Program-made: the position numbers and the translations under genes | In this document: positions 1 to 64,000 of the stretch, one piece after another | Layout: every line of letters begins with the position of its first letter | Position numbering within the stretch: the stretch's first letter is position 1 | IMG/VR virus record: IMGVR_UViG_3300034257_000053 | Location: 5,486 to 69,485 of that record | DNA from: a virus | DNA length: 64,000 nucleotides | Strand: one strand, 5' to 3' | The notes under the pieces: generated by a model | Told to the model about the DNA's origin: nothing | The model's database searches: none | What the model saw: the letters and a program-made list of their open reading frames with translations, nothing else

Positions 1-7137: not shown

Positions 7138-9473
7138 GCCGGGACATTCTCGTCGGCGACCTCTTGCGTGACACCGCTGGAGCCACGGAGGAGATGCTGG
7201 TTGCCGATCTCCTGTGCGGCGCTGGCGGGTCCTCGACCGGTTGCGAGCAGGCGCTCGCCGAACTCGGCCTCAAGATGAAACTGGTGTGTGTCAACCATTG
7301 GCCGATCGCGATCGAGACACACAAGGCGAACCACCCGCTGGCGCGCCACTACTGCCAGGACATCGCGACGGTGCGGCCGCACATCGTGGTCCCGGAGGGC
7401 TATCTCGATCTCCTGCTCGCCTCGCCGACGTGCACGCATCACAGCGTGGCGCGCGGCGGTAAGCCGACGAGCGATCAGCAGCGCTCGGACCCGTGGCACA
7501 TCATCACCTGGTTCACCGAACTGCGCGTCAAGCGCGCGATCATCGAGAACGTGTGGGAGTTCACCGGCTGGGGTCCGGTCGATCCGGCAACCGGGCGTCC
7601 GATCAAGGATCGCAAAGGCGAGTATCACGCCGCGTGGATCGACACGATCCGGAAGCTCGGTGCGACCAGCATCGAATGGCGCAAGCTCAACTCGGCGATG
7701 TTCGGTGCGGCGACGACGCGCCAGCGCTACTTCTGCATCATCCGGTTCGACGGGAAGCCGATCGTATTTCCGGCGGCGACACACCGCAAGCGCGAGCCCG
7801 GCGTCACGATCATCCCGGGCGGCCTCAAGCCATGGCGCGCGGCGCGCGAGATCATCGACTGGTCGATCAAGGGCAAGTCGATCTTCAGTCGCAAAACTCC
7901 GCTCGCGCCCAAGACGCTCGATCGGTTGCTCGCCGGAGCGCTGAAATTCGACTGGCCGGTGGAACTGGTCGCGATGATCGCGGGCGAGCTTGAGCGCTCG
8001 CTGCTGTTCTTCATCGCGCTGCTGTTCAACGCGCGGAACAAGCAGACCAAGGCCGAGGCGCGCCGCAAGTGCCTCTCGCGCCTTGGGCAGAATGTCGTGC
8101 GGCTGCGCCGGCTGCGAACCGAGGCGATCATGGTGCGCGCGTCGGGCTCGAGCGGCCCGATGCTGGTGACCCTGCGGCGCAATGCCGACGCCCGCTCGAT
8201 CGACCTGCCCATCCCAGCACTCGCGGCGGCCGGCACGCACGTCGCCCTGGCGCAGCCGGTGATGCTGGCCAATCGCAGCAACAATGTGCCGAAGGCGCCC
8301 GATGCCGATCCGGCTCCGTGTTTCACCACCGCACCCGGCGGCGGAATCGCGCTTGCCGAGGCGATGATCATTTCGCCGCGCCACGGCAAGGAGGGCGCAG
8401 GTCCGCGGCCGCGCGCAGCAAGCGAGCCGGTGCCGACGATCAGCGCCGGTGGCAGCCAGTTCGCGGTCGCCGAGCCGGTGATGGTCAACGGCCGCAAGAA
8501 CAACAAAGCGAAACCTGTCTCGACCGAGCCCGTTCCGGCGCTCGACACCAAGGGCGGTGTCTGGCTCGCCGAACCGTTCGTGCTCGCGACGGGCAGCTCG
8601 GGAGCGCCGCGTGCGACGAGCGAGCCGTTACCGACAGCGACGACCGGCGGTGCTGGAACCGAGGACCACCCCGGTTGCGCCCGGCCGATGCTGGCCGAGC
8701 CATTCGTCGCAACCGTGGCGCACGGCAATGATGCCGACGACGCGACCGCGAACGTGAGGCGATCGCAAAGCGTCGAACAGCCGCTGGGCACGGTCCAGGC
8801 CCTGGGCGGAAAGTTCGGCCTTGCCGAAGCCTTCGTCCTCTCGCGACAGGGTGGCGGCGCGCCGCGCTCCGTCGACGATCCGACGCCGGCGCAGGTCGCG
8901 AAGCACTCGCGCATCCTGATCATGCCGTATTACGGCTCGGGCAGTGGCGAGACCTGCGGCACGGTCGAGAATCCGCTCCCGGCATGCACCGCGAAGGCCC
9001 GCTTCGGCATCGTGATGCCGGTCACGCACAGCGACAGCAGCAACCGCGCTCGCGATGTTGAGGTCGATCCGCTGCCGACCTTGACGACCGCGCGGCGCGG
9101 TGAGCTGGCCTTCATCGCGGCACAGTTCGGCGAACGCGAAGGCCAGGAGCCGCGCGTGCACGATCTCGATGAACCGCTGCCGACGCCGTGCGCGACCGGG
9201 CACGTCAACCTGGTGCAGGGCGTCGTCTACCACCTCGATCTCGATGCGTGCCGCAAGGTCTACGACGTGCTGTTCCGCATGCTCGAGCCGCACGAACTCG
9301 CCGCCGCGATGGGCTTCACCAGCGACGAGGCGCGTTACGTTTTTGCCGGCAACAAAACCGAGCAGGTCAAGCAGATCGGCAATGCCGTCGAGGTGCGCAC
9401 GATGCGCGCGCTGGTGCGCGCGGTGATGGCCGACGAGGCATGCGACGTCGAGCAACTGATAGCTGCGGAATGA
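7134..9473 (+). CDS. C5-cytosine DNA methyltransferase with long repeat-rich insertion
   Basis: DLLCGAGG, ASPTCTHHS, IENV, RQRYF, KQIGNAV. Confidence 0.93.
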   Translation: MSRDILVGDLLRDTAGATEEMLVADLLCGAGGSSTGCEQALAELGLKMKLVCVNHWPIAIETHKANHPLARHYCQDIATVRPHIVVPEGYLDLLLASPTCTHHSVARGGKPTSDQQRSDPWHIITWFTELRVKRAIIENVWEFTGWGPVDPATGRPIKDRKGEYHAAWIDTIRKLGATSIEWRKLNSAMFGAATTRQRYFCIIRFDGKPIVFPAATHRKREPGVTIIPGGLKPWRAAREIIDWSIKGKSIFSRKTPLAPKTLDRLLAGALKFDWPVELVAMIAGELERSLLFFIALLFNARNKQTKAEARRKCLSRLGQNVVRLRRLRTEAIMVRASGSSGPMLVTLRRNADARSIDLPIPALAAAGTHVALAQPVMLANRSNNVPKAPDADPAPCFTTAPGGGIALAEAMIISPRHGKEGAGPRPRAASEPVPTISAGGSQFAVAEPVMVNGRKNNKAKPVSTEPVPALDTKGGVWLAEPFVLATGSSGAPRATSEPLPTATTGGAGTEDHPGCARPMLAEPFVATVAHGNDADDATANVRRSQSVEQPLGTVQALGGKFGLAEAFVLSRQGGGAPRSVDDPTPAQVAKHSRILIMPYYGSGSGETCGTVENPLPACTAKARFGIVMPVTHSDSSNRARDVEVDPLPTLTTARRGELAFIAAQFGEREGQEPRVHDLDEPLPTPCATGHVNLVQGVVYHLDLDACRKVYDVLFRMLEPHELAAAMGFTSDEARYVFAGNKTEQVKQIGNAVEVRTMRALVRAVMADEACDVEQLIAAE

Positions 9474-9519
9474 GCGTTCGTTGCGTGTGTGCGTTCACAA
9501 CTCAGGCAGGGAGAGCGAC

Positions 9520-9693
9520 ATGCTCCAAGCGCACTACGTGGTCGACATCACCTGGACCGGCCCCGACGACCAGCCGGTCACCAAGGAAGGGCTCTACTTC
9601 AAGGACGAGGCACTCGCGAACGCCGCCGTCACCACCATCAACGGCGTCGGCTTTGCCTCCGCCGCCGTCCGTCCGATCGCGGTTTTCGTTTGA
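9520..9693 (+). CDS. Hypothetical protein
   Basis: GGGAGAG RBS before ATG; typical codon usage. Confidence 0.55.
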   Translation: MLQAHYVVDITWTGPDDQPVTKEGLYFKDEALANAAVTTINGVGFASAAVRPIAVFV

Positions 9694-9769
9694 TCGCGGG
9701 ATGCCGCCGGTGCGGATCAACTCCGCACCGCGCGGCGCTCGGCATTTCGGAACAGCGGTGAGGTAGGCC

Positions 9770-10318
9770 ATGGCCACCAAAAATGATCCGGGCAAATTCG
9801 ACTGCTACGGCGCCGCGCGCTGGGACGAGCCGTTGTTCGTCTTGCTCGCGCGCGACATCAGCGCCCCGCTGGTCGTGATGTTCTGGGGGCTGTGCCGCGC
9901 GGTTCTGATCCTGATCCGTGTGAAACCCTCCACCGACTGGCCGATGGTGCGCGAGGCGTTTGCATGCGCGCGATCAATGTGGCGCTACGAAAGGCCGAGC
10001 CGGTGGCGGGACGCGGGGCGGTCGAGCGACACGACGGTGAAGATCGACGTGGCGGGGACCACGATCGAGGTGTTCGTCGAATACACATTCTCGGCGGGCG
10101 GCTCTGATTTCTTTGCCGGCGGGTGCTGGCAGCCGGGTGATGGCGACGACATCCAGTTCCTCGACATCTGGGTGGTCAACCCGGTCGACGGCAAGCACGT
10201 GCTCGCGCCGCCATGGCTCACCGAGATCGTGAGCAACAGCGCGCCGGTCTACCAGCAGATTTGCGATGCCGAGTTCGACAGCGCCGCCTCCGATGACGAG
10301 GAGCGGTATCGCCCATGA
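9770..10318 (+). CDS. Conserved phage hypothetical protein (DEP.FVLLARD motif)
   Basis: GAGG RBS; N-terminal TKN.PGKFDCY...DEPLFVLLARD segment recalled from phage proteins. Confidence 0.65.
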   Translation: MATKNDPGKFDCYGAARWDEPLFVLLARDISAPLVVMFWGLCRAVLILIRVKPSTDWPMVREAFACARSMWRYERPSRWRDAGRSSDTTVKIDVAGTTIEVFVEYTFSAGGSDFFAGGCWQPGDGDDIQFLDIWVVNPVDGKHVLAPPWLTEIVSNSAPVYQQICDAEFDSAASDDEERYRP

Positions 10319-10593
10319 CGCGCCAGGCCGCAGCTTTTCGAAATCCGTGGGGCGATCTGCCGATGCCGCCGACGCCGGACGGTTTCAAGACGATCGACTG
10401 TGCGCCGCGCGACGGCACGTTCGTGCGGCTGCGCTTTCGTCCCGGGATTCTCATGATGGGCGACCACGAGGAGCTCGGTGCGTGGCGTCCCGACGCGAGC
10501 ATGATCGCGGGCGGTTGGTGGTTCAACCGCGGCGGCTTCTACGTCACGCCCGGCCCGCTGTTCTGGGCGCCGGAGGAAGGGGGTTTTCAATGA
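10315..10593 (+). CDS. DUF551-like small phage protein
   Basis: FKTIDCAPRDGTFV resembles the W.PIETAPKDGT motif. Confidence 0.55.
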   Translation: MTRQAAAFRNPWGDLPMPPTPDGFKTIDCAPRDGTFVRLRFRPGILMMGDHEELGAWRPDASMIAGGWWFNRGGFYVTPGPLFWAPEEGGFQ

Positions 10594-10847
10594 GCCAGGA
10601 ACTTTATCGCGATCAGGACAGCCCGGTGCCGATGGTTGATGCGCGCAACACCGTCACGGTGGCTGATCTCGCGAAACTGTTGGCGTTCACGCTCGGCGCC
10701 GAGGTTCTGATCGGACTCGCCACCGAGATCGAGTGGGCGACGATCCTGTATGGGGTGGGGACCACGCTTTCGTTCGGCGTCGGCACGATCGTGTTCGTCG
10801 CGATCAAGACCAAGCGCCGAATCCAATGGCCGGCGAGGCGCGCATGA
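10590..10847 (+). CDS. Small membrane protein
   Basis: Two hydrophobic segments; ATGA overlaps. Confidence 0.6.
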   Translation: MSQELYRDQDSPVPMVDARNTVTVADLAKLLAFTLGAEVLIGLATEIEWATILYGVGTTLSFGVGTIVFVAIKTKRRIQWPARRA

Positions 10848-11566
10848 CGCTCGGCTCGCACCAGCAGTCGATCGGCCGGAGCCAGGTGGCGATCACGCCG
10901 CGCATCATCATCGCGCGGACCGGGCCATACGATCTCGACCCCTGCGCCAGCGACCCGCAGCCGTGGCCGTGTGCGGCGGTGAGCTACACCGAGGCCGACG
11001 ACGGGTTGTCGCTGCCGTGGTTCGGCCGCGTCTTTCTCAACCCGCCGTTCGATCGCCGCGTCGTCGGCGCCTGGATCATGCGCATGATCGCGCACGGGCA
11101 CGGCACGCTGCTGGTGCACGCGCGCACCGAGACCAACTGGTTCTGGCCGATCTGGGATACGGCCGCGGCGCTCCTGTTCCTGCGCCGGCGGCAGCGCTTT
11201 CACCAGCCCGACGGCTCGCTGTTTCTCAACCGGCAGGGTCAGCCGAAGGACTCCGGCGCGCCAGTGGTCCTCGCCGCGTTCGGCTTCCGCGATGCCGAGA
11301 TTCTCGCCGACTGCGGGCTTGAGGGAAAGCTCGTGCCGCTGCTGCTGCCGCGCGGCGTGCTGATCACGGCGCTCGCCGAGCCGACTTGGGTAGGCCTCGT
11401 CTCCGCGTTCGTGCACGAGCGCGGCCGCGCCTCGATCGACGAGATCCTTCGCTTCGTCTCCGCGCATCGCAAGGCGCGCGGCAACAACCACGTGCGCGCG
11501 AAGCTGCGCCAGATCCTCAACAGCGACGGCTTCCGGCGCGACGGCAGCGAATGGGTGACGGCATGA
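10844..11566 (+). CDS. Phage N6-adenine methyltransferase (NPPF type), paralogue 1
   Basis: DLDPCA, DDGLSLPWFGRVFLNPPF, ARTET.WF. Confidence 0.88.
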   Translation: MTLGSHQQSIGRSQVAITPRIIIARTGPYDLDPCASDPQPWPCAAVSYTEADDGLSLPWFGRVFLNPPFDRRVVGAWIMRMIAHGHGTLLVHARTETNWFWPIWDTAAALLFLRRRQRFHQPDGSLFLNRQGQPKDSGAPVVLAAFGFRDAEILADCGLEGKLVPLLLPRGVLITALAEPTWVGLVSAFVHERGRASIDEILRFVSAHRKARGNNHVRAKLRQILNSDGFRRDGSEWVTA

Positions 11567-11928
11567 CCGAAGCGCTGCTGCGCAGAGTGGTCGATCTCAC
11601 ATGGGCCCATGCCTTTGAGAACGAGAGCGTGCAGTCAAGCGAGGTGGCGACCAGGATCATCGACGCCGCACGCGCAAGCTTCGTTGCGGATGCAAAGTTC
11701 GCGTTCGTGGAAGCGGGTCATCCGCTTCCCGACTATATCATCGAGCGCATACGCCCCGGTGACCGGGTGCTGGTCGAGGCCATCGTCCGGACCGGCTTTA
11801 ACGGTGCCGTGTGCACGAATTGGCCGATCAGGATTGAACTCGACACTGGCGAGTCCGACACCGTCGATATCAAGGGCAACGTGCATCGCTCCGCGCTCCG
11901 CGCCGTGGTGGAGCGCGCGAAGCCATGA
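11563..11928 (+). CDS. Hypothetical protein
   Basis: ATGA overlaps on both sides. Confidence 0.6.
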   Translation: MTEALLRRVVDLTWAHAFENESVQSSEVATRIIDAARASFVADAKFAFVEAGHPLPDYIIERIRPGDRVLVEAIVRTGFNGAVCTNWPIRIELDTGESDTVDIKGNVHRSALRAVVERAKP

Positions 11929-12710
11929 CGATGGGCTCGCACCAAACGTCCGTCGGCAAGAACGACAGCCGCTTCACGCCGCAGTGGCTTTGGCGGCCGC
12001 TCAATCCTTTCGCTACCGACGCGGCGACCGGCGCCGTGCGGCCATGGGACATCGGGACCGAGCGCAACATCACGATCGCCGACAACTGCCTTGCGATGGA
12101 CTGGCAGCCGTTCGGGCGGACCTGGCTCAATCCCCCGTTCAACCGCTTCGGCGTCGGCGCGTTCGTCAGGAAGATGTGCGAGCACAACCACGGCATCATG
12201 CTGTTGCACAATCGTCCCGAGACGAAGTGGTTTCGGCCGATCTTCGGTGCGGCGACGGCAAGGCTCTATCTCGATCGCCGCGTCATTTTCTGCAACGCCG
12301 ACGGCTCGCCATGCACGATCGAGAATCCGGAGGCGAAGCACTACGGCAAACAGGCCAATTCCGGCGCGCCGGTAGTGCTGATCGCCTTCGGTTTCCCGGA
12401 TGCCGACGTGCTCTACGGTTTCGATATCGCCAACAACCCGCCCGGTGAACTGCACGGCAATTTCGAAGCGATGATGCTGCCGGTGTCGGTGCTGGTGCGC
12501 ATGATCGAGGCGCCGCCGTCCTGGCGCGCGCTGGTCGCCTCATTCCTGCGCTCGGTGAACCGGCCGGTGTCGGTCGCCGAGGTCTACGAGTTCGTGCGCG
12601 GCCACGACAAGACGCGCGATCGCGCGCACTGGCGCGAGAAGGTGCGCCAGACACTCGTCCGCGGCGCGGGCCTGCGCATCGCCCCGAACCAATGGGTGGC
12701 GGCCGCATGA
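11925..12710 (+). CDS. Phage N6-adenine methyltransferase (NPPF type), paralogue 2
   Basis: FTPQWL, DNCLAMDW, WLNPPF, RPETKWF. Confidence 0.85.
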   Translation: MTMGSHQTSVGKNDSRFTPQWLWRPLNPFATDAATGAVRPWDIGTERNITIADNCLAMDWQPFGRTWLNPPFNRFGVGAFVRKMCEHNHGIMLLHNRPETKWFRPIFGAATARLYLDRRVIFCNADGSPCTIENPEAKHYGKQANSGAPVVLIAFGFPDADVLYGFDIANNPPGELHGNFEAMMLPVSVLVRMIEAPPSWRALVASFLRSVNRPVSVAEVYEFVRGHDKTRDRAHWREKVRQTLVRGAGLRIAPNQWVAAA

Positions 12711-13072
12711 TGGTCACCTACGACGCGATGCGGGTGCTGCGGGAATTTCTGCTCGCCAGCGAGCCGCGGTGCGGTGCCGAGATCATCCGGGCGCTGAAGG
12801 AAGCGCCGGACCCGTTCCGATCCTGGCTCAAGAAGCCGACCATAGGGGCCGGCACGCTCTACCCGATGCTGGCACGCTTGAAGGGGGCGGGCTTCATCGC
12901 GCTCGTCGCGTCGTTGCCGGCGCCTGACGCCCCGACCGCGCACTTCTACCGGATCACACCGGAGGGCCGCGTCGTTTTTCTCGAGAAGCTTTGTCGGCTC
13001 ACGATACCGACCACCGAATGGAACAGTGAGGAGTTCGAGCAGCGGCAGAGTGCAATGGGGGCCGCCCCATGA
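12707..13072 (+). CDS. PadR-like winged-helix regulator
   Basis: GAGTLYPMLARLKGAGFI...FYRITPEGR. Confidence 0.8.
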   Translation: MMVTYDAMRVLREFLLASEPRCGAEIIRALKEAPDPFRSWLKKPTIGAGTLYPMLARLKGAGFIALVASLPAPDAPTAHFYRITPEGRVVFLEKLCRLTIPTTEWNSEEFEQRQSAMGAAP

Positions 13073-13884
13073 GCATCCGCGCGCCCGACATCATCGCTGC
13101 GATGAAACTCCGGTATCCGCTGCCGGAGTGGGCGCTGATGTTCCAGGTAGCAAACGGCACCGGTGCCAGCCAGTCGCGCTATGCCGATGCGCTTGCGATG
13201 AACCTGTATCCGTCGCGCGGGCTCGAACTGCACGGTTTCGAGATCAAGGTCGATCGCCGCGACTGGCAGCGCGAACTCGCCAATCCGGACAAGGCAGAGT
13301 CCATCGCGCGGTTCTGCGAGCGCTGGTGGGTCGCGGCGCCGAAGGAGATCGTGAAGCGTGAAGAACTACCCGCGGGCTGGGGGCTGATCGAGTTCGACGG
13401 CAAGACGCTCAAGCAGGCGGTCGCCGCGCCACTCCTGACAGCGCAACCTCTCGACCGACCGTTCATCGCCGCAATGCTGCGCCGCTCGGCCGAAATCGAC
13501 CAAGCCGTCGTGAAGGCCGTTGTTGACGCCAAGGTCGCCGAACTGCGCGCAAGGGACGAGCAGCACCAGGAGGAAGCCCTCCGCCAGCGAACGCGCGACT
13601 TGCAGGCGAAAATTGATCGAGTTGATGCCATCGAGCGCCAGATAGGCATGCCGCTCGTGAACATCGACTTCAACAACTACGGCACCGGCGAGGACATCGG
13701 TCGCGCGATCAAGATGATCATCGCGACGGGGTTGCCGGCGGTGCACTCGGGCCTGCGCAGGTTCGCGGTCGAGCAACGGGAGACTGCCGACAAGCTCGAC
13801 CGCCATTTCGCGGTGATTGATGGCGTTGCGCCACACGTTGAGCATCCTGAATTGTTGGCGCCAGGTCGGAGGCGGCGGGCATGA
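13069..13884 (+). CDS. MmcB-like PD-(D/E)xK nuclease-fold protein
   Basis: ADALAM...GFEIKVDRRDW..EL..P.K; ELPAGWGL. Confidence 0.7.
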   Translation: MSIRAPDIIAAMKLRYPLPEWALMFQVANGTGASQSRYADALAMNLYPSRGLELHGFEIKVDRRDWQRELANPDKAESIARFCERWWVAAPKEIVKREELPAGWGLIEFDGKTLKQAVAAPLLTAQPLDRPFIAAMLRRSAEIDQAVVKAVVDAKVAELRARDEQHQEEALRQRTRDLQAKIDRVDAIERQIGMPLVNIDFNNYGTGEDIGRAIKMIIATGLPAVHSGLRRFAVEQRETADKLDRHFAVIDGVAPHVEHPELLAPGRRRRA

Positions 13885-14105
13885 TGACAGCGTTCATCAG
13901 TGGCTATCACCTCTGCCTCCTCGTCGCCGGTTCCCTGCTGACGTGCTCCATGATCTTCGGGATGTACCGCGGTGACTTTGCGCGCGGGACGTTCTTCGCC
14001 GCGTGGGCAATCGTCGCGATCGGCGCGGCGGTGCTGCACCAGCTCAATGTGTTGGTGGATGGGATCACTGTCGTGCTCTACGTGCTGGGAGCGCGGCCGC
14101 TATGA
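13881..14105 (+). CDS. Small membrane protein
   Basis: Hydrophobic; ATGA overlaps. Confidence 0.55.
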   Translation: MMTAFISGYHLCLLVAGSLLTCSMIFGMYRGDFARGTFFAAWAIVAIGAAVLHQLNVLVDGITVVLYVLGARPL

Positions 14106-15880
14106 GGTTCTCGCAAGACTTCCTCGACGAACTGCGCGCCCGGCTGCCGGTGTCCGAGGTGGTCGGCCGGCGCGTCAAGCTGAAAAAGGCCGGCCGCGAG
14201 TGGAAGGGCCTCTCGCCGTTCAACAAGGAGAACACCGCCTCGCTGTTCTGCAACGACCAGAAGATGGCGTGGTTCGATTTTTCCAGCGGCAAGAACGGCA
14301 CGATCTTCGACTTCGTGATGCTGACCGAGGGCGTGACGTTCCCCGAGGCGGTGGAGCGGCTGGCCGTTATGGCAGGTCTGCCGCTACCGCAGCGGTCACC
14401 TGACGAAGACGAGCGCGCGGAGCGGCGCAAGACGATCTACGAAGTGCTCGAACTCGCCGCCAAGTTCTTCGAGGCTACGCTGACGGCGCGCACCGGTGCG
14501 CAGGCCCGCGGTTATTGCGCCGATCGTCAGCTCGATCCCAAGACACAGCTTGCCTTCCGCATCGGCTACGCGCCGGCCGAGCGCTTCGCCCTGAAAGAAC
14601 ATCTCGGCAGCCAGGGCATCTCGACCCCCGACATGATCGCGGCCGGGCTCCTGGTGCATGGCGACGACATCCCGGTGCCCTACGATCGCTTCCGCCAGCG
14701 GGTGATGTTCCCGATCACCGACCTGCGCGGCCGCGTGGTCGGCTTCGGCGGCCGCGCGCTGCATCCCGACGCGAAGGCGAAGTATCTCAATTCGCCGGAG
14801 ACCGAACTCTTTCACAAGGGCGCGCTGCTCTACAACGGAGCGGCCGCGCGCAAGGCCATCCTGGAAGCCAAAAGCGGCGCGCGCGACCCGACGCTGGTCG
14901 TGGTCGAGGGCTACACCGACGTCGTCTCGATGGTGCGCGAGGGATTCCCCGCAACCGTAGCCCCGCTCGGCACGGCGCTGACCGAGGATCAGCTCGCGCT
15001 GCTCTGGAAGCTCTCCGACGAGCCGGTGCTGTGTTTCGACGGCGATCCGGCCGGGCGGCGCGCCGCCTACCGCGCCATCGACCTTGCGCTCCCGCATATC
15101 AGCGCCGGCAAGAGCCTTCGTTTTGCGTCGATGCCGTCGGGTCACGATCCCGACGATGTCGCACGCCGCGGTGGCCACCAGGCGCTCGCGCTCGTGATCG
15201 GCGCGGCGGTGCCGATGGCCGACATGCTGTGGCGCCGGGAAACCGAAGCCGGTGGCTTCGATACGCCGGAACGCCGCGCCGCGCTCGAGGCGCGCTTCGA
15301 GGCCGCCGCCTCAACGATCGGCGATCGCCGTGTCGCCTATCAATACCGCCAGGAAATGCGGCAACGTTGCTGGCACACGTTCCGCGGTGTGAAGCGCAAG
15401 GCGTTCGCCGGCGGGCAGCCGAGCGATGAACTCGCGAACACACGTCTGGTGGTCGACGGCCTCGCGGCCGCGGGCGAGCTGGCGGTGGTCGCCGCGCTGC
15501 TGCGCTGGCCCGCGCTGATCGAACAGCACGCCGAGGCCGTTGCCAACATTCCGTTCCGCGATCCCGATGCGAACGCGCTGGTCGAGGTGCTGCTCGGCTG
15601 GGTCGCCAGCGGTTTCAAGGGCCCGGTGCGCGACGCGCTTGCCGGGATGCACGAGGCCGCGCTGGCGCGGTGCGACGCCGCCGCGCGGCTGTTGCCCGGG
15701 GAGGATGACGTGCCGGCGTGGTGGGAGCGCTCCGTCGCGCTGCTGCTTGCGCAGCAGGAGGCGCGAGACGCCGCGGCCGATCTCGAACGCGAACCGACCG
15801 AGGAAGCGGTGCGGCGGCTGCGCGATGCGCACGTCGCACTGGAGCGCGCTGGCAAGGTGCCGGCACAGGAGGCGCTATGA
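14102..15880 (+). CDS. dnaG: DNA primase, bacterial DnaG type
   Basis: YDRFRQRVMFPI, GFGGR, AKYLNSPET, VEGYTDV, LCFDGD.AG, DPDD. Confidence 0.95.
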   Translation: MRFSQDFLDELRARLPVSEVVGRRVKLKKAGREWKGLSPFNKENTASLFCNDQKMAWFDFSSGKNGTIFDFVMLTEGVTFPEAVERLAVMAGLPLPQRSPDEDERAERRKTIYEVLELAAKFFEATLTARTGAQARGYCADRQLDPKTQLAFRIGYAPAERFALKEHLGSQGISTPDMIAAGLLVHGDDIPVPYDRFRQRVMFPITDLRGRVVGFGGRALHPDAKAKYLNSPETELFHKGALLYNGAAARKAILEAKSGARDPTLVVVEGYTDVVSMVREGFPATVAPLGTALTEDQLALLWKLSDEPVLCFDGDPAGRRAAYRAIDLALPHISAGKSLRFASMPSGHDPDDVARRGGHQALALVIGAAVPMADMLWRRETEAGGFDTPERRAALEARFEAAASTIGDRRVAYQYRQEMRQRCWHTFRGVKRKAFAGGQPSDELANTRLVVDGLAAAGELAVVAALLRWPALIEQHAEAVANIPFRDPDANALVEVLLGWVASGFKGPVRDALAGMHEAALARCDAAARLLPGEDDVPAWWERSVALLLAQQEARDAAADLEREPTEEAVRRLRDAHVALERAGKVPAQEAL

Positions 15881-17352
15881 ACGACATGACCCCGATCGCC
15901 ACCCCGGTGCAGCGCGTGGCGCCGCACAATACCGAGGCCGAGCAGGCGCTGCTCGGTGCGATCCTGATGAACAACGACGCGTTCTATCGGGTGTCGGACT
16001 ATCTCGAGCCGCAGCACTTTTACGAAGGGGTGCACCAGAAGATCTTCGAACTGGCGGGCGCGCTCATTCGCGCCGGCAAGCTGGCAAGCCCGCTCACCAT
16101 CAAGACGTTCCTGCCGGGCGATCTCGAGATCGGCGGCTTGAGCGCGCAGCAGTATCTCTCGCGGCTCGCGTCCGAAGCCTCGACGGTGATGAACGCTTCG
16201 GACTACGGCCGCGCGGTGTACGAGCTCGCCGGCCGCCGCTCCCTGATCGCCACGGCAGAGGACATGTTCGCCGCGGGCTACGACGCCCCGGCCGACGCCA
16301 CGCTCGGAGACCTGATCGAGGATGCCGAGCGCGCGCTCTATTCGATTGCCGAGCGGTCGCGCTACGAAGGCGGATTCCAGCGGTTCGCGACGGCGCTGAC
16401 CACCGCCGTCGACATGGCGGCGCGCGCCTATCAGCGCGACGGCAAGCTGTCGGGGCTCGCGACGGGGTTGCACGATCTCGATCGCATGATGGGCGGCTTG
16501 CAGAACTCCGACCTGGTTGTGCTCGGCGGCCGCCCCGGGATGGGCAAGACCGCGCTCGCCACCAACATCGCCTACAACGTCGCCAAGGCGTGGCGCGGCG
16601 AGATCCGGCCCGACGGGACGGTGGAGAGTGTCAACGGCGGCATCGTCGGGTTCTTCTCGCTGGAGATGTCGGCCGAGCAGCTCGCGACGCGCATCATCTC
16701 CGAACAGACCGAAATCCCCTCCTTCCGCATTCGCCGCGGCGAGATCGACCCGACCGACTTCGACCGCATCGCGCAGATCGCGCGCGAGATGGAGACGATG
16801 CCACTCTACATCGACGAGACGGGCGGGGTATCGATTGCCCAGCTCGTTGCGCGCGCGCGCCGCTTGAAGCGTCAGCGCGGACTCGACCTGATGGTGGTCG
16901 ACTACATCCAGTTGATGCGCGGGTCCGCGAAGCCAGGCCGCGACAACCGGGTGCAGGAGGTGACCGAGATCACCACGGCGCTCAAGGCGCTGGCGAAGGA
17001 ACTCAACATCCCGATCCTCGCGCTGTCGCAATTGAACCGCGCGCTGGAAAGCCGCGACGACAAGCGCCCGCAGCTTTCCGACCTGCGCGAGTCCGGCTCG
17101 ATCGAGCAGGACGCCGACGTCGTGATGTTCGTCTACCGCGAGGAGTATTACCTCAGGAATCAGGAGCCCCGCCCCGGCACCGAGGAGCACTTCAAGTGGA
17201 TCGCCGACATGGAGGGCGTGCACGGCAAGGGTGACGTGATCGTCAGCAAGCAGCGCCATGGCCCGACCGGCACGGTGAATCTTGCCTTCAAGGCCGACGT
17301 GACGCGCTGGGCCGATCTCGCCGACGGCGGCCGGCTGCCGGAGAGGAACTGA
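15877..17352 (+). CDS. dnaB: Replicative DNA helicase
   Basis: PHNTEAEQALLG, GRPGMGKT, FSLEMS, VDYIQL, LSQLNR, DLRESGSIEQDAD, KQRHGPTG. Confidence 0.97.
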   Translation: MNDMTPIATPVQRVAPHNTEAEQALLGAILMNNDAFYRVSDYLEPQHFYEGVHQKIFELAGALIRAGKLASPLTIKTFLPGDLEIGGLSAQQYLSRLASEASTVMNASDYGRAVYELAGRRSLIATAEDMFAAGYDAPADATLGDLIEDAERALYSIAERSRYEGGFQRFATALTTAVDMAARAYQRDGKLSGLATGLHDLDRMMGGLQNSDLVVLGGRPGMGKTALATNIAYNVAKAWRGEIRPDGTVESVNGGIVGFFSLEMSAEQLATRIISEQTEIPSFRIRRGEIDPTDFDRIAQIAREMETMPLYIDETGGVSIAQLVARARRLKRQRGLDLMVVDYIQLMRGSAKPGRDNRVQEVTEITTALKALAKELNIPILALSQLNRALESRDDKRPQLSDLRESGSIEQDADVVMFVYREEYYLRNQEPRPGTEEHFKWIADMEGVHGKGDVIVSKQRHGPTGTVNLAFKADVTRWADLADGGRLPERN

Positions 17353-17355
17353 GCC

Positions 17356-17766
17356 ATGCAGAAAATTGATCTGGTGAAGCTTGTCATCGGTAGGCTGGAG
17401 AGCGCGACCGGGCCCGATCGCGAGACCGATGCGTACATCCACTGCCTCAAGCACGGGTATCAATTCGTTCGGTACGAGCGATGGAATGAACATGCGGGGA
17501 GGCTCTACTACAAGATCCCGGGCATTACCTCCGAGTGGGCACTCGATGGTGCCGCTCGATTCACCGGCTCCTTCGACGCGGCGGTGACGCTGTTGCCGGA
17601 CGGATGGTTCTGGGAGGCGGCGCAAAATCCCGTCTTCGCGAAAGTCTGGAGGGAAGGAAACCGCGCGTATTGGATGCCGCGCCAGCCTGAGGAGAAGCGC
17701 CCGGCTACTCCGACATTGGCGATCTGTATCGGCGCCATTCAGGCCATCGAGGAGTCGGTCGCATGA
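17356..17766 (+). CDS. Phage hypothetical protein (ABA-sandwich-like)
   Basis: GPDRE.D, FTGSFDAA..L, ATP.LAIC. Confidence 0.55.
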   Translation: MQKIDLVKLVIGRLESATGPDRETDAYIHCLKHGYQFVRYERWNEHAGRLYYKIPGITSEWALDGAARFTGSFDAAVTLLPDGWFWEAAQNPVFAKVWREGNRAYWMPRQPEEKRPATPTLAICIGAIQAIEESVA

Positions 17767-18362
17767 CAGCGATCGCGCGCAGCAGCGACTTCGCGCTCAC
17801 GCCTCCGCCGGAGCCGAAGGGTCCTCGGCCGCGCATCATCGGGTCCGATGCGCTGTTCGAGAACGGCATGCGCTTCTGCCTCACCCGCACGCTCGGGCCC
17901 GGCAAGGCGGTCGCGTTCTGCGGCTGCAACCCGAGCGTTGCCGGCCATGTCAAGAACGATCCGACGATCCTGCGCGAGGCGGTGTTCACACGATCGTGGG
18001 GCTACGGCCGGTTTTACAAGGTGAACGTCTATCCGTTTCCCGCCGCCAAGATGAAAGACCTTCACGCCTGGCTGCGCGGCGATCGGGAAGCGGTCGAGCG
18101 CGCGTGGAAGCGCAACATCGAGCTCGTCTCGTACATGCTGATCGGTGCGGACTTCTTCGTCGCATGCTGGGGCAACCTGGTCGAGCCGGAAGTCGCGGCA
18201 CGCTTCATCGCTGATCTCGATGCGCGGATGGCGCGACCGATCCAATGGCATTGCATCGGCACCACGAACTCCGGCGCGCCGACGCACCCGATGGCGCGCG
18301 GCCGGCATCGCGTGCCGGACGACGTCAAACCGGTGCGCTGGCCGGTTGTGGCGGAGGATTGA
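17763..18362 (+). CDS. DUF1643 family protein
   Basis: NPS.A...NDPT, VN.YP, ACWG, G.T.SG.P.HP. Confidence 0.8.
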   Translation: MTAIARSSDFALTPPPEPKGPRPRIIGSDALFENGMRFCLTRTLGPGKAVAFCGCNPSVAGHVKNDPTILREAVFTRSWGYGRFYKVNVYPFPAAKMKDLHAWLRGDREAVERAWKRNIELVSYMLIGADFFVACWGNLVEPEVAARFIADLDARMARPIQWHCIGTTNSGAPTHPMARGRHRVPDDVKPVRWPVVAED

Positions 18363-18363
18363 G

Positions 18364-18555
18364 ATGGCGGACCCGATGACGCGGCGCTGGGCTTGCTTGA
18401 ACTGCGGATGGAAGGGCGCGCTCGGCGAGATGTTCGCGGGTGCGACGTGGAACGACCCGCCGCAATGTCCGAAGTGCAGGAGCGGCAACACGTCAACAGC
18501 CGAGGGTGTGCACGACGTGCCGGCGTATCGCGGCGAAATTGGCACGCGAAACTAG
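18364..18555 (+). CDS. Small zinc-ribbon protein
   Basis: CLNC...CPKC; GGAGG RBS. Confidence 0.65.
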   Translation: MADPMTRRWACLNCGWKGALGEMFAGATWNDPPQCPKCRSGNTSTAEGVHDVPAYRGEIGTRN

Positions 18556-18564
18556 GAGAGCGCG

Positions 18565-18813
18565 ATGGCCGTTGACCTCCTTCAATCCTGCGGAGTGACC
18601 GTGGCCGATGCCGATGCTGCGATGGGACACCTGCGCGATCGGCTGCGCGATCACGGCAAGCTCACCGGCTGCACCAGCTACGTGCAGCGCCGGATGGGCA
18701 TCGGCTACAACCACGCGGCCCGCATCCTCGGCTATCTCGAGCTCACGCGCCGCATCAGCGAGCCGGACCAAAACGCCGCGCGCCACTTTCGCGACGATGC
18801 GGGAGAGCCATGA
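18565..18813 (+). CDS. Stand-alone FtsK gamma-domain protein
   Basis: TSYVQRRMGIGYNHAARILGYLE matches the S.LQR.LRIGYNRAAR...LE signature. Confidence 0.8.
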   Translation: MAVDLLQSCGVTVADADAAMGHLRDRLRDHGKLTGCTSYVQRRMGIGYNHAARILGYLELTRRISEPDQNAARHFRDDAGEP

Positions 18814-18995
18814 TGTATGTCCTGCCGCCTTCGCAAAAGTGGTCCATCGGGACGAGACAGTTTTTCAAGTTCATGCGCGACAACGGCTGGGCCGGCGACT
18901 TCATGATGTTCGGCCGCGTGTTCCGGATCGTCGGCATGCCGCACCCGTGGCAAGCCGACCTATGGGGTCACAACGATAACGGAGCGGCGGCATGA
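18810..18995 (+). CDS. Hypothetical protein
   Basis: ATGA overlaps. Confidence 0.55.
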   Translation: MMYVLPPSQKWSIGTRQFFKFMRDNGWAGDFMMFGRVFRIVGMPHPWQADLWGHNDNGAAA

Positions 18996-19276
18996 GCGCG
19001 CGGCAATGGCGGCCGGTGCTCACGCCTGCGCGGGGCCGGTGGCTGCGTACGCTGGCGCGCGAGGGCGTGGCGAAACGCGGCCGCGGCCGCACCGGCTTTG
19101 AGTGCATGCAGCTCCGCTGGACCACCTGGCTCTACCGCCTGCCCAGCGGCAGCGTGGTGACGTACGCCGAGATCGACCAGTTGAAGAAAGAGACGCCCGA
19201 GATCTGGACCGACGCGGTGAACATCGGCGAGGTGCTGACCGAGGAAGGCCGGCGCGTGCTGCGAGGTGGCTCATGA
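18992..19276 (+). CDS. Hypothetical protein
   Basis: ATGA overlaps. Confidence 0.6.
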   Translation: MSARQWRPVLTPARGRWLRTLAREGVAKRGRGRTGFECMQLRWTTWLYRLPSGSVVTYAEIDQLKKETPEIWTDAVNIGEVLTEEGRRVLRGGS

Positions 19277-19608
19277 GCCGGGAACCCGAGCGCGGCCGTC
19301 TCCACGCCCAAGAGATCGCGGATGCGATCGATCAGGCGCTCGCTGCTGGCGATGCGGTGTTCGAACAGGAGTGCGGCGACAGCTATTTGACTTTGAAGTG
19401 GCGCGGCTGGTCGATCGTGTTCTTTCTCGACGCGGGCGACTGCGACTACGTCGAGAAGGCAAGCGATCCCAACCTGCGCGTCGCGGAATCGGACGTCGAC
19501 TGGTTCAACGGAGAGGACCCGCCGCGGCCCGAGCCGCTCGACCTGCGCGACACGCATTCGAGCGACATCGTGATCGCGGCCGAGAAATATCTCGGGAGGC
19601 CGCTGTGA
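19273..19608 (+). CDS. Hypothetical acidic protein
   Basis: GAGG RBS; ATGA overlap. Confidence 0.6.
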   Translation: MSREPERGRLHAQEIADAIDQALAAGDAVFEQECGDSYLTLKWRGWSIVFFLDAGDCDYVEKASDPNLRVAESDVDWFNGEDPPRPEPLDLRDTHSSDIVIAAEKYLGRPL

Positions 19609-19925
19609 ACGTCATCGCGCGCGGGTTCATCGGTACGCGTATTTCGGTGGTGGTGCGCAGTCGGCGACGCCCGGTGGCGCGGCGGAGCCAGCGCCTTGCG
19701 GCGATATTCAGGATGATGACCGAACAGCGCGTTCGCGTGGTGCGTGCGCTCGCCGGCCAGGCCGAAGGATTGTCGGCGGCGCAGATCGGCGACCTGTGCA
19801 AGATCGCGAGCCACGAGCTCGATCCGCTGCTGGTGCGGCTGACCGCGCGCGGAAAGATCGTTGCGGTATGGGACCATGCGCGCATCGCGCGCCGCCGGCT
19901 GTACCGGTCCTGCACCAAGACTTGA
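19605..19925 (+). CDS. Winged-helix protein
   Basis: GLSAAQIGDLC...LLVRL..RGKI; GTGA overlap. Confidence 0.55.
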   Translation: MNVIARGFIGTRISVVVRSRRRPVARRSQRLAAIFRMMTEQRVRVVRALAGQAEGLSAAQIGDLCKIASHELDPLLVRLTARGKIVAVWDHARIARRRLYRSCTKT

Positions 19926-20045
19926 TGGGGAAATAAGCAGATGCAGCACGATCAACACGTCAAACGCTACATCCGTTATTGCCTTGTGATGGCGACGATG
20001 GGTCATCCGCTGTGGGGATGGCTGCCAGCCGCGTAGGATACTGCA

Positions 20046-20261
20046 GTGAAGCAACCGTGGCTTTCATGCGCTGACTGCGATCTGCCGTATTCTGACGATG
20101 GCTTTGCCGACTTCGTTGTGTCGGACGACGTTTGGAAGCGGATCACGGCCGACGATGGCGCGAACATCCTCTGCGCCAATTGCATGATCCGGCGGGCGGT
20201 ACGCGTGGGCATCGAAACTGCGAGCGGAAAATTCACGTCCGGACCTTTTGCGGTCCCGTGA
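20046..20261 (+). CDS. Small Cys-rich protein
   Basis: CADC...DFVVSDDVW...LCANC. Confidence 0.55.
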   Translation: MKQPWLSCADCDLPYSDDGFADFVVSDDVWKRITADDGANILCANCMIRRAVRVGIETASGKFTSGPFAVP

Positions 20262-20274
20262 TGCGGGGAGCACA

Positions 20275-20604
20275 GTGACGCCGCCGGTCCTGTTCAATCG
20301 CTTCATGACGCTCGCCCGGCTGACGCGCGGCGATCGCATCATCTGGCAGCATCGCGGTGATGAGTGCACGCCGGAGGCGGTGTGGTGGGATCAGCCGCCG
20401 CAGATGGGCCGCCCGGTGCTCTGGCTCTCGACGGTGAAGTTGTTTCAGCGGCGCGCGCTGATCATCAAGACGGACCTGCGGCCGGCAACCGCGAACATCC
20501 GCCGGGACTGGACACACGCCAGTCTCTATGTGGCGACGCCTGCCGCCACCGATGCCTGGCTTGCCATGGACACGCCGGCGGGCGTGCCGAAGGGCGCACG
20601 ATAA
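20275..20604 (+). CDS. Hypothetical protein, last gene of rightward block
   Basis: GGGGAG RBS before GTG; converges on the leftward operon. Confidence 0.5.
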   Translation: MTPPVLFNRFMTLARLTRGDRIIWQHRGDECTPEAVWWDQPPQMGRPVLWLSTVKLFQRRALIIKTDLRPATANIRRDWTHASLYVATPAATDAWLAMDTPAGVPKGAR

Positions 20605-20605
20605 C

Positions 20606-20809
20606 TCAGGTCTGCTTGTTGCAGGTGTGAACGATGCCGGTGCAGCCGCACGATGGCGGTGCGGGCTCGATCCCCGGGCCGACAATCATCTTGGTGAGGG
20701 TCTGCTCGGCCAGCTTGTCGAGCTTTCGCGCGATGTGCCGCCGGGTCGTCGCCCGAAGGCGGCCCGGCAGGTCGAGATCGGCGACGATGTGGCGTCGGGT
20801 GATCTGCAT
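20606..20809 (-). CDS. Hypothetical protein
   Basis: TGATG overlap; AAGGAG RBS. Confidence 0.5.
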   Translation of the reverse strand: MQITRRHIVADLDLPGRLRATTRRHIARKLDKLAEQTLTKMIVGPGIEPAPPSCGCTGIVHTCNKQT

Positions 20810-21141
20810 CAGGAGCGCTCCTTGCCGCGTGCTTTCAGGCACCGACTCACGTCCTCGCCGGCAAGGCGTAGCATCGTGCGGGCGCGTTCGTCGAGCCGCG
20901 CAGTCAGGTCCGCGGTGAACGGTGGTAGCCCGGCGAGCGCGGCGGTGAGGCCGAGCAGCTCCAGATGCGACAGCTTGCGGGAGCCGCGGTTCATCGCGCC
21001 GGCCACCTGGTTGCCGAGCCCGACCGACGCACCCGCCTCGGCGACCTGCTTGCCGTTGAAGCCCATGGCGTCGCGCCACGCCGCGAACGGTGTCGCCGGA
21101 ATATTTTCGGGAATTTTTGTCGCGCGTTTCGGCTTAGCCAT
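20809..21141 (-). CDS. HTH-like regulator
   Basis: FAAWRDAMGF.GKQV.EAG..VGL resembles XRE-type HTH proteins. Confidence 0.55.
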   Translation of the reverse strand: MAKPKRATKIPENIPATPFAAWRDAMGFNGKQVAEAGASVGLGNQVAGAMNRGSRKLSHLELLGLTAALAGLPPFTADLTARLDERARTMLRLAGEDVSRCLKARGKERS

Positions 21142-21487
21142 CGTTGCACCTGCAATAGTACGGGCTGCGCTGGCAGTTCGGGCAGACCTTGAAGAACGGC
21201 CGGTTGATAGGTCGTGAATAGCCCACGCAGTGCGCCGACTCGGTGAACTCTTGCTGGGGCACGCCGTCGGTGAAGCCGACAACACCCCATTTGGTCGTTA
21301 CGAGATACGTGTCCTGCCAGTCAACGCGTTCGCCGTGTCGATGGAATTTGAGGTCGGCGAGTTCGATGCCTGGCCCCACGCCCGGCAGTCCTCGCACGTG
21401 CGTGAGCAGATCGGGCCAACTCGCGAACTCCTGCATGGTGGTTAGCGCTTCGGCAAGGCTGCCGCGTTGCTCGCGAAACTTGATCAT
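21134..21487 (-). CDS. Hypothetical protein
   Basis: KFREQRGSLAEAL..M, W.DTYLVT..VVGFTDG; GGAGG RBS. Confidence 0.6.
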   Translation of the reverse strand: MIKFREQRGSLAEALTTMQEFASWPDLLTHVRGLPGVGPGIELADLKFHRHGERVDWQDTYLVTTKWGVVGFTDGVPQQEFTESAHCVGYSRPINRPFFKVCPNCQRSPYYCRCNDG

Positions 21488-21909
21488 GCCGCTGCCCTCC
21501 CTGCACAGTCGGCGCGGTGGCCCGTGGCGGGGTCGATGCCGCGCTCGCGCTGGCTTTCCCACCATTCGGGAGCGAAGGCGCCGAACATCGGTTTCCAGCC
21601 CGCTACTCTTGCACCACACGATGGGCATTCGCCACGGGTCGCCGCCTCCAACCGACGCACCGGCTCGGCCATCTCTCGCCCCTGCGGCGAAGGCTCGGCA
21701 TCGTAGCGCCGCCAGTGAACGCGCACGCCTTTGTGGCCGGAGCGGGTGACCTCCTCGAACCAATCGACGACCACCGGGAAATTCAGCGTGCGCCCGACAT
21801 GTTCGCGCGAATTCTCGACTGACATTGAGAACGCGCCCCGCGACTGTTCGCAGTCGATCTCGAAGATCTCGGTCATGATGTCGGTGGCGGGATCAGGTAG
21901 GGCGCTCAT
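21484..21909 (-). CDS. Hypothetical protein with CxxC
   Basis: GGAGG RBS; ATGA overlaps; CPSC. Confidence 0.6.
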   Translation of the reverse strand: MSALPDPATDIMTEIFEIDCEQSRGAFSMSVENSREHVGRTLNFPVVVDWFEEVTRSGHKGVRVHWRRYDAEPSPQGREMAEPVRRLEAATRGECPSCGARVAGWKPMFGAFAPEWWESQRERGIDPATGHRADCAGRAAA

Positions 21910-23300
21910 GCTGCCCTCCCGATCAGCGACCACAGCCACGCGATCGGCTTCGGCCTGGCCGGTGGCGTGCCTGGCGTTGGGGGCTTCGGCGCTGCCGGCG
22001 GCCGCGGCAGGTCGCCCCGCTCGGTGAGCCGCTCGACGAACGCGTCGAACTGCGCCTCGCGGCTCGTCTCGCGCCCGTAGCGCGTGCGCAGCGGGCAGGC
22101 CCGCATCAGCGCGTCACGTTCGAAATCCGAGACCGGACCGATCTGCGCGGCGGGCGGTGCCACCATCACGCGCTCGACCGGTGTCGGCGTGCCGTCGAGG
22201 GCGAGGAACGAGACCAGCGCCTCGCCGGTGCCGAGCGCGGTGACGGCCTCGGTGACCTTGAACGCCGGGTTGGGGCGGAAGCCGTCCTCGATCGCCTTCA
22301 AGGTGCGGCGGTCCTTCGGGGTGAACACGCGCAGCGCATGCTGCACGCGATTGCCGAGCTGGGCGGCGACGTTGTCCGGCACGTCGCGCGGCGACTGCGT
22401 CACGAAATAGACCCCGACGCCCTTCGAGCGGATCAGGCGCACGACTCGCTCGATGGTTTCCAGAAGGCGCGGTGAGGCCTCGGCGAACAACAGGTGCGCC
22501 TCGTCGAAGAAGAACACGAGCTTGGGCTTGTCGAGATCGCCCGCCTCGGGTAGCACATTGAACAGCGAGGAGAGCAGCCACAGCAGGAAGGTGCCGTAGA
22601 GCCGCGGCGTATCCATCAGCCGATCGGCGTGCAGCAAGTTGATGATGCCGCGGCCGTCCTCGTCGGTGCGCAGGAAATCATTGATGTCGAGCGCGGGCTC
22701 GCCGAACAGGTTGTGCCCGCCCTGCGCCTCCAGCACCAGGATGGCGCGCTGGATCGTGCCGATCGACGTGCTGGAGATGTTGCCGTAGGACGCGCGGATA
22801 TCGTCGGCGAAGTCCGGCATCAGCGAGAGCCTGGCGCGCAGGTCGTGCAGGTCGCACATCGGCACGTTCTCGCCCCACGGCGACCATCTAAACGCGATGT
22901 TGAGCACGCCTTCCTGCGTTTCGTTGAGCTTGAGCATGCGCGCGAGCAGCAGCGGCCCCATTTCGTGCACGCTGGTGCGGATCGGCAGGCCCGCATCGCC
23001 CCACAGGTCCCAGAACACGACGGGGAATTTCTCTGGCGTGCGTGCGAGCCCGAGCGCGGCCGCACGGTCAGCGGCTTTGCCATCGAATGCGCCGGCGGCG
23101 GCAAGGCCGGAGAGGTCGCCCTTGATGTCGGAGGCGAACACCGGCACGCCGGCGCGGGAGAACTCCTCGGCCAGGCGCTGCAAGGTGACGGTCTTGCCGG
23201 TGCCGGTCGCGCCGGTGACGAGACCGTGGCGGTTGGCGAGCCGCAAGGGCAGCGCGATCGCGGTGCCGGCGGCGGTGAGCCCGAGGGTGATGGCGGTCAT
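21906..23300 (-). CDS. DUF853/YjgR-family HerA-like ATPase
   Basis: ANRHGLVTGATGTGKTVTLQ, DIKGDLSG, FFFDEAHLLF, RLIRSKGVGVYFVTQ.P.D.P, QLGNRVQHALR. Confidence 0.93.
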   Translation of the reverse strand: MTAITLGLTAAGTAIALPLRLANRHGLVTGATGTGKTVTLQRLAEEFSRAGVPVFASDIKGDLSGLAAAGAFDGKAADRAAALGLARTPEKFPVVFWDLWGDAGLPIRTSVHEMGPLLLARMLKLNETQEGVLNIAFRWSPWGENVPMCDLHDLRARLSLMPDFADDIRASYGNISSTSIGTIQRAILVLEAQGGHNLFGEPALDINDFLRTDEDGRGIINLLHADRLMDTPRLYGTFLLWLLSSLFNVLPEAGDLDKPKLVFFFDEAHLLFAEASPRLLETIERVVRLIRSKGVGVYFVTQSPRDVPDNVAAQLGNRVQHALRVFTPKDRRTLKAIEDGFRPNPAFKVTEAVTALGTGEALVSFLALDGTPTPVERVMVAPPAAQIGPVSDFERDALMRACPLRTRYGRETSREAQFDAFVERLTERGDLPRPPAAPKPPTPGTPPARPKPIAWLWSLIGRAA

Positions 23301-23497
23301 GATCCGCTCCGTTTCTGTGCCGAGCTGGGAACGGCATCATGAATGCGAGAGATCGTGCCATCGAGCGAGGATAAAGCCTCATTCGCCGACGCAAGTTCGC
23401 TGTCCATGTCCGCTGTGATGGTCACGCCAGCCGACGTGAGTGCCAGTCGGATGTAGTGATCGTAGATGCTCGCCGCTTTTGTGAAGTTGATCGCCAT
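23297..23497 (-). CDS. Small hypothetical protein
   Basis: AGGAGG RBS plus leader hairpin; ATGA overlap with the ATPase gene. Confidence 0.7.
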   Translation of the reverse strand: MAINFTKAASIYDHYIRLALTSAGVTITADMDSELASANEALSSLDGTISRIHDAVPSSAQKRSGS

Positions 23498-23514
23498 GGT
23501 CGTCCTCCTGTTCT

Positions 23515-23532
23515 GCCCGCAGGATCGCGGGC
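23515..23532 (-). repeat. Leader hairpin A copy (GCCCGC-GATCCT-GCGGGC)
   Basis: Identical to the copies at 26261, 26918 and 27259; just 5' of the RBS. Confidence 0.9.
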
Positions 23533-23544
23533 GGCGGTGAAATC

Positions 23545-24138
23545 TCAGTTCTCGTCCCTGCGGCCCGGCATCGGCATGCCGGGGCGCGACTTGATGATCG
23601 GGCGGTAGTCGGCGGCCCAGGCGAGGCGGGTCGCATCGTCGTCGGGCAGGTTCTTGCCGGCGCGAAACTCCTCGTAGGGCGTCGGCACCAGCTCCATCAC
23701 CTCCGGGCGGTGGCCCGAGGCCATCCACGCATCGAGCAGCCGCGCGGTGAACAGCAGGTGCGCGGAATTGAACTGCATCCACGCGTGCCAGTCCGGCGCA
23801 TAGTCGCGGAACGCGCCGTCGTTCGGGAACGTGATCAGGAATGCGGGCGGCGCGCCCTGCAAAGAGGCGTCGATCTCCCGGTTGACGCGCACGAGCAGGC
23901 CTTCCAGCAGGTCGACGTGCCCCTGGAAGGTGAACCACGTGCGGCTGCGCTCGATCTTGCGCACGTCGTCGGCCGAGAGGCCGCCGAGCAGCCCGCCCAA
24001 CTCCTCGCGCGTGTAGCCGAGCAGGTTGCGCATCGCGCGCAGGTCGGCAGGCGTCGGCATCGGTCGGGCTCCGGTGGCGGCCGGACTATCGACGAGGCGG
24101 CGCGCGGCGGCAAGGCTGGTTGCGAGGGCCCGGGTCAT
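23545..24138 (-). CDS. XRE-HTH protein, Aca2/YdiL (DUF1870)-like; alternative start at 24060
   Basis: DLRAMRNLLGYTREELG...DVRKIE HTH followed by LITFPNDGAFRDYAPD, resembling the recalled YdiL C-terminal part. Confidence 0.6.
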   Translation of the reverse strand: MTRALATSLAAARRLVDSPAATGARPMPTPADLRAMRNLLGYTREELGGLLGGLSADDVRKIERSRTWFTFQGHVDLLEGLLVRVNREIDASLQGAPPAFLITFPNDGAFRDYAPDWHAWMQFNSAHLLFTARLLDAWMASGHRPEVMELVPTPYEEFRAGKNLPDDDATRLAWAADYRPIIKSRPGMPMPGRRDEN

Positions 24139-24323
24139 GACGCTGCGTCCCGCAAGCATTGCCGCTCGAACCGCAGTTCGGCGTCGCAGTCGCGCCAGCC
24201 TTGGCGCTCCTGCGGCGACCGGCAGGACTTCCTCGCGCCGCCGTCATAGCGCCGCCAGTAGCCACGATCGTAGGGGTGACGCTCGATCACGATGCCTCGG
24301 CGGGCGGTGCGGGTGCGGGTCAT
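24135..24323 (-). CDS. Small Rmf-like protein
   Basis: YDRGY...G..KSC....RQGW. Confidence 0.4.
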   Translation of the reverse strand: MTRTRTARRGIVIERHPYDRGYWRRYDGGARKSCRSPQERQGWRDCDAELRFERQCLRDAAS

Positions 24324-24613
24324 GACTCGGGCTCCGCTTTCTTGCGCGAGGCCGATGCGCTCGCCTTCTCGATGGCGATCTGCGCCTGGCAGTGCGCGAT
24401 GTTGAACTCCAGCAGCGCGATCATGATGGGCACGTTGATCGTCTGGCCCTGCGCCAGGCCGAACTCGGCCATCGCTGCGGCGGTGACGGAAACGCGCTGA
24501 CCATCGAGCATGACGAAGGCAATGCGCCCCTCGTCCATGCCGCGCTCGCACTCGATAAGCGCGCGGATTTCGTCCTCGGTGAATCGTCGAGGGGGGGGGG
24601 CGTCGGTTGTCAT
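24320..24613 (-). CDS. Hypothetical protein
   Basis: GGAG RBS; ATGA overlaps. Confidence 0.6.
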   Translation of the reverse strand: MTTDAPPPRRFTEDEIRALIECERGMDEGRIAFVMLDGQRVSVTAAAMAEFGLAQGQTINVPIMIALLEFNIAHCQAQIAIEKASASASRKKAEPES

Positions 24614-24909
24614 CGCTTTGCTCCCCGGTAGTAATCCTCGGGGACCGCGCGCTGTACCAGCAACGCCGCGCGGAACCATTCGGTGCCGAGCCGCTCGACC
24701 GCTTCGAGCATGGTGTAGCCGTTGCCCTGCTGGAACAGGTCAGGACGGTCGAGCACGAGCGCGACGGCAAGGCTTTCGCCGGTGGAGAACACACCGATGC
24801 GCCTTTCGTCGGCACGTACAGCATCGACCAGTTTGAGGATGCGCTCGGCGGCGTCGGTGACCGGATCGACGGGGTTGGCTGGCGGTTGTTTTGGCTGGCG
24901 GATCGTCAT
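24610..24909 (-). CDS. Hypothetical protein
   Basis: STGE.LAVALVLDR.D......YTM.EA..RLG..W; AGGAGG RBS. Confidence 0.7.
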   Translation of the reverse strand: MTIRQPKQPPANPVDPVTDAAERILKLVDAVRADERRIGVFSTGESLAVALVLDRPDLFQQGNGYTMLEAVERLGTEWFRAALLVQRAVPEDYYRGAKR

Positions 24910-25160
24910 GGCCTAACCTCCTGCGCGCGCGTTGTGCCAGCGGTGGTGAGCCGATAGGCGGGATCGCCAAGGCGCGTCGTGCCCCATGGCTCGATCAATC
25001 CGAGACCGAGAAACTTGTCGGCGATGAGATCGCCGAACAGCGTGCGGTGCACGCGGTCGCCGAACGCTTCCTTGCCGCCGTGCGTGTTGATCGACCATCT
25101 CGTGTAGCGCAGCAGGTAGAGCTCGTAGTCGGTGAGGGGGGGGGTGCCGATTTCAGTCAT
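24906..25160 (-). CDS. Hypothetical wHTH-like protein
   Basis: LGLIE...YRLTTAG; ATGA overlaps. Confidence 0.6.
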   Translation of the reverse strand: MTEIGTPPLTDYELYLLRYTRWSINTHGGKEAFGDRVHRTLFGDLIADKFLGLGLIEPWGTTRLGDPAYRLTTAGTTRAQEVRP

Positions 25161-25735
25161 GATGCCACCACCGGCTTCACCGCGTTCATGATGATCTTGG
25201 TGCGGTCCTCAATAAGCACCCCGGGCAAGGTTGGGCCGAGCGCGCGAGCGGCCTTGAAGGCGTCGGCCTTGCGGGTGAACTTGCGCCATCCGCCTTTTTG
25301 CCCATTCGGTGCGACGCAGTTTGGGTCATAGCCGACCATCAGGGCGTAACGCTCACCGGCCACGTCGACGAGGCGGGCGACATAGTAGTCGTGACCGCTG
25401 ACATAGGTTGCGAGCACGACCGCGTAGAGCGGTTCGGCCTCGACGCGCGCCATCAGCTCGCGCGCGGCGCGGATCATGCACCAGAGGGCGGTGGCCTCGC
25501 CGTTGAGGTAGTCGTCGCTGAGATCGGCCAGCACGTCATCCTCGGTGACCGTCGAGAGGGGCCGCCGGTAATCCTTGGCGTATTCGCGCCGCCGCTCCAG
25601 CAGTTCCGCAGCGTCGGTCGGTGTGGTGCAGCGCGCCATGCCACTCACAAATTTCTGGAGCTCGGTCACGAGATCGGTGGCCGATGCGATTGCCGGCAAC
25701 GGCGGTGCGGCGGGCTTTGCGGTGATGTCGTTCAT
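25157..25735 (-). CDS. Hypothetical protein, C-terminal domain paralogous to 28771-29136
   Basis: GGAG RBS; shared F..K.DAF..AR.LGP.LP motif. Confidence 0.7.
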   Translation of the reverse strand: MNDITAKPAAPPLPAIASATDLVTELQKFVSGMARCTTPTDAAELLERRREYAKDYRRPLSTVTEDDVLADLSDDYLNGEATALWCMIRAARELMARVEAEPLYAVVLATYVSGHDYYVARLVDVAGERYALMVGYDPNCVAPNGQKGGWRKFTRKADAFKAARALGPTLPGVLIEDRTKIIMNAVKPVVAS

Positions 25736-26238
25736 CGTGCCGCTCCCTTCGCGATGATGTCACCGCGCGAGGCGTGGCGGTGCGCGCCTTCGGCCGACTT
25801 GATCGCACGGGCGACGTAGTCGGCAGCGCGCTGGCTGCCGCAGGTGCGCAGCATGTCGCGTGCGCTGCGCAGGTGACCGATGGCTTTGGTGATGATGCCC
25901 GGTCGCGTCGGCGCGCTGGCCGCTACGGTGATGTTGAGGCGCTCGCACAGCGCATCAATGTCCTCGACGGTCAGCTCGGTGATGGTGTTGCTAATGGTCG
26001 CGATGTCGGCAAGGTCCGCGTCCCACGGTGCCCGCTGGTAACAGCGCAGCCCCGCCAGCACGGTGGCAAGCTCGCGATCATCGAGCGCATGCGGCCGGGC
26101 CGCGAGCGCGCTGCACGCGGCTTCGATGGCGATGTCCCATTCGGCGGGGTCGAGCGCGGAGCCTTCGGCTGCGCACGACTCGGCGGCTTGGAGCCGCAGG
26201 TCGCGCAGGGCGGCGGTGAAACGTTCGGTGTCGTTCAT
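25732..26238 (-). CDS. Hypothetical protein
   Basis: AAGGAGG RBS plus leader hairpin; RELATVLAGLR.YQ...IDALCERLN. Confidence 0.75.
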   Translation of the reverse strand: MNDTERFTAALRDLRLQAAESCAAEGSALDPAEWDIAIEAACSALAARPHALDDRELATVLAGLRCYQRAPWDADLADIATISNTITELTVEDIDALCERLNITVAASAPTRPGIITKAIGHLRSARDMLRTCGSQRAADYVARAIKSAEGAHRHASRGDIIAKGAAR

Positions 26239-26260
26239 TGGAAGTTCCTCCTTGTGGGCT

Positions 26261-26278
26261 GCCCGCAGGATCGCGGGC
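26261..26278 (-). repeat. Leader hairpin A copy
   Basis: GCCCGC-GATCCT-GCGGGC upstream of the RBS. Confidence 0.9.
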
Positions 26279-26285
26279 GGTCGGG

Positions 26286-26900
26286 TTAAGCTTTGCCAGC
26301 GGCGCGCGCGTGTTTCTGTGATGGCGCGCCCGCCAGCTTGCGGCGGATCACCTCGGCGAGGTTGATGCCAGGCGCATCGGGCGCGCCGTGGTTGGCTACC
26401 GCAGCGGCTTCCTCGCGGCCGTCACCCTGCGTCACGTCGGTGAGATCGGCCGCGTCCGCACCGTCGGTGTCGTAGTCGATCACCCATGCGTCACCGACCG
26501 CACCGGGGCGGTCGGTCACGATGTCCTGCACCATGCCGCCTTCGAGCACGATGGCGATTGTCGGTGGCGTTGCGCCAGAGACTGCCAATTCGTTGACCCA
26601 TACGTCGGCATCATCGTCGTCGAGGTCGAACGATGCGCCCGCCTTAACGGCGATGCCCAAGTCGCGCGCGCGTTTGCGGCGCGCCTGTAGCAGCGAGGCT
26701 TCCCAATTGGCGGTGGTCGCGGTCGGCTTCAAGTCGACATCCGTCCGGAGAAGATTGACGTAGGCGGCGGCGGCGGTGTTGGCATCGGCGCGCGTCGCGT
26801 ACGCCATCATCGGCTGGCCAGGCGTAAACCAATGTGTGGCCTGCAGGATGAAAACGGCGGGTGGCGGCGCGGTGACCGGCTTGGCCTTTGATTTTGTCAT
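26286..26900 (-). CDS. Hypothetical protein
   Basis: GGAGG RBS plus leader hairpin; IAIVLEGGMVQDI...VIDYDTDG. Confidence 0.75.
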   Translation of the reverse strand: MTKSKAKPVTAPPPAVFILQATHWFTPGQPMMAYATRADANTAAAAYVNLLRTDVDLKPTATTANWEASLLQARRKRARDLGIAVKAGASFDLDDDDADVWVNELAVSGATPPTIAIVLEGGMVQDIVTDRPGAVGDAWVIDYDTDGADAADLTDVTQGDGREEAAAVANHGAPDAPGINLAEVIRRKLAGAPSQKHARAAGKA

Positions 26901-26917
26901 GATGGTCCTCCAGTTCT

Positions 26918-26935
26918 GCCCGCAGGATCGCGGGC
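26918..26935 (-). repeat. Leader hairpin A copy
   Basis: GCCCGC-GATCCT-GCGGGC-AGAAC-RBS. Confidence 0.9.
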
Positions 26936-26946
26936 GACGGTGTGTT

Positions 26947-27243
26947 TCAGCCTTTCGACATCGGGAGGCCGGAGATCCGGCACAGTTCGGCGGCTACCTG
27001 TTCCGCGCGGGAACGGGTAGGGCAATCGGTGATCGCTTCGGCCTCGCCGCTATGGTGGCGGCCGTAGACGGTGAAAAACTCCGCCTCCGCGTCATCGGTG
27101 AGCAATCCGATGGTATGGCCCGGATCGGCGGGGTCATCCTTGCAGGCACCGATTTCCAGCGTGGCGAACTGCGACCATTCCGGCGCGCGGTGGTCCGTGC
27201 AGTTGTTGAATAGATCGGAGGCGGTGAAGGTCTCGGTGGTCAT
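26947..27243 (-). CDS. Small acidic hypothetical protein
   Basis: AGGAG RBS plus leader hairpin; EAEFFTVYG. Confidence 0.75.
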   Translation of the reverse strand: MTTETFTASDLFNNCTDHRAPEWSQFATLEIGACKDDPADPGHTIGLLTDDAEAEFFTVYGRHHSGEAEAITDCPTRSRAEQVAAELCRISGLPMSKG

Positions 27244-27258
27244 TCGTGCTCCTGTTCT

Positions 27259-27342
27259 GCCCGCAGGATCGCGGGCCGGTGGCGGTGGCGTTCCGGGGTG
27301 CACCGGGCGGGCATTGTTGCCCGGTGCACGGCCGCAACGTCG
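27259..27342 (-). repeat. Element B (variant inner stem, 27285-27342) plus hairpin A (27259-27276)
   Basis: Same flanks as the 28719 and 29589 copies; inner stem GTGCACCGGGC/GCCCGGTGCAC. Confidence 0.85.
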
Positions 27343-27345
27343 CCG

Positions 27346-28677
27346 CTAGACGCGCATCGGCATGAGAACGAACAGCGGGCCGCTATTGTCCGCCGCGCGC
27401 ACCAGCGTCGGCGAACCGGGATCAGCGAGCATGAGGGTCACACGCTCGCCGCCGACCTGTTCCAGAATGTCGGCGAAGTAGCGGCCATTGAATCCGATGT
27501 CCATCGGATCGCCGGACCAGTCGCATTCGATCTGCTCGCGCGTGTCGCCCGCGTCGGGGTTTTGCACGGTGAGGGTGAGGCGGTTGCCCTCAATCGAGAA
27601 CTTCACCGCGCGACCGCGCTCGCTCGATACGGTGCTCACGCGGTCGACGGCCGCCGCCAGCTCACCAAGGTCGACGGTGAGGCGGTGCGGGTTGCCGAGC
27701 GGGATCACGCGCCCATAGTCGGGGAACGTGCCGTCGATCAGCTTTGAAATCAGCGTGACGTTGCCGCTGCTAAAGATGATGCCAGCCGGACCGACCGACA
27801 CGGTCAACATGACCGACGGCGCGGCAGTCTCGCCCTTTTTCGCCTTGCGCGGCTTGGTGCCGAACATCGCGATCACGCAATCGACCGCCTTGCTGGGCAC
27901 GATCACGCCCGGCATGTCGGCCGCGCCCTCGGGCATCGCCATATCGACCTGGGCCAGGCGGTGGCCATCGGTCGCGACCATGCGCAACGCGCCGGGGTTG
28001 CCGTTGTAGCGCTGCACGCCATTCGACTTGATCGCGTGCAGGTAAATGCCGTTCAAATAATAGCGGGTTTCCTCTGTCGAGATCGCGAAGCGCGCGCGTC
28101 GCAGCGCATTGCAGAATGTCAGCGCGTCGACCGTGAAGGTCGCGGGCGCGGCAAACTCGCGATCCTTCGGCCAATCGGCGGGCAGCGCGGTGGAAAGCGC
28201 GCCGTTTGATGCGCCAAGGCGCACCGCCACCCGGCCGGGGTTGACGGTGTACCATGGCGCGGCGTTCGCGGGCTTGTGCTCGATCTTCTCCGGCTGTTTC
28301 GTGATGTCGAGTGCGACGGTATCGGCTCCGGACTTGCGCAGCATGTCGCGGAACATGTGAGCCGGGACCGCAAGCGCGAAGCCCGCGCCGACGGTGGCCG
28401 GGATCGTGACGCGCGCGGTCAGGTCGAGATCGGTGGTTTCGATCATGAGGCCGCCGCCATGCTCGCGCAGCAGCACATTCGACAGGATTGGAATCGTGTT
28501 GCGCTTTTCGGTGACGATGGTGGCGAGCTGCATCGCGCTTGCGAGCGCGGTACGGTCGACGCGCGCGGATGGTAGCGGCGCGGGGTTTTCATTCGCGGCC
28601 AACACCGCCGCGATGTCCGCCACGATGGCGGGCGGCGCGACGGTGGCGGTGGCAAGGTTTACGCGGTCCTGTTGCAT
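27346..28677 (-). CDS. dnaN: DNA polymerase III beta sliding clamp
   Basis: EKRNTIPILSNVLL, TDLD, FAISTEETRYYLNG, VATDGHRLA, SKLIDGTFPDY.RVIP, IGFN..Y, terminal VLMPMRV. Confidence 0.95.
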   Translation of the reverse strand: MQQDRVNLATATVAPPAIVADIAAVLAANENPAPLPSARVDRTALASAMQLATIVTEKRNTIPILSNVLLREHGGGLMIETTDLDLTARVTIPATVGAGFALAVPAHMFRDMLRKSGADTVALDITKQPEKIEHKPANAAPWYTVNPGRVAVRLGASNGALSTALPADWPKDREFAAPATFTVDALTFCNALRRARFAISTEETRYYLNGIYLHAIKSNGVQRYNGNPGALRMVATDGHRLAQVDMAMPEGAADMPGVIVPSKAVDCVIAMFGTKPRKAKKGETAAPSVMLTVSVGPAGIIFSSGNVTLISKLIDGTFPDYGRVIPLGNPHRLTVDLGELAAAVDRVSTVSSERGRAVKFSIEGNRLTLTVQNPDAGDTREQIECDWSGDPMDIGFNGRYFADILEQVGGERVTLMLADPGSPTLVRAADNSGPLFVLMPMRV

Positions 28678-28697
28678 GTCGACTCCTTTCAGTAAGC

Positions 28698-28773
28698 CCC
28701 GCACGATCGCGGGCGCTTGGAACACTGGCGTTCCGGAGTGCAGCGCGCGAAGCGCTGCACGGTCGCAACGTCA
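28698..28773 (-). repeat. Element B (28719-28773) plus hairpin A (28698-28713)
   Basis: 55 bp with one mismatch to 29589-29643; hairpin loop GATCGT. Confidence 0.9.
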
Positions 28774-29136
28774 GTTCTGCGGGACGGGCGGCACCTTGAA
28801 GGCGAAGCCTTCGGGGCGCGTGTAGTCTTTCACGTGAACGTCAGGCAGCACCGGCCCGAGCGAGCGGGCATAGGTGAAGGCATCGCGCTTGTTGCCGAAC
28901 TGCACATGCCAAGACTTCCCGTCAGAGATCGGGAACACGTAGTCGGTGAGATCGAGCGTGACCACGCGGCCGACGGTGTACGCAGGGCGCCGCGTGTGCG
29001 TTTGAATGACCGCATAGCGGCGCGGCTCGGTCGCATCGCACGGGTGCGGCGCGTCGGCGGCCAGGCGGTCGAATAGCGCCGCCACGGCTTCATTGCTTTG
29101 GCGCGCGCGGGCGATCTTGTTGGGGTCAAGGTTCAT
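28771..29136 (-). CDS. Hypothetical protein
   Basis: ATGA overlap; paralogous to the C-terminus of 25157-25735. Confidence 0.7.
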   Translation of the reverse strand: MNLDPNKIARARQSNEAVAALFDRLAADAPHPCDATEPRRYAVIQTHTRRPAYTVGRVVTLDLTDYVFPISDGKSWHVQFGNKRDAFTYARSLGPVLPDVHVKDYTRPEGFAFKVPPVPQN

Positions 29137-29549
29137 GCCACGCCCCAGCCGGATTCGCGGCCGCCCATGCTGTTGCTGGTGCCGGATTTCAGATGCAGGT
29201 GCAGCACGTAGCCGCGCGGGTCTCCGCCGACGCTGGCGGTTGCGCTGTATTGCGCGGCGATCAAGTCGGCCGCGGCCTTGATGCGCTTTTCCGCCTGTTC
29301 CGCGCGGGCTTCATCTTCATCGGTCCAATCGGGGAAGCGCCCGCCGCGCGTGGCGTCGTAACGCTCGACACCATTGCACCGCTGCACGGCCAGGCGCGAC
29401 GCGCGCAAGCCGAGTCGGCGGAGTGTGATGGCATCGTCGGCGATCATGAACGGAGCCGGGTTCGTGCGATCCGGTACGCCATGGCCTAACGCGATTTCGC
29501 GGGCGAGAAGCGCAGCCAGCTCGGCGGTCGCCCTAGTTTTTGCGTTCAT
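29133..29549 (-). CDS. Conserved phage hypothetical protein (CNG...GDPRG motif)
   Basis: GGAGGA RBS plus leader hairpin. Confidence 0.75.
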   Translation of the reverse strand: MNAKTRATAELAALLAREIALGHGVPDRTNPAPFMIADDAITLRRLGLRASRLAVQRCNGVERYDATRGGRFPDWTDEDEARAEQAEKRIKAAADLIAAQYSATASVGGDPRGYVLHLHLKSGTSNSMGGRESGWGVA

Positions 29550-29566
29550 CGTCATTCCTCCAGTCG

Positions 29567-29643
29567 GCCCCAGCACAATCGCGGGGCGGGAACAGTGGCG
29601 TTCCGGAGTGCAGCGCGCGAAGCGCTGCACGGTCGCAACGTCA
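29567..29643 (-). repeat. Element B (29589-29643) plus hairpin A (29567-29587)
   Basis: Repeat of 28719-28773; hairpin loop GATTGT. Confidence 0.9.
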
Positions 29644-29946
29644 CGTTCCTGCGAAACAATCGACCATGAACGTCGGCCGACGATTCTTATCGGGCGCGGG
29701 CACGAAGCCGGGAGGAGCTGCGGCCTTGGCCGCCTTCTGCTGATCCTTGTATTTCCGCTCGCATGCGCGGCACTTGTCCATCTCCACATCGGTCGCGGCG
29801 TACGACGGCGCGGCGGATGCGAGCGTGCCAAGGGTGAGCATGACGGCAAGCGCACCGTTGAGCCAGGCGCGCTTTCCGGTGAGCACGAAGCGCCGCACGC
29901 GGCGACGGTCGTTGTGGCTTTGGCTACTGCGGCGAGTGTGAGACAT
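29641..29946 (-). CDS. First gene of leftward operon; exported/membrane protein with CxxC
   Basis: GGAGG RBS; hydrophobic segment ending ASAAPSYA; CRAC. Confidence 0.65.
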   Translation of the reverse strand: MSHTRRSSQSHNDRRRVRRFVLTGKRAWLNGALAVMLTLGTLASAAPSYAATDVEMDKCRACERKYKDQQKAAKAAAPPGFVPAPDKNRRPTFMVDCFAGT

Positions 29947-29964
29947 CGTGTTTCCTCCAGTGAC

Positions 29965-30013
29965 GCCCCAGCACAATCGCGGGGCAGGTCCATGCCGACA
30001 TGATCGCGGCATG
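29965..30013 (-). repeat. Tandem leader hairpins A (29991-30013 and 29965-29985)
   Basis: CATGCCGC-GATCAT-G(T)CGGCATG and GCCCCGC-GATTGT-GC(T)GGGGC. Confidence 0.8.
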
Positions 30014-30017
30014 AACG

Positions 30018-30046
30018 TATAATATGTATTCTCATATTATAGTCAA
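30018..30046 (-). promoter_or_regulatory. Leftward sigma70 promoter with overlapping palindromic operator
   Basis: -35 TTGACT (30046-30041), 16 bp spacer, -10 TATTAT (30024-30019); TATAATATG-N6-CATATTATA at 30018-30041. Confidence 0.75.
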
Positions 30047-30399
30047 GCCTTCAGGGTGAGAATAGTGGGAAAGATTATTGCTTTTTGATTCGTCAAATGC
30101 CTGTTGTCCGGACAAGGTGGGTTTGACGGGCGAGCGCTTTCCCCCCTCTATGGCCACTATCACCTCTAGAGTCGGACAGTCGCGCGGGCCGGTGCAGTGC
30201 ACCGAGCTCGAGATGGCCAGGCGCGACCGTCGCCCAACTCCTCAACCTGACAAGTGCCGAGCAGCTCCGCCCGAAGGTAGGGCGGGCGATCTGCTGGCGT
30301 GTGTGCCATGGCGTGCCCGCCTCGTCCTTCGCTGCAGGCACAGCCCACGTGCGCCGCTGCGCAACTGTGCCGGCATCTAGCGCCAATCACTCGCCGCGC

Positions 30400-30480
30400 G
30401 GGTCCTTACCCGCCGGCGGGGGACCCGCGATGCCGTCGCGGCCCGTCGCTTGAGCGTATTTGGAACGCGAAAATTTTCAC
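30400..30480 (+). other. Candidate lambda-like cos packaging site
   Basis: GGGTCCT (lambda cosQ sequence) at 30400, dyad CCGCGA-N5-TCGCGG at 30425-30441, then GAAAATTTTC; gpA-type terminase downstream. Confidence 0.55.
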
Positions 30481-30809
30481 TTCGCTTCGTTTTCGGTCGA
30501 ATGCGATCGATTTCGTCATGAGCCGATCGAGGAGCCCGTACGGATTTCGGTCGCCCCCCGATCCAAAAGCGGTGCGAGACGGTCGGTTCTTGAGGAAATC
30601 GAGGAATTTGGGCGCTTGAAGCGCCGCGTTCCGGTGGTCGGAGCCCGGAGCAATGTCGGTGACGATGAGCACCGCGGCCGCCTGCGCCGGCAGGAGCGCA
30701 GATTTTTCCAAGACCCCATCGGCTTCGGCCGACGGCGGGGTCGATGACGGCACCGAGGGAGGTCGTCGTCTTGGAAATGGTGCGGCTCACTTCCGCGCCA
30801 TTTTCGTTT

Positions 30810-30886
30810 CGCGGGATAGCGCAGCCCGGTAGCGTGCTTGGCTCATAACCAGGAGGTCGCGAGTTCAAATCTCGCTCCCGCAACCA
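30810..30886 (+). tRNA. tRNA-Met(CAT), initiator-like, phage-encoded
   Basis: Cloverleaf, CTCATAA anticodon loop, TTCAAAT T-loop, encoded CCA, C1xA72 mismatch. Confidence 0.93.
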
Positions 30887-30985
30887 AGTTGCCGGTGCAG
30901 GTTCACGCGCCGCGTCATTCAACGCCCGTCAAAAGGCGGACGCTTACCAGCCCCACTACGAGGGCCCCGGCACCGATAGGTCACG

Positions 30986-31534
30986 ATGCTCAAGATTCAG
31001 GTCCGCGCCGAACGTATGGGCGATCTCGGCACGTTCGTGCGCCGGCTCGACTCTCCGGAGATGCGCATCGCCGGTGCGCGCGGCTTGAACGAGCACATCC
31101 GGCAGCAAGAAAAAGATTCGATCGCGACGGTGTCGGGGCAAACGCGCGTTCCGGCATCGCGGGTCAAGTCGATCTCGCGTGTGAGACTTACATCGCCGTC
31201 GGCGTTCATGAGCGCGGCGGTCGAGTTTCGCGACAAGGCGATCCCGCTAGGCGAATACACCTATCGCGCCTGGTCGCGTTCGATGCCTGGCGCGCGCGCC
31301 GGCGATTGGGGTGGCAAGACGCACAAGGGTGCGTTCACCGTCTCGCGCTACGGCGGCCGCATCTTCAGGCGTACCGGCAAGTCGCGATTTCCGATTCAGC
31401 AGTTGTGGGGGCCGGTGCTGCCGAACGAATTGTTGCGGCGGGACATGCCTAACCTACGACAGCGCGAGGCGTTCGCGGCGCGCGATCTCGAGCAACGCGT
31501 GTTGCGCAACATGCTTCACGTTTTTGGTTTTTGA
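30986..31534 (+). CDS. Lambda gpZ-like minor tail/completion protein
   Basis: ARGLN, IPL..Y, KGAF, IF.R.GKSRFPI.QL.GP. Confidence 0.65.
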   Translation: MLKIQVRAERMGDLGTFVRRLDSPEMRIAGARGLNEHIRQQEKDSIATVSGQTRVPASRVKSISRVRLTSPSAFMSAAVEFRDKAIPLGEYTYRAWSRSMPGARAGDWGGKTHKGAFTVSRYGGRIFRRTGKSRFPIQQLWGPVLPNELLRRDMPNLRQREAFAARDLEQRVLRNMLHVFGF

Positions 31535-31678
31535 GAACGGGCCGCTCGGTCCGCTCGATCACGTCATGAACCCCAGCCGCGAAGTGAAGCGTCGACCGGG
31601 CTCGATCGTCACCTCGGTGCCGATCGAGCCCGCGTGCTGGGCACACGGTGGTGCGTATCTGCGCACGAGACTGCATGA

Positions 31679-32248
31679 ATGAGTTCGGATCCAACGCGAC
31701 GAAAAAAGCCATCCGGCTCTGCGCGCGAACGTACCGAACGAACGAAACAGAAACCCGGCGTTGTAGATGGCCCGCAAAAGCCGTCTCGCGACGCTCCGTC
31801 GCCGCTCGACGCGATGATTGGCGTCAGCGACGCCAAGAAGCTGCTCAAGTGGACACCGCGCTTCATTCAGCAGCTTGTCGCCGAAGGCTATATCAAGAAA
31901 ACCGCGCACGGCACCTACCGGCTGATCGACCTGGTGCACGGCGCGATCGACTACTTGAAGGACGAGGACCGGAGGGCCTCGAAGTCCGCCGCCGCCGGCC
32001 GCCTTCGCGACGTCCGCACGGCCGAGATCGAACAGCGCATGGCTGCGAGATCGGGCACTCTGAAAGAGCAGGCGCGCGACGATGCCTTCGCGGTTCTCGA
32101 GAGATTTTCCGGCCCTCTACAATCCGAGCTGCTGGCCCTACCGGCGCGCGTGACCAAGGATCTTCCGCTCCGGCGAAAGATCGAGAACGGTATCCGTGAC
32201 GCATTCGCCGGCGCATCAAAGCGAGCGCGAGCGGCATCGGACTCTTGA
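31679..32248 (+). CDS. Terminase small subunit
   Basis: TPRFIQQLVAEGYI..Y.L HTH plus coiled coil; directly upstream of terL. Confidence 0.75.
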   Translation: MSSDPTRRKKPSGSARERTERTKQKPGVVDGPQKPSRDAPSPLDAMIGVSDAKKLLKWTPRFIQQLVAEGYIKKTAHGTYRLIDLVHGAIDYLKDEDRRASKSAAAGRLRDVRTAEIEQRMAARSGTLKEQARDDAFAVLERFSGPLQSELLALPARVTKDLPLRRKIENGIRDAFAGASKRARAASDS

Positions 32249-34205
32249 GCGAAGGCTCGCCGAGCTTTTCGATCTCGCGCCGATCGTGCAGGCCCATACT
32301 TGGGGGCACGAGAACCGGACCTATCCGCCGACCTCGGGCGTGCCGGGCAAGCGCGATCCTGCGCTGACGCCGTACATCATTCCGTTCGAGCGGTTCTTCG
32401 ACCTGCCGTGCGAGGAGGTCCCGGAATCTCGTTACGAAACCTGTGTGCTGATCACCGGCACGCAGATGTCCAAGACCGACGCAATTCTCGATGCGATCGG
32501 AAGCCGCCTCGATACGCGGCCGCGGCCGCAACTCTATGTCGGTCCGTCGAAAGATTTCGTGACGGACCAATTCGAGCCGCGTCTGATGACGCTGTTCGAT
32601 GAAGCGCCGCGGCTGGCAGCGCGGGTAGCGCGCGGCAAGCGCAACAAGAAGGTCAAGAAATACGTCAACGGGGTTGGCGTCCGCCTCGCCTGGGCGGGAT
32701 CGCCGACGTCGCTGTCATCGGATCAGGCCGGCGACATCTATGTCGATGAGTACGACAAGATGTTCGCGTCTGGGCGCGGCAACCCGTTCGTCAAAGCCAA
32801 GGCGCGCGCCGACACCTACGACGATCGCAAGATCGCCCTCACCTCGACGCCGAGCAAGGGTCTTGTCGGCATCGAGAAGGACGCGAAGTCGGGCCTTGAG
32901 TTCTGGCAGCTCGTCGACCCGAAGGATCTGCAGAGCCCGATTTGGGTGCGCTGGCAAACCGGCACGCGGCATCACTTCGCATGGTGCTGTCCGCATTGCG
33001 ATGGCTGGTTCATTCCGCGCTATCGCAACCTCGCGCATCCGAAGGACGCGTCGCCGGCCGAAGCCCGGCGCAACACCTGGCTGGTGTGTCCGCGCTGCGA
33101 GAAGAAGATCGACGAGCGCCACAAGACCGCGATGAACACACGCGGCGACATCGTGGCGCCGGGTCAGAAATTCGACAGGAGCGGAAAGGTCGTCGGCGAT
33201 CCGATCGACTCGACCGTGCTGTCGCTATGGGTGTCCGGTCTGTGCTCACCGTTCGTCACTTGGGGCGAGCGCGTCGAGGAAGTGATGCTCGCGAAAGCGA
33301 GCGGCGACAGCGAAGCCGAGGCCGATGCGTTCAACAAGGTCGGCGAACTGTATTCGCCGCTCGGCCTCAACGTCGCCGAGTGGAAAACCGTCGCCGATCA
33401 CCGTGCGCCATACCGTGTCGGCGAAGTGCCGGATGACGCGGTCTATCTCGCGCTCACGGTCGACGTGCAGAAAAATCGCCTGCCATGGGTGATCCGCGGG
33501 CACGGCGCGCGCGCAACGTCTTGGCTGATCGACTCCGGAAACCTGCTCGGCGAGACCGTCGAGGAACTGGTCTGGGACGAGCTTGCCGATCTGCTGCAGG
33601 ATCCGATCAACGGCATTCCGATCCGACTGTGCCTGATCGACTCCGGCTTCCGACCCGGCAAGCCGATCACGCTGCCGCTGAATCGCATCTACGAGTTCTG
33701 CCGCCGCTTCCCGCGGCAGGTGCGCCCGACCAAGGGCTCGTCGAACCCGATGCGCGTGCCGCTGGTGACGTCGAAGATCGAAGTCACGACCGCCGGCACG
33801 AAGTCGAAATACGGTCTCGAGCTCCTGCGGCTCGATCCCGATCACTTCAAGTCCTGGGTGCACGAGCGCCTTGAATGGCCGTCGGACAAGCCCGGCGCCT
33901 GGCATCTCTATGAAGGGGTGTCGGAGGACTACTGCAAGCAGATCGTTTCGGAAGTTCGCGTGGTAGCGCCGTCGGGCAAGGCCGCATGGGTGCAGCGATC
34001 GCGCGAGAACCACTTCCTCGACTGCGAGGCGCTGCAGGCCGCGGCCAGTTGGGTGATGAACATGCAGCGGATGACCGAGGACGCTGCGCAGCGCCTTATT
34101 CGCCAGCGCGACGCACTCAGGGTCTCGAAAGAAGAATTGCCTGCGCCGGCCGCGATGAAGGCGAAGGGTGTTCGGCGACTGTCACAACTTAACAAGCGGA
34201 CATGA
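32196..34205 (+). CDS. Terminase large subunit, lambda gpA family
   Basis: TPY, TQMSKT, YVDEYD, TSTP, CPHC/CPRC, TVDVQ, IDSG, NHFLDCE. Confidence 0.95.
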   Translation: MTHSPAHQSERERHRTLERRLAELFDLAPIVQAHTWGHENRTYPPTSGVPGKRDPALTPYIIPFERFFDLPCEEVPESRYETCVLITGTQMSKTDAILDAIGSRLDTRPRPQLYVGPSKDFVTDQFEPRLMTLFDEAPRLAARVARGKRNKKVKKYVNGVGVRLAWAGSPTSLSSDQAGDIYVDEYDKMFASGRGNPFVKAKARADTYDDRKIALTSTPSKGLVGIEKDAKSGLEFWQLVDPKDLQSPIWVRWQTGTRHHFAWCCPHCDGWFIPRYRNLAHPKDASPAEARRNTWLVCPRCEKKIDERHKTAMNTRGDIVAPGQKFDRSGKVVGDPIDSTVLSLWVSGLCSPFVTWGERVEEVMLAKASGDSEAEADAFNKVGELYSPLGLNVAEWKTVADHRAPYRVGEVPDDAVYLALTVDVQKNRLPWVIRGHGARATSWLIDSGNLLGETVEELVWDELADLLQDPINGIPIRLCLIDSGFRPGKPITLPLNRIYEFCRRFPRQVRPTKGSSNPMRVPLVTSKIEVTTAGTKSKYGLELLRLDPDHFKSWVHERLEWPSDKPGAWHLYEGVSEDYCKQIVSEVRVVAPSGKAAWVQRSRENHFLDCEALQAAASWVMNMQRMTEDAAQRLIRQRDALRVSKEELPAPAAMKAKGVRRLSQLNKRT

Positions 34206-34212
34206 GGGCGAA

Positions 34213-34464
34213 ATGGACCGCAGGAAATTCCTCGCCGGCAGCGCTGCCGCCGCCGCGCTTGTGCTCGTGCCGGCCGACGCCTTGCGGCGCGTGGTCGACG
34301 TCGCGCCGAGGCTCGCGGACGCGAATGATTTTCAGAGCTTCCAGGCGATGTTGCTGCGGAAGGTCGCGGACGCGATGGCAATGCCGTACGAGGCGTTGAT
34401 CGCAGACTTCAACGCCGCGTCCTACAGCGCTTGTCGCGCTCGCGTTGCGGAGCTTGCGGCCTGA
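34213..34464 (+). CDS. 83-aa protein: twin-arginine-like leader plus portal-like fragment
   Basis: MDRRKFLAGSAAAAALV; C-terminus aligns with this phage's portal; fills the terL-gpW gap. Confidence 0.7.
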   Translation: MDRRKFLAGSAAAAALVLVPADALRRVVDVAPRLADANDFQSFQAMLLRKVADAMAMPYEALIADFNAASYSACRARVAELAA

Positions 34465-34465
34465 C

Positions 34466-34684
34466 ATGGCGACGACCGAGGAGCTCGAGGAGGCGAGACG
34501 CATTCGCCGCGTGCTGATCACCCAGGGCGGCGTGAAAAAGCTGACCGAAGGCGACCGCACGATGGAGTTCTCGCTGCCGTCGATCAGCACACTCGACGCC
34601 TACATCAACCGGCTCGAGTCCGAACTCGGAGTTCCGCTCACCTCGTTCACCAAGCGCATCCAGTCGCGCCCGGTCTGGTTCTGA
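34466..34684 (+). CDS. gpW-like head completion protein
   Basis: GDRTMEF...L.AYI.RLE.ELG; located between terL and portal. Confidence 0.8.
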   Translation: MATTEELEEARRIRRVLITQGGVKKLTEGDRTMEFSLPSISTLDAYINRLESELGVPLTSFTKRIQSRPVWF

Positions 34685-34696
34685 TCGAGGGTCAGC

Positions 34697-36316
34697 ATGG
34701 ACAACGCGCCGGCCATTCTCGGACCGGACGGCCTGGCCGTTCGCCGCCGCCCCCGTATGGGCGCGAACGCTTTCGTCGGAGCGTCGCGCACGCATCCTGA
34801 CCTTGCGCTGTGGACGCCGTGGAATTATTCGCCGGCGACGGCAATGCATCAGGATCGCGACATGCTCATGTCGCGCATCCACGACGTCGGCCGGAATGAC
34901 GGCTGGGCGTCCGCCGGCATGTCGCGGATGGTCGATGCGGCGATCGGCGCGAAGCTCAATCTGTCGGCGACGCCCATCGCGAGCCGGCTTGGCATCGAGC
35001 AAGAAGAAGCCGACGACCTCGCGGATAAGATCGAGGATGCGTTCGACGAGTACGCGAACGATCCGCGCTTCTACAACGACGCGCAGCGTCGCCAGCCGTT
35101 GGGCGGGCAGATCGCGACGGCGTTCCGTCATCGTCTCGGAGATGGTGAGGCCTTCGGCGTTCTGCACTTCGACGAGAGCCAGCCAATCTCGACTTGTCTC
35201 GAGGTCGTACATCCGGATCGCTGCAAGACGCCGAAGGGACGTCGCGAAGGGGATGGCGTTCGAACGGGCGTAGAACTTGGCAAACGCGGCGCGCCGATCG
35301 GCTATCACTTTCTGACGCAGCATCCCGGCGAACGCACGTTCGGATTTCCGGGGCTCAATCAGCAGACGGCCTACGTGCCGCGCTGGACATCGTTCGGCCG
35401 GCCGATCGTCGTGCACATGTTCGAGACGACGGAAGCCGGGCAGGTGCGCGGCGTCCCGGTGCTGGCGACGGTTGTCAAGAAACTGCGCATGCTCGGCCGC
35501 TACGATGAGGCCGAACTGCAGGCGGCCGTACTGAATGCGGTGCTTGCTGCCTTCATCGAGTCGCCGAACGACCCCGAGCAGATTGCCAACGCGATCGGCG
35601 CCGGCGGTCCGGAAAATGCGGATCTGTCCGCGCGGCAGGAATTGCGCACCACGATCTATGACGAGGTGCCGGTCAAGGTCGACGGCGTTCGGATCAACTT
35701 CCTTGCGCCTGGCGACAAGGCGAACTTTCTTGATGCGAAGCACCCGAACGCGGTCTACGAGCCGTTCGTTCGCGCGGCGCTTCGCAACATCGCATCGGCC
35801 CTTGGCCTCTCCTACGAGCAGCTCTCGATGGATTGGGGCCAGGTCAACTATTCGTCGGCGCGCGCGGCGCTGATCGAGGTCTGGCGCGGTGTTACGGCGC
35901 GGCGCGACCTGTTCGCCGCGATGTATCTGCAGCCGATCTATTCCGCCTGGCTCGAGGAAGTGCTCGACAAGCGCATCGTCATTGCGCCGAAGAAGGCGAA
36001 GCCGTTCCGCGAGGCGGTCGGTGCATGGACCAGCGCGGAATGGATCGGCCCCGGCCGCGGCTGGGTCGATCCGTTGAAGGAAGCGAATGCGGCGATCGCG
36101 CGCATCGCCTCCGGTCTGTCCAACTACAAGCGTGAGTGCGCCGAGCAAGGCATCGACTGGAAGGACAACTTCCGTCAGGTCTCGCGCGAGCGCCGTTGGA
36201 TGGACCAGCACAAGGAACTGCAGTTCTCACTCGACGGCGTGCCGATGCCGCCGGAGCCGGATCAAGACACGCAAGACGCAAATGTGCGTCGCACTGCGGC
36301 AGGGGCAGCGGCATGA
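34697..36316 (+). CDS. Portal protein, lambda family
   Basis: RND.WA, DGE.F, GQVRGVP, LGLSYEQLS.DW..VNYSSARA, W.DP.KE. Confidence 0.96.
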   Translation: MDNAPAILGPDGLAVRRRPRMGANAFVGASRTHPDLALWTPWNYSPATAMHQDRDMLMSRIHDVGRNDGWASAGMSRMVDAAIGAKLNLSATPIASRLGIEQEEADDLADKIEDAFDEYANDPRFYNDAQRRQPLGGQIATAFRHRLGDGEAFGVLHFDESQPISTCLEVVHPDRCKTPKGRREGDGVRTGVELGKRGAPIGYHFLTQHPGERTFGFPGLNQQTAYVPRWTSFGRPIVVHMFETTEAGQVRGVPVLATVVKKLRMLGRYDEAELQAAVLNAVLAAFIESPNDPEQIANAIGAGGPENADLSARQELRTTIYDEVPVKVDGVRINFLAPGDKANFLDAKHPNAVYEPFVRAALRNIASALGLSYEQLSMDWGQVNYSSARAALIEVWRGVTARRDLFAAMYLQPIYSAWLEEVLDKRIVIAPKKAKPFREAVGAWTSAEWIGPGRGWVDPLKEANAAIARIASGLSNYKRECAEQGIDWKDNFRQVSRERRWMDQHKELQFSLDGVPMPPEPDQDTQDANVRRTAAGAAA

Positions 36317-37734
36317 TCCCATTCCATCAGGTGCGGCGTCGGTTGTTCAATCAGCCACTCTTGGTGACGCAAGCCGCTGGCGAGGCTGTCAGCACCGTCG
36401 TGCTTGAGCGGCTGATGGAAGGCCGCGGTGGCCAGGGCAGTGCGGAGGATAGCGGCGAAACGCGACAGGGTTTTCGCGGCACTCAGCGCGCAGACGGGTC
36501 GGTGGAAGTCTACAAGGCGCGCACCAGTCGCTTCTACGGCGACTATCCGATCGATCCCGACTCAAACGGCCGCCCAAAACCCTATCGCCGCACCGAGCAG
36601 GGTACGGCGATTATCACGATCATCGGCGAACTGGTGAATCGCGGTGCTTGGGTCGGTGCATCGTCCGGGCTCGTGTCCTATGAGGGCATCAAGCACCAAG
36701 TGCTGACGGCGCTTGCCGACGCGCGCGTGCGCAACGTCATCATGGACTACGAGACGCCTGGCGGCGAGGTGGTCGGCGCGATGGAGTGCGCCGCGGAGAT
36801 CCGCAAGCTCGCTGCCGAGAAGAATGTCGTCGCGGTGGTCAACGGCATGGCGTGCTCGGGTGGCTACAAGCTTGCCACGGGCGCCCGGCGCATCGTCACG
36901 ATGGCAAGCGGCCTTTCCGCGCACATCGGCGTGGTGATGCTGCATATGGACTGGTCGGCGTGGCTTAAAGACAACGGCATCAAGCCGACCTTCATCTTCG
37001 TCGGCGACCACAAGGTCGACGGAAATCCGTTCGAGGTGTTGCCCGAGTCCGTGCGCGCGAGATTTAAGGGCGAGTGCGAAAAGTATTACGCGGATTTCGT
37101 CGCGACGGTTCTCGCGGGCCGCAAGAATCTGACCGAGCAGCAGGTCCGCGCGACGCAGGCGCTCGCCTACAAGGGCGACGATGCGGTCAAGCTCGGTCTC
37201 GCCGACGAGATCGGCACCTTCGAGGATGTTCTGGCCGAGCTGTCTCGGCCGACCACGCGTTCCACCTCCAAACCGATGAGGAGCTCGACCATGGCCAACG
37301 AGAATACGGCCGAAAATCCGGACGTCGTCACGCGCGGCGATCACGACAAGGCCGTGAAGACGGCAGGCGACACCGCCCGCACCGAGGGTGAGTCCGTCGG
37401 TGTCAAGAAGGGCGAAGATGCCGCGAAAGCGCGTGTCTCGGCGATCATGAATCACGAGGAAGCGAAGGGTCGCGAAGCGACCGCGCAGAGCTTCGCCCTC
37501 AATACCGCGATGACGGTCGACGAGGCCGTTGCGGCGCTCAAGACCGTGCCGAAGGCCGAGGCCGGCAAGCCGTCGTTGGCTGCCGAGATGCGCAGCGAGC
37601 CGAAGCCGAATCTCGGCGAGCCGCCGGCGCCTGCCGGCACCCAAGGCGCCAAGAGCAACTACGACAAGGGCCGCGAGATCGCGATGCGCGCCAAGGGCAA
37701 GGATCCGGCCGCTGCGGCTGCCGCCGCGAGGTAA
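36313..37734 (+). CDS. S49 head maturation protease/scaffold (gpC-like), internal Nu3-like start at 37291
   Basis: ETPGGEV, ACSGGY.LA, HIGVV, KVDGNP, GLADEI; GAGGAG-N6-ATG at 37291. Confidence 0.9.
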   Translation: MIPFHQVRRRLFNQPLLVTQAAGEAVSTVVLERLMEGRGGQGSAEDSGETRQGFRGTQRADGSVEVYKARTSRFYGDYPIDPDSNGRPKPYRRTEQGTAIITIIGELVNRGAWVGASSGLVSYEGIKHQVLTALADARVRNVIMDYETPGGEVVGAMECAAEIRKLAAEKNVVAVVNGMACSGGYKLATGARRIVTMASGLSAHIGVVMLHMDWSAWLKDNGIKPTFIFVGDHKVDGNPFEVLPESVRARFKGECEKYYADFVATVLAGRKNLTEQQVRATQALAYKGDDAVKLGLADEIGTFEDVLAELSRPTTRSTSKPMRSSTMANENTAENPDVVTRGDHDKAVKTAGDTARTEGESVGVKKGEDAAKARVSAIMNHEEAKGREATAQSFALNTAMTVDEAVAALKTVPKAEAGKPSLAAEMRSEPKPNLGEPPAPAGTQGAKSNYDKGREIAMRAKGKDPAAAAAAAR

Positions 37735-37803
37735 CGACGTCCAGTAGCGCGACGACATTCCGTGCCGCGCGCATATCCCCGAAACGCTAACGGAGGTTAG
37801 GTC

Positions 37804-38457
37804 ATGGAGACCGCCACGTACGATCCCACCGGCCTGATCGCCGGGCCGTTCCCCATCGTGTCGAAGTCCGGCACGGTTCTCACCGGGCAAAATCTCGTGC
37901 GTGGCACCGCGCTCGGCCGCATCCTTGCCGGCGCCGTGACCGTCGCGGCCAAGGCCGGCGGCAACACCGGCGGCGGCACGCTCACGCTCGATGCGACCAC
38001 GCCGAAGCTCGCCGGTGCGAAGCCTTCGGTCATCGAAGTGCGGGCCATCGCGGCCGCGACCAACAGCGGAACCTTCCGCGCGACGGAAGTCGCCGGCGGG
38101 GTCCGCACGTTCCTCGGCGATTTCGCGGTCGGCGACACCTTTGCCAACAAGGTCAAGTTCGTCGTCGCCGACGTCGGCGCCGACTTCATCGTGGGCGACG
38201 GGTTCGACATCACGATCGCCGCCGGCAGCAAGAAGCTGGTGAAGTCGCTCGCCGCGGCGGTCGACGGCTCCGAAAAGCCGTTCGCGGTCCTCGCGGCCGA
38301 CGTCGATGCGACCGATGCCGATCGCGCCGCGCCCTATTACGTGTCGGGCGAGTTCGCCACCAGCAAGATGACCTTCGGTGCCGGCCATACGGCCGACACG
38401 GTCGAGGACGCGTTCCGCGACAACAACACGCCGATCTTCCTCAAAGTCCTCAACTGA
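37804..38457 (+). CDS. Head decoration protein (gpD-like) with inserted domain
   Basis: GQNL.RGT.LG, DGSEKP.AVLA.DVDA, Y.SGEF. Confidence 0.85.
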   Translation: METATYDPTGLIAGPFPIVSKSGTVLTGQNLVRGTALGRILAGAVTVAAKAGGNTGGGTLTLDATTPKLAGAKPSVIEVRAIAAATNSGTFRATEVAGGVRTFLGDFAVGDTFANKVKFVVADVGADFIVGDGFDITIAAGSKKLVKSLAAAVDGSEKPFAVLAADVDATDADRAAPYYVSGEFATSKMTFGAGHTADTVEDAFRDNNTPIFLKVLN

Positions 38458-38569
38458 TCCGGCGGGCTGTTCCGCCGAACGCGTTTCCCGAAATCACCAG
38501 CGGGCTTTTGGGGCGCGGCTGCAGCGATGCGGCCGCGTCACGGCCTCGCTCATTTTCACGGAGGTTGCT

Positions 38570-39592
38570 GTGCAACTCTACGATACGATGACCCTGCTGG
38601 GGATGGTCGATGCGCTCGACAAGCCGCGCCGCTTCATCTTCGACCGCTTCTTCTCCACGGCGACGATCACGTTCGACACCGAGGAGATCATGTTCGACAA
38701 GATCTCCTCGTCGCGCCGCATCGCGCCCTATGTGTCGCCCGACATTCCCGGCAAAGCGCAGGCTCTGCGCGGGTCGGTCGCGCAGACCTTCAAACCGGCT
38801 TATGTGAAGCCGAAGTCTCCGATTGCGCCCGGTGCGGTGATCAAGCGCCGGCCCGGCGAGCGGATCTCGGGCGAGATGTCGCCCGCGGAGCGGTTCGACC
38901 GCATCATCGTGCAGACGCTCGAGGACCACGACAGTGAGATCGCCCGCCGCGAGGAACTCATGGCGATCGAGATCATGCGCACCGGGAAGGTGATCGTGGA
39001 GTCCGAAGACTTCCCGCGCATGGTGGTCGACTTCGTACGCCCCGCGGGGCACACCAAGTTGCTCACCAGCGGCGATCGCTGGGGCGAGACCGGCGTGGTG
39101 CCCAGCGAGAACATCGTGACGTGGGCGCAGGAAGTGCATGATGGCTCCGGCGCGCATCCGAGCCAGGTCATCATGGACCCGCTCGCGGCCGGCTTGTTCA
39201 TCAAGGACGAGAAGGTCCAGAAGATCCTCGACAACCGCCGGCAGCGCGGCGGCGAGATGCAGTTCATGGGCCAGAACACCGGCCAGGGCATCGAAGCCGT
39301 GAGCCTCGGCTCGATCGGCCAGTTCGAGTTCTTCCAGTACCAGCAGCTCTACAAAGAGGGCGGCACCACCAAGAAGATGATGCCCGACTACACGGTGCTG
39401 CTCGGCTCCGCCGGTATCGAGGGTTACGCCACCTACGGCGCCATCCAGGATCTCGAGGCGCTGCGCGCGATGGAGCGCTTCTCCAAGATGTGGGAGGAGA
39501 AGGACCCCTCCGTCGCGATGCTGCTGACGCAGTCCGCGCCGCTGCCGGTGCCGGCGCGCGTCGAAGCGTCGGCCTGCATCACGGTCCGCTAG
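38570..39592 (+). CDS. Major capsid protein, lambda gpE family
   Basis: FDTEEI.FD, APYVSP..G, FKPAYVKPK, R.E.MA, QSAPLP.P. Confidence 0.95.
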   Translation: MQLYDTMTLLGMVDALDKPRRFIFDRFFSTATITFDTEEIMFDKISSSRRIAPYVSPDIPGKAQALRGSVAQTFKPAYVKPKSPIAPGAVIKRRPGERISGEMSPAERFDRIIVQTLEDHDSEIARREELMAIEIMRTGKVIVESEDFPRMVVDFVRPAGHTKLLTSGDRWGETGVVPSENIVTWAQEVHDGSGAHPSQVIMDPLAAGLFIKDEKVQKILDNRRQRGGEMQFMGQNTGQGIEAVSLGSIGQFEFFQYQQLYKEGGTTKKMMPDYTVLLGSAGIEGYATYGAIQDLEALRAMERFSKMWEEKDPSVAMLLTQSAPLPVPARVEASACITVR

Positions 39593-39685
39593 GCCGCCCT
39601 CACTCCCGAATGAAGGTCACCCCGCGCCGGCGGTGTCGGCGCGGGGATGTTCGCGTTTCTGCGGTCATCTGAATTTGAGGGCGCC

Positions 39686-40063
39686 ATGGCGAACGCACTG
39701 AAAAAGACAATCACGACCACGGTCACGCTGACCGTCGGCAAGGACGACAGGGGCCAGCCGATCGAGAAGCCGCCCGGTACGCCGGTCGAGCTCGATGCGG
39801 ATGAGGCCGACTCGATCCTCAAGCGCTTCGGAGGCGCGGAGGTCGGGAAGAAAGGGGTGACGGCCGCGGAGGCCCCCTCCCAGCAGCAGAAAAAGGAAGC
39901 TGGGGGCGATGGCGGCGGCGATGAGAAGGTCAATCTCGGTGACATGACGCGCAAGCAGCTCGACGCGTATGCGCAAGAGCGTCACGAACTCGACACCACC
40001 AAGCTGCAAAGCAAGGGCGATGTGATCGAGGCGATTGAGGCGGCCGCGAAGCCGAAGGGCTGA
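39686..40063 (+). CDS. Hypothetical head-associated protein
   Basis: GAGG RBS; follows the capsid gene; small C-terminal helical domain. Confidence 0.65.
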   Translation: MANALKKTITTTVTLTVGKDDRGQPIEKPPGTPVELDADEADSILKRFGGAEVGKKGVTAAEAPSQQQKKEAGGDGGGDEKVNLGDMTRKQLDAYAQERHELDTTKLQSKGDVIEAIEAAAKPKG

Positions 40064-40467
40064 TGCCCTCGCGGTTTGCAACCGAATTGGCGGCTCGGTC
40101 TCCAGTTCTCGACGATTATTTCGGCGAGATGCTGCGGATCGAGCCGCAATCGGAGGGCGGGGAGTTCCTTGCCGAAGGCGCCGATCCTGATCGCCCGGCA
40201 TACGATATCGTCGGCACGTTCCGGCCCAAGACCTCTCTCGTGCCGATGCGGCAGACGCTCGGCGGTTCATCGGCCGATGCGGTGAACGTTACCGCGTCGC
40301 TGGACCATTTCAGTTTCCTCAAGTCGGTGCTCGGCGATCCCGCGCGCTGGCCGCGTGCGGGGGACCGTATCGTGCGCACGGAAGAACCGGGCACGCCGCG
40401 CTTCAAGGTCTCGCGCGTGTTCGATGACGGGCTCGTCCGGCACGGCTGCGTCGTGGTGCCGGTCTAA
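40063..40467 (+). CDS. Head-tail joining protein
   Basis: Position; PR.GDRI motif. Confidence 0.6.
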   Translation: MPSRFATELAARSPVLDDYFGEMLRIEPQSEGGEFLAEGADPDRPAYDIVGTFRPKTSLVPMRQTLGGSSADAVNVTASLDHFSFLKSVLGDPARWPRAGDRIVRTEEPGTPRFKVSRVFDDGLVRHGCVVVPV

Positions 40468-41279
40468 TGAGCAACCTGGTTTCATTCGCGCTGCGGCTGA
40501 TCGTATGCCGCGCGCTGCTCAACAAGACCTTCGCCGGTGCGCGCGTGCTCAATCAACCCGTCGAACCGCTCGACGATCTGCTGGCTGACGGCGCGCCAAA
40601 GATTCCGCTGCTCGCCGTGTTCACCTCCGATGTCGAGCGCGATGGAGAAGGCCGCGACCTGACGGGCGCGGAACAGACGATCGGCATCTCGATCCAGGTG
40701 CTGATCCCGCCGGAAGTCGAGATTGCCGCGCTGGCGTTCAAGGCGCGCGGCGCGGGAGCGGCCGCGCTGATCGACTTTACCTGGCGCCAGGTTGCCCGCG
40801 CGCTCGTGGTCGAGACCGGCCCGTGGGCGAAGCTGTTCTCGCTATTCGTCGCTCACATTGAAAAGATAATGTCGAACTCGGTCCTCTATGAAGTGACCGA
40901 CGATGCGACACGCCGCGGCCTGCGTATCCCCGCGGCGGAGTTCAGCATGTCGTGCCGCACCGTGATGGAGCCGAAGTGGGGCCGCCCGCTGGCCAACCAT
41001 TGGCTTGCGCTCGACGAAGCGATGCGCACCGAGGCCGAACTCGTGCCGCTGGCCGACATGGTCAAGGATCTGATCGAGAAACCCGATGGCATGCCAAACT
41101 GGCGCGTCATTCAGGCAGCGTTCGGCTTTGGCGACGCGGAGATGCGGGCGTCGGGCCTGATGCCGGCCGACATCACCGAATCCGGCGAACCTGCGCTGCT
41201 TGAGGAGGATGGGCTTACGATCGAGCCTGCCGATCTCACGATCTCGACCCCGTTCACGCCGACTCCCACTGTTCCATGA
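40467..41279 (+). CDS. Putative neck/tail completion protein
   Basis: Position; AL...TFAG.RV. Confidence 0.55.
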   Translation: MSNLVSFALRLIVCRALLNKTFAGARVLNQPVEPLDDLLADGAPKIPLLAVFTSDVERDGEGRDLTGAEQTIGISIQVLIPPEVEIAALAFKARGAGAAALIDFTWRQVARALVVETGPWAKLFSLFVAHIEKIMSNSVLYEVTDDATRRGLRIPAAEFSMSCRTVMEPKWGRPLANHWLALDEAMRTEAELVPLADMVKDLIEKPDGMPNWRVIQAAFGFGDAEMRASGLMPADITESGEPALLEEDGLTIEPADLTISTPFTPTPTVP

Positions 41280-41977
41280 GTGCGCTGGGTGAACTGGTCG
41301 AGCGCGTCGCGGAGGTCGAGCGGCGTCAGTCGCGCATGATGCTGGCTGGGCCGGTTACCGATGTCGACGGCGAGAAGCACGTGGTGCGGATGCGCATCGG
41401 CGGCACCGACCAGGAGCCGATGAAGTCGCCGTGGATTCGTTACGCGCAGGTCGCCGGCAAGCTGAAACTGCACAGCATGCCGTCGGTCGGCCAGCAGATG
41501 ATGATGATGGCGCCCGACGGCGTTAGCGAGCAGGGGCTCGCGGTGCCGATGTATTGGTCCGACGACAATGCGGCGCCGTCGAACGATCCGGAGGAGCACG
41601 TCATCACGCTGGGTGATGCGCGCATCAGCCTGAAGAAGGACAAGATCTCGCTCAAGGTCGGCAACAGCGAGGTCGAGATCAAGAACGGCCACATCAACAT
41701 CGTCTCGCCGAAGGTGCACACGGTGGGCAAGACGCATCTCGCTGTGACGGCGAAGGATGCGGAAGTCGAGGACAAGAAGATCGTGACGACCGCCGGGCCG
41801 TCGAAGCGCGCGTTCGCCGAGATCGACGGCGAGGACACTCAGAACGACCCCGATCCGCAACCGAGCAGCGTCATCCCGAACCGTACCGAAGTCGCGGCCA
41901 TGATCGCCGCGGCCGCGCCGCCGCCAGGTGATGGTGGCGGAGGCGGCGGCGGTGGTGGTGGTGGCGGTTCCGTCTAA
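41276..41977 (+). CDS. Baseplate spike protein (P2 gpV-like)
   Basis: G.VT.VD, SPWI, PSVGQQ. Confidence 0.85.
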   Translation: MSALGELVERVAEVERRQSRMMLAGPVTDVDGEKHVVRMRIGGTDQEPMKSPWIRYAQVAGKLKLHSMPSVGQQMMMMAPDGVSEQGLAVPMYWSDDNAAPSNDPEEHVITLGDARISLKKDKISLKVGNSEVEIKNGHINIVSPKVHTVGKTHLAVTAKDAEVEDKKIVTTAGPSKRAFAEIDGEDTQNDPDPQPSSVIPNRTEVAAMIAAAAPPPGDGGGGGGGGGGGGSV

Positions 41978-41992
41978 CCCAGCGAGCACCCC

Positions 41993-42361
41993 ATGACGAA
42001 AACCTACATCATCACCGACGCAGCCGGCGAATGGGTTGCGGGCATCCGCGTGCGCCAGGGCAAGGTCGTGCTCAAGACCGAACTCGAATTGACCGTGGCG
42101 CAGGCCGAGCGCCCGCTGCGCGACGGCGATATCGTGGAACATTTGGTCACCAAGACCTACACCGTCACCAGCGAGGCCGGCGAATGGGTTGCCGGCGTGC
42201 GCGTGCGCCAGGGCAAGGTTATGCTCAAGGACGAACTCGAATTGACCGCCGCGCAGGCCGAGCATCCGCTCCGTGTCGGCGAGATCGTCTTGAAGTCGGC
42301 CGCCGCGGCGCAGAAGCCAGCGCCCGCGAAGGCGCCGCCGAAGGAAGCCAAAGAGAAGTGA
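41993..42361 (+). CDS. Small protein made of two tandem 51-aa repeats
   Basis: TKTY..T..AGEWVAG.RVRQGKV.LK.ELELT.AQAE.PLR.G.IV occurs twice. Confidence 0.8.
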   Translation: MTKTYIITDAAGEWVAGIRVRQGKVVLKTELELTVAQAERPLRDGDIVEHLVTKTYTVTSEAGEWVAGVRVRQGKVMLKDELELTAAQAEHPLRVGEIVLKSAAAAQKPAPAKAPPKEAKEK

Positions 42362-42362
42362 T

Positions 42363-42788
42363 GTGGCCTCGTTCGGCACCGACGCCGAGACCGGCCGCGG
42401 GCTTTCCGATTTCGACCATGTCGTGCAGTCGATCGGGATCATCCTGACGACCGGCATCGGTGAGCGGATCATGCGCGAGTGGTTCGGCTATCCGGGCCTC
42501 GCGCTGCTTGGAGAACTCGCCAATGAGTTCACCATCATCCGCTTCTGGAATGCGGTGCTGACTGCGCTGACCGTGACGCAATTGAACGGACTGCCGACCG
42601 AGCCGCGCTTCCGCATCATCAAGATCGGCACCAGGACGATCGACCGTTCCGGCCTCTACGAATGCTCGATCGAGGGCCAATACATGCCGCGCGGTCATCT
42701 TGGGGACTTCACCGTCGAGGCGCGCCGCACCATCCGCGTGGTGCGCGAGGGGCAGGACGCCTTCCAGATCAGCGCGTTCGCGGTGTGA
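42363..42788 (+). CDS. Baseplate gp25/gpW-like protein
   Basis: TGR.L...HV.QSI..ILTT.IGERIMR..FG; EPR. Confidence 0.9.
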   Translation: MASFGTDAETGRGLSDFDHVVQSIGIILTTGIGERIMREWFGYPGLALLGELANEFTIIRFWNAVLTALTVTQLNGLPTEPRFRIIKIGTRTIDRSGLYECSIEGQYMPRGHLGDFTVEARRTIRVVREGQDAFQISAFAV

Positions 42789-42794
42789 TCGACG

Positions 42795-43712
42795 ATGGCA
42801 AGCCGATTCACGGCCGTCGACCTCTCGCAGTTGCCGCCGCCGCAACTGATCGAGGAACTCGACTACGAGGCCGTGCTCGCGGCCGCGAAGGCCTACGTGC
42901 TGGTGGTGTGGGAAGCGGTGCGCGCGCGCCGTCCCGACTTGCCGCCGCTCGACACGCTCGATCTCGAGCAAGAGCCGATCGCGATCGTGCTCCAGGCGCT
43001 CGCCTATCGCGAGCTTCTGCTGCGCGCGCTGGTCAACGACAAGGCACGCGCGGTGCTGCTCGCGAAGGCGGTCGGCACCGATCTTGAGCATATCGGTGTG
43101 TTCTTTGGCGTGAGCCGGATGCCGGCGGTGGAAAATCCGCGCGGCACCTCGGTAGAGTTTCCGCAGGATTTCGAGACTGACGATCGCCTGCGCCGGCGCA
43201 TCCAGCTCGCACCCGAGGCGTTCTCGGTCGCCGGTCCGGCCGGGGCTTACGAGTTTCACGCGATCACGTTGTCGATCGATATCGACGATGCGCACGCGTT
43301 CTCGCCCGAGGACGGGCACGTCACGCTGGTGCTCGCCGGCAAGGATGGCGAGCCCGTTTCGGATGGGATCATCGCCGCGGTGACGAACCGTCTGGCGCGC
43401 GACGACGTGCGGCCGCTGACCGACGTCGTCGTGGTTCGCCGCGCCGACATCGTGACCTATGACGTTGCGCTCGATCTGAAAATTCTGCGCGGACCGGATC
43501 CCGTGCTGATCGCGCTCGCGGCCGAGACATCGATCCGCAAATACGCTGCCGAGCGCTATCGCATCGGCGCGGAGGTCTATCGCGCCGGCATCATCGCGGC
43601 CGCGAAGGTCGCGGGCGTCGAGGATGTCACCACGAATTTCGCCGACGTGATCTGCGGCGACACCGAAATCCCCGTGCTTGGGGATGTGCCGATCACGACC
43701 ACCATCCTGTGA
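42795..43712 (+). CDS. Baseplate J protein
   Basis: DLSQLPPP.LIEELDYE, AYRELLLR, SVAGP.GAYEFHA, VRPLTD. Confidence 0.95.
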   Translation: MASRFTAVDLSQLPPPQLIEELDYEAVLAAAKAYVLVVWEAVRARRPDLPPLDTLDLEQEPIAIVLQALAYRELLLRALVNDKARAVLLAKAVGTDLEHIGVFFGVSRMPAVENPRGTSVEFPQDFETDDRLRRRIQLAPEAFSVAGPAGAYEFHAITLSIDIDDAHAFSPEDGHVTLVLAGKDGEPVSDGIIAAVTNRLARDDVRPLTDVVVVRRADIVTYDVALDLKILRGPDPVLIALAAETSIRKYAAERYRIGAEVYRAGIIAAAKVAGVEDVTTNFADVICGDTEIPVLGDVPITTTIL

Positions 43713-43721
43713 GAGGGCGCG

Positions 43722-44090
43722 ATGCCGATCACTTATTCAAATGCTTTTGCGGCCGCACGGCTGGAGGCTGTTCTCGATCTGCTGGCGGGCGGCAGTCTCG
43801 AGATCGGTACGGCCGGCTTCGGGGCCGTGCTGGCGCAGATCCCGCTCGCGAGCCCCGCGGGCAGCGTTACCAACAAGGTGCTGACGCTCACCATGCCGGC
43901 CTCCGACACCGACGCGAACGCGGACGGGACTGCGGCCGCCGCGCGGATCAAGGATTCGGGCGGGACCGCGCAGATCACAGGACTGACGGTCGGCGTGGCC
44001 GGCTCCGGCGCGGACATCATCATGAATTCGGTTGCGATCGCCGAGCACGCGGCGGTCACGATTTCTGCGGCCACCATCACGCATCCGTAG
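43722..44090 (+). CDS. Hypothetical virion protein
   Basis: A.A.GTA..ARI.DS.G; GAGGG RBS. Confidence 0.7.
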   Translation: MPITYSNAFAAARLEAVLDLLAGGSLEIGTAGFGAVLAQIPLASPAGSVTNKVLTLTMPASDTDANADGTAAAARIKDSGGTAQITGLTVGVAGSGADIIMNSVAIAEHAAVTISAATITHP

Positions 44091-44114
44091 CCGCGCGGCG
44101 GCAGAAGAAGGTCC

Positions 44115-46475
44115 GTGCCCGAGATCGTCATATTCCTGACCTCCGGGACGAATTTTGTCGTCCCGGCAGACTGGAATGATGCCAACAACAAAATTGAGTT
44201 GTGGGGCGCAGGCGCGAACGCATCGGGGGCTAGCGGCGGGCGTGGCGGCGGTGGTGGCGCGTTCGCGGCGGAGAACAATTACCCGCTGACCCCCGGCGCA
44301 AACATCACCTACCAGATCGGCGCGGTTAGCACGCTCGCTAGCGCTAACCGTACCTTCTTCAATAGCACGGCGATTGTCGCTGCTGGATCAGCAAATCATC
44401 TTGGGGGGACGACAACCAATTCAACCGGCACCATAAAGTTTGCTGGCGGCAACGGTGTTTTGGGCGCTAATGGTGCAGGCGGTGGAGCCGCTGGTCCGAA
44501 TGGGGCCGGTGGAAATGCAGTCACGACTACCGGCGGTACGGGAGATAACGGTTCGGGCGGCGCCGGAGGAGTGACGGCCGGCCAGAATGGCTCCCCGGGA
44601 GCGGAGCGGACCCAGACCAGCGATAGCGCAACGGCAGGGTCCGGCGGCGGTGGTGCTGGCGGCTCGGGGAATCCCGGAGGTTCGGGCGGGCTCTACGGCA
44701 GCGGCGGCGCTCACGGCACCTCGATAGGGTCCGGCCGCGCGGGCTTGATCGTCATCAGCTATACGCCGGCATCCAGCGACACGACCGGGACGCTGGCGGT
44801 CACCGAAGGCGCGGATACATTCGCCAGCGCCGGCGCGTCGTGGAGCGGCGCGCTCGCGGCGACGGAATCGGCGGATACGTTTGCGGCGCTTGGCGCGCTG
44901 TCATTCTCCGGCGCGTTCGCGGCGACCGAGGCGAGCGATGCCGGCGCCGCGGCCGCTACGCTGACGTTCCATGGCGACATGGCGGCGACCGAAGCGGGTG
45001 ACGTCGTCGCGGCGGCGGGGACGGTCTTCGGCGGACAGCTCGCGGCAGTTGAGACCGCCGACGGCTTTGCGGCAAATGCGCTGCTGTTCACGCAGGGCAA
45101 TTTTTCCGCCTCCGAGTTCGATGATATCGCGCAGTTCGCGGGCATCCTGGATTTTCGCGGCGCGCTGAATGTCATCGAGCCGGATGCGCCCGATACGGTG
45201 AGCGGCGCCGGGCATGTCTACATCGGCAGTCTCGCGGTGTCGGAAGCATCCGACGTCGCGGCCATGCGGCTGCTGACCTATCGGCGCTACGACGATCTGC
45301 TGCCGCAGAACGCGACGCCGCTGCTGCGCACCTTCGCGATGGCGATGGGGCGCATCCAGGACATTCCGGTCCCGATCGACACGGCCAAGCAGCCGTTGAT
45401 CGTGACGGCGTCGTTCCTGCCGTTCGTCGCCTGGGAATATTCGGTCGACGTCTGGTTCACCAAATGGCCGGAAGCGACGAAGCGCGCGATCGCGCAGCGC
45501 TCGATCCAACTGCACCAGCGCAAGGGTACGCTCTACGCGATCAGCGAATATATCCGGTACGCCGGCGGCGTGGTGCTGGGCGTCACCCGGCCGCCGATGA
45601 CGGTGTTCTCCGGTCCGTCGCTCACCCGCGCGCAGCGCCAGGCCTGGCTTGCAACGCTGCCGCAGGTGCGCGTGTGGCTGATCCGCGAAGAGGCCCGCTT
45701 CGGTCCCGCGAAGGCGTTTCATGGCTGCCAGCGCGGCGGCCTGTTCGTCGAGCGGTCCTATGCGGTTCCCTCGACCGCGCTGTCGCGCCTGCGGCGCCGC
45801 GCGCGCTGGGTCGTCGATGGCGTCGAGACCGACGTGCCGGTCAAGACGTTCGACAGCTATTACCGGCTGCACCTGCGCAGCACGGAAGGGCGCTCGGTCT
45901 TCGTCTCGCGTCCGTTCGGCCGGCGGTTCTTCATTCCGTCGAGTGCCTGGCGCCGTCTTGTCACGATCCGGCCGCAAGCGCGGCTGCCGTGGCGATCGCC
46001 GTCGGGCCCGACGCTCACGCCCGTGAGCAACGAGCCCGAACGCATCAAGGTCGCGGGCAATCGCGGCCGCAGCGTGTTCGAGAACATGACGATCGGGGGT
46101 TACTTCGTTCCTTCGAGCGCGAAGTACCGCATCTTCGATCGCTTCGCGGTGCACGACGGATCGCGTCCGCTGCGCAACCCGGCCTGCCAGTTCATGGGAA
46201 CCGGCCGCTACGGCTTCCCGATGCACACGGCGTGGCTGCGCCTCTCGGTGCCGGGCAAGGCCTCGCCTCGTGCGGCCGGCCGCGGTTTCTTTACGCCGCG
46301 CACCAAGTTCTGGCTGCCGCATGACGGTGAGCCGTTGCAGCGCGTTCGCCGTGCGGCGCAAAGCGCGAAACGCTTGAGCGACCGCGTGCTCCTCGACATC
46401 GGGCCGAAACCGCGACTGATCGCGGGGCGGCCTTTCATAGCCGGCACCGACCGCTTCGTGGTCGGCCGACCCTAG
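44115..46475 (+). CDS. Glycine-rich/repeat domain fused to P2 gpI-like tail protein
   Basis: N-terminal WGAG..G Gly-rich region and E..D..A..G repeats; LLPQNAT, LPF.AWE.SVD.W, H.RKGT. Confidence 0.8.
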   Translation: MPEIVIFLTSGTNFVVPADWNDANNKIELWGAGANASGASGGRGGGGGAFAAENNYPLTPGANITYQIGAVSTLASANRTFFNSTAIVAAGSANHLGGTTTNSTGTIKFAGGNGVLGANGAGGGAAGPNGAGGNAVTTTGGTGDNGSGGAGGVTAGQNGSPGAERTQTSDSATAGSGGGGAGGSGNPGGSGGLYGSGGAHGTSIGSGRAGLIVISYTPASSDTTGTLAVTEGADTFASAGASWSGALAATESADTFAALGALSFSGAFAATEASDAGAAAATLTFHGDMAATEAGDVVAAAGTVFGGQLAAVETADGFAANALLFTQGNFSASEFDDIAQFAGILDFRGALNVIEPDAPDTVSGAGHVYIGSLAVSEASDVAAMRLLTYRRYDDLLPQNATPLLRTFAMAMGRIQDIPVPIDTAKQPLIVTASFLPFVAWEYSVDVWFTKWPEATKRAIAQRSIQLHQRKGTLYAISEYIRYAGGVVLGVTRPPMTVFSGPSLTRAQRQAWLATLPQVRVWLIREEARFGPAKAFHGCQRGGLFVERSYAVPSTALSRLRRRARWVVDGVETDVPVKTFDSYYRLHLRSTEGRSVFVSRPFGRRFFIPSSAWRRLVTIRPQARLPWRSPSGPTLTPVSNEPERIKVAGNRGRSVFENMTIGGYFVPSSAKYRIFDRFAVHDGSRPLRNPACQFMGTGRYGFPMHTAWLRLSVPGKASPRAAGRGFFTPRTKFWLPHDGEPLQRVRRAAQSAKRLSDRVLLDIGPKPRLIAGRPFIAGTDRFVVGRP

Positions 46476-46547
46476 TTTCGTGGTCGCATTTCCTGCGGCG
46501 AACCGGCTCCCACTTCGCCGGGAACTGCTCCTTAGACGAGGACCGTG

Positions 46548-48839
46548 ATGGAACGCCAGATCATCTTCCGCGACTTTCAGGAACAGCAGTCGGCCGACCA
46601 CAACGACATGCAGACCTTCGGGCGCCGTTCGCTCGACAGCGTCGTGAAGGATGCGGTCACGGCGGCGCGGCGGTTTGCCGGCTTCGCGGTCGTGAAGTCG
46701 GCGCAGGCCGAGATCACGGTGGCGCCCGGGCGCATGTATGGCCCGAGCGACGTGCAGACCGAGACCGGAACCGCCGTCTATGCGCGCAACTCCGCCGTCG
46801 TGCAGTCGGTGGTGCAGTTTCTGCCCGCCGCGGCGAAGCGCATCGTCTCGATTTCTGCCTCCGGCGTCGAGAACGAGACCGATATCGCGGAACGCGACTT
46901 CCTGGTGAATGTCGAGACCGGGCAGACCGAGCCCGACGCCGTGCCGATGGTGCGCTCGCGCGACGCCGTGATTTCGTTCACGCAAGGCTCGGAAGCCGCC
47001 GATCCGCAGCCGCCGGCGTTGCCGGTGACGCATGTCGAGATCGCGCGCGTGCTGCTCGACAATCTCCAGGTCGTCTCGGTCACCATGATGGAGGCGAACA
47101 AGGTCGTCTCGACCGACGCCCTCGATCACCGCACCGACGGGCTCGAGGACTTCCGCGACCGCATCGGCCCGCGCGTCGACAGTCTGGCGTCGGATCTTGC
47201 AGCGCTCGCCAATGCCTTGAAAACCAAGGGGCAGGCGCGGGCCATCACGCAACTCTATCAGGACGTCGCGCGCCTGAAGGATATCGCGCGCCTTCCCGAC
47301 GACGCCTCGGACTACGGCGCCGACCGGTTTCTCGTCACGGATGAAAGCGACATCACCAACAGCGCGAGCCTCGGTTATGACGCGCTGGTCGAGGAGGGCT
47401 TGCGCTTTCCGGCGGCGAACGAGGACGAGTTCGAACTCGACATTTTCAGCGCCAACGACCCGAACGCCGCCAAGCAGGGCGGCCTGCTGCTGCCGGCCTA
47501 CGATCACGAACTCAAGCTCGCGATCGACACCTTCGACAGCGACCTCGGCATGGCGCAATACGGCTTCCAGTCGATCGATATCGTGCAGCGCTCGATGTCG
47601 CGGCAGCGGTTGCGCTACGGCTCGATCTTCACGTCCTGCTCGAATTCGGCGTGGTGGCAATCCGGCACCTACGACTCCGCGGCCGGCACGTTCGCAAAGG
47701 ATGGCGAGACGTTCGAGGTGCTCGACTTCGACCGGCACACGGCGGACGGACAGCATGTCTGGATTCGCATGCGGCAGGTCTGGGTCGACAGCTATCAGGA
47801 GCCCTATTGGGACTACGTGAAAACCGACTTCGCGATCGTCGGCGCGCAGGTTGCGCAGAGCTTCCTGTGCGCGAACGACACGTGGATGACCAAGTTCGGC
47901 TTCTATCTCACCGTCAAGGCGGCGAACGAAGCCGTGCACGTGACGATCGCCGAAGTGATCAGCGGCGTTCCCGATCTCGAAAAGGCGGTGTTGCACCAGA
48001 CCGTGCCGCACGGCGATCTCGAGGTGAACGGCTGGACCGAAGTGGCCTGCATGCCGACCTTCCTCAAGTCCGGCAAGCGCTACGCGATGGTGCTGACGTC
48101 GAATGCGAACCACAAGGTCGGGCTCGCCAGCGGCCAGCGCTATCTCGACGGCACGTTCTTCTTCTCGACCGACGGCGCCTACTACATCGGCGACCTCACC
48201 AAGGACATGATGCTGCGCATCTACGGCGCCCGGTTCCGCGCGCCGCAGGTGACGATCGAGCTCGAGGCGATCAATCTCGACGGCGGCATCCGCACCATCG
48301 ACATCCTGGCGCCGATGATCGTGCCGGCATCGACGAACCTGGTGTTCGAGGTACAGCCGGGCGGATCGGGAGCCTGGATTGCGCTTACGTCGGACGACCT
48401 CACGGCCTTCGCCTCGACGCCCCCGCTCGCACATTTCCGTGTCCGGTTCGTCGGGACGCGCGACATCATGCCGGGCCTGATGCTCACCGGCTCGCGGGCG
48501 AAGATCGCGCGGCCGAAGGTCGCCTTCAAGCACGTGTCGACCCTGATCACGCTGGCCGCTGCCAGCGACAACATCACGGTGATCTATACGCTCGAGGGTT
48601 TCGACGAGACGCCGCACGATTTTGCGGTCCTGCTGCGCCAGGGCGCGACCAACGAGACGGCGGACACCATCAGCACCAAGGCGCTGCCGGATCTGCCCAA
48701 TGTCGGCGGCCGGTGGGAGCGGACCTTCAACTACCAGCTCGGCGCGCCGATCACGACGTTCCGCCTGATCGCGGACGGCGCGACCAACTCCGCCGGCAAC
48801 ACCTTTCACGCCGCCGAGCGCGTGCACTTCGCGCAGTAA
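46548..48839 (+). CDS. Large baseplate/tail structural protein
   Basis: 763-aa ORF with strong codon bias between gpI and the tail fibre. Confidence 0.7.
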   Translation: MERQIIFRDFQEQQSADHNDMQTFGRRSLDSVVKDAVTAARRFAGFAVVKSAQAEITVAPGRMYGPSDVQTETGTAVYARNSAVVQSVVQFLPAAAKRIVSISASGVENETDIAERDFLVNVETGQTEPDAVPMVRSRDAVISFTQGSEAADPQPPALPVTHVEIARVLLDNLQVVSVTMMEANKVVSTDALDHRTDGLEDFRDRIGPRVDSLASDLAALANALKTKGQARAITQLYQDVARLKDIARLPDDASDYGADRFLVTDESDITNSASLGYDALVEEGLRFPAANEDEFELDIFSANDPNAAKQGGLLLPAYDHELKLAIDTFDSDLGMAQYGFQSIDIVQRSMSRQRLRYGSIFTSCSNSAWWQSGTYDSAAGTFAKDGETFEVLDFDRHTADGQHVWIRMRQVWVDSYQEPYWDYVKTDFAIVGAQVAQSFLCANDTWMTKFGFYLTVKAANEAVHVTIAEVISGVPDLEKAVLHQTVPHGDLEVNGWTEVACMPTFLKSGKRYAMVLTSNANHKVGLASGQRYLDGTFFFSTDGAYYIGDLTKDMMLRIYGARFRAPQVTIELEAINLDGGIRTIDILAPMIVPASTNLVFEVQPGGSGAWIALTSDDLTAFASTPPLAHFRVRFVGTRDIMPGLMLTGSRAKIARPKVAFKHVSTLITLAAASDNITVIYTLEGFDETPHDFAVLLRQGATNETADTISTKALPDLPNVGGRWERTFNYQLGAPITTFRLIADGATNSAGNTFHAAERVHFAQ

Positions 48840-48851
48840 CAGGGGCCACCC

Positions 48852-49043
48852 ATGGCAAAAAACGACGGCAAGAAGCCGGCTGAAGGCGCGACATTCGAGC
48901 CCGAGGCGCAATACCGCGTCAAGCTCAACAAGCGCGTGGATCTCGGCAAGGGCAAGTATCTGTTCCCTGGCGAGGACAATGTCGTGAAGGGCAAGGTCGC
49001 GCAGGGCTTTGGCGACGCGATCGAAAGCGCCGAGCGGATCTGA
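48852..49043 (+). CDS. Small hypothetical protein
   Basis: AGGGG RBS; fills the gap between flanking genes. Confidence 0.65.
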   Translation: MAKNDGKKPAEGATFEPEAQYRVKLNKRVDLGKGKYLFPGEDNVVKGKVAQGFGDAIESAERI

Positions 49044-49046
49044 CGC

Positions 49047-50660
49047 ATGCCGCAGCGTTTCGAGCCGTCCTACAAGGTCACGCGCGGCGACAACCTGGGC
49101 GATCCGGAGTTCTGGAATCGCCGTTTTCAGGATGTCGATCTGCGCCTGGCCTCGCGCGAAAGCGATGCCGAGAACCTCGCGCGGGCGGCCGACATCCTGC
49201 TTGCGGTCGGACTGCAGCGGCTCAACGACACCTTTACGCCGCTCATTCTGGAGGCGCGCACGCAGCTCGCCAACTTCGGCGTGCTGTTCACGGCCGTTTC
49301 CGACAGCAATGTCACGATCGGGCTTGGCGAGAAGTCGTTCGTTCTGAGCGAGGATAGCGGCCCCGCCTTCGTCTTTACCGATTATGCCTATGCGCGCGCG
49401 ACCGGGGATGAGACCGCCGGCGTGGTCGGGCGCGTCTTGTCCTACGACAAGGAAGCGCGGCTCCTGACCCTCGACGTGGTGCTGGTCGACGGTACGGGAA
49501 CATTCGATAGCTGGGACATCGGGCCGTCGGTGAAGCCCGACACGGTGCACGCAACGCGCACCGACAACCCGCATCAGACCACCGCCGCGCAGGTTGGCAG
49601 CTATACGACAGAACAAGTCGACGCGTTCATCAGCGGCATCGACCTCGCGCTGGCGCTGCTCGCGCCGAAGAACAGCCCCGTGTTCACGGGCGCGCCGCAG
49701 GGCCCGACGCCGCCGAGCAATGAAAACTCGGCGCGGTTCGCGACGACGGGGTGGGCGGTCAACTACGTCAACGCACGCATCGCCGAGATCGTCGGTGCGG
49801 CGCCTGGCTCGCTCGATACGCTCGCCGAACTCGCGGCCGCGCTCAATGCTAACCCGGCGCAGATCGACGATATCCTGACGGCGTTGAGCAACCGGCTGCG
49901 CTTCGATGCCGCCGATGTGCTCGACACGACCGAGCGCACGCGCCTGTTCGACAATCTGAGCCTCGTTACGGCGGTCAAGTCGCTTTTGGCCGCGGCCGAC
50001 CAGGCCGGCATGCGCACGGCGATGGGCCTCGGCAGCGCCGCGACGCACGCCCATGCCGAGTACCAACCAGCCGGCAACTACCAGATCGCCGGGAACTACG
50101 CTAACGGAGTGTTTCACAATTTCACCGGAGGCATTCACGCCGCCGGTGTTTTAACTACTACAGCATTATATTTTGAAAACACCAGCTTGTTAATTCAGTT
50201 TCGAGGAGACCTTGGCGCCCTCTACACGCCGAACGGATGGTATGTCGACAACAACATCCACGCGACGGGAGGCATCTCCTGCGGTGGCGTCAAGTCGTTC
50301 AAGATCCCGCACCCGACGCAAGCGCAGCACGACCTTGTGCACGTCTGCCTCGAAGGTCCGGAAGCCGCGGTGTTCTATCGCGGCAAGGGCCGGCTCACGA
50401 ATGGCGTCGCCCGGATCGAGTTGCCGCGGTATTTCACTGCCCTCGTCGATGAGGCGAGCATCACGGTTGGCGTGACGCCGATCTGGGAAAACGGCCGGGC
50501 GGGCGATCTTGCTCCCGAGCCGGTGGTCGACGGCGTGCTTGTGGTGCACGCGCGGAATGCGGAATGCCCTGACGATCAACTGTTCGACTGGCGCGTCGAG
50601 GCAACCCGCACGGACGTGCCGCCCCTCGAGGTCGAGCCGGTCAGCACCGGCACAATCTGA
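49047..50660 (+). CDS. Tail fibre protein
   Basis: DNPH.TTA.QVG, AP..SP.FTG.P..PT, AP..LDTL.ELAAAL, K.F.I.HP...L.H...EGPE. Confidence 0.85.
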   Translation: MPQRFEPSYKVTRGDNLGDPEFWNRRFQDVDLRLASRESDAENLARAADILLAVGLQRLNDTFTPLILEARTQLANFGVLFTAVSDSNVTIGLGEKSFVLSEDSGPAFVFTDYAYARATGDETAGVVGRVLSYDKEARLLTLDVVLVDGTGTFDSWDIGPSVKPDTVHATRTDNPHQTTAAQVGSYTTEQVDAFISGIDLALALLAPKNSPVFTGAPQGPTPPSNENSARFATTGWAVNYVNARIAEIVGAAPGSLDTLAELAAALNANPAQIDDILTALSNRLRFDAADVLDTTERTRLFDNLSLVTAVKSLLAAADQAGMRTAMGLGSAATHAHAEYQPAGNYQIAGNYANGVFHNFTGGIHAAGVLTTTALYFENTSLLIQFRGDLGALYTPNGWYVDNNIHATGGISCGGVKSFKIPHPTQAQHDLVHVCLEGPEAAVFYRGKGRLTNGVARIELPRYFTALVDEASITVGVTPIWENGRAGDLAPEPVVDGVLVVHARNAECPDDQLFDWRVEATRTDVPPLEVEPVSTGTI

Positions 50661-50666
50661 AATTCC

Positions 50667-50692
50667 GAAGGGCCGCTGCGGCGGCTTCTTTC
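50667..50692 (+). terminator. Possible intrinsic terminator
   Basis: AAGGGCCGC-TGCG-GCGGCTTCTT followed by a short T run. Confidence 0.4.
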
Positions 50693-50708
50693 ACACTGGA
50701 GAGACGCA

Positions 50709-52199
50709 ATGACCGACCTCATCGTTGGTATCAAACACGTACGCGATGAAATCGAGATCCTTCCCATCGCCGGGATCGAGATGTCGGTTGCCGGCTTCAT
50801 CGGCACGGCGCCGGATGCGGATGAGGACGCCTTCCCGCTCAATACCGCGATCTATCTGACGACCAATATGGCGGCGGAGATCGTGCTGCTCGGCGACACC
50901 GGCACGCTTCCCGATGCAATCCGCGGCGTCACCGACCAGCTCGGTGTCGATCAGCGCGCCGCGCGCATCGTGATCGTGCGCGTCGAGGAAGGTCCCGATG
51001 TTGCCCAGACGATCGGCAACATCATCGGCGAGGAGGACGACAAGACCGGCATCTGGGCCTTCCTCGACTCCGCGACGGTGCTCGGCGTCACGCCGCGGCT
51101 CTGCGCCGCTCCCGGCTTCACCTCGCAGCGCTACGCGCCGCTGGAGAACCCGGTGATCAGCAATGGCGGCACCGGCTACAGCGGCACCATCAACGTCGTG
51201 TTCACCGGCGGCACGCCGGTCCGCCCGGCCGCGGCGACCGCCGTTCTGGCGACCGGCGTGGTGACAGGCTTCACCTGGACCGATCGCGGTCTCTACACCA
51301 CACCCCCGGCGATCAGCCTGTCCGGCGGTGGCGGCACCGGCTTTGCCGCCACGGTCACGCTGGACGATCTGGCAAACCCGGTGTGCGCGGCGATCCCCAC
51401 TATTCTCGACCGCATGCGCGCGATGTTCATTGCAGACGGCCCGGCCTCAAGCCGGCAGGCCTGGATCGACTGGCGCGAGACCATCCAGTCGGACCGCATC
51501 ATTCCGCTCGCGATCGACGTCAAGATCGCGATCGGCGATGGCAGCATCGTGGTGAAGCCGGCGAGCCCGCGCGTGATCGGCATCGGCATTCGCCGGGATC
51601 ACGAGTTCGACGGCCGTCCGTTCCATTCCTGGGCGAACCAGCCGGTGCGCGGCATTGTCGGCCCGTCGCGGCCGATCGCCTTCTCGCTGACCGATGGCGC
51701 GGTCGAGGCGCAGGATCTGATCTCGCGCAATGCCGGCGTGATCGTGCGCGGCGAATCCGGCGTGGAGGACGCCATCGCCGAGGGCGGTTTCGTGTTCTGG
51801 GGTACGGACACCTGCTCGGAAGATCCGCTGTGGATGTTCTATCACGTGATGCGCGGCCGCGATTACATCGAGCTCGGCCAGATCAAGACGCTGCGCTTCT
51901 ATCTCGGCCGTTTCAACATCACGACGCAGACGGTGCAGGCCATCCTCAATACGATGGACAGCGGCCTTTCGATCCTGCGCGCGCGAGGCGACATCCTCGA
52001 CTACCGCGTCGGGTTCGAGGCCGACAAAAACTCACCGGAGGAACTGCGTGTCGGTCATGTGCAGGTGATGTTCCGCGCCGAGGAGCCGCCGGTGCTGCGC
52101 AAGATCATCATCTCCTCGCGCCGCTACCGCGAGGCGCTGGTCAACCTCACGCGCACGATCGCCACGCAACTCAGCAGCGTCGGCACGACCAACTTCTAG
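50709..52199 (+). CDS. Tail sheath protein
   Basis: GFIGTAPDA, FPLNT, GVTPRL.AAPGF, SWAN..V.G, GF.FWG..T. Confidence 0.93.
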   Translation: MTDLIVGIKHVRDEIEILPIAGIEMSVAGFIGTAPDADEDAFPLNTAIYLTTNMAAEIVLLGDTGTLPDAIRGVTDQLGVDQRAARIVIVRVEEGPDVAQTIGNIIGEEDDKTGIWAFLDSATVLGVTPRLCAAPGFTSQRYAPLENPVISNGGTGYSGTINVVFTGGTPVRPAAATAVLATGVVTGFTWTDRGLYTTPPAISLSGGGGTGFAATVTLDDLANPVCAAIPTILDRMRAMFIADGPASSRQAWIDWRETIQSDRIIPLAIDVKIAIGDGSIVVKPASPRVIGIGIRRDHEFDGRPFHSWANQPVRGIVGPSRPIAFSLTDGAVEAQDLISRNAGVIVRGESGVEDAIAEGGFVFWGTDTCSEDPLWMFYHVMRGRDYIELGQIKTLRFYLGRFNITTQTVQAILNTMDSGLSILRARGDILDYRVGFEADKNSPEELRVGHVQVMFRAEEPPVLRKIIISSRRYREALVNLTRTIATQLSSVGTTNF

Positions 52200-52240
52200 C
52201 CGCCGCGCCGCACCAGGACCCGCTCACCGGAGACACGACG

Positions 52241-52783
52241 ATGGCCGTCAGCACGATCTACGAACTCGACATGGCGAACCTGTTCGCCGGCGACGACGAT
52301 CCCACGAAGTCGCAGTTCATGGTCATCGAGACCATCAAGCTGCCAATGCTGCAGGAAAAGACCAAGGAGCATATGCCGGGCGGCGGCGTCATGGGCGTGA
52401 AGATCGGCATGCGCGCGATCGAACCGCTCGAGGTCACCTTCAAGCTGCGCGGCTTCAATCCGGACGTGATGAATAAGTTCGGCCTTTCGAGCCCGCACCG
52501 GCATCGGTACACGATCCGCGGCAGCGTGCGTGACCTGCGCGAGGGCAATTCGTTCCCGGTGGTTGCCGTCGTCGAGGGCCGCCTGGTGAAGGTGGCGGCC
52601 GACGACTTCCGGCGCGAGGACGGCATCGCGCACGACTACGAGATCGCGGAGATCATGAAGTATCAACTGATGTGGAACAATCAGGAGAAGTATTACATCG
52701 ACTTCTTCGCGGGGCCGATCGGCTGGCGCGTCGACGGCAGGGTCGCCTTCCAGCAGGAAGCGGCGCATCTCGGTCTTTCGTAA
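52241..52783 (+). CDS. Tail tube protein (P2 FII-like)
   Basis: NLF, IKLP.L, GG, EPLE.TFKL.G; follows the sheath gene. Confidence 0.88.
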   Translation: MAVSTIYELDMANLFAGDDDPTKSQFMVIETIKLPMLQEKTKEHMPGGGVMGVKIGMRAIEPLEVTFKLRGFNPDVMNKFGLSSPHRHRYTIRGSVRDLREGNSFPVVAVVEGRLVKVAADDFRREDGIAHDYEIAEIMKYQLMWNNQEKYYIDFFAGPIGWRVDGRVAFQQEAAHLGLS

Positions 52784-52800
52784 CGGAGGCGCGTTGAAGC

Positions 52801-53235
52801 ATGCAGAAGCCCGAACCGGCTCTGGTCACGGCCGAGCCCGCAGCCGAGCAGCCAGCGCCGGCGCCGCCCAAGTTTGCCGACGGCGGCAAGCCGCGCGCAC
52901 AGACCGTCAAGCTCAACTATCCGGTCGAGTATGACGGCAAGATTTACAACGAGATCACGGTGCGGCGGCTGACCGCAACCGAGGTCGACCAATTCTGCAC
53001 AGCACTCGTTGCGCGCGTCCCGACCGACACGAGCGCGATGCCGCGGCTGCCGATGTTCGACGTGCCGTTCGCGGTGCTCGATGCGCTCGACGCCGACGAT
53101 GACGATGCCGTGCAGGAGGTCATCACAAGTTTTTTGCCCCGTCGCTTGCGGCAGGCGGTCGAGCAAAGCCAACAGAGTGGCGGGCCTACGCCGCCTTTAT
53201 CGCCGCAACTCTCGGGTGGTCCCGCCAAGACCTGA
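52801..53235 (+). CDS. Tail assembly chaperone; -1 frameshift at 53130-53136 extends it to 53360
   Basis: L.YP.E.DG....EIT.RR; TTTTTTG slippery site; the -1 frame encodes IA..LGWS..DL.AM...EL..W (P2 E'-like). Confidence 0.85.
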   Translation: MQKPEPALVTAEPAAEQPAPAPPKFADGGKPRAQTVKLNYPVEYDGKIYNEITVRRLTATEVDQFCTALVARVPTDTSAMPRLPMFDVPFAVLDALDADDDDAVQEVITSFLPRRLRQAVEQSQQSGGPTPPLSPQLSGGPAKT

Positions 53236-53364
53236 TGGCGATGGACTTTCCGGAACTTGTGCAGTGGTTCGAATACGCCGTCGAGATTGAGAAATCCCGC
53301 ACGCGCTCGATGAGCGTCGCTACGGCGAACGCCCTCGGCCGCATGTTCCGCAAGAGGTAGACCT

Positions 53365-55746
53365 TTGGCCCGCACGATCGTCGGTCAGCTCGTCGTCAAT
53401 CTGATCGACGGCGTCACGGGCAAGGCCAAGGGCATCGCGGCCGCGATCAAGGCGATCGAGAATTCGGTCACCGGCCTCGGCAAGGTCAACGTCAAGGGCG
53501 GTGGCGTCGACGGCCTCGCGACGTCGCTCAAGAACGCCGAGAAAGCAGCGCGCGATCTTGCGGCGACGGGCAAGGGCCTGGACGATTGGGGTAGCCGGTT
53601 CTCGGGCAATCTCGGCCGGCTGCGCGCAACGCCTGGCGAAATCGACAAGATCAGGGACTCGTGGCGCCGGCTGCAAGGCGACATGCGCGGCGGCCGCCTC
53701 GACGAGGCCTTCCGCGTCAACGCGGTGCGGCAGTGGCAGGCTTCGGCGATCGCCGGGCTCGCAGCCGTTCGGCGGGAGCATGAAAAGACCGAGCGCGCGA
53801 TTACCGCGGCATCGGTGTCGCGGCTCGGCCGCAATGCGGCAATCGTCGCCGGCGCGGTGCCGACCGCGTACGGCGCGCAGCGTGCGACGCGCTACGGCCT
53901 CACACATGGCGCCGAGCTTCCCCGCGAAACGACGCGGCAGTTCCTCGGCGGTATGACGCCGGAGGAACAGGCGACCGCCGCGATCAAGGCGCGCGAACTC
54001 TCGACGCGCTTCCCGTCGATCGGACAGGTCGGGGCGATGGAGCACATCCGCCAGCTCCGCGCGCGGTTCGGCGACTTCCCTCACGCGATCGACGGTGTCG
54101 AAAGCCTGGTGCGGGCGCAGGTCATCTTGCAGAACCTCAAGGGCGGGGAACAGGCCGGGCACGATCTCGAACGGCTGGTGCTCGGTCTTGAAGGCCTCGG
54201 GGCCGGCGCCGACCCGAAGAAGTTCAAGCAGTATCTCGACGCCTTCGTGAAGGCGAAGTCGCTGTTCCCCGATCTGCGCGGCGAGGATTTCCGTCAATAT
54301 CTGCAGACGTCGAAGGCCTCGAAATACGGCCTTTCGGACGACTATCTGACCAACGTCGCGCCGACGATGATGCAGCACGAAGGCGCTGCCAAGTTCGGCA
54401 CCATGCAGCAGACCGCGTTCGGTGCGCTGGTCGGCTTGCGCACCCGCAAGCGGTCGGTCGAACAGCTCATCGAGCACGGTCTCGCCGAGAAGTGGCACAA
54501 GAACGCCAGGGGTGAGGTGTTGCTCGACAAGATCGTCGGCGAGCAGGATCTGATCAGCAACCCGTTCAAGTGGGCGACGGAGGTTCTCGCACCGGCGCTG
54601 GAAAAGAAGGGAGTCAGCTTCACCGGCGACAAGGAGAAATTCGTCTCGACCGTCACGAAGATGTTCTCGGATCGCAACGCGGCCGAATTCTTCACGACGC
54701 TGCTCGCCAACAAGTCGGTGATCGAAAAGGACCGCGCGATGCTCGCCACGGCGCGCGGCACCGAGTCGGCGGAGGAAGTGCGGGTGCGCGATCCGTTCGT
54801 CGCATTCGACGGTGTGAAGCAGCAACTCATCAACGTCGTGCAGAACGCGCTCGAGCCCCAGGCGGCGCGCGCGACCGCGGCCCTCAACAGCGTCGCCGAC
54901 GCGCTCGGCCGGCTGGCGGCGATCAACCTCAGTCAGACGGGGTGGTTCAAAGAGCCTGCAAAGCAATTCATGCAGGACGTGAGCGACACCTCGCTGACCA
55001 AGATCCTGTTCAAGCCCTTCGAGGCGTGGAAGCTGCTGCTCGGTGCCGACAAGGCGTGGTGGTCCATGGCCACCGAAGGACAATCGAATTGGGGCGGCAG
55101 GTCCAAGCGCCCGCCGGAGGACTTCACCTTCGCGTCGACCGGCCGCTTCCGCGGCGGCGCGGCGGCGCCAAGCGACACGGGGCTTTTCAATGTGCCGGCG
55201 GCGGCGCCTGGCCGCTTTCCGAACCTGCCGATGTTCCAGGCGCCGATCCAGCCGTTCGATCTGTCGGCCACGGCAGGCTCGACGATGGACAGCTACAACG
55301 AAGTCCTGCGCGCCAAGGGTGAGGAAGCAAAGGGAATCGGTGCGAGCATCGCTTCCGCGCTGCGCTCGCTTCTGAGCTTCACGGCGACGCCCAACATCCA
55401 GATGCCAAGCGTGCCTGGCGCGCCCGCGGCTGCAACCGGAACGCCCTCGGCGCCGGCGCGCGCATCCGGAGGCAGCGTCTACGCCGGGCAGCTCTACCAG
55501 GTCTCCGAGCATGGGCCGGAACTGTTCGTGCCCGGCACGGACGGTTCGATCGTTCCCGATCCTGGAGGCGCTGGCGGCGGCAGCGCGGCCGGTGGGCGGT
55601 CAGTCTCGGTGTCGTTTGGTGAAATGCACTTCCACGGCGTGCACGACACCGCCGCTGTCGCATCGAGCGTCGTCGGCACCCTCAACGACAAGGTCAACGA
55701 CGAAATCCGCAGCCTGTTCTCCGACTACGGCGTCGAGGTGGTGTGA
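53365..55746 (+). CDS. Tape measure protein
   Basis: Long Ala-rich helical ORF after the chaperone; RA.GG.V..G..Y.V.E.GPELF.P. Confidence 0.9.
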   Translation: MARTIVGQLVVNLIDGVTGKAKGIAAAIKAIENSVTGLGKVNVKGGGVDGLATSLKNAEKAARDLAATGKGLDDWGSRFSGNLGRLRATPGEIDKIRDSWRRLQGDMRGGRLDEAFRVNAVRQWQASAIAGLAAVRREHEKTERAITAASVSRLGRNAAIVAGAVPTAYGAQRATRYGLTHGAELPRETTRQFLGGMTPEEQATAAIKARELSTRFPSIGQVGAMEHIRQLRARFGDFPHAIDGVESLVRAQVILQNLKGGEQAGHDLERLVLGLEGLGAGADPKKFKQYLDAFVKAKSLFPDLRGEDFRQYLQTSKASKYGLSDDYLTNVAPTMMQHEGAAKFGTMQQTAFGALVGLRTRKRSVEQLIEHGLAEKWHKNARGEVLLDKIVGEQDLISNPFKWATEVLAPALEKKGVSFTGDKEKFVSTVTKMFSDRNAAEFFTTLLANKSVIEKDRAMLATARGTESAEEVRVRDPFVAFDGVKQQLINVVQNALEPQAARATAALNSVADALGRLAAINLSQTGWFKEPAKQFMQDVSDTSLTKILFKPFEAWKLLLGADKAWWSMATEGQSNWGGRSKRPPEDFTFASTGRFRGGAAAPSDTGLFNVPAAAPGRFPNLPMFQAPIQPFDLSATAGSTMDSYNEVLRAKGEEAKGIGASIASALRSLLSFTATPNIQMPSVPGAPAAATGTPSAPARASGGSVYAGQLYQVSEHGPELFVPGTDGSIVPDPGGAGGGSAAGGRSVSVSFGEMHFHGVHDTAAVASSVVGTLNDKVNDEIRSLFSDYGVEVV

Positions 55747-56168
55747 TGCTGTACGCGCTCGGGCCGGTGGTTTTCACCGTCGCGCCGCTCAACGCCGACA
55801 AAATCGGCCGCGAAGGCGAAACGCGTCATGCCCAGCACGCGGTGATGGGCGCCGCCCCCGTCTATGAGTTCATGGGCGAGGGTCAGCGCGAGTTCACGAT
55901 CAAGGGCGCGGTGTTTCCGGAGCACTTCGGCGGACTAGGCGAGCTCGAGACGATCGAGGCATTGCGCCGCGCCGGCATGCCGCAGCACCTGATCCGCGGC
56001 GACGGCAAGCCGATCGGCTGGGTGCTGATCCAGAAAGTGAAGGAAGACGGCGACCATCTCGGCTTCTCCGGCGTGCCGCGCCACATCAGCTATTCGATCG
56101 ACATGAAAATCACGGACGCGCCGAGCGGTGCGGGGCTGATCGACGTGGTGGGAGGCTTCCTGCGGTGA
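55746..56168 (+). CDS. P2 gpU-like tail protein
   Basis: M..LG..VF, P..EF.G.G, I.G..FP, L..GDG...GW. Confidence 0.88.
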   Translation: MLYALGPVVFTVAPLNADKIGREGETRHAQHAVMGAAPVYEFMGEGQREFTIKGAVFPEHFGGLGELETIEALRRAGMPQHLIRGDGKPIGWVLIQKVKEDGDHLGFSGVPRHISYSIDMKITDAPSGAGLIDVVGGFLR

Positions 56169-56392
56169 CGACGTTCGAGACGATCGCCGTGAAGGCGGAG
56201 GGCCTCACGGTGTCGCGCATCGTGTGGCGCCGCTTTCGCCGCTACATGCCCGGCCTCGTCGCGCGCGTGCTCGACATTAACCCGGGGCTCGCGGGAGCCG
56301 GACCGATCCTGCCGTACGGAACCAAGTTCACGATGCCGATCGAGCCGCCCCCGCAGACCATCATCCGGCCCGTCGTGAACATCTGGGATTGA
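56165..56392 (+). CDS. P2 gpX-like tail protein
   Basis: VL..NPGLA..GP.LP.GT....P; terminal IWD. Confidence 0.88.
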   Translation: MTTFETIAVKAEGLTVSRIVWRRFRRYMPGLVARVLDINPGLAGAGPILPYGTKFTMPIEPPPQTIIRPVVNIWD

Positions 56393-56393
56393 C

Positions 56394-57431
56394 GTGCTCG
56401 AGCCCGATTTTCAGGTTCTGATTGGCGGTCGCGACGTCAGCTCCAAGATCCGCCCGCTGTTGGAGTCGATCACCGTCGAGGACAAGGACGGCGTTGCGTC
56501 CGACAGTTGCGAGATCGTGCTCGCCGATCCCGACGGCTCGGTGCTGATGCCCGAGAAGGACGACACGATCAGCATCTTGCTCGGCCACAAGGGCAAGGGC
56601 GTCGGGCTGGTGTTCGAGGGCTTTGTCGACGGAACGACATCGGCCGGTGCCAAGGGCAGCGGCCGCAAGCTCACGGTGAAAGGCAAGAGCGCGCGGCAGA
56701 AGTCGAAGGCCAAGGAGCCGCGCGAAAAGCATTGGGACAAAAAGACGTTCGGTGAGGTCGCGAAGGATGCGGCTTCGTACGCCGGACTGTCGGCAACCGT
56801 CGACGGCTCGCTCGCGTCGCTCAAGCGCGAGTATTGGTCGATGAAGAACGAAAGCTTCCAGCATTGGGGTCAGCGTATGGCCCGGCAGCTCGGAGCGACG
56901 TTCAAGATCGCCGGCAACCGCGCGGTGTTCATGAAGCGCAACGCCGGTGCCGGCGCGGGCGGGACCGCGCTCGCAACGGTGCGAGCGGTGTACGGCGACA
57001 ACATGGTCAACTGGTCGATCTCGCCGGACCTTGGTCAGCCGCAGTTTCGCAAGGTCAAGACGCGCTACTACGACCCGAAGTCGGCCAAGTGGAAGACCGA
57101 GGAGCGCGACGTCGACGGCACCGATGCGCCGGCGGTGCGCACACTACGCTTCCAGGCGGGCGATAAGGACAACGCCAAACAGAACTCCGATGCCGAGGCG
57201 GGCGCGAGCGAGCGGAACAAGGGATCCGGCAGCGTTCAAATCCTCGGCGATGCGGCCGCAAAGCCCGAAGGCACGCTGACGATCGAGGGAGCCAGGCCCG
57301 GCATCGACGGCGAATACGCGATCGACAGCGTCAAGCATCACCTGACGAAGTCGGGCGGTTACACCTGCGACATCTCGATCGGGAAGCCGAAGGGCAAGGC
57401 CGGCAAGGACGGCCGGGGCAAGAAAAAATGA
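56394..57431 (+). CDS. Late control D / baseplate hub protein
   Basis: P.F.V.I.GRD, D.DG..SD...I.L.D, NES......R.A...GA.FKI. Confidence 0.9.
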   Translation: MLEPDFQVLIGGRDVSSKIRPLLESITVEDKDGVASDSCEIVLADPDGSVLMPEKDDTISILLGHKGKGVGLVFEGFVDGTTSAGAKGSGRKLTVKGKSARQKSKAKEPREKHWDKKTFGEVAKDAASYAGLSATVDGSLASLKREYWSMKNESFQHWGQRMARQLGATFKIAGNRAVFMKRNAGAGAGGTALATVRAVYGDNMVNWSISPDLGQPQFRKVKTRYYDPKSAKWKTEERDVDGTDAPAVRTLRFQAGDKDNAKQNSDAEAGASERNKGSGSVQILGDAAAKPEGTLTIEGARPGIDGEYAIDSVKHHLTKSGGYTCDISIGKPKGKAGKDGRGKKK

Positions 57432-57446
57432 GTGGAGAGGTTCAAC

Positions 57447-57816
57447 ATGCGGGGGGGGGGGGGCACGTCTGGTCGTGCTTGTGCTGCTGCTCGCACCGAC
57501 GGCGCAGGCGGTCGCGCAGTCGCATCACGGCCGTCATCACGCGTTCTACCAGAACTGGATCAACAAGGCGGACAAGGGCTGCTGCAACGATCAGGATTGC
57601 GGCGAGCTAGCCGAGAACGATGAGCGCACGATCGGCGATCGCGTTGAAGTCCTGGTCGAGGGCACGACGTGGTGCCCGGTCGAGCCACACCACTACTTGA
57701 AGCGCGGCAACGCCCCGAATTGGGCCACGGCGCATGTCTGTGTGCGGAAGTGGCGGCAGCCGGACGAGCCCGCATGCGCGCGGTTGCTCTGTTACCAACC
57801 GAAGCCGGGGACGTGA
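57447..57816 (+). pseudogene. Secreted Cys-rich protein, out of frame at a G13 tract (phase-variable or assembly error)
   Basis: GGAGAGG-N6-ATG; removing one G gives MRGGGARLVVLVLLLAPTAQAVA joined to the CC...C domain. Confidence 0.7.
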
Positions 57817-58289
57817 CCGTGACCGACTATCCGACGACCTGGTGGGAACGCACCGGCAATACGACGCCGTGGGTTGATCATCCGGGCGGCGGGCGGAGCT
57901 GTTCGCAAATCTTCCGGTGCATCGCGACTGGCGAGGAGTGCCCCTCGACCGAGCTTCCGATCGGTGCGCTGTTCGCTGCCGAACGCGACGCCGACGATGA
58001 ACCGAACGGCTTTCCGCCTGTCGGCCACGACGGGTTGTCGATCGTCTGCGTCTGCATCGGCAACAGTGGCCCCGGCAGCCGGCATCACTGGTACATCGAC
58101 TATCGCGCCAGCAACTGCACCATGAAGGACGACAAGGAACATCGGTGCTGGGTGCGCCACGGCACCGTCGGCGAGAAGGTGACGGTCGACAAGAACGGCA
58201 AGACATGCGGCGCCGGTGCCGGATCCTTCTACATGGATAACCAGCGCTGGCACGGCTTCCTGCGCAACGGCGCGCTCGTCCAAGGCTGA
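57813..58289 (+). CDS. Cys/His-rich hypothetical protein (DUF6527-like C-terminus)
   Basis: W.ID.RASNC....D..HRCWVRHG...TC.AGAGS...WHGFLRNG. Confidence 0.65.
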   Translation: MTVTDYPTTWWERTGNTTPWVDHPGGGRSCSQIFRCIATGEECPSTELPIGALFAAERDADDEPNGFPPVGHDGLSIVCVCIGNSGPGSRHHWYIDYRASNCTMKDDKEHRCWVRHGTVGEKVTVDKNGKTCGAGAGSFYMDNQRWHGFLRNGALVQG

Positions 58290-58320
58290 TCGTCCCGGAA
58301 ACCAATCAAGGGTGATCTGA

Positions 58321-58893
58321 ATGCGAGTCCTTCTCGCCACGCTGGCGTTTGCCGGCGCGCTCGTTTCGTGCGCGCCGCCCTTGCAGGCACAGCCCGACGA
58401 GCGGCTGTTCTTCGTGCAGGGCGGCACGCATCCGAACGACGTGCTGGACGCGCGGAAATGCCCGCCGCCGTTCTCGCGGGCGCGCTGCAAGCGCGAGCGC
58501 GTCAAGAAGTCTCCGCGGCCCGCGAACCCGCCGTCAATACGCTCTGATTTCCGCGCCTCGATCGCCGCGCTGATCGATGTCATCGCCACCGCCGAGCGCG
58601 TGCCGGCCCGCATGGCGCACGCGCTGGTGCGCATCGAGAGCGGCGGCAATCCCCACCTGCGCGGCCGCGAAGGCGAGTGGGGCCTGACGCAGATCAAGTG
58701 CCAGACGGCGCGCGGGCTCGGCTTTAGCGGCGGATGCGCGGCGCTCGCGGATCCTGCGGTCAATCTGCGCTGGGGCCTGCGCCACGCGCGCCGCGCGCTC
58801 GATCGCGGCTCGATCGGTTTCCACCAGGCGGGGCTTGGCGCGCGACGCACGTCCGCGCGCTACGTCGACCGCATTCATTCGGCCATGAGGTAA
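58321..58893 (+). CDS. SLT-family lytic transglycosylase with signal peptide
   Basis: LVRIESGGNP, GLTQIK..TAR, L.DP.VNL.WG. Confidence 0.85.
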   Translation: MRVLLATLAFAGALVSCAPPLQAQPDERLFFVQGGTHPNDVLDARKCPPPFSRARCKRERVKKSPRPANPPSIRSDFRASIAALIDVIATAERVPARMAHALVRIESGGNPHLRGREGEWGLTQIKCQTARGLGFSGGCAALADPAVNLRWGLRHARRALDRGSIGFHQAGLGARRTSARYVDRIHSAMR

Positions 58894-58897
58894 GACG

Positions 58898-60103
58898 ATG
58901 TCTTTCAAACTGATCTGGCTTGCCGAGGTGCTGCGCAGCGCCGGCCTCAAGGTGGTCGAGCAGCCGGGCTGGAAAACCCGCGGGCTCGGCGACATGGGCA
59001 ACGTGCGTGGCGTGATGTGTCACCACACGGCCAGCTCGCCGAAGGGCGGCAACACGCCGGCGCTCGGCGCCGTGCAGAACGGCCGCGGTGGACCAAAGCC
59101 GCTGCGCGGGCCGCTCTCGCAGCTCCTGCTCGCGCGCGACGGCACCTATTACGTCGTCGCTGCCGGTCTCTCGAACCATGCCGGGCCCGGCAATTGGAAG
59201 GGCATCACGGCGGGCAACCGAAGCTTCATCGGTATCGAGGCGGAAAACAACGGCCTCGGCGAGAAGTGGCCCGACGTCCAGATGGACGCCTACGTGCGCG
59301 GCGTTGGAGCGCTGCTGACGAGGCTCGGCGCGACCGAGGAGATGTGTGTCGCGCATCTCGAATACGCGCTGCCGGTCGGCCGGAAGTCGGACCCGTATTT
59401 TCCGGGGAGCGGAAAGGACAATCGAGAGACGCGCATCAAGGCGTTCGCCGCGTTCCGCAAGCGCGTCGGCCAGGCGATGACCGCTGCACCGGCGGCCGCT
59501 CTGTTCTCCGATGAAATTCTCGATGACGGCCCCGGCGATATTCCGACTCCCGATCTTGAGACGGAGGGCACCGCCAAGGTCGAAGCGACGGCTGCACAGG
59601 ATGCGGCGAAGGATCTGAGCGAGGCGGAGATTAACGGCGTGGTCGGCCGCCTGCGCGCCATGAAATATCACGAGGTAGGCCTTCCTGACGGCAAATGGGG
59701 CGGGCGCCTCGCCGCCGGCATCGCAGCGTTCAAGAACGACCGCAAGCTCTCGGGCGAGCCGGTGATCGATGAAGCGCTGATGGCCGAGTTGCGCGAGGCC
59801 GAAACAGAGGGCTGGCAGCGCCCGATCTCGAAGGAGCGCGCGGAAGGCGTTCCTGAAGGAAGCCGCGTGACCGACGCCGCCACCAAGCAGGGCTGGCTCG
59901 GCGGCGGATTCAGCATCACGGCCATCGGGGCATATTTCTCGGACTATTTCGAGCCCGTGAAGCCTTACCTGCGGCCGGTCGCCAACTTTGCCTATGACCA
60001 CTGGCAGCTACTGCTGCTCGGCGCCGGGCTGCTCGTGATCTGGCAGGCAAGCCGCATCTGGTTTGCCCGCGTGCAGGATCACCGCGAAGGCAAGACCACA
60101 TGA
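58898..60103 (+). CDS. Endolysin: amidase_2, peptidoglycan-binding domain and C-terminal TM segments
   Basis: HHTAS, NHAG.G, IGIEAEN, H.EYA...RK.DP; DGKWG......I.AF. Confidence 0.9.
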   Translation: MSFKLIWLAEVLRSAGLKVVEQPGWKTRGLGDMGNVRGVMCHHTASSPKGGNTPALGAVQNGRGGPKPLRGPLSQLLLARDGTYYVVAAGLSNHAGPGNWKGITAGNRSFIGIEAENNGLGEKWPDVQMDAYVRGVGALLTRLGATEEMCVAHLEYALPVGRKSDPYFPGSGKDNRETRIKAFAAFRKRVGQAMTAAPAAALFSDEILDDGPGDIPTPDLETEGTAKVEATAAQDAAKDLSEAEINGVVGRLRAMKYHEVGLPDGKWGGRLAAGIAAFKNDRKLSGEPVIDEALMAELREAETEGWQRPISKERAEGVPEGSRVTDAATKQGWLGGGFSITAIGAYFSDYFEPVKPYLRPVANFAYDHWQLLLLGAGLLVIWQASRIWFARVQDHREGKTT

Positions 60104-60588
60104 TCGCCATTCTCGGCATCATCGGGCCGCTGCTCGGCGGTCTCGGCGGCCTGAGTGCGATCGGGCTCGGTGCGATCCCGTTCGTCGGTCCGCTGTTCAA
60201 GTTCTTCGGCAGCGGTGCCGGCAAGATAGTGGGCCTCGCGCTCCTGGCGGTCACGATCTACGGCGTCGGCTGGTTCAAGGGCGATGCGCACGGCGATGCG
60301 CAATGCGTCGTCAAACTCGACAAGCTCAACACCGACTGGCGCGACCGCGTTGACGCGGCCGCGGATGCGTTCGCGAAAGCACGCCAGGCGCGCGACGCCG
60401 AGATCGACTTAAGCATCGACAAGCTGGTGCAGGAGCGGATTGCGGCGACTGCCGGCGAACAAACTGACCTCAAGAAATTGGTGGACGAATATGCTGCCGA
60501 ACTCGCGAAGCGTCCGAAAGCTGATGCCAGTTGTGCTTTTGGCCCTGATGACGTCGGGCTGCGCAACCGGGCCAAACCTCGCCGCTAG
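60100..60588 (+). CDS. Rz-like inner-membrane spanin
   Basis: N-terminal TM segments plus coiled coil after the endolysin. Confidence 0.65.
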   Translation: MIAILGIIGPLLGGLGGLSAIGLGAIPFVGPLFKFFGSGAGKIVGLALLAVTIYGVGWFKGDAHGDAQCVVKLDKLNTDWRDRVDAAADAFAKARQARDAEIDLSIDKLVQERIAATAGEQTDLKKLVDEYAAELAKRPKADASCAFGPDDVGLRNRAKPRR

Positions 60589-60832
60589 TCCGTCGCCGCA
60601 GCAGCTCGCGACGCCGGAGAAGACGCAGGCTGTGACCGCGGTCGCGGTGAGCAAGCGTTGCGCCGATCTCGCGCGCAAGGTGACCGCGCCTGGGTACAGG
60701 GTCGGTGACAATCCCAAGCTGACCGTCAAGCAGTTCGAGGCTGCGCTCGAGGAAGCGAACGGCAATCTCGGCGCGACGCGCGCCTGCATTCTCAAGCTCT
60801 CGGCGGACTATGCCGCCGGCTTGAGGCGGTGA
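60491..60832 (+). CDS. Rz1-like outer-membrane lipoprotein spanin
   Basis: VVLLALMTSGC lipobox; overlaps the Rz-like gene in another frame. Confidence 0.7.
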   Translation: MLPNSRSVRKLMPVVLLALMTSGCATGPNLAASPSPQQLATPEKTQAVTAVAVSKRCADLARKVTAPGYRVGDNPKLTVKQFEAALEEANGNLGATRACILKLSADYAAGLRR

Positions 60833-60836
60833 CGCG

Positions 60837-61097
60837 ATGGATTCGCGCGGCAGACTTGTGATGTTCGGTCTCCATCTGGCCGGCTTCGCTTGGTGCGGCT
60901 TTCTCTATTGGCTCGCAGCCGATTGGTCGTGGCTCGGCGGCTGGTGGCTTCTTGGTCCGTGGATCGTTCTCGGCGTGATCTCGCTGGTGATCTACATCGG
61001 AACGTGGACGGACGCCCCTGCGATCTGGTGGTGGCCCTATCTCATCGCGTGCTGGCCGATCATGTGGACCGGCGGCATCGTGCATCCGCTCAATTGA
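60837..61097 (+). CDS. Trp-rich membrane protein
   Basis: Three hydrophobic segments; GAGG RBS. Confidence 0.6.
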   Translation: MDSRGRLVMFGLHLAGFAWCGFLYWLAADWSWLGGWWLLGPWIVLGVISLVIYIGTWTDAPAIWWWPYLIACWPIMWTGGIVHPLN

Positions 61098-61457
61098 GAG
61101 AGGTGAGACTGTGGTGATCAATAGACCGCGCTGGGACGAGCAGACGAGCGCCACTGCGTGGGACGACGACACTCGATATGTGCTGTTGCGCGGTCGCATG
61201 CGGGATGTTCGCTGGCAGATCGTATGCGTATTTGTAGTCACTGCGACGATCATCGCTCTAATGCATGTTGCTTTCAGCAATGGATGATCTGATCACCCCG
61301 CCTTCGTTCTCGCGATGAGAACGCTGTGCGCCGGCGTTGATGTCATGATGACCGCGCTGGGATACCTGTGTCTCATCGTGGCGGGCCTCTACGTGGTAGC
61401 TCCGTTCGCGATCGTGATCGGGATGGGATTCTTCCTGGGTGGGGCGAGGCCGTGATC

Positions 61458-62039
61458 ATGAACCGGATAAGTGTCCCCGCAGTCGTGCTGCTCGCTGCGC
61501 TCTCCGCTCCCGCGTCCGCGCAGCAACAAACGCCTATCGCTCCGGTCTTTCCGCTCGTCCAGCCGACCGACACACTGAGCACGCCGCATGATCGTGGAAT
61601 CATCAATCAGCTCGGCATCAACCGCCTGGAAACGCTGATCGGCGAGCGTGACAGGCTCTATGGCCAGAGATTCGATGCGCAGGAAAAGGCCAACGTTCTG
61701 GCGCTCAAAAATCTGGAGGAGTTTCTTGCGAGCAGACTTTCGGCTCAACGGGAGGCAATCGACAAGGCCGACAAGGCGAACGAAAAGCGGTTCGATTCCG
61801 TGAATGAGTTTCGCACCACGCTGAAGGATCAGCAATTGCTGCTGATCACCCGCGCGGAGGTCAAGATTCTGTTTGACGGCTTCGACCGGAGAATGACCGA
61901 GATTCAGGATTTGGTGAACAGGAACACAAACCGCTCGGAGGGTTCCAGTTCAACAATCGCCTATATTTTTGCGGCGCTCGGAGCGCTCGTCGGTATCGCC
62001 GGGTTTTTGGTGAGATCACGCGCGGCGCCTGGAGCTTAG
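61458..62039 (+). CDS. Exported coiled-coil protein with C-terminal TM
   Basis: Signal peptide ending APASA; A..KA..A.EKRF.SVNEFR..L.DQ. Confidence 0.7.
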   Translation: MNRISVPAVVLLAALSAPASAQQQTPIAPVFPLVQPTDTLSTPHDRGIINQLGINRLETLIGERDRLYGQRFDAQEKANVLALKNLEEFLASRLSAQREAIDKADKANEKRFDSVNEFRTTLKDQQLLLITRAEVKILFDGFDRRMTEIQDLVNRNTNRSEGSSSTIAYIFAALGALVGIAGFLVRSRAAPGA

Positions 62040-62465
62040 ATGATCTCCGATCTGCCCGGCGCGCATTGCCGCAACCGCCTGTTCGAATGGACGATGACCG
62101 CTGCGCTGCTCGGGCTCGGCGTGCATCTGCTGATCTGGCCGGATGCGATGCGCGCCAGCTCGTTCCGGATTCTGCTCAGCGCGGTCGGCTCGGACTATCT
62201 GACGGCGTTCTATCTGTTCGTCGGCTGCTTTCGCGCCGCCGCGCTCTGGCTCAATGGCAACTGGCCCCGCTGGGGGCCGCAGGTGCGGGCACTCGGCGCG
62301 CTGCTCGGCGCGGTGGTGTGGCTGCAGATGGATATCGCGCTGGCGCAGCTCGCGCCCGCTGTCGGCATTCCGCCGTCGCCAGGCATCCCGGTCTATAGCG
62401 CACTGTTCCTCGCAGAACTGTATTCGACCTACCGGGCGGCCTCGGATGCCAGACTTCGACGTTAG
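62040..62465 (+). CDS. Multi-TM protein, holin candidate
   Basis: Four hydrophobic segments in the lysis region. Confidence 0.6.
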   Translation: MISDLPGAHCRNRLFEWTMTAALLGLGVHLLIWPDAMRASSFRILLSAVGSDYLTAFYLFVGCFRAAALWLNGNWPRWGPQVRALGALLGAVVWLQMDIALAQLAPAVGIPPSPGIPVYSALFLAELYSTYRAASDARLRR

Positions 62466-62775
62466 CAAGTGGCCGCCGGTCTTTCAGGCGTTCGCGGCGC
62501 TCGGCGCGGCGGTCGCGGGCGGGCTGGTGTGGCTGCTCGGCATCCGCCGCAGGGGCGAGGGCGGGCAGACGACGGATCGTGTGCATGCCGAGCTCGATAC
62601 GGCGCGGCTGCGCCTCGATGTCGAAGAAGTCATGCGCGCGACGCGCGAGGCGATCCATCGGCGGATCGACGAGGTCCGCGACGAAGCGAAATCCGAGATC
62701 GACGCGCTGGAGGAGCGCGTTCGCGCGTCTGAGATTGCTATCGCTAGGCTACAAGCGCGCGCCCGCCATCGCTAG
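62446..62775 (+). CDS. TM plus coiled-coil protein
   Basis: N-terminal TM; IHRRID..R...LE.R. Confidence 0.65.
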   Translation: MPDFDVSKWPPVFQAFAALGAAVAGGLVWLLGIRRRGEGGQTTDRVHAELDTARLRLDVEEVMRATREAIHRRIDEVRDEAKSEIDALEERVRASEIAIARLQARARHR

Positions 62776-62800
62776 CGTTGCACCGCTGGGGAGCAAAACG

Positions 62801-62917
62801 ATGCCGATGATACTCGCCGGTCCGCCGCAGGATCTGAGCGTGCTGGGCTATTTCGTGATGTTTGTGGTTGCGCTGCTGATCGCGCAGCGGTGCGGGCTGT
62901 TCGGCCGGCGAAACTGA
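62801..62917 (+). CDS. Small membrane peptide
   Basis: GGGGAG RBS; one TM segment. Confidence 0.4.
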   Translation: MPMILAGPPQDLSVLGYFVMFVVALLIAQRCGLFGRRN

Positions 62918-62918
62918 C

Positions 62919-63260
62919 ATGGGCCAAGTCAGCAGGGTGATGCGCCGCGGCGAAGGCCGCTATTTCCACTGGTGCCCGGGCTGCGAGGAGATGCACCCGT
63001 TGCCTGATGGCTGGACGTTCAACGGCGACCTCGAGCGGCCGACCTTCTCGCCGAGCTTCGCGCAGGGCGGAATGCAGACGGTCCAGGTCGACGGGAAATG
63101 GACCGGCGAGTGGGTACGCGACGGCGAAGGCAAGCCGGTGCCGCGCGTGTGCCACTACTTCGTGGAGGAAGGCCGCCTGCGCTTCCTTGACGACTGCACG
63201 CACCCTCTCGCCGGCAAGACGATCGACATGCCGGATCTGCCGGCACACCTTCGCGATTAG
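62919..63260 (+). CDS. DUF6527-like Cys/His protein
   Basis: CPGC...H, WTFNGD.E.PTFSPS, CH.FV..G...FL.DCTH.LAG.T. Confidence 0.75.
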   Translation: MGQVSRVMRRGEGRYFHWCPGCEEMHPLPDGWTFNGDLERPTFSPSFAQGGMQTVQVDGKWTGEWVRDGEGKPVPRVCHYFVEEGRLRFLDDCTHPLAGKTIDMPDLPAHLRD

Positions 63261-63305
63261 AGATCCCGCGCCGGACGGGTCACCTCCGGCCCTCCCAAAC
63301 TCAGC

Positions 63306-63331
63306 GGCCGCCCTTCGGGGCGGCCCTTTTT
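63306..63331 (+). terminator. Intrinsic terminator ending the late operon
   Basis: GGCCGCCC-TTCG-GGGCGGCC followed by CTTTTT. Confidence 0.85.
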
Positions 63332-63585
63332 GCGTTTCAGGCCGCTACCTGTTCGCGCGCGGAACGGGTAGCCGCTCACTGATGGTGAAGGCCGCGCGGC
63401 GCCGGCCGGCGGTTTTTTCGTTTCGCGCGACATCGGCGCGGACGGAACGCGCGGTGAACGATCGCGCGCGCCGCGTGTCAGAACCGTGCCCGAATACCTG
63501 CACGTTGCTGCATCGTTCTGCATTCATTCGCGCGGCGGCTGCGCAGCGCGATGTCGGAAAAATGCTGATTGTTGCGGTGTTTTCG

Positions 63586-63660
63586 TGGTGCTGCCGGTAA
63601 GGATTGAACTTACGACCTCCCCCTTACCAAGGGGGTGCTCTACCACTGAGCTACGGCAGC
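63586..63660 (-). tRNA. tRNA-Thr(GGT), probable integration site
   Basis: GCTGCCG/CGGCAGC acceptor stem, CCCCT-TGGTAA-GGGG anticodon arm, TTCAATC, CCA. Confidence 0.96.
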
Positions 63661-63736
63661 GCGCCGGCGGAGAGTGTGCAAATCACGGCCGGAAACGGCG
63701 CGATCCTTGCCATACGGGGGCAGGCGGCGCAAGCGA

Positions 63737-64000
63737 CTAGCCGAACCGCTTCAAATGCTCCTGCGCGGCCGGGCTCGCGTTCTGCCGGCCGGCGAGCTTC
63801 ACCAGCACCTTCTTGATCCGCTCCGCCGCGAAGTCCTGCTGCGCGAGTGCCATGCCGCGATCGAACACTTCCGAGTAACGCGCGATCAGCCCGTCACGGA
63901 ACTGGAAGAAGCCGATGCCCTCGAACACCACCGGCTTTCCTTCCGCGCCCGGCATGCCGGAGGCGTAGCTGAAACGGTAGCGCGCGTAGCCGTTCTGCGC
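63737..64000 (-). CDS. SnoaL/NTF2-like host protein, 5'-truncated by window
   Basis: GKPV.FEGI.FF.FRDG.IA.Y.E.FD. Confidence 0.75.
   Translation of the reverse strand, partial: AQNGYARYRFSYASGMPGAEGKPVVFEGIGFFQFRDGLIARYSEVFDRGMALAQQDFAAERIKKVLVKLAGRQNASPAAQEHLKRFG

What the first reader, a model, noticed from the sequence alone, without database searches (positions are those of the whole stretch)
20606..30046. Candidate new system: cos-adjacent early operon under dual DNA-operator and RNA-hairpin control
Seen: about 18 co-oriented, mostly small unknown genes run from a near-consensus promoter overlapped by a palindrome. Eight conserved leader hairpins and three larger structured elements punctuate the operon, two HTH genes lie distally, and the promoter is about 400 bp from a cos candidate. 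Established: acr-aca operons pair strong promoters with Aca repressors, Aca2 binds both DNA inverted repeats and leader RNA stem-loops, and lambda ejects its right end first. Inference: this is a first-injected 9.5 kb anti-defence or host-takeover operon with gene-by-gene translational shut-off. Its unknown genes are candidates for new anti-defence proteins.
Basis: partly seen in the sequence, partly recalled or inferred. Interest (0 to 1): 0.85.

Follow-up and report, generated by a model that had tools for sequence, protein, structure and literature searches.

The report
Phage operon punctuated by regulator-linked hairpins
A 9.4 kb phage operon places the same small hairpin before every independently translated gene group and encodes a regulator with the fold of Aca2, a protein known to bind both promoter DNA and leader RNA, so the whole operon may be switched off together, though what its genes do is still unknown.

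Summary
A minus-strand operon of 19 genes (30046 to 20606) starts at TTGACT-16-TATTAT, overlapped by a perfect 9+9 palindrome. Eight copies of one hairpin (CCCGCG-AUNN-UGCGGG) lie in its leaders. All 7 uncoupled starts carry one 16-23 nt upstream, and the other 12 genes overlap their upstream gene. Three larger B elements also exist. Two syntenic relatives (L082, L203) have the same system, with phage-specific loop bases and covarying B stems.

g13 has the Aca2/YdiL/SO3848 two-domain fold: the profile hits SO3848 at E 7e-21 and Aca2 at 3e-8, the ten best fold-search hits are only these proteins, and a homodimer is predicted. Published acr-aca2 operons share this layout.

Not supported:
- The cos position and "first-injected" could not be tested.
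- No known anti-defence gene was found.
- The recognisable cargo is DNA metabolism: a DnaN clamp, a HerA-like ATPase, and a ligase OB domain in L082.
- Binding of g13 to the hairpins is inferred, not shown.

Verdict: a new variant of a known kind, namely operon-wide, multi-site Aca2-type control. The scan's earlier notes all concern this same window, not other DNA.

The parts
30074..30097 (-). 24-nt upstream block TTTGACGAATCAAAAAGCAATAAT (contains the inverted repeat TTTGA-N4-TCAAA); candidate second DNA site
   Evidence: 24/24 identical in L082, at the same 27-nt distance from the -35. Unique in the window. Partly kept in L203.
30019..30046 (-). Sigma-70-type promoter TTGACT-16-TATTAT
   Evidence: The -10 is identical in L082 and the -35 there is TTGCAA.
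30018..30041 (.). Perfect 9+9 inverted repeat over the spacer and -10; candidate operator
   Evidence: Only 6 of 9 pairs are kept in L082 (read by eye).
29994..30010 (-). Hairpin A0 (GCCGCGAUCAUGUCGGC), starting about 2-3 nt after the predicted TSS
   Evidence: 17/17 identical in L082. Folds at -4.8 kcal/mol.
29966..29984 (-). Hairpin A1 (variant with a bulged U), 19 nt before the g1 start
29641..29946 (-). g1, 101 aa, N-terminus looks signal-like by eye; function unknown
   Evidence: The first 31 aa are 65% identical in L082.
29589..29643 (-). B element 1
29568..29586 (-). Hairpin A2 (variant), 18 nt before the g2 start
29133..29549 (-). g2, 138 aa, unknown
28771..29136 (-). g3, 121 aa, unknown; start overlaps the g2 stop (ATGA); paralogous to the g8 C-terminus
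   Evidence: 65% identical in L082.
28719..28773 (-). B element 2
28698..28713 (-). Hairpin A3 (variable loop bases CG), 20 nt before the g4 start
27346..28677 (-). g4, DnaN sliding clamp, 443 aa
   Evidence: Three Pfam clamp domains; phrog_947.
27288..27341 (-). B element 3 (longer inner stem with compensatory changes)
27260..27275 (-). Hairpin A4, 16 nt before the g5 start
26947..27243 (-). g5, 98 aa, unknown
26919..26934 (-). Hairpin A5, 18 nt before the g6 start
26286..26900 (-). g6, 204 aa, unknown
26262..26277 (-). Hairpin A6, 23 nt before the g7 start
24135..26238 (-). g7 to g12, six coupled genes of unknown function (26238-25732, 25735-25157, 25160-24906, 24909-24610, 24613-24320, 24323-24135)
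   Evidence: ATGA overlaps. No family match except weak phrog_22116 for g10.
23545..24138 (-). g13, 197 aa, Aca2/YdiL/SO3848-fold HTH regulator; candidate reader of the hairpins
23516..23531 (-). Hairpin A7, 18 nt before the g14 start
23297..23497 (-). g14, 66 aa, unknown
21906..23300 (-). g15, HerA-like (YjgR/DUF853) ATPase, 464 aa
   Evidence: PF05872 at E 1e-183. 79% identical in L082 and 61% in L203.
21134..21909 (-). g16 (141 aa) and g17 (117 aa), coupled, Cys-rich, unknown
20809..21141 (-). g18a, 110 aa, probable XRE-type HTH (lead only)
   Evidence: No Pfam hit. 75% nt identity in L082.
20606..20809 (-). g18b, 67 aa, unknown; last gene, converging on the plus-strand gene that ends at 20604

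Best explanation
This is a single-promoter operon of a siphovirus-like phage of an alphaproteobacterial host. It is probably expressed early. Its output is limited by negative feedback at two levels.

Proposed mechanism:
1. Transcription starts at the strong sigma-70 promoter at 30046-30019.
2. One polycistronic mRNA is made, divided into 7 translational units.
3. Each unit that needs de novo ribosome loading carries the same hairpin (stem CCCGCG/UGCGGG, loop AUNN), ending 16-23 nt before its start codon and 6-10 nt before its SD.
4. The distal gene g13 encodes an Aca2-fold HTH dimer. Once made, it binds these hairpins and blocks 30S access to every unit at once.
5. g13 or the second HTH protein g18a binds the palindrome over the promoter, or the conserved 24-nt block, and shuts off transcription.
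6. The three B elements are structured RNA at the ends of g1, g3 and g4. They most likely act as 3' stabilisers or processing sites.

Shown here: the anatomy, its conservation in three phages, the fold of g13, and covariation in B.

Inferred: RNA binding by g13, the repressive sign of the control, early timing, and any anti-defence role.
For: Position rule.
- In the window, 7 of 7 uncoupled starts carry the hairpin. Its 3' end lies 16-23 nt from the start codon and the SD begins 6-10 nt after it. The other 12 genes overlap the upstream gene.
- In L203, 4 of 4 uncoupled starts have it.
- L082 has 7 copies, all followed by an SD and a start codon.

Specificity.
- No hairpin-context copy occurs elsewhere in the 69.5 kb genome.
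- The 6.3 Mb genome holding L082 has exactly 6 matches, all in the operon and all on one strand; the control pattern gave 0.
- All 19 copies in the three phages lie in the sense orientation.

Sequence-level constraint.
- Stem and loop bases CCGCGAU are invariant in 19 of 19 copies.
- The two variable loop bases track the phage: CC in 4 of the window's 8 copies, CA in all 7 L082 copies, and CG in 3 of L203's 4.
- This is what a trans-acting reader would produce.
- Single-base bulges are tolerated in 4 copies. That suits an RNA hairpin better than a fixed-spacing DNA operator.

Regulator (g13).
- The narrow family profile hits SO3848 (2OX6) at E 0.004.
- The 60-member profile hits 2OX6 at E 6.9e-21 and four distinct Aca2 chain sequences (7EZY, 7VJO, 8W35, 7B5J) at 2.8e-8 to 4e-7.
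- 12 of the 60 members match Pfam Aca2_YdiL and 21 of 60 match DUF4447.
- The AF2 model has pLDDT 92.7.
- Its ten best PDB hits are only SO3848, Aca2 and YdiL, with target TM 0.64-0.75; the next hit is at E 0.15.
- The homodimer score is 0.86 against a best control of 0.00. That mark was reached by 20 of 30 proteins solved as pairs and 1 of 23 solved as single chains. The runs agree in at least 66% of contacts and the partner pLDDT is at least 84. Like dimers have been solved, so the pass may come from memory.
- g13 homologues were found in all 3 hairpin-bearing phages.

Precedent. Aca2 binds promoter DNA and 5'UTR hairpins and so blocks the RBS. RNA motifs start right after the TSS and also occur between genes (PMC13551039, passages).

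B elements. 97.2% of cells are paired, 7 of 18 pairs change on both sides, and 0 of 500 shuffles reach this. Slid controls pair 26-54% of cells. L203's B stems differ in sequence but fold alike.
Against: - There are no binding or expression data.
- g13 itself has no PF08965 hit, even at E 10.
- Of 10 strong direct hits of the narrow profile, none matched PF08965 and only one matched DUF4447, at E 8e-4. The clade is therefore a separate branch, nearest to SO3848, whose function is unknown.
- The link to Aca2 passes through a 60-member profile that includes Aca2_YdiL members.
- The promoter palindrome and the hairpin are unrelated in sequence, so nothing ties one protein to both.
- The palindrome keeps only 6 of 9 pairs in L082, and I did not find it in L203.
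- The canonical hairpin stems never vary, so they give no covariation evidence.
- Sense and antisense folds are equally stable (-8.25 against -8.07 kcal/mol; sense more stable in 6 of 19).
- Leader fold z-scores are only -1.2 to -3.0. RNA against DNA is therefore not settled by computation.
- There are only three genomes, and copies within one genome are not independent.
- L082 has short gaps of 10-24 nt without a hairpin.
- No known anti-defence family is present. The cargo includes DnaN and a HerA-like ATPase, and a ligase OB domain in L082.
Confidence: 0.5

Rival explanations
1. The hairpins and B elements are protein-independent mRNA punctuation. Endonuclease cuts between B and A leave B as a 3' protective hairpin for the upstream message and A as a 5'-terminal stabiliser or insulator that keeps the SD accessible. 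The result is fixed, differential expression without feedback.
For: - A0 begins 2-3 nt after the predicted TSS.
- By established knowledge of RNase E, a 5'-terminal stem-loop protects a transcript.
- B sits at the stop codons of g1, g3 and g4 and covaries like a pure structure.
- The SD itself stays unpaired in most predicted folds.
Against: A purely structural role does not explain invariant stem sequence and conserved loop bases in 19 of 19 copies across phages whose proteins are 55-79% identical. It also does not explain phage-specific loop bases, or why the motif is confined to one operon.
Confidence: 0.2
2. The motif acts as double-stranded DNA. CCCGC-N6-GCGGG sites would be operators or 'stoperator'-like roadblocks for g13 or g18a, stopping elongating RNA polymerase at successive points in the operon.
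For: - The motif is dyad-symmetric, with 5-bp half-sites about one helical turn apart.
- Sense and antisense folds are equally stable.
- HTH dimers canonically bind such DNA.
- Cluster A stoperators are a precedent for one-orientation intergenic sites (mentioned in PMC3203893).
Against: - The spacing is tied to the SD and start codon (16-24 nt in 17 of 18 leaders), which points to translation.
- One-base bulges in 4 copies change the half-site spacing.
- The asymmetric loop lies in one orientation in 19 of 19 copies.
- The site occurs only where ribosomes must load anew.
Confidence: 0.12
3. The hairpin+SD cassettes are mainly portable junctions for gene exchange, like the promoter-stem-loop cassettes of T4-type phages (recalled, not read here). 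Regulation would be secondary.
For: - Cargo differs between the three phages while the junctions are kept. Examples are g2 against h2, g14 (66 aa) against h14 (180 aa), and 19 genes here against 7 in L203.
- A 45-nt repeat including the SD is shared by g5, g6 and g14.
Against: Three genomes cannot show recombination at the junctions. This reading is compatible with, and does not replace, a regulatory role. It does not explain the conserved loop.
Confidence: 0.08
4. The hairpins are nut/boxB-like antitermination sites, and B elements are terminators that are read through.
For: The B stems are GC-rich, 9-11 bp long, and sit at gene ends, each followed by an A hairpin.
Against: - No U tract follows B.
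- One nut site per operon suffices in lambda (established knowledge), yet here there are eight.
- A occurs without B at 4 window junctions.
- No N-like protein was recognised.
Confidence: 0.05

Closest known systems
acr-aca2 operons (Aca2 of Pectobacterium phage ZF40): an HTH dimer that represses its promoter on DNA and blocks translation by binding 5'UTR hairpins (PMC13551039 passages; PMC8434428 section 3.3)
   Same: - A two-domain Aca2 fold and a predicted dimer.
- A palindrome over a strong promoter.
- A structured motif that starts right after the predicted TSS, with two tandem hairpins in the first leader of the window.
- Motifs between genes inside the operon.
- An NTPase gene downstream of the regulator.
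   Different: - g13 is 197 aa, has no PF08965 hit, and sits nearest SO3848/DUF4447.
- There are 8 sites along 9.4 kb and 19 genes. The paper's passage speaks of up to three clustered motifs.
- Internal sites are single hairpins.
- No known acr gene is present.
- The cargo includes DnaN and a HerA-like ATPase rather than a DEAD-box helicase.
- I could not see the published Aca2 RNA motif sequence, so motif likeness is untested.
SO3848 (PDB 2OX6) and YdiL (1S4K), structural-genomics proteins of unknown function
   Same: SO3848 is the best sequence and fold match of g13 over both domains (E 6.9e-21; target TM 0.71-0.75).
   Different: No function or binding site is known for them. Identity in the fold alignment is only 14-16%.
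Start-associated sequences and extended SAS of Cluster K mycobacteriophages (PMC3203893, passages of the SAS section)
   Same: - Repeats tied to start codons, nearly all in one orientation.
- An inverted repeat just upstream of the SD-containing repeat.
- A consensus that differs between subclusters.
- Association with genes of different families.
- Absence from the host genome.
   Different: - A different sequence (the SAS is GGGATAGGAGCCC).
- 17-bp imperfect repeats with a variable spacer.
- Copies spread through the whole genome.
- Actinobacterial hosts.
- No regulator has been proposed, and the function is still unknown.
Stoperators of Cluster A mycobacteriophages (mentioned in PMC3203893; details recalled)
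   Same: Many one-orientation intergenic sites for one phage repressor.
   Different: Stoperators are asymmetric 13-bp DNA sites that act on transcription and have no fixed spacing to start codons.

Membership tests
Aca2/YdiL family (Pfam PF08965) and Aca2 fold | N-terminal XRE-type helix-turn-helix | tested here: met
   HTH_31 at E 0.005 in g13, and in 28 of 60 family members. The Aca2 N-terminal ~85 aa align to the family profile at E 2.8e-8 to 4e-7.
Aca2/YdiL family (Pfam PF08965) and Aca2 fold | C-terminal domain of the Aca2 type, so that both domains superpose | tested here: met
   The Foldseek top 10 are only SO3848, Aca2 and YdiL, with target TM 0.64-0.75 over 123-162 alignment columns. 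The next hit is at E 0.15. The model has pLDDT 92.7.
Aca2/YdiL family (Pfam PF08965) and Aca2 fold | The protein itself scores with the Pfam model PF08965 | tested here: not met
   No PF08965 hit for g13 or its 5 close homologues at E up to 10. 12 of 60 wider family members do hit it, but 0 of 10 strong direct hits do.
Aca2/YdiL family (Pfam PF08965) and Aca2 fold | Homodimer | tested here: met
   This is a prediction only. Score 0.86 against best control 0.00; the mark was reached by 20 of 30 solved pairs and 1 of 23 single chains; at least 66% of contacts agree; pLDDT is at least 84. The pass may come from memory of solved dimers.
Aca2/YdiL family (Pfam PF08965) and Aca2 fold | Binds an inverted repeat in its own promoter and hairpins in its own mRNA leader | not testable with these tools
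   Candidate sites exist. No nucleic-acid docking or assay is available.
acr-aca operon | DNA motif over the promoter, with an RNA motif starting directly after the TSS and at a conserved distance to the start codon (PMC13551039) | tested here: met
   The palindrome lies at 30018-30041 over the -10. A0 starts about 2-3 nt after the predicted TSS. The hairpin-to-start distance is 16-24 nt in 17 of 18 leaders. The TSS is predicted, not mapped.
acr-aca operon | At least one known anti-CRISPR or anti-defence gene upstream of the regulator | tested here: not met
   No such family was found in Pfam or PHROGs for any of the 19 window genes or the 10 L082 genes scanned. No dedicated anti-defence library was available, so novel ones are not excluded.
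SAS/ESAS of Cluster K mycobacteriophages | 13-bp SAS consensus GGGATAGGAGCCC 3-8 nt before the start codon | tested here: not met
   The leaders carry ordinary SDs (GGAGG or AGGAG) with different flanks. The likeness is one of design only.
lambda-type cos phage, with the operon at the last-packaged end | GpA-like large terminase, with cos between the operon promoter and the terminase genes | tested here: inconclusive
   TerL matches phrog_15 at E 2.5e-136. The position of cos is unknown. L203 keeps the operon next to the neck gene but has a TerL only 24% identical.

The most novel reading that the evidence does not exclude
A divergent Aca2-superfamily regulator uses one RNA hairpin, repeated before every independently translated unit, as a translational operator code for a whole 9.4 kb, 19-gene operon. 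A single protein would then shut down some 7 ribosome-loading sites at once. The hairpin+SD cassette would double as a plug-in adaptor that places any newly acquired gene under the same control. The B elements would be a new structured RNA class that partitions the transcript.
Probability: 0.35. Interest if true: 0.78.

Novelty: new variant of a known kind. Interest (0 to 1): 0.6.

Why it matters
RNA binding by HTH regulators of the Aca type was only recently described, and so far concerns one to three sites near short anti-CRISPR operons.

If this operon works the same way, three things follow:
- The principle would scale to an operon-wide regulon of eight RNA sites.
- It would extend to a branch of the family (SO3848/DUF4447-like) that has no known function.
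- It would govern genes beyond anti-CRISPRs, including a sliding clamp and a HerA-like ATPase.

The three phages offer natural specificity variants. Their loop bases are mainly CC, CA and CG, and the regulators are 60-64% identical, so swap experiments are possible. The 15 unknown genes and the B elements are concrete candidates for new phage functions and a new RNA motif.

Tried and rejected
Searches for relatives.
- No phage record is near-identical to the operon.
- 80 clamp-anchored IMG/VR loci share none of the other 17 genes tested and have no hairpin motif.
- The 24-nt block was not found in metagenome or viral contigs.
- g13, g8 and P0007 have no relatives in viral contigs.
- The g13 profile found no relative in metagenome contigs.
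- It was not found in the 800 other genomes searched in the class and order of the L082 genome.

Structure and family checks.
- The first g13 model, from 6 sequences, had pLDDT 53.7 and was not used.
- Rfam has no family here other than the tRNA.
- The Atlas search of g3 gave only scores under 0.8.
- g15-type ATPases occur in 31 phage records without an assigned role.
- I thought the G.U closing pair would mark the sense strand, but the energies are equal, so I dropped it as evidence.
- Fold z-scores are weak in this GC-rich DNA.

Lifestyle and cos.
- There is no tyrosine integrase in the genome, nor within about 190 kb of L082, so lifestyle is unresolved.
- cos cannot be located.
- No RNA holder is listed. 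One DNA run of a metagenome, kept as contigs and possibly the source, holds the stretch. I did not lay it, because contigs cannot show ends.

Literature limits.
- The primary Aca2 RNA-binding paper is not held. I know it only through PMC13551039.
- Supplements are closed, so that paper's lists of motif loci could include this family and I could not check.
- A search for 'DUF4447' found 1 paper, which I did not read.

Full report
What the window is. The window is 64 kb of a 69,485-bp virus record. IMG/VR classes the record as linear, and CheckV estimates it 93% complete. GC is 66%. Nearly all genes are on the plus strand. An O-like initiator, DNA methyltransferases, a primase and a DnaB helicase run up to 20604. 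From 30986 come a neck-type gene, TerS, a lambda GpA-like TerL (phrog_15, E 2.5e-136), portal, major head protein and, further on, an endolysin. The flagged region is the only large minus-strand block. It converges on the replication genes and diverges from the packaging genes. tRNA-Met lies at 30810-30886 in between. No phage record is near-identical, and the clamp is at most 40-45% identical to anything held.

Checking the observation. GC3 profiles and an RBS scan give 19 genes from 29946 to 20606. The promoter-like site TTGACT-16-TATTAT lies at 30046->30019. The scan's count (2 found, 1.4 expected) is not significant in itself. The site is, however, an AT-rich island whose -10 is identical in a relative. 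A perfect 9+9 inverted repeat spans 30018-30041. It is unique at up to 3 mismatches, and 0 of 100 shuffles gave a match.

The hairpin motif has 4 exact copies, 1 one-mismatch copy and 2 variant copies. At up to 3 mismatches there are 13 matches against 4.5 expected, and 0 of 100 shuffles reached 13. An eighth, 5'-most variant sits at 29994-30010. Three larger repeats (B) lie at 29589-29643, 28719-28773 and 27288-27341.

The rule behind the hairpins. On the transcribed strand, seven genes (g1, g2, g4, g5, g6, g7, g14) are separated from the upstream gene or the TSS by 46 nt or more. Each of these has the hairpin. The other 12 genes overlap the upstream gene's stop, mostly as ATGA. The hairpin's 3' end lies 16-23 nt from the start codon, and the SD begins 6-10 nt after it. 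By established knowledge of the 30S footprint, that places the hairpin inside the ribosome-loading region without pairing the SD itself. The operon is thus seven translational units, each with the same leader element.

Relatives. None of 80 clamp-anchored viral loci shares the other genes or the motif. The candidate regulator g13 has only five homologues at 54-64% identity among 5.8 billion proteins. Two could be placed on DNA.

L082 lies in an alphaproteobacterial MAG. It is collinear with the window from TerL (76% aa) through neck, tRNA-Met, promoter and operon to DnaB (72%). It shares g1 (N-terminus), g3, g4, part of g7, g13 and g15 at 51-79%. It has six exact CCCGCGATCATGCGGG sites plus the identical 5'-most variant, each before an SD and start codon. 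The whole 6.3 Mb genome has only those six matches, all on one strand, and the control pattern gave none. The motif is therefore phage-specific and not a host repeat.

L203 is a 61.9 kb viral contig. It has g13 (60%), g15 (61%) and the neck gene (69%), but a TerL only 24% identical. Its operon has 7 genes, and all 4 uncoupled starts carry an A-type hairpin.

Across the 19 copies, CCGCGAU and two further G positions are invariant. The two variable loop bases follow the phage: CC in 4 of the window's 8 copies, CA in all 7 of L082's, and CG in 3 of L203's 4. Stem variants keep pairing: GCCGCG/CGCGGC, GCCGCG/CGCGGU, and four copies with a one-base bulge. All 19 fold, at -4.8 to -10.6 kcal/mol.

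The B elements. Six copies from the window and L082 align with conserved flanks and a variable core. For the two-helix structure I derived from the folds, 97.2% of cells pair, 7 of 18 pairs change on both sides, and no shuffle of 500 reaches the observed values. Sliding the partner drops pairing to 26-54%. L203's two B elements keep the flanks and the architecture but have unrelated inner stems. B is therefore a genuine conserved structure. It begins at the stop codon of the upstream gene and has no U tract.

The regulator.

Evidence against direct membership: Pfam gives g13 only a weak HTH_31 hit and no PF08965.

Evidence for the fold:
- The profile of the six close homologues hits SO3848 (PDB 2OX6) at E 0.004.
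- An exhaustive profile search found 97 proteins at E up to 1e-3, most of them 160-190 aa and matched over both domains.
- Of 60 aligned members, 28 carry HTH_31, 21 carry DUF4447 and 12 carry Aca2_YdiL.
- That profile hits 2OX6 at E 6.9e-21 over its full length, four distinct Aca2 chain sequences at 2.8e-8 to 4e-7, and YdiL at 5.4e-5.
- With this alignment the AF2 model reaches pLDDT 92.7.
- Its ten best PDB matches are SO3848, Aca2 and YdiL only, before a gap to E 0.15.

PMC8434428 (section 3.3, read) states that YdiL and SO3848 were the only PDB entries aligning with both domains of Aca2. A homodimer is predicted (0.86 against 0.00, with the caveats given).

Against over-reading this result, none of 10 strong direct hits of the narrow profile carries PF08965. 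The g13 clade is a separate branch of the superfamily, closest to a protein of unknown function.

A second distal gene, g18a, looks like an XRE-type HTH in the Atlas only and has no Pfam or PDB sequence match.

How it most likely works. PMC13551039 (passages read) reports the following:
- Aca2 represses its promoter through an inverted repeat.
- Aca2 also binds two hairpins in the 5'UTR and so blocks the ribosome-binding site.
- In several Aca families the DNA motif overlaps the promoter and the RNA motif starts right after the TSS.
- RNA motifs also occur between genes inside operons.
- Helicase genes often follow aca2.

The present operon has each of these features in expanded form. It has a palindrome over the -10 and two tandem hairpins in the first leader. 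It has six further single hairpins at internal loading sites. It also has an Aca2-fold gene about 6 kb from the promoter, followed by an ATPase.

I therefore favour delayed negative feedback (confidence 0.5). A burst of expression comes from the strong promoter. Translation of all seven units is then shut off once g13 accumulates, and transcription is repressed by g13 or g18a.

The sequence invariance, the phage-specific loops, the confinement to one operon, the single orientation and the tolerated bulges all favour a sequence-specific reader acting on RNA. None of this proves it. The hairpin is equally stable on either strand, its stems do not covary, and the palindrome is degenerate in L082.

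What is not supported. The cos site and the entry order cannot be tested here. The terminase type makes a nearby cos plausible.

No gene matches a known anti-defence family. The recognisable genes are a sliding clamp, a YjgR/DUF853-type ATPase found in 31 other phage records, and, in L082, a ligase OB domain in frame with the ATPase. Association with an Aca2-like regulator is a lead. It is not evidence, because such regulators occur in diverse contexts (Highlights printed with the abstract of PMC8434428, search listing).

Comparison and novelty. The nearest known system is the acr-aca2 operon. Among repeat systems without a known regulator, the closest is SAS/ESAS of Cluster K mycobacteriophages (PMC3203893). 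This operon differs from the former in the regulator branch, the number of sites (8 along 9.4 kb), single internal hairpins, the B elements and the cargo.

I found no paper describing it, but my searches were narrow. The Aca2 term searches returned no paper on this operon. 'DUF4447' returned one paper, which I did not read. The Cluster K search was. The primary Aca2 RNA paper and all supplements were out of reach.

I class it as a new variant of a known kind, with interest 0.6.

Noticed in passing
L082:11169-13322: In the sister phage the HerA-like ORF is 717 aa. An in-frame N-terminal part of about 250 aa carries a DNA ligase OB domain (PF14743, E 4e-7). The window's g15 lacks it.
   Followed up: partly
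window 28771-29136 and 25157-25735: g3 and the C-terminal half of g8 are paralogous (33% identity over 81 aa, E 1e-8). This is an unknown domain present twice in the operon and conserved in L082.
   Followed up: partly
window 30074-30097 (minus): A 24-nt block is 24/24 identical in L082 at the same 27-nt distance from the -35, although the sequence between them has diverged. It is partly kept in L203. What binds it is unknown.
   Followed up: partly
window 30986-31534: A tail-completion/Neck1-type gene (phrog_27, E 8e-13) sits upstream of TerS, next to tRNA-Met, which is an unusual position. It is 80% identical in L082 and 69% in L203, even though L203's TerL is only 24% identical.
   Followed up: no
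window 29589-29643, 28719-28773; L082 6204-6268; L203 7640-7700, 8262-8322: The 5' flank of the B element starts with the stop codon of the upstream gene (TGACGTTGCG). Between B and the A hairpin, a third small hairpin (GGAAC-N6-GUUCC) competes with B's outer helix, so alternative folds are possible.
   Followed up: partly
window 1-12710 and genome 4411-6120: At least four DNA methyltransferase genes lie in the rightward early operon (PHROGs 359, 116 and 111 twice). Most hairpin loops contain GATC. I did not test any link.
   Followed up: no
window 29641-29946: g1, the first gene, has an Arg-rich N-terminus followed by a hydrophobic stretch and an AxA-like site, so it looks secreted (by eye). 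Only its first 31 residues are conserved in L082.
   Followed up: no
G001 contig around L082: L082 lies inside a 3.16 Mb contig, yet no tyrosine integrase is found within about 190 kb, and none is in the window's genome. The mode of residence of this phage family is unclear.
   Followed up: partly

What the first reader, a model, noticed from the sequence alone, without database searches (positions are those of the whole stretch)
23515..30013. Eight copies of a leader hairpin with a conserved GAT(C/T)(A/C/G)T loop
On the coding (-) strand, GCCCGC-GATCCT-GCGGGC occurs at 23515, 26261, 26918 and 27259. Variants have loop GATCGT at 28698, GATTGT at 29567 and 29965, and GATCAT at 29991. Seven copies sit a few nt 5' of a Shine-Dalgarno, and the eighth is tandem at the predicted transcript start. 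Every gene in the operon preceded by an intergenic gap has one, while overlap-coupled genes do not. Stems vary while still pairing and the loop is conserved, the signature of a protein-binding RNA site (translational operator, boxB-like antiterminator or processing site).
Basis: partly seen in the sequence, partly recalled or inferred. Interest (0 to 1): 0.8.

Follow-up and report, generated by a model that had tools for sequence, protein, structure and literature searches.

The report
Repeated RNA hairpin before phage genes
A soil-type phage puts the same small hairpin just ahead of the ribosome-binding site of every separately translated gene in its early operon. Several distant phages keep the same loop while the stem letters change in matched pairs, so it is very probably a shared RNA control signal whose reader is still unknown.

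Summary
Eight hairpins lie at the stated coordinates, all on the minus strand and all intergenic. Seven end 5-9 nt before a Shine-Dalgarno sequence; the eighth sits at the predicted 5' end of the transcript. All 7 genes with a gap have one, and none of the 12 overlap-coupled genes does.

The main new result is that the element is a family. Five other viral records (G001, G002, G003, L351, L352) carry 4-15 copies each in the same position. Across 59 copies every stem pair shows compensatory changes, the three apical pairs are never broken, and loop letters A-U are invariant (AUNG in 54 of 59). There is no Rfam match, no host-wide spread, no internal promoter and no phage RNA polymerase among the proteins scanned.

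Best reading (0.55): an mRNA hairpin read by a trans-acting factor that sets ribosome access or mRNA stability for each independently initiated cistron. g13 is an HTH protein weakly like SO3848, a structural homologue of Aca2, but three hairpin-bearing records lack it.

Closest known: cluster K mycobacteriophage SAS/ESAS and the Aca2/Aca1 5'-UTR RNA motifs.

Earlier notes of this scan report what looks like the same kind of element on other DNA (Bradyrhizobium- and Mesorhizobium-type prophages). I did not check those records.

The parts
30019..30046 (-). Sigma-70-like promoter TTGACT-16-TATTAT, the only such site on the - strand in 20000-30400
   Evidence: 10 of 12 matches to consensus; sequence
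29991..30013 (-). Hairpin copy 1 (tetraloop AUCA, bulged U) at the predicted 5' end of the transcript
   Evidence: (MFE fold)
29965..29985 (-). Hairpin copy 2 (loop AUUG, bulged U); ends 6 nt before the SD of g1 (29641-29946)
29567..29587 (-). Hairpin copy 3 (loop AUUG, bulged U); ends 5 nt before the SD of g2 (29133-29549)
28697..28714 (-). Hairpin copy 4 (loop AUCG) before the sliding-clamp gene g4 (27346-28677)
27259..27276 (-). Hairpin copy 5 (GCCCGCG AUCC UGCGGGC) before g5 (26947-27243)
26918..26935 (-). Hairpin copy 6 before g6 (26286-26900)
26261..26278 (-). Hairpin copy 7 before g7 (25732-26238)
23515..23532 (-). Hairpin copy 8 before g14 (23297-23497), the first gene after the g8-g13 overlap-coupled block
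29596..29642 (-). Element B copy 1: longer irregular hairpin that starts at the stop codon of g1 and ends about 10 nt before hairpin copy 3
28726..28772 (-). Element B copy 2, after the stop of g3
27286..27341 (-). Element B copy 3, after the stop of g4; conserved flanks, inner stem exchanged
23545..24138 (-). g13, 197 aa: HTH plus a C-terminal domain weakly like SO3848 (PDB 2OX6, a structural homologue of Aca2). Candidate reader, not shown.
24135..24323 (-). g12, 62 aa, 24% arginine with an arginine-rich N-terminus. Speculative RNA-binding candidate.
   Evidence: no family hit
20606..29946 (-). Coding part of the operon, 19 genes. Includes the sliding clamp (27346-28677) and a HerA-like ATPase (21906-23300); the other 17 genes have no family of known function (g13: weak HTH only; g5, g10, g17: PHROG families of unknown function).

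Best explanation
The eight elements are copies of a cis-acting RNA hairpin in the polycistronic early/replication mRNA of a myovirus-like phage. Each copy marks the 5' edge of a ribosome-binding region: hairpin, 5-9 nt, SD, start codon.

The stem needs only to pair. The apex is fixed: a C-G or G-C pair, an R-U or G-C pair, then a tetraloop A-U-N-G/C/A. I infer that a trans-acting factor common to several phage lineages reads the apex. That factor could be a host protein, the ribosome, or a phage protein I could not detect.

I further infer that binding, about 18-35 nt upstream of the start codon, sets 30S access and/or protects the downstream cistron from 5'-dependent decay. All independently initiated genes of the operon would then be tuned together, while overlap-coupled genes follow their upstream neighbour.

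Where the gap is long, a second structured element (B) precedes the hairpin and may be a processing or 3'-protection site.

Shown: the hairpins, their positions, the covariation, the loop conservation and the recurrence in other phages. Inferred: the RNA level, the existence of a reader, and the effect on translation or stability.
For: 1. Position. 7 of 7 gap-preceded genes and 0 of 12 coupled genes have a hairpin. The hairpin end lies 5-9 nt from the SD. Across the four whole records G000-G003, core to start codon is 28.8 +/- 3.2 nt (n=44 hits, one of them a coding false positive).

2. Recurrence. G001 has 15 copies, G003 12-13, G002 10-11, L351 4 and L352 9. All are on the coding strand of an operon that, except in L351's 20-kb locus, also holds a clamp gene.

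3. Covariation on 59 copies:
- pair 10-15: AU 47, GU 10, GC 2
- pair 9-16: CG 50, GC 9
- pair 8-17: GC 27, CG 23, UA 8, GU 1
- pair 7-18: paired in 53 of 59
- 90.8% of cells paired against 59.8% in shuffles, with 0 of 500 shuffles reaching this
- slid controls give 27-59% paired
An orthologous site also differs by a double change: G001 GGUCA..UGACC against G003 GGCCA..UGGCC, both before a 56-aa ORF.

4. A selection that ignored pairing (core + SD + start + ORF) still gave complementary flanks in 14 of 14 operon hits in G001, 8 of 8 in L267 and 5 of 5 in the window.

5. Loop. A11 and U12 are invariant in 59 of 59 copies. Tetraloops: AUCG 29, AUUG 13, AUAG 6, AUGG 6, AUCC 4, AUCA 1.

6. Sense-strand fold. 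15 of 295 cells are G-U wobbles, and 3 window copies carry a one-base bulge.

7. Transcription. One sigma-70-like promoter on the - strand and no canonical terminator in the gaps. The first hairpin follows the predicted -10 directly in G000, G001 and G003.

8. Not a general repeat. The exact 18-mer occurs only singly elsewhere. Model hits are scattered in three alphaproteobacterial genomes.

9. Precedent. HTH regulators Aca2 and Aca1 bind hairpins in 5' UTRs, and Aca2 blocks the ribosome-binding site (PMC13551039, passages read).
Against: - There is no expression, 5'-end or binding data. No RNA run was listed for the G001 stretch I asked about, and I did not ask for the window itself (see Tried and rejected).
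- No candidate reader is shared. Only the clamp is common to G000-G003 and L352 by BLAST. The g13 family is in G000, L351 and L352 but not in G001-G003.
- A fold in single-stranded DNA would give the same covariation.
- The copies were gathered partly with sequence patterns. Copies within a genome are related by duplication, so the shuffle control overstates independence.
- The hairpins of G001-G003 are weak (-4 to -9 kcal/mol).
- Two G002 copies break the second flanking pair.
- The direction of the effect (repression, activation, stabilisation) is a guess.
Confidence: 0.55

Rival explanations
1. Passive RNA element. The hairpin is a 5' stabiliser and RBS insulator that needs no dedicated reader. 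It blocks 5'-end-dependent RNase E or RNase J attack and scanning, and keeps the SD free of upstream GC-rich coding RNA. The loop is conserved only through common descent or folding kinetics.
For: The first copy lies at the very 5' end of the predicted primary transcript in G000, G001 and G003. The SD is unpaired in 4 of the 7 MFE folds of the gaps (TSS-g1, g1-g2, g5-g6, g6-g7) and partly or wholly paired in g3-g4, g4-g5 and g13-g14. Element B upstream could be a processing site that leaves the hairpin near a new 5' end. 5'-terminal stem-loops that stabilise mRNAs (ompA, ermC/aprE leaders) are established knowledge; I recall this and looked nothing up.
Against: Loop letters A-U are invariant in 59 of 59 copies, while every stem position has flipped between lineages whose clamps are only 38-45% identical. 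That is hard to explain without sequence-specific recognition. The 4-bp hairpins of G001-G003 (-5 kcal/mol) are weak barriers.
Confidence: 0.2
2. DNA-level site. The motif is a promoter or operator, possibly used as an extruded or single-stranded DNA hairpin, for a phage or host DNA-binding protein such as the HTH g13 or a modified RNA polymerase. Each gap would then start a new transcript with a short SD-containing leader.
For: Some gaps hold a strong hairpin (B, or terminator-like stems in G001) directly before the motif. That is the classic terminator-promoter order. The motif lies a promoter-like distance ahead of the SD. ESAS repeats of cluster K mycobacteriophages were judged more likely to be DNA sites (PMC3203893, passages read).
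Against: None of the 39 window proteins scanned matched an RNA polymerase or sigma family, and the large ORFs are virion proteins. The half-site of a dimer would be only 2 fixed bases. Compensatory changes at every stem pair, plus G-T positions and one-base bulges, are not expected for a duplex DNA site. There is no conserved -35-like partner at fixed spacing (read by eye).
Confidence: 0.1
3. Cassette junction. The hairpin-plus-SD unit is mainly a recombination substrate, like the PeSLs of T4-type phages. It lets unrelated accessory genes be swapped in and out, and its conservation reflects homogenisation rather than a regulatory reader. This could co-exist with a regulatory role.
For: Genes behind the hairpins are mostly orphans and differ between records; only the clamp is shared by G000-G003 and L352. 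The g1-g2 and g3-g4 gaps are nearly identical over about 60 nt. PeSLs mediate modular shuffling between otherwise unrelated genes (PMC4122927, abstract read).
Against: Identity between lineages is limited to 4-6 nt of the apex, too short for homologous recombination. Covariation shows selection on pairing. The fixed distance to the start codon points to expression. No promoter lies inside the unit, unlike PeSLs.
Confidence: 0.1
4. Host-wide REP-like repeat or chance palindromes unrelated to start codons.
For: GC-rich palindromes are common. The exact 18-mer occurs once each in many unrelated GC-rich genomes.
Against: There are 8 copies in 6.5 kb against 1.3 core matches expected in 64 kb. All copies are on one strand and intergenic. 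The G001-type 12-mer occurs 0-17 times per strand in each of 301 genomes, against 11 in 13 kb of G001.
Confidence: 0.02

Closest known systems
[quoted passage not shown] 2011, PMC3203893; passages read)
   Same: Many copies (11-19) in one orientation. Restricted to the non-structural arm. Placed just before start codons of genes from unrelated families. Absent from the host genome. Function still unknown (PMC12699233, passages read).
   Different: SAS is a 13-bp asymmetric word that contains the SD itself. ESAS inverted repeats do not support RNA pairing, and the authors favoured DNA binding. Here the element lies upstream of the SD, is a true covarying hairpin, and only its apex is fixed. The hosts are Actinobacteria there, and probably Alphaproteobacteria here (nearest cultured-phage hits).
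Aca2 and Aca1 RNA motifs in 5' UTRs of anti-CRISPR operons (PMC13551039, passages and section 18 read; Aca2 structure PMC8434428, passages read)
   Same: Small hairpins between the transcript start and the SD. A promoter with an inverted repeat. An HTH regulator encoded in the operon. Two hairpins in tandem at the 5' end, as for the Aca2 dimer. g13 weakly resembles SO3848, which is one of the two best structural homologues of Aca2.
   Different: Aca motifs sit only in the 5' UTR of a short operon. Here a copy precedes every independently translated gene (8-15 per operon). No acr gene is recognised. There is no Rfam hit. Three hairpin-bearing records lack the g13 family. Binding is untested.
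PeSL promoter-terminator cassettes of T4-type phages (PMC4122927 abstract read; PMC2839356 seen in search listing only)
   Same: A short repeated composite motif with a stem-loop between small orphan early genes, with gene content changing around it.
   Different: PeSLs carry an early promoter and a terminator. Here I found one promoter for the whole operon and no U-tract terminators. The conserved part here is only the hairpin apex.
Phage translational operators and intercistronic processing sites: T4 gp43 and RegA operators, lambda boxB, T7 RNase III sites (recalled from general knowledge, not looked up)
   Same: RNA hairpins close to ribosome-binding sites or between early cistrons that are read by proteins.
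   Different: The gp43 operator is a single copy. RegA sites are unstructured. boxB occurs once or twice per operon with boxA and an N protein. RNase III needs about two helical turns, whereas hairpin A has 4-8 pairs; only element B, with 19 predicted pairs, comes near that.

Membership tests
Any Rfam 15 family | Match to a curated covariance model | tested here: not met
   cmscan at E<=1. Window 19000-31000 gave only a tRNA and two chance hits. L218 and L340 gave one chance hit.
Cluster K SAS/ESAS | 13-bp word GGGATAGGAGCCC that includes the SD, 3-7 bp before the start | tested here: not met
   The sequence is different, and the element ends 5-9 nt before the SD. Consensus taken from PMC3203893.
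Cluster K SAS/ESAS | Many copies, one orientation, non-structural arm only, directly upstream of starts of unrelated genes | tested here: met
Aca2-type RNA motif system | Hairpin(s) in the 5' UTR between the transcript start and the SD, downstream of a promoter with an inverted repeat | tested here: met
   Two tandem hairpins at 29965-30013 follow the promoter at 30046-30019. The inverted repeat over the spacer and -10 is visible.
Aca2-type RNA motif system | Aca2-family HTH regulator (HTH plus the Aca2/YdiL/SO3848 dimerisation domain) encoded in the operon | tested here: inconclusive
   The g13 profile hits SO3848 (2OX6) at E=0.0042 over residues 77-172, and the Aca3 HTH at E=0.033. HTH_3 is found in 5 of 6 family members. 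The AlphaFold model was too poor to test the fold (pLDDT 53.7).
Aca2-type RNA motif system | The regulator binds the RNA hairpins and blocks the ribosome-binding site | not testable with these tools
   Needs EMSA and toeprinting.
Lambda-type nut site (boxA-boxB) | One or two sites per operon near the promoter, acting on downstream terminators | tested here: not met
   There are 8 copies, one before each independently initiated gene. No canonical terminators in the gaps.
Intrinsic terminator | GC-rich hairpin followed by a U tract | tested here: not met
   None of the 7 terminator-like sites in 20000-30400 coincides with a hairpin. The count equals the shuffle expectation.
REP/REPIN-like host repeats | Tens to hundreds of copies spread over the host chromosome, not tied to starts | tested here: not met
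   The host of G000 itself is unknown, so it could not be searched.
PeSL | An early promoter inside each unit | tested here: not met
   Only one sigma-70-like site on the - strand.
RNase III processing site (T7 type) | About 20 bp of irregular duplex | tested here: not met
   Hairpin A has 4-8 pairs. Element B has 19 predicted pairs and remains open.

The most novel reading that the evidence does not exclude
The hairpin is the operator of an operon-wide translational regulon. One RNA-binding factor recognises the A-U-N-G apex on 8-15 sites per mRNA and switches a whole swappable set of early accessory and replication genes on or off after transcription. The factor might be an Aca2-like HTH such as g13 or an arginine-rich small protein such as g12 in this lineage, or a conserved host protein. 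This would be an uncatalogued class of cis-regulatory RNA shared by diverse temperate phages of Alphaproteobacteria, extending the Aca2 principle from one 5' UTR to every cistron.
Probability: 0.35. Interest if true: 0.8.

Novelty: new variant of a known kind. Interest (0 to 1): 0.62.

Why it matters
Repeated start-associated motifs in phage genomes have been known since 2011 (SAS/ESAS) and remain unexplained. This family gives an unusually clean case:
- a tiny hairpin whose fold is shown by compensatory changes at every pair
- a fixed loop
- a fixed distance to the start codon
- a simple rule: present before every uncoupled gene, absent before coupled ones

That makes the open question directly testable with reporter fusions and pull-downs. 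What reads such motifs, and do phages control whole early operons at the level of translation? If a reader exists, it could also serve as a portable handle for co-regulating many genes on one mRNA.

Tried and rejected
- Close relatives by DNA. blastn of 23200-30100 against GenBank phages gave only four short clamp or hypothetical-gene patches.
- Exact 18-mer or 20-mer scans of viral, genome and metagenome collections gave only single, unrelated hits. L087 looked promising, but its match lies inside a coding sequence.
It did yield L267.
- The search for related loci with the G001 clamp found only G001 itself.
- Sinorhizobium phages AP-16-3 (half of the genome) and NV1.1.1 (8.8 kb) lack the motif.
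- tblastn of g13 against GenBank phages: no match.
- ECF-type or sigma-54-type promoter readings were considered and dropped, because the spacing to upstream GGAAC-like words is inconsistent (read by eye).
- Loop pairing with the SD or with the 16S 3' tail was considered and dropped, because it fits only the GAUCC loops and not the AAUNGU loops of the other lineages (reasoning only, no rRNA fetched).
- Structure of g13: the model had pLDDT 53.7 and pTM 0.34. That is too poor for a fold search, so I ran none.
- The HTH of G001 (129 aa) hits only generic XRE repressors in the PDB.
Alternative frames of GC-rich DNA are all arginine-rich, so that scan is noisy.
- Sequencing runs: for L218:6000-15990, kind rna, no RNA holder was listed. 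I made no such query for the window and did not use read laying.
- The 301-genome pattern survey was too noisy to find further prophages and serves only as background.
- Literature searches that found no description of this element. Supplements of the papers were not opened.

Full report
**The observation**

- Four are the exact 18-mer GCCCGC-GATCCT-GCGGGC, at 23515, 26261, 26918 and 27259.
- One differs by two letters (28697-28714).
- Two have the loop GATTGT and a bulged U in the 3' arm (29567-29587 and 29965-29985).
- One has a longer stem, the loop GATCAT and a bulged U (29991-30013).

The shared core CCGCGATYNTG occurs 12 times in the 64-kb window, against 1.30 expected (100 shuffles, largest 6). 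Eight of those 12 are these copies, all on the minus strand.

**The setting**

The window is bases 5486-69485 of a 69,485-base IMG/VR virus record (G000), estimated 93% complete. It encodes a large terminase, portal, major head protein, tail sheath, tail proteins and an endolysin on the plus strand. A plus-strand block holds a C5 methylase, Dam-like methylases, DnaG primase, DnaB helicase and DUF1643.

The hairpins lie in a minus-strand operon of 19 genes that I called by hand. It runs from g1 (29946) to g19 (20606). It holds a DNA polymerase III beta clamp (g4) and a HerA-like ATPase (g15). The remaining 17 genes have no family of known function: g13 gave a weak HTH hit, and g5, g10 and g17 hit PHROG families of unknown function.

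The only sigma-70-like promoter on that strand between 20000 and 30400 is TTGACT-16-TATTAT at 30046-30019. No hairpin coincides with a terminator-like site.

Seven genes are preceded by a gap of 46-102 nt or by the 5' UTR, and all seven carry a hairpin that ends 5-9 nt before the SD. The twelve genes whose start overlaps the preceding stop have none. The eighth copy starts at the predicted transcript start.

**Not a general repeat**

The exact 18-mer occurs only once per contig in every other collection:
- 8 viral contigs
- as the 20-mer, 9 metagenome stretches

The contexts are unrelated. One that looked similar is coding sequence.

**Relatives**

No close relative was returned; records very near the window's own genome may be left out of these collections, as the tool notes say. 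The best clamp relatives are 45% identical.

A k-mer screen of the 80 clamp loci flagged L037. Its record G001 is a 113-kb provirus at 57% GC. It has 11 copies of GCCAATNGTGGC on one strand within 13 kb. A wider look found 15 copies of nnCAATNGTGnn, each 5-8 nt before GGAG and a start codon.

A selection that used only the 8-letter core, an SD, a start codon and an ORF, and that ignored pairing, gave 14 operon copies in G001, 8 in L267 and 5 in the window. Every one had complementary flanks.

A covariance model built from 31 copies then picked out G002 (84-kb provirus, 10-11 copies) and G003 (the record of L267, 12-13 copies).

Homologues of g13 led to two more records:
- L351 (67% GC) has four copies and two B elements.
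- L352 (59% GC; L353 is an identical locus) has nine copies of nnGGAAUNGUCCnn before starts.

**The fold**

I aligned 59 copies from six records without gaps. Counts per pair:
- tetraloop-closing pair (10-15): A-U 47, G-U 10, G-C 2
- next pair (9-16): C-G 50, G-C 9 (all nine in L352)
- next pair (8-17): G-C 27, C-G 23, U-A 8, G-U 1
- fourth pair (7-18): paired in 53 of 59
- fifth pair (6-19): paired in 38 of 59

Overall, 90.8% of cells pair against 59.8% in shuffles, and 0 of 500 shuffles reach this. Slid controls give 27-59%.

Two caveats apply. Copies within a genome are related, and I found them partly with sequence patterns. The pairing-blind selection and an orthologous double change between G001 and G003 speak against a pure artefact.

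Loop letters A and U are invariant. The tetraloops are AUCG 29, AUUG 13, AUAG 6, AUGG 6, AUCC 4 and AUCA 1. The window's own copies are the ones that leave G at the fourth position.

Fifteen of 295 cells are G-U wobbles, and three window copies need a one-base bulge. Both features fit a fold of the sense strand better than a duplex DNA site.

Stability is -12.5 to -13.6 kcal/mol in the window and -4 to -9 in most G001-G003 copies; two G002 copies with a broken flank pair fold only at -1.7 and 0.0 kcal/mol. In G000-G003 the core lies 28.8 +/- 3.2 nt before the start codon (n=44, including one coding false positive).

**A second element**

After the stops of g1, g3 and g4 there is a longer irregular hairpin, element B, with conserved flanks (GACGUUGCGRCC ... 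CCGGAACGCCA). Together with the two B copies of L351 it has 19 predicted pairs, 8 of them with compensatory changes, and the inner stem is exchanged wholesale.

B begins at the stop codon and ends about 10 nt before hairpin A. I read it as a processing or 3'-protection site, but that is a guess.

**Who reads the hairpin?**

By BLAST, only the clamp is shared by G000-G003 and L352. That is partly an ascertainment effect, since I found the relatives through the clamp. G001-G003 share DUF3150, an AAA_5 ATPase and a DUF2201 protein, and G000 has none of these.

A note from the first stage suggested that g13 is Aca2-like. I tested this partly:
- A profile of six family members hits SO3848 (PDB 2OX6) at E=0.0042 over residues 77-172, and the HTH of Aca3 at E=0.033.
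- HTH_3 is found in 5 of 6 members.
- Aca2 and Aca1 bind hairpins in their own 5' UTRs (PMC13551039).

Against g13 as the common reader, an HMM of the family finds it in G000, L351 and L352 but not in G001-G003. Those three records keep the same loop. The AlphaFold model of g13 was too poor to use. g12 (62 aa, 24% Arg, arginine-rich N-terminus) is a second, purely speculative candidate.

A reader common to all lineages is more parsimonious. It could be a host protein, the 30S subunit, or a phage protein below my detection.

**What it is not**
- No Rfam family matches.
- No RNA polymerase or sigma factor appears among the 39 window proteins scanned. Promoters of a phage enzyme are therefore unlikely.
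- There are no U-tract terminators.
- It is not a chromosome-wide repeat. Model hits are scattered, 6-13 per genome, in three alphaproteobacterial genomes. The G001-type 12-mer occurs 0-17 times per strand in each of 301 genomes.

**Comparison with what is known**

The nearest described phenomenon is the SAS/ESAS system of cluster K mycobacteriophages. It shares the copy number, the single orientation, the non-structural arm and the start association. It differs in that the motif includes the SD, and its inverted repeats do not support RNA pairing (PMC3203893). Its function is still open (PMC12699233).

The nearest mechanism is Aca2/Aca1, which is confined to one 5' UTR. PeSLs of T4-type phages share the setting between orphan genes but carry promoters (PMC4122927, abstract).

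My searches found no paper that describes this hairpin. Supplements were closed.

Earlier notes of this scan report what looks like the same kind of element in Bradyrhizobium- and Mesorhizobium-type prophages, one of them with the loop written RAYNGU. I did not examine those records, so they are agreement and not evidence.

**Verdict**

This is a real, strongly covarying, start-linked hairpin family, most likely acting in the mRNA and read by an unidentified factor. In this window it shows up as eight copies plus three B elements. I rate it a new variant of a known kind, with interest 0.62.

Noticed in passing
window 29596-29642, 28726-28772, 27286-27341 (- strand); L351 7596-7650 and 8218-8273: Element B is a second structured intergenic element. 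It starts at the stop codon of the upstream gene. Its flanks are conserved and its inner stem is exchanged wholesale. It has 19 predicted pairs, 8 of them with compensatory changes, across 5 copies in 2 phages.
   Followed up: partly
window 25130-25142 and 24590-24600 (- strand): Runs of 9 and 10 C lie a few codons after the start codons of g9 and g11. They could be slippage-prone tracts or assembly uncertainty.
   Followed up: no
L354 (Sinorhizobium phage NV1.1.1) upstream of starts at 3504, 5190, 5756; also L063, L070, L071: Gap-preceded genes carry CACCACCAC-type C/A-rich tracts just before the SD instead of the hairpin. The hairpins of G001-G003 and of the window are also preceded by C-rich or ACC-rich runs.
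   Followed up: partly
window 4985-5114 and 5564-5693 (+ strand): A 130-nt direct repeat at 90% identity (family D2).
   Followed up: no
window 41996-42135 and 42149-42288: A 140-nt tandem-like direct repeat at 84% identity inside the virion-gene block (family D1).
   Followed up: no
window 30810-30886 (+) and 63586-63660 (-): tRNA-Met (CAT) lies just upstream of the operon's promoter region on the other strand. A tRNA-Thr (GGT) lies near the end of the window.
   Followed up: no
window 30019-30046 (- strand): The promoter spacer and -10 hexamer hold a perfect 8-bp inverted repeat (ATAATATG ... CATATTAT), a likely operator. Its sequence is unrelated to the hairpins.
   Followed up: partly
G001 15489-16610 and 42625-43755; G003 11020-12114 and 40433-41848: These provirus records each hold two clamp genes. 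Only the one inside the hairpin operon is preceded by the hairpin. The other may be the host dnaN in flanking DNA.
   Followed up: no
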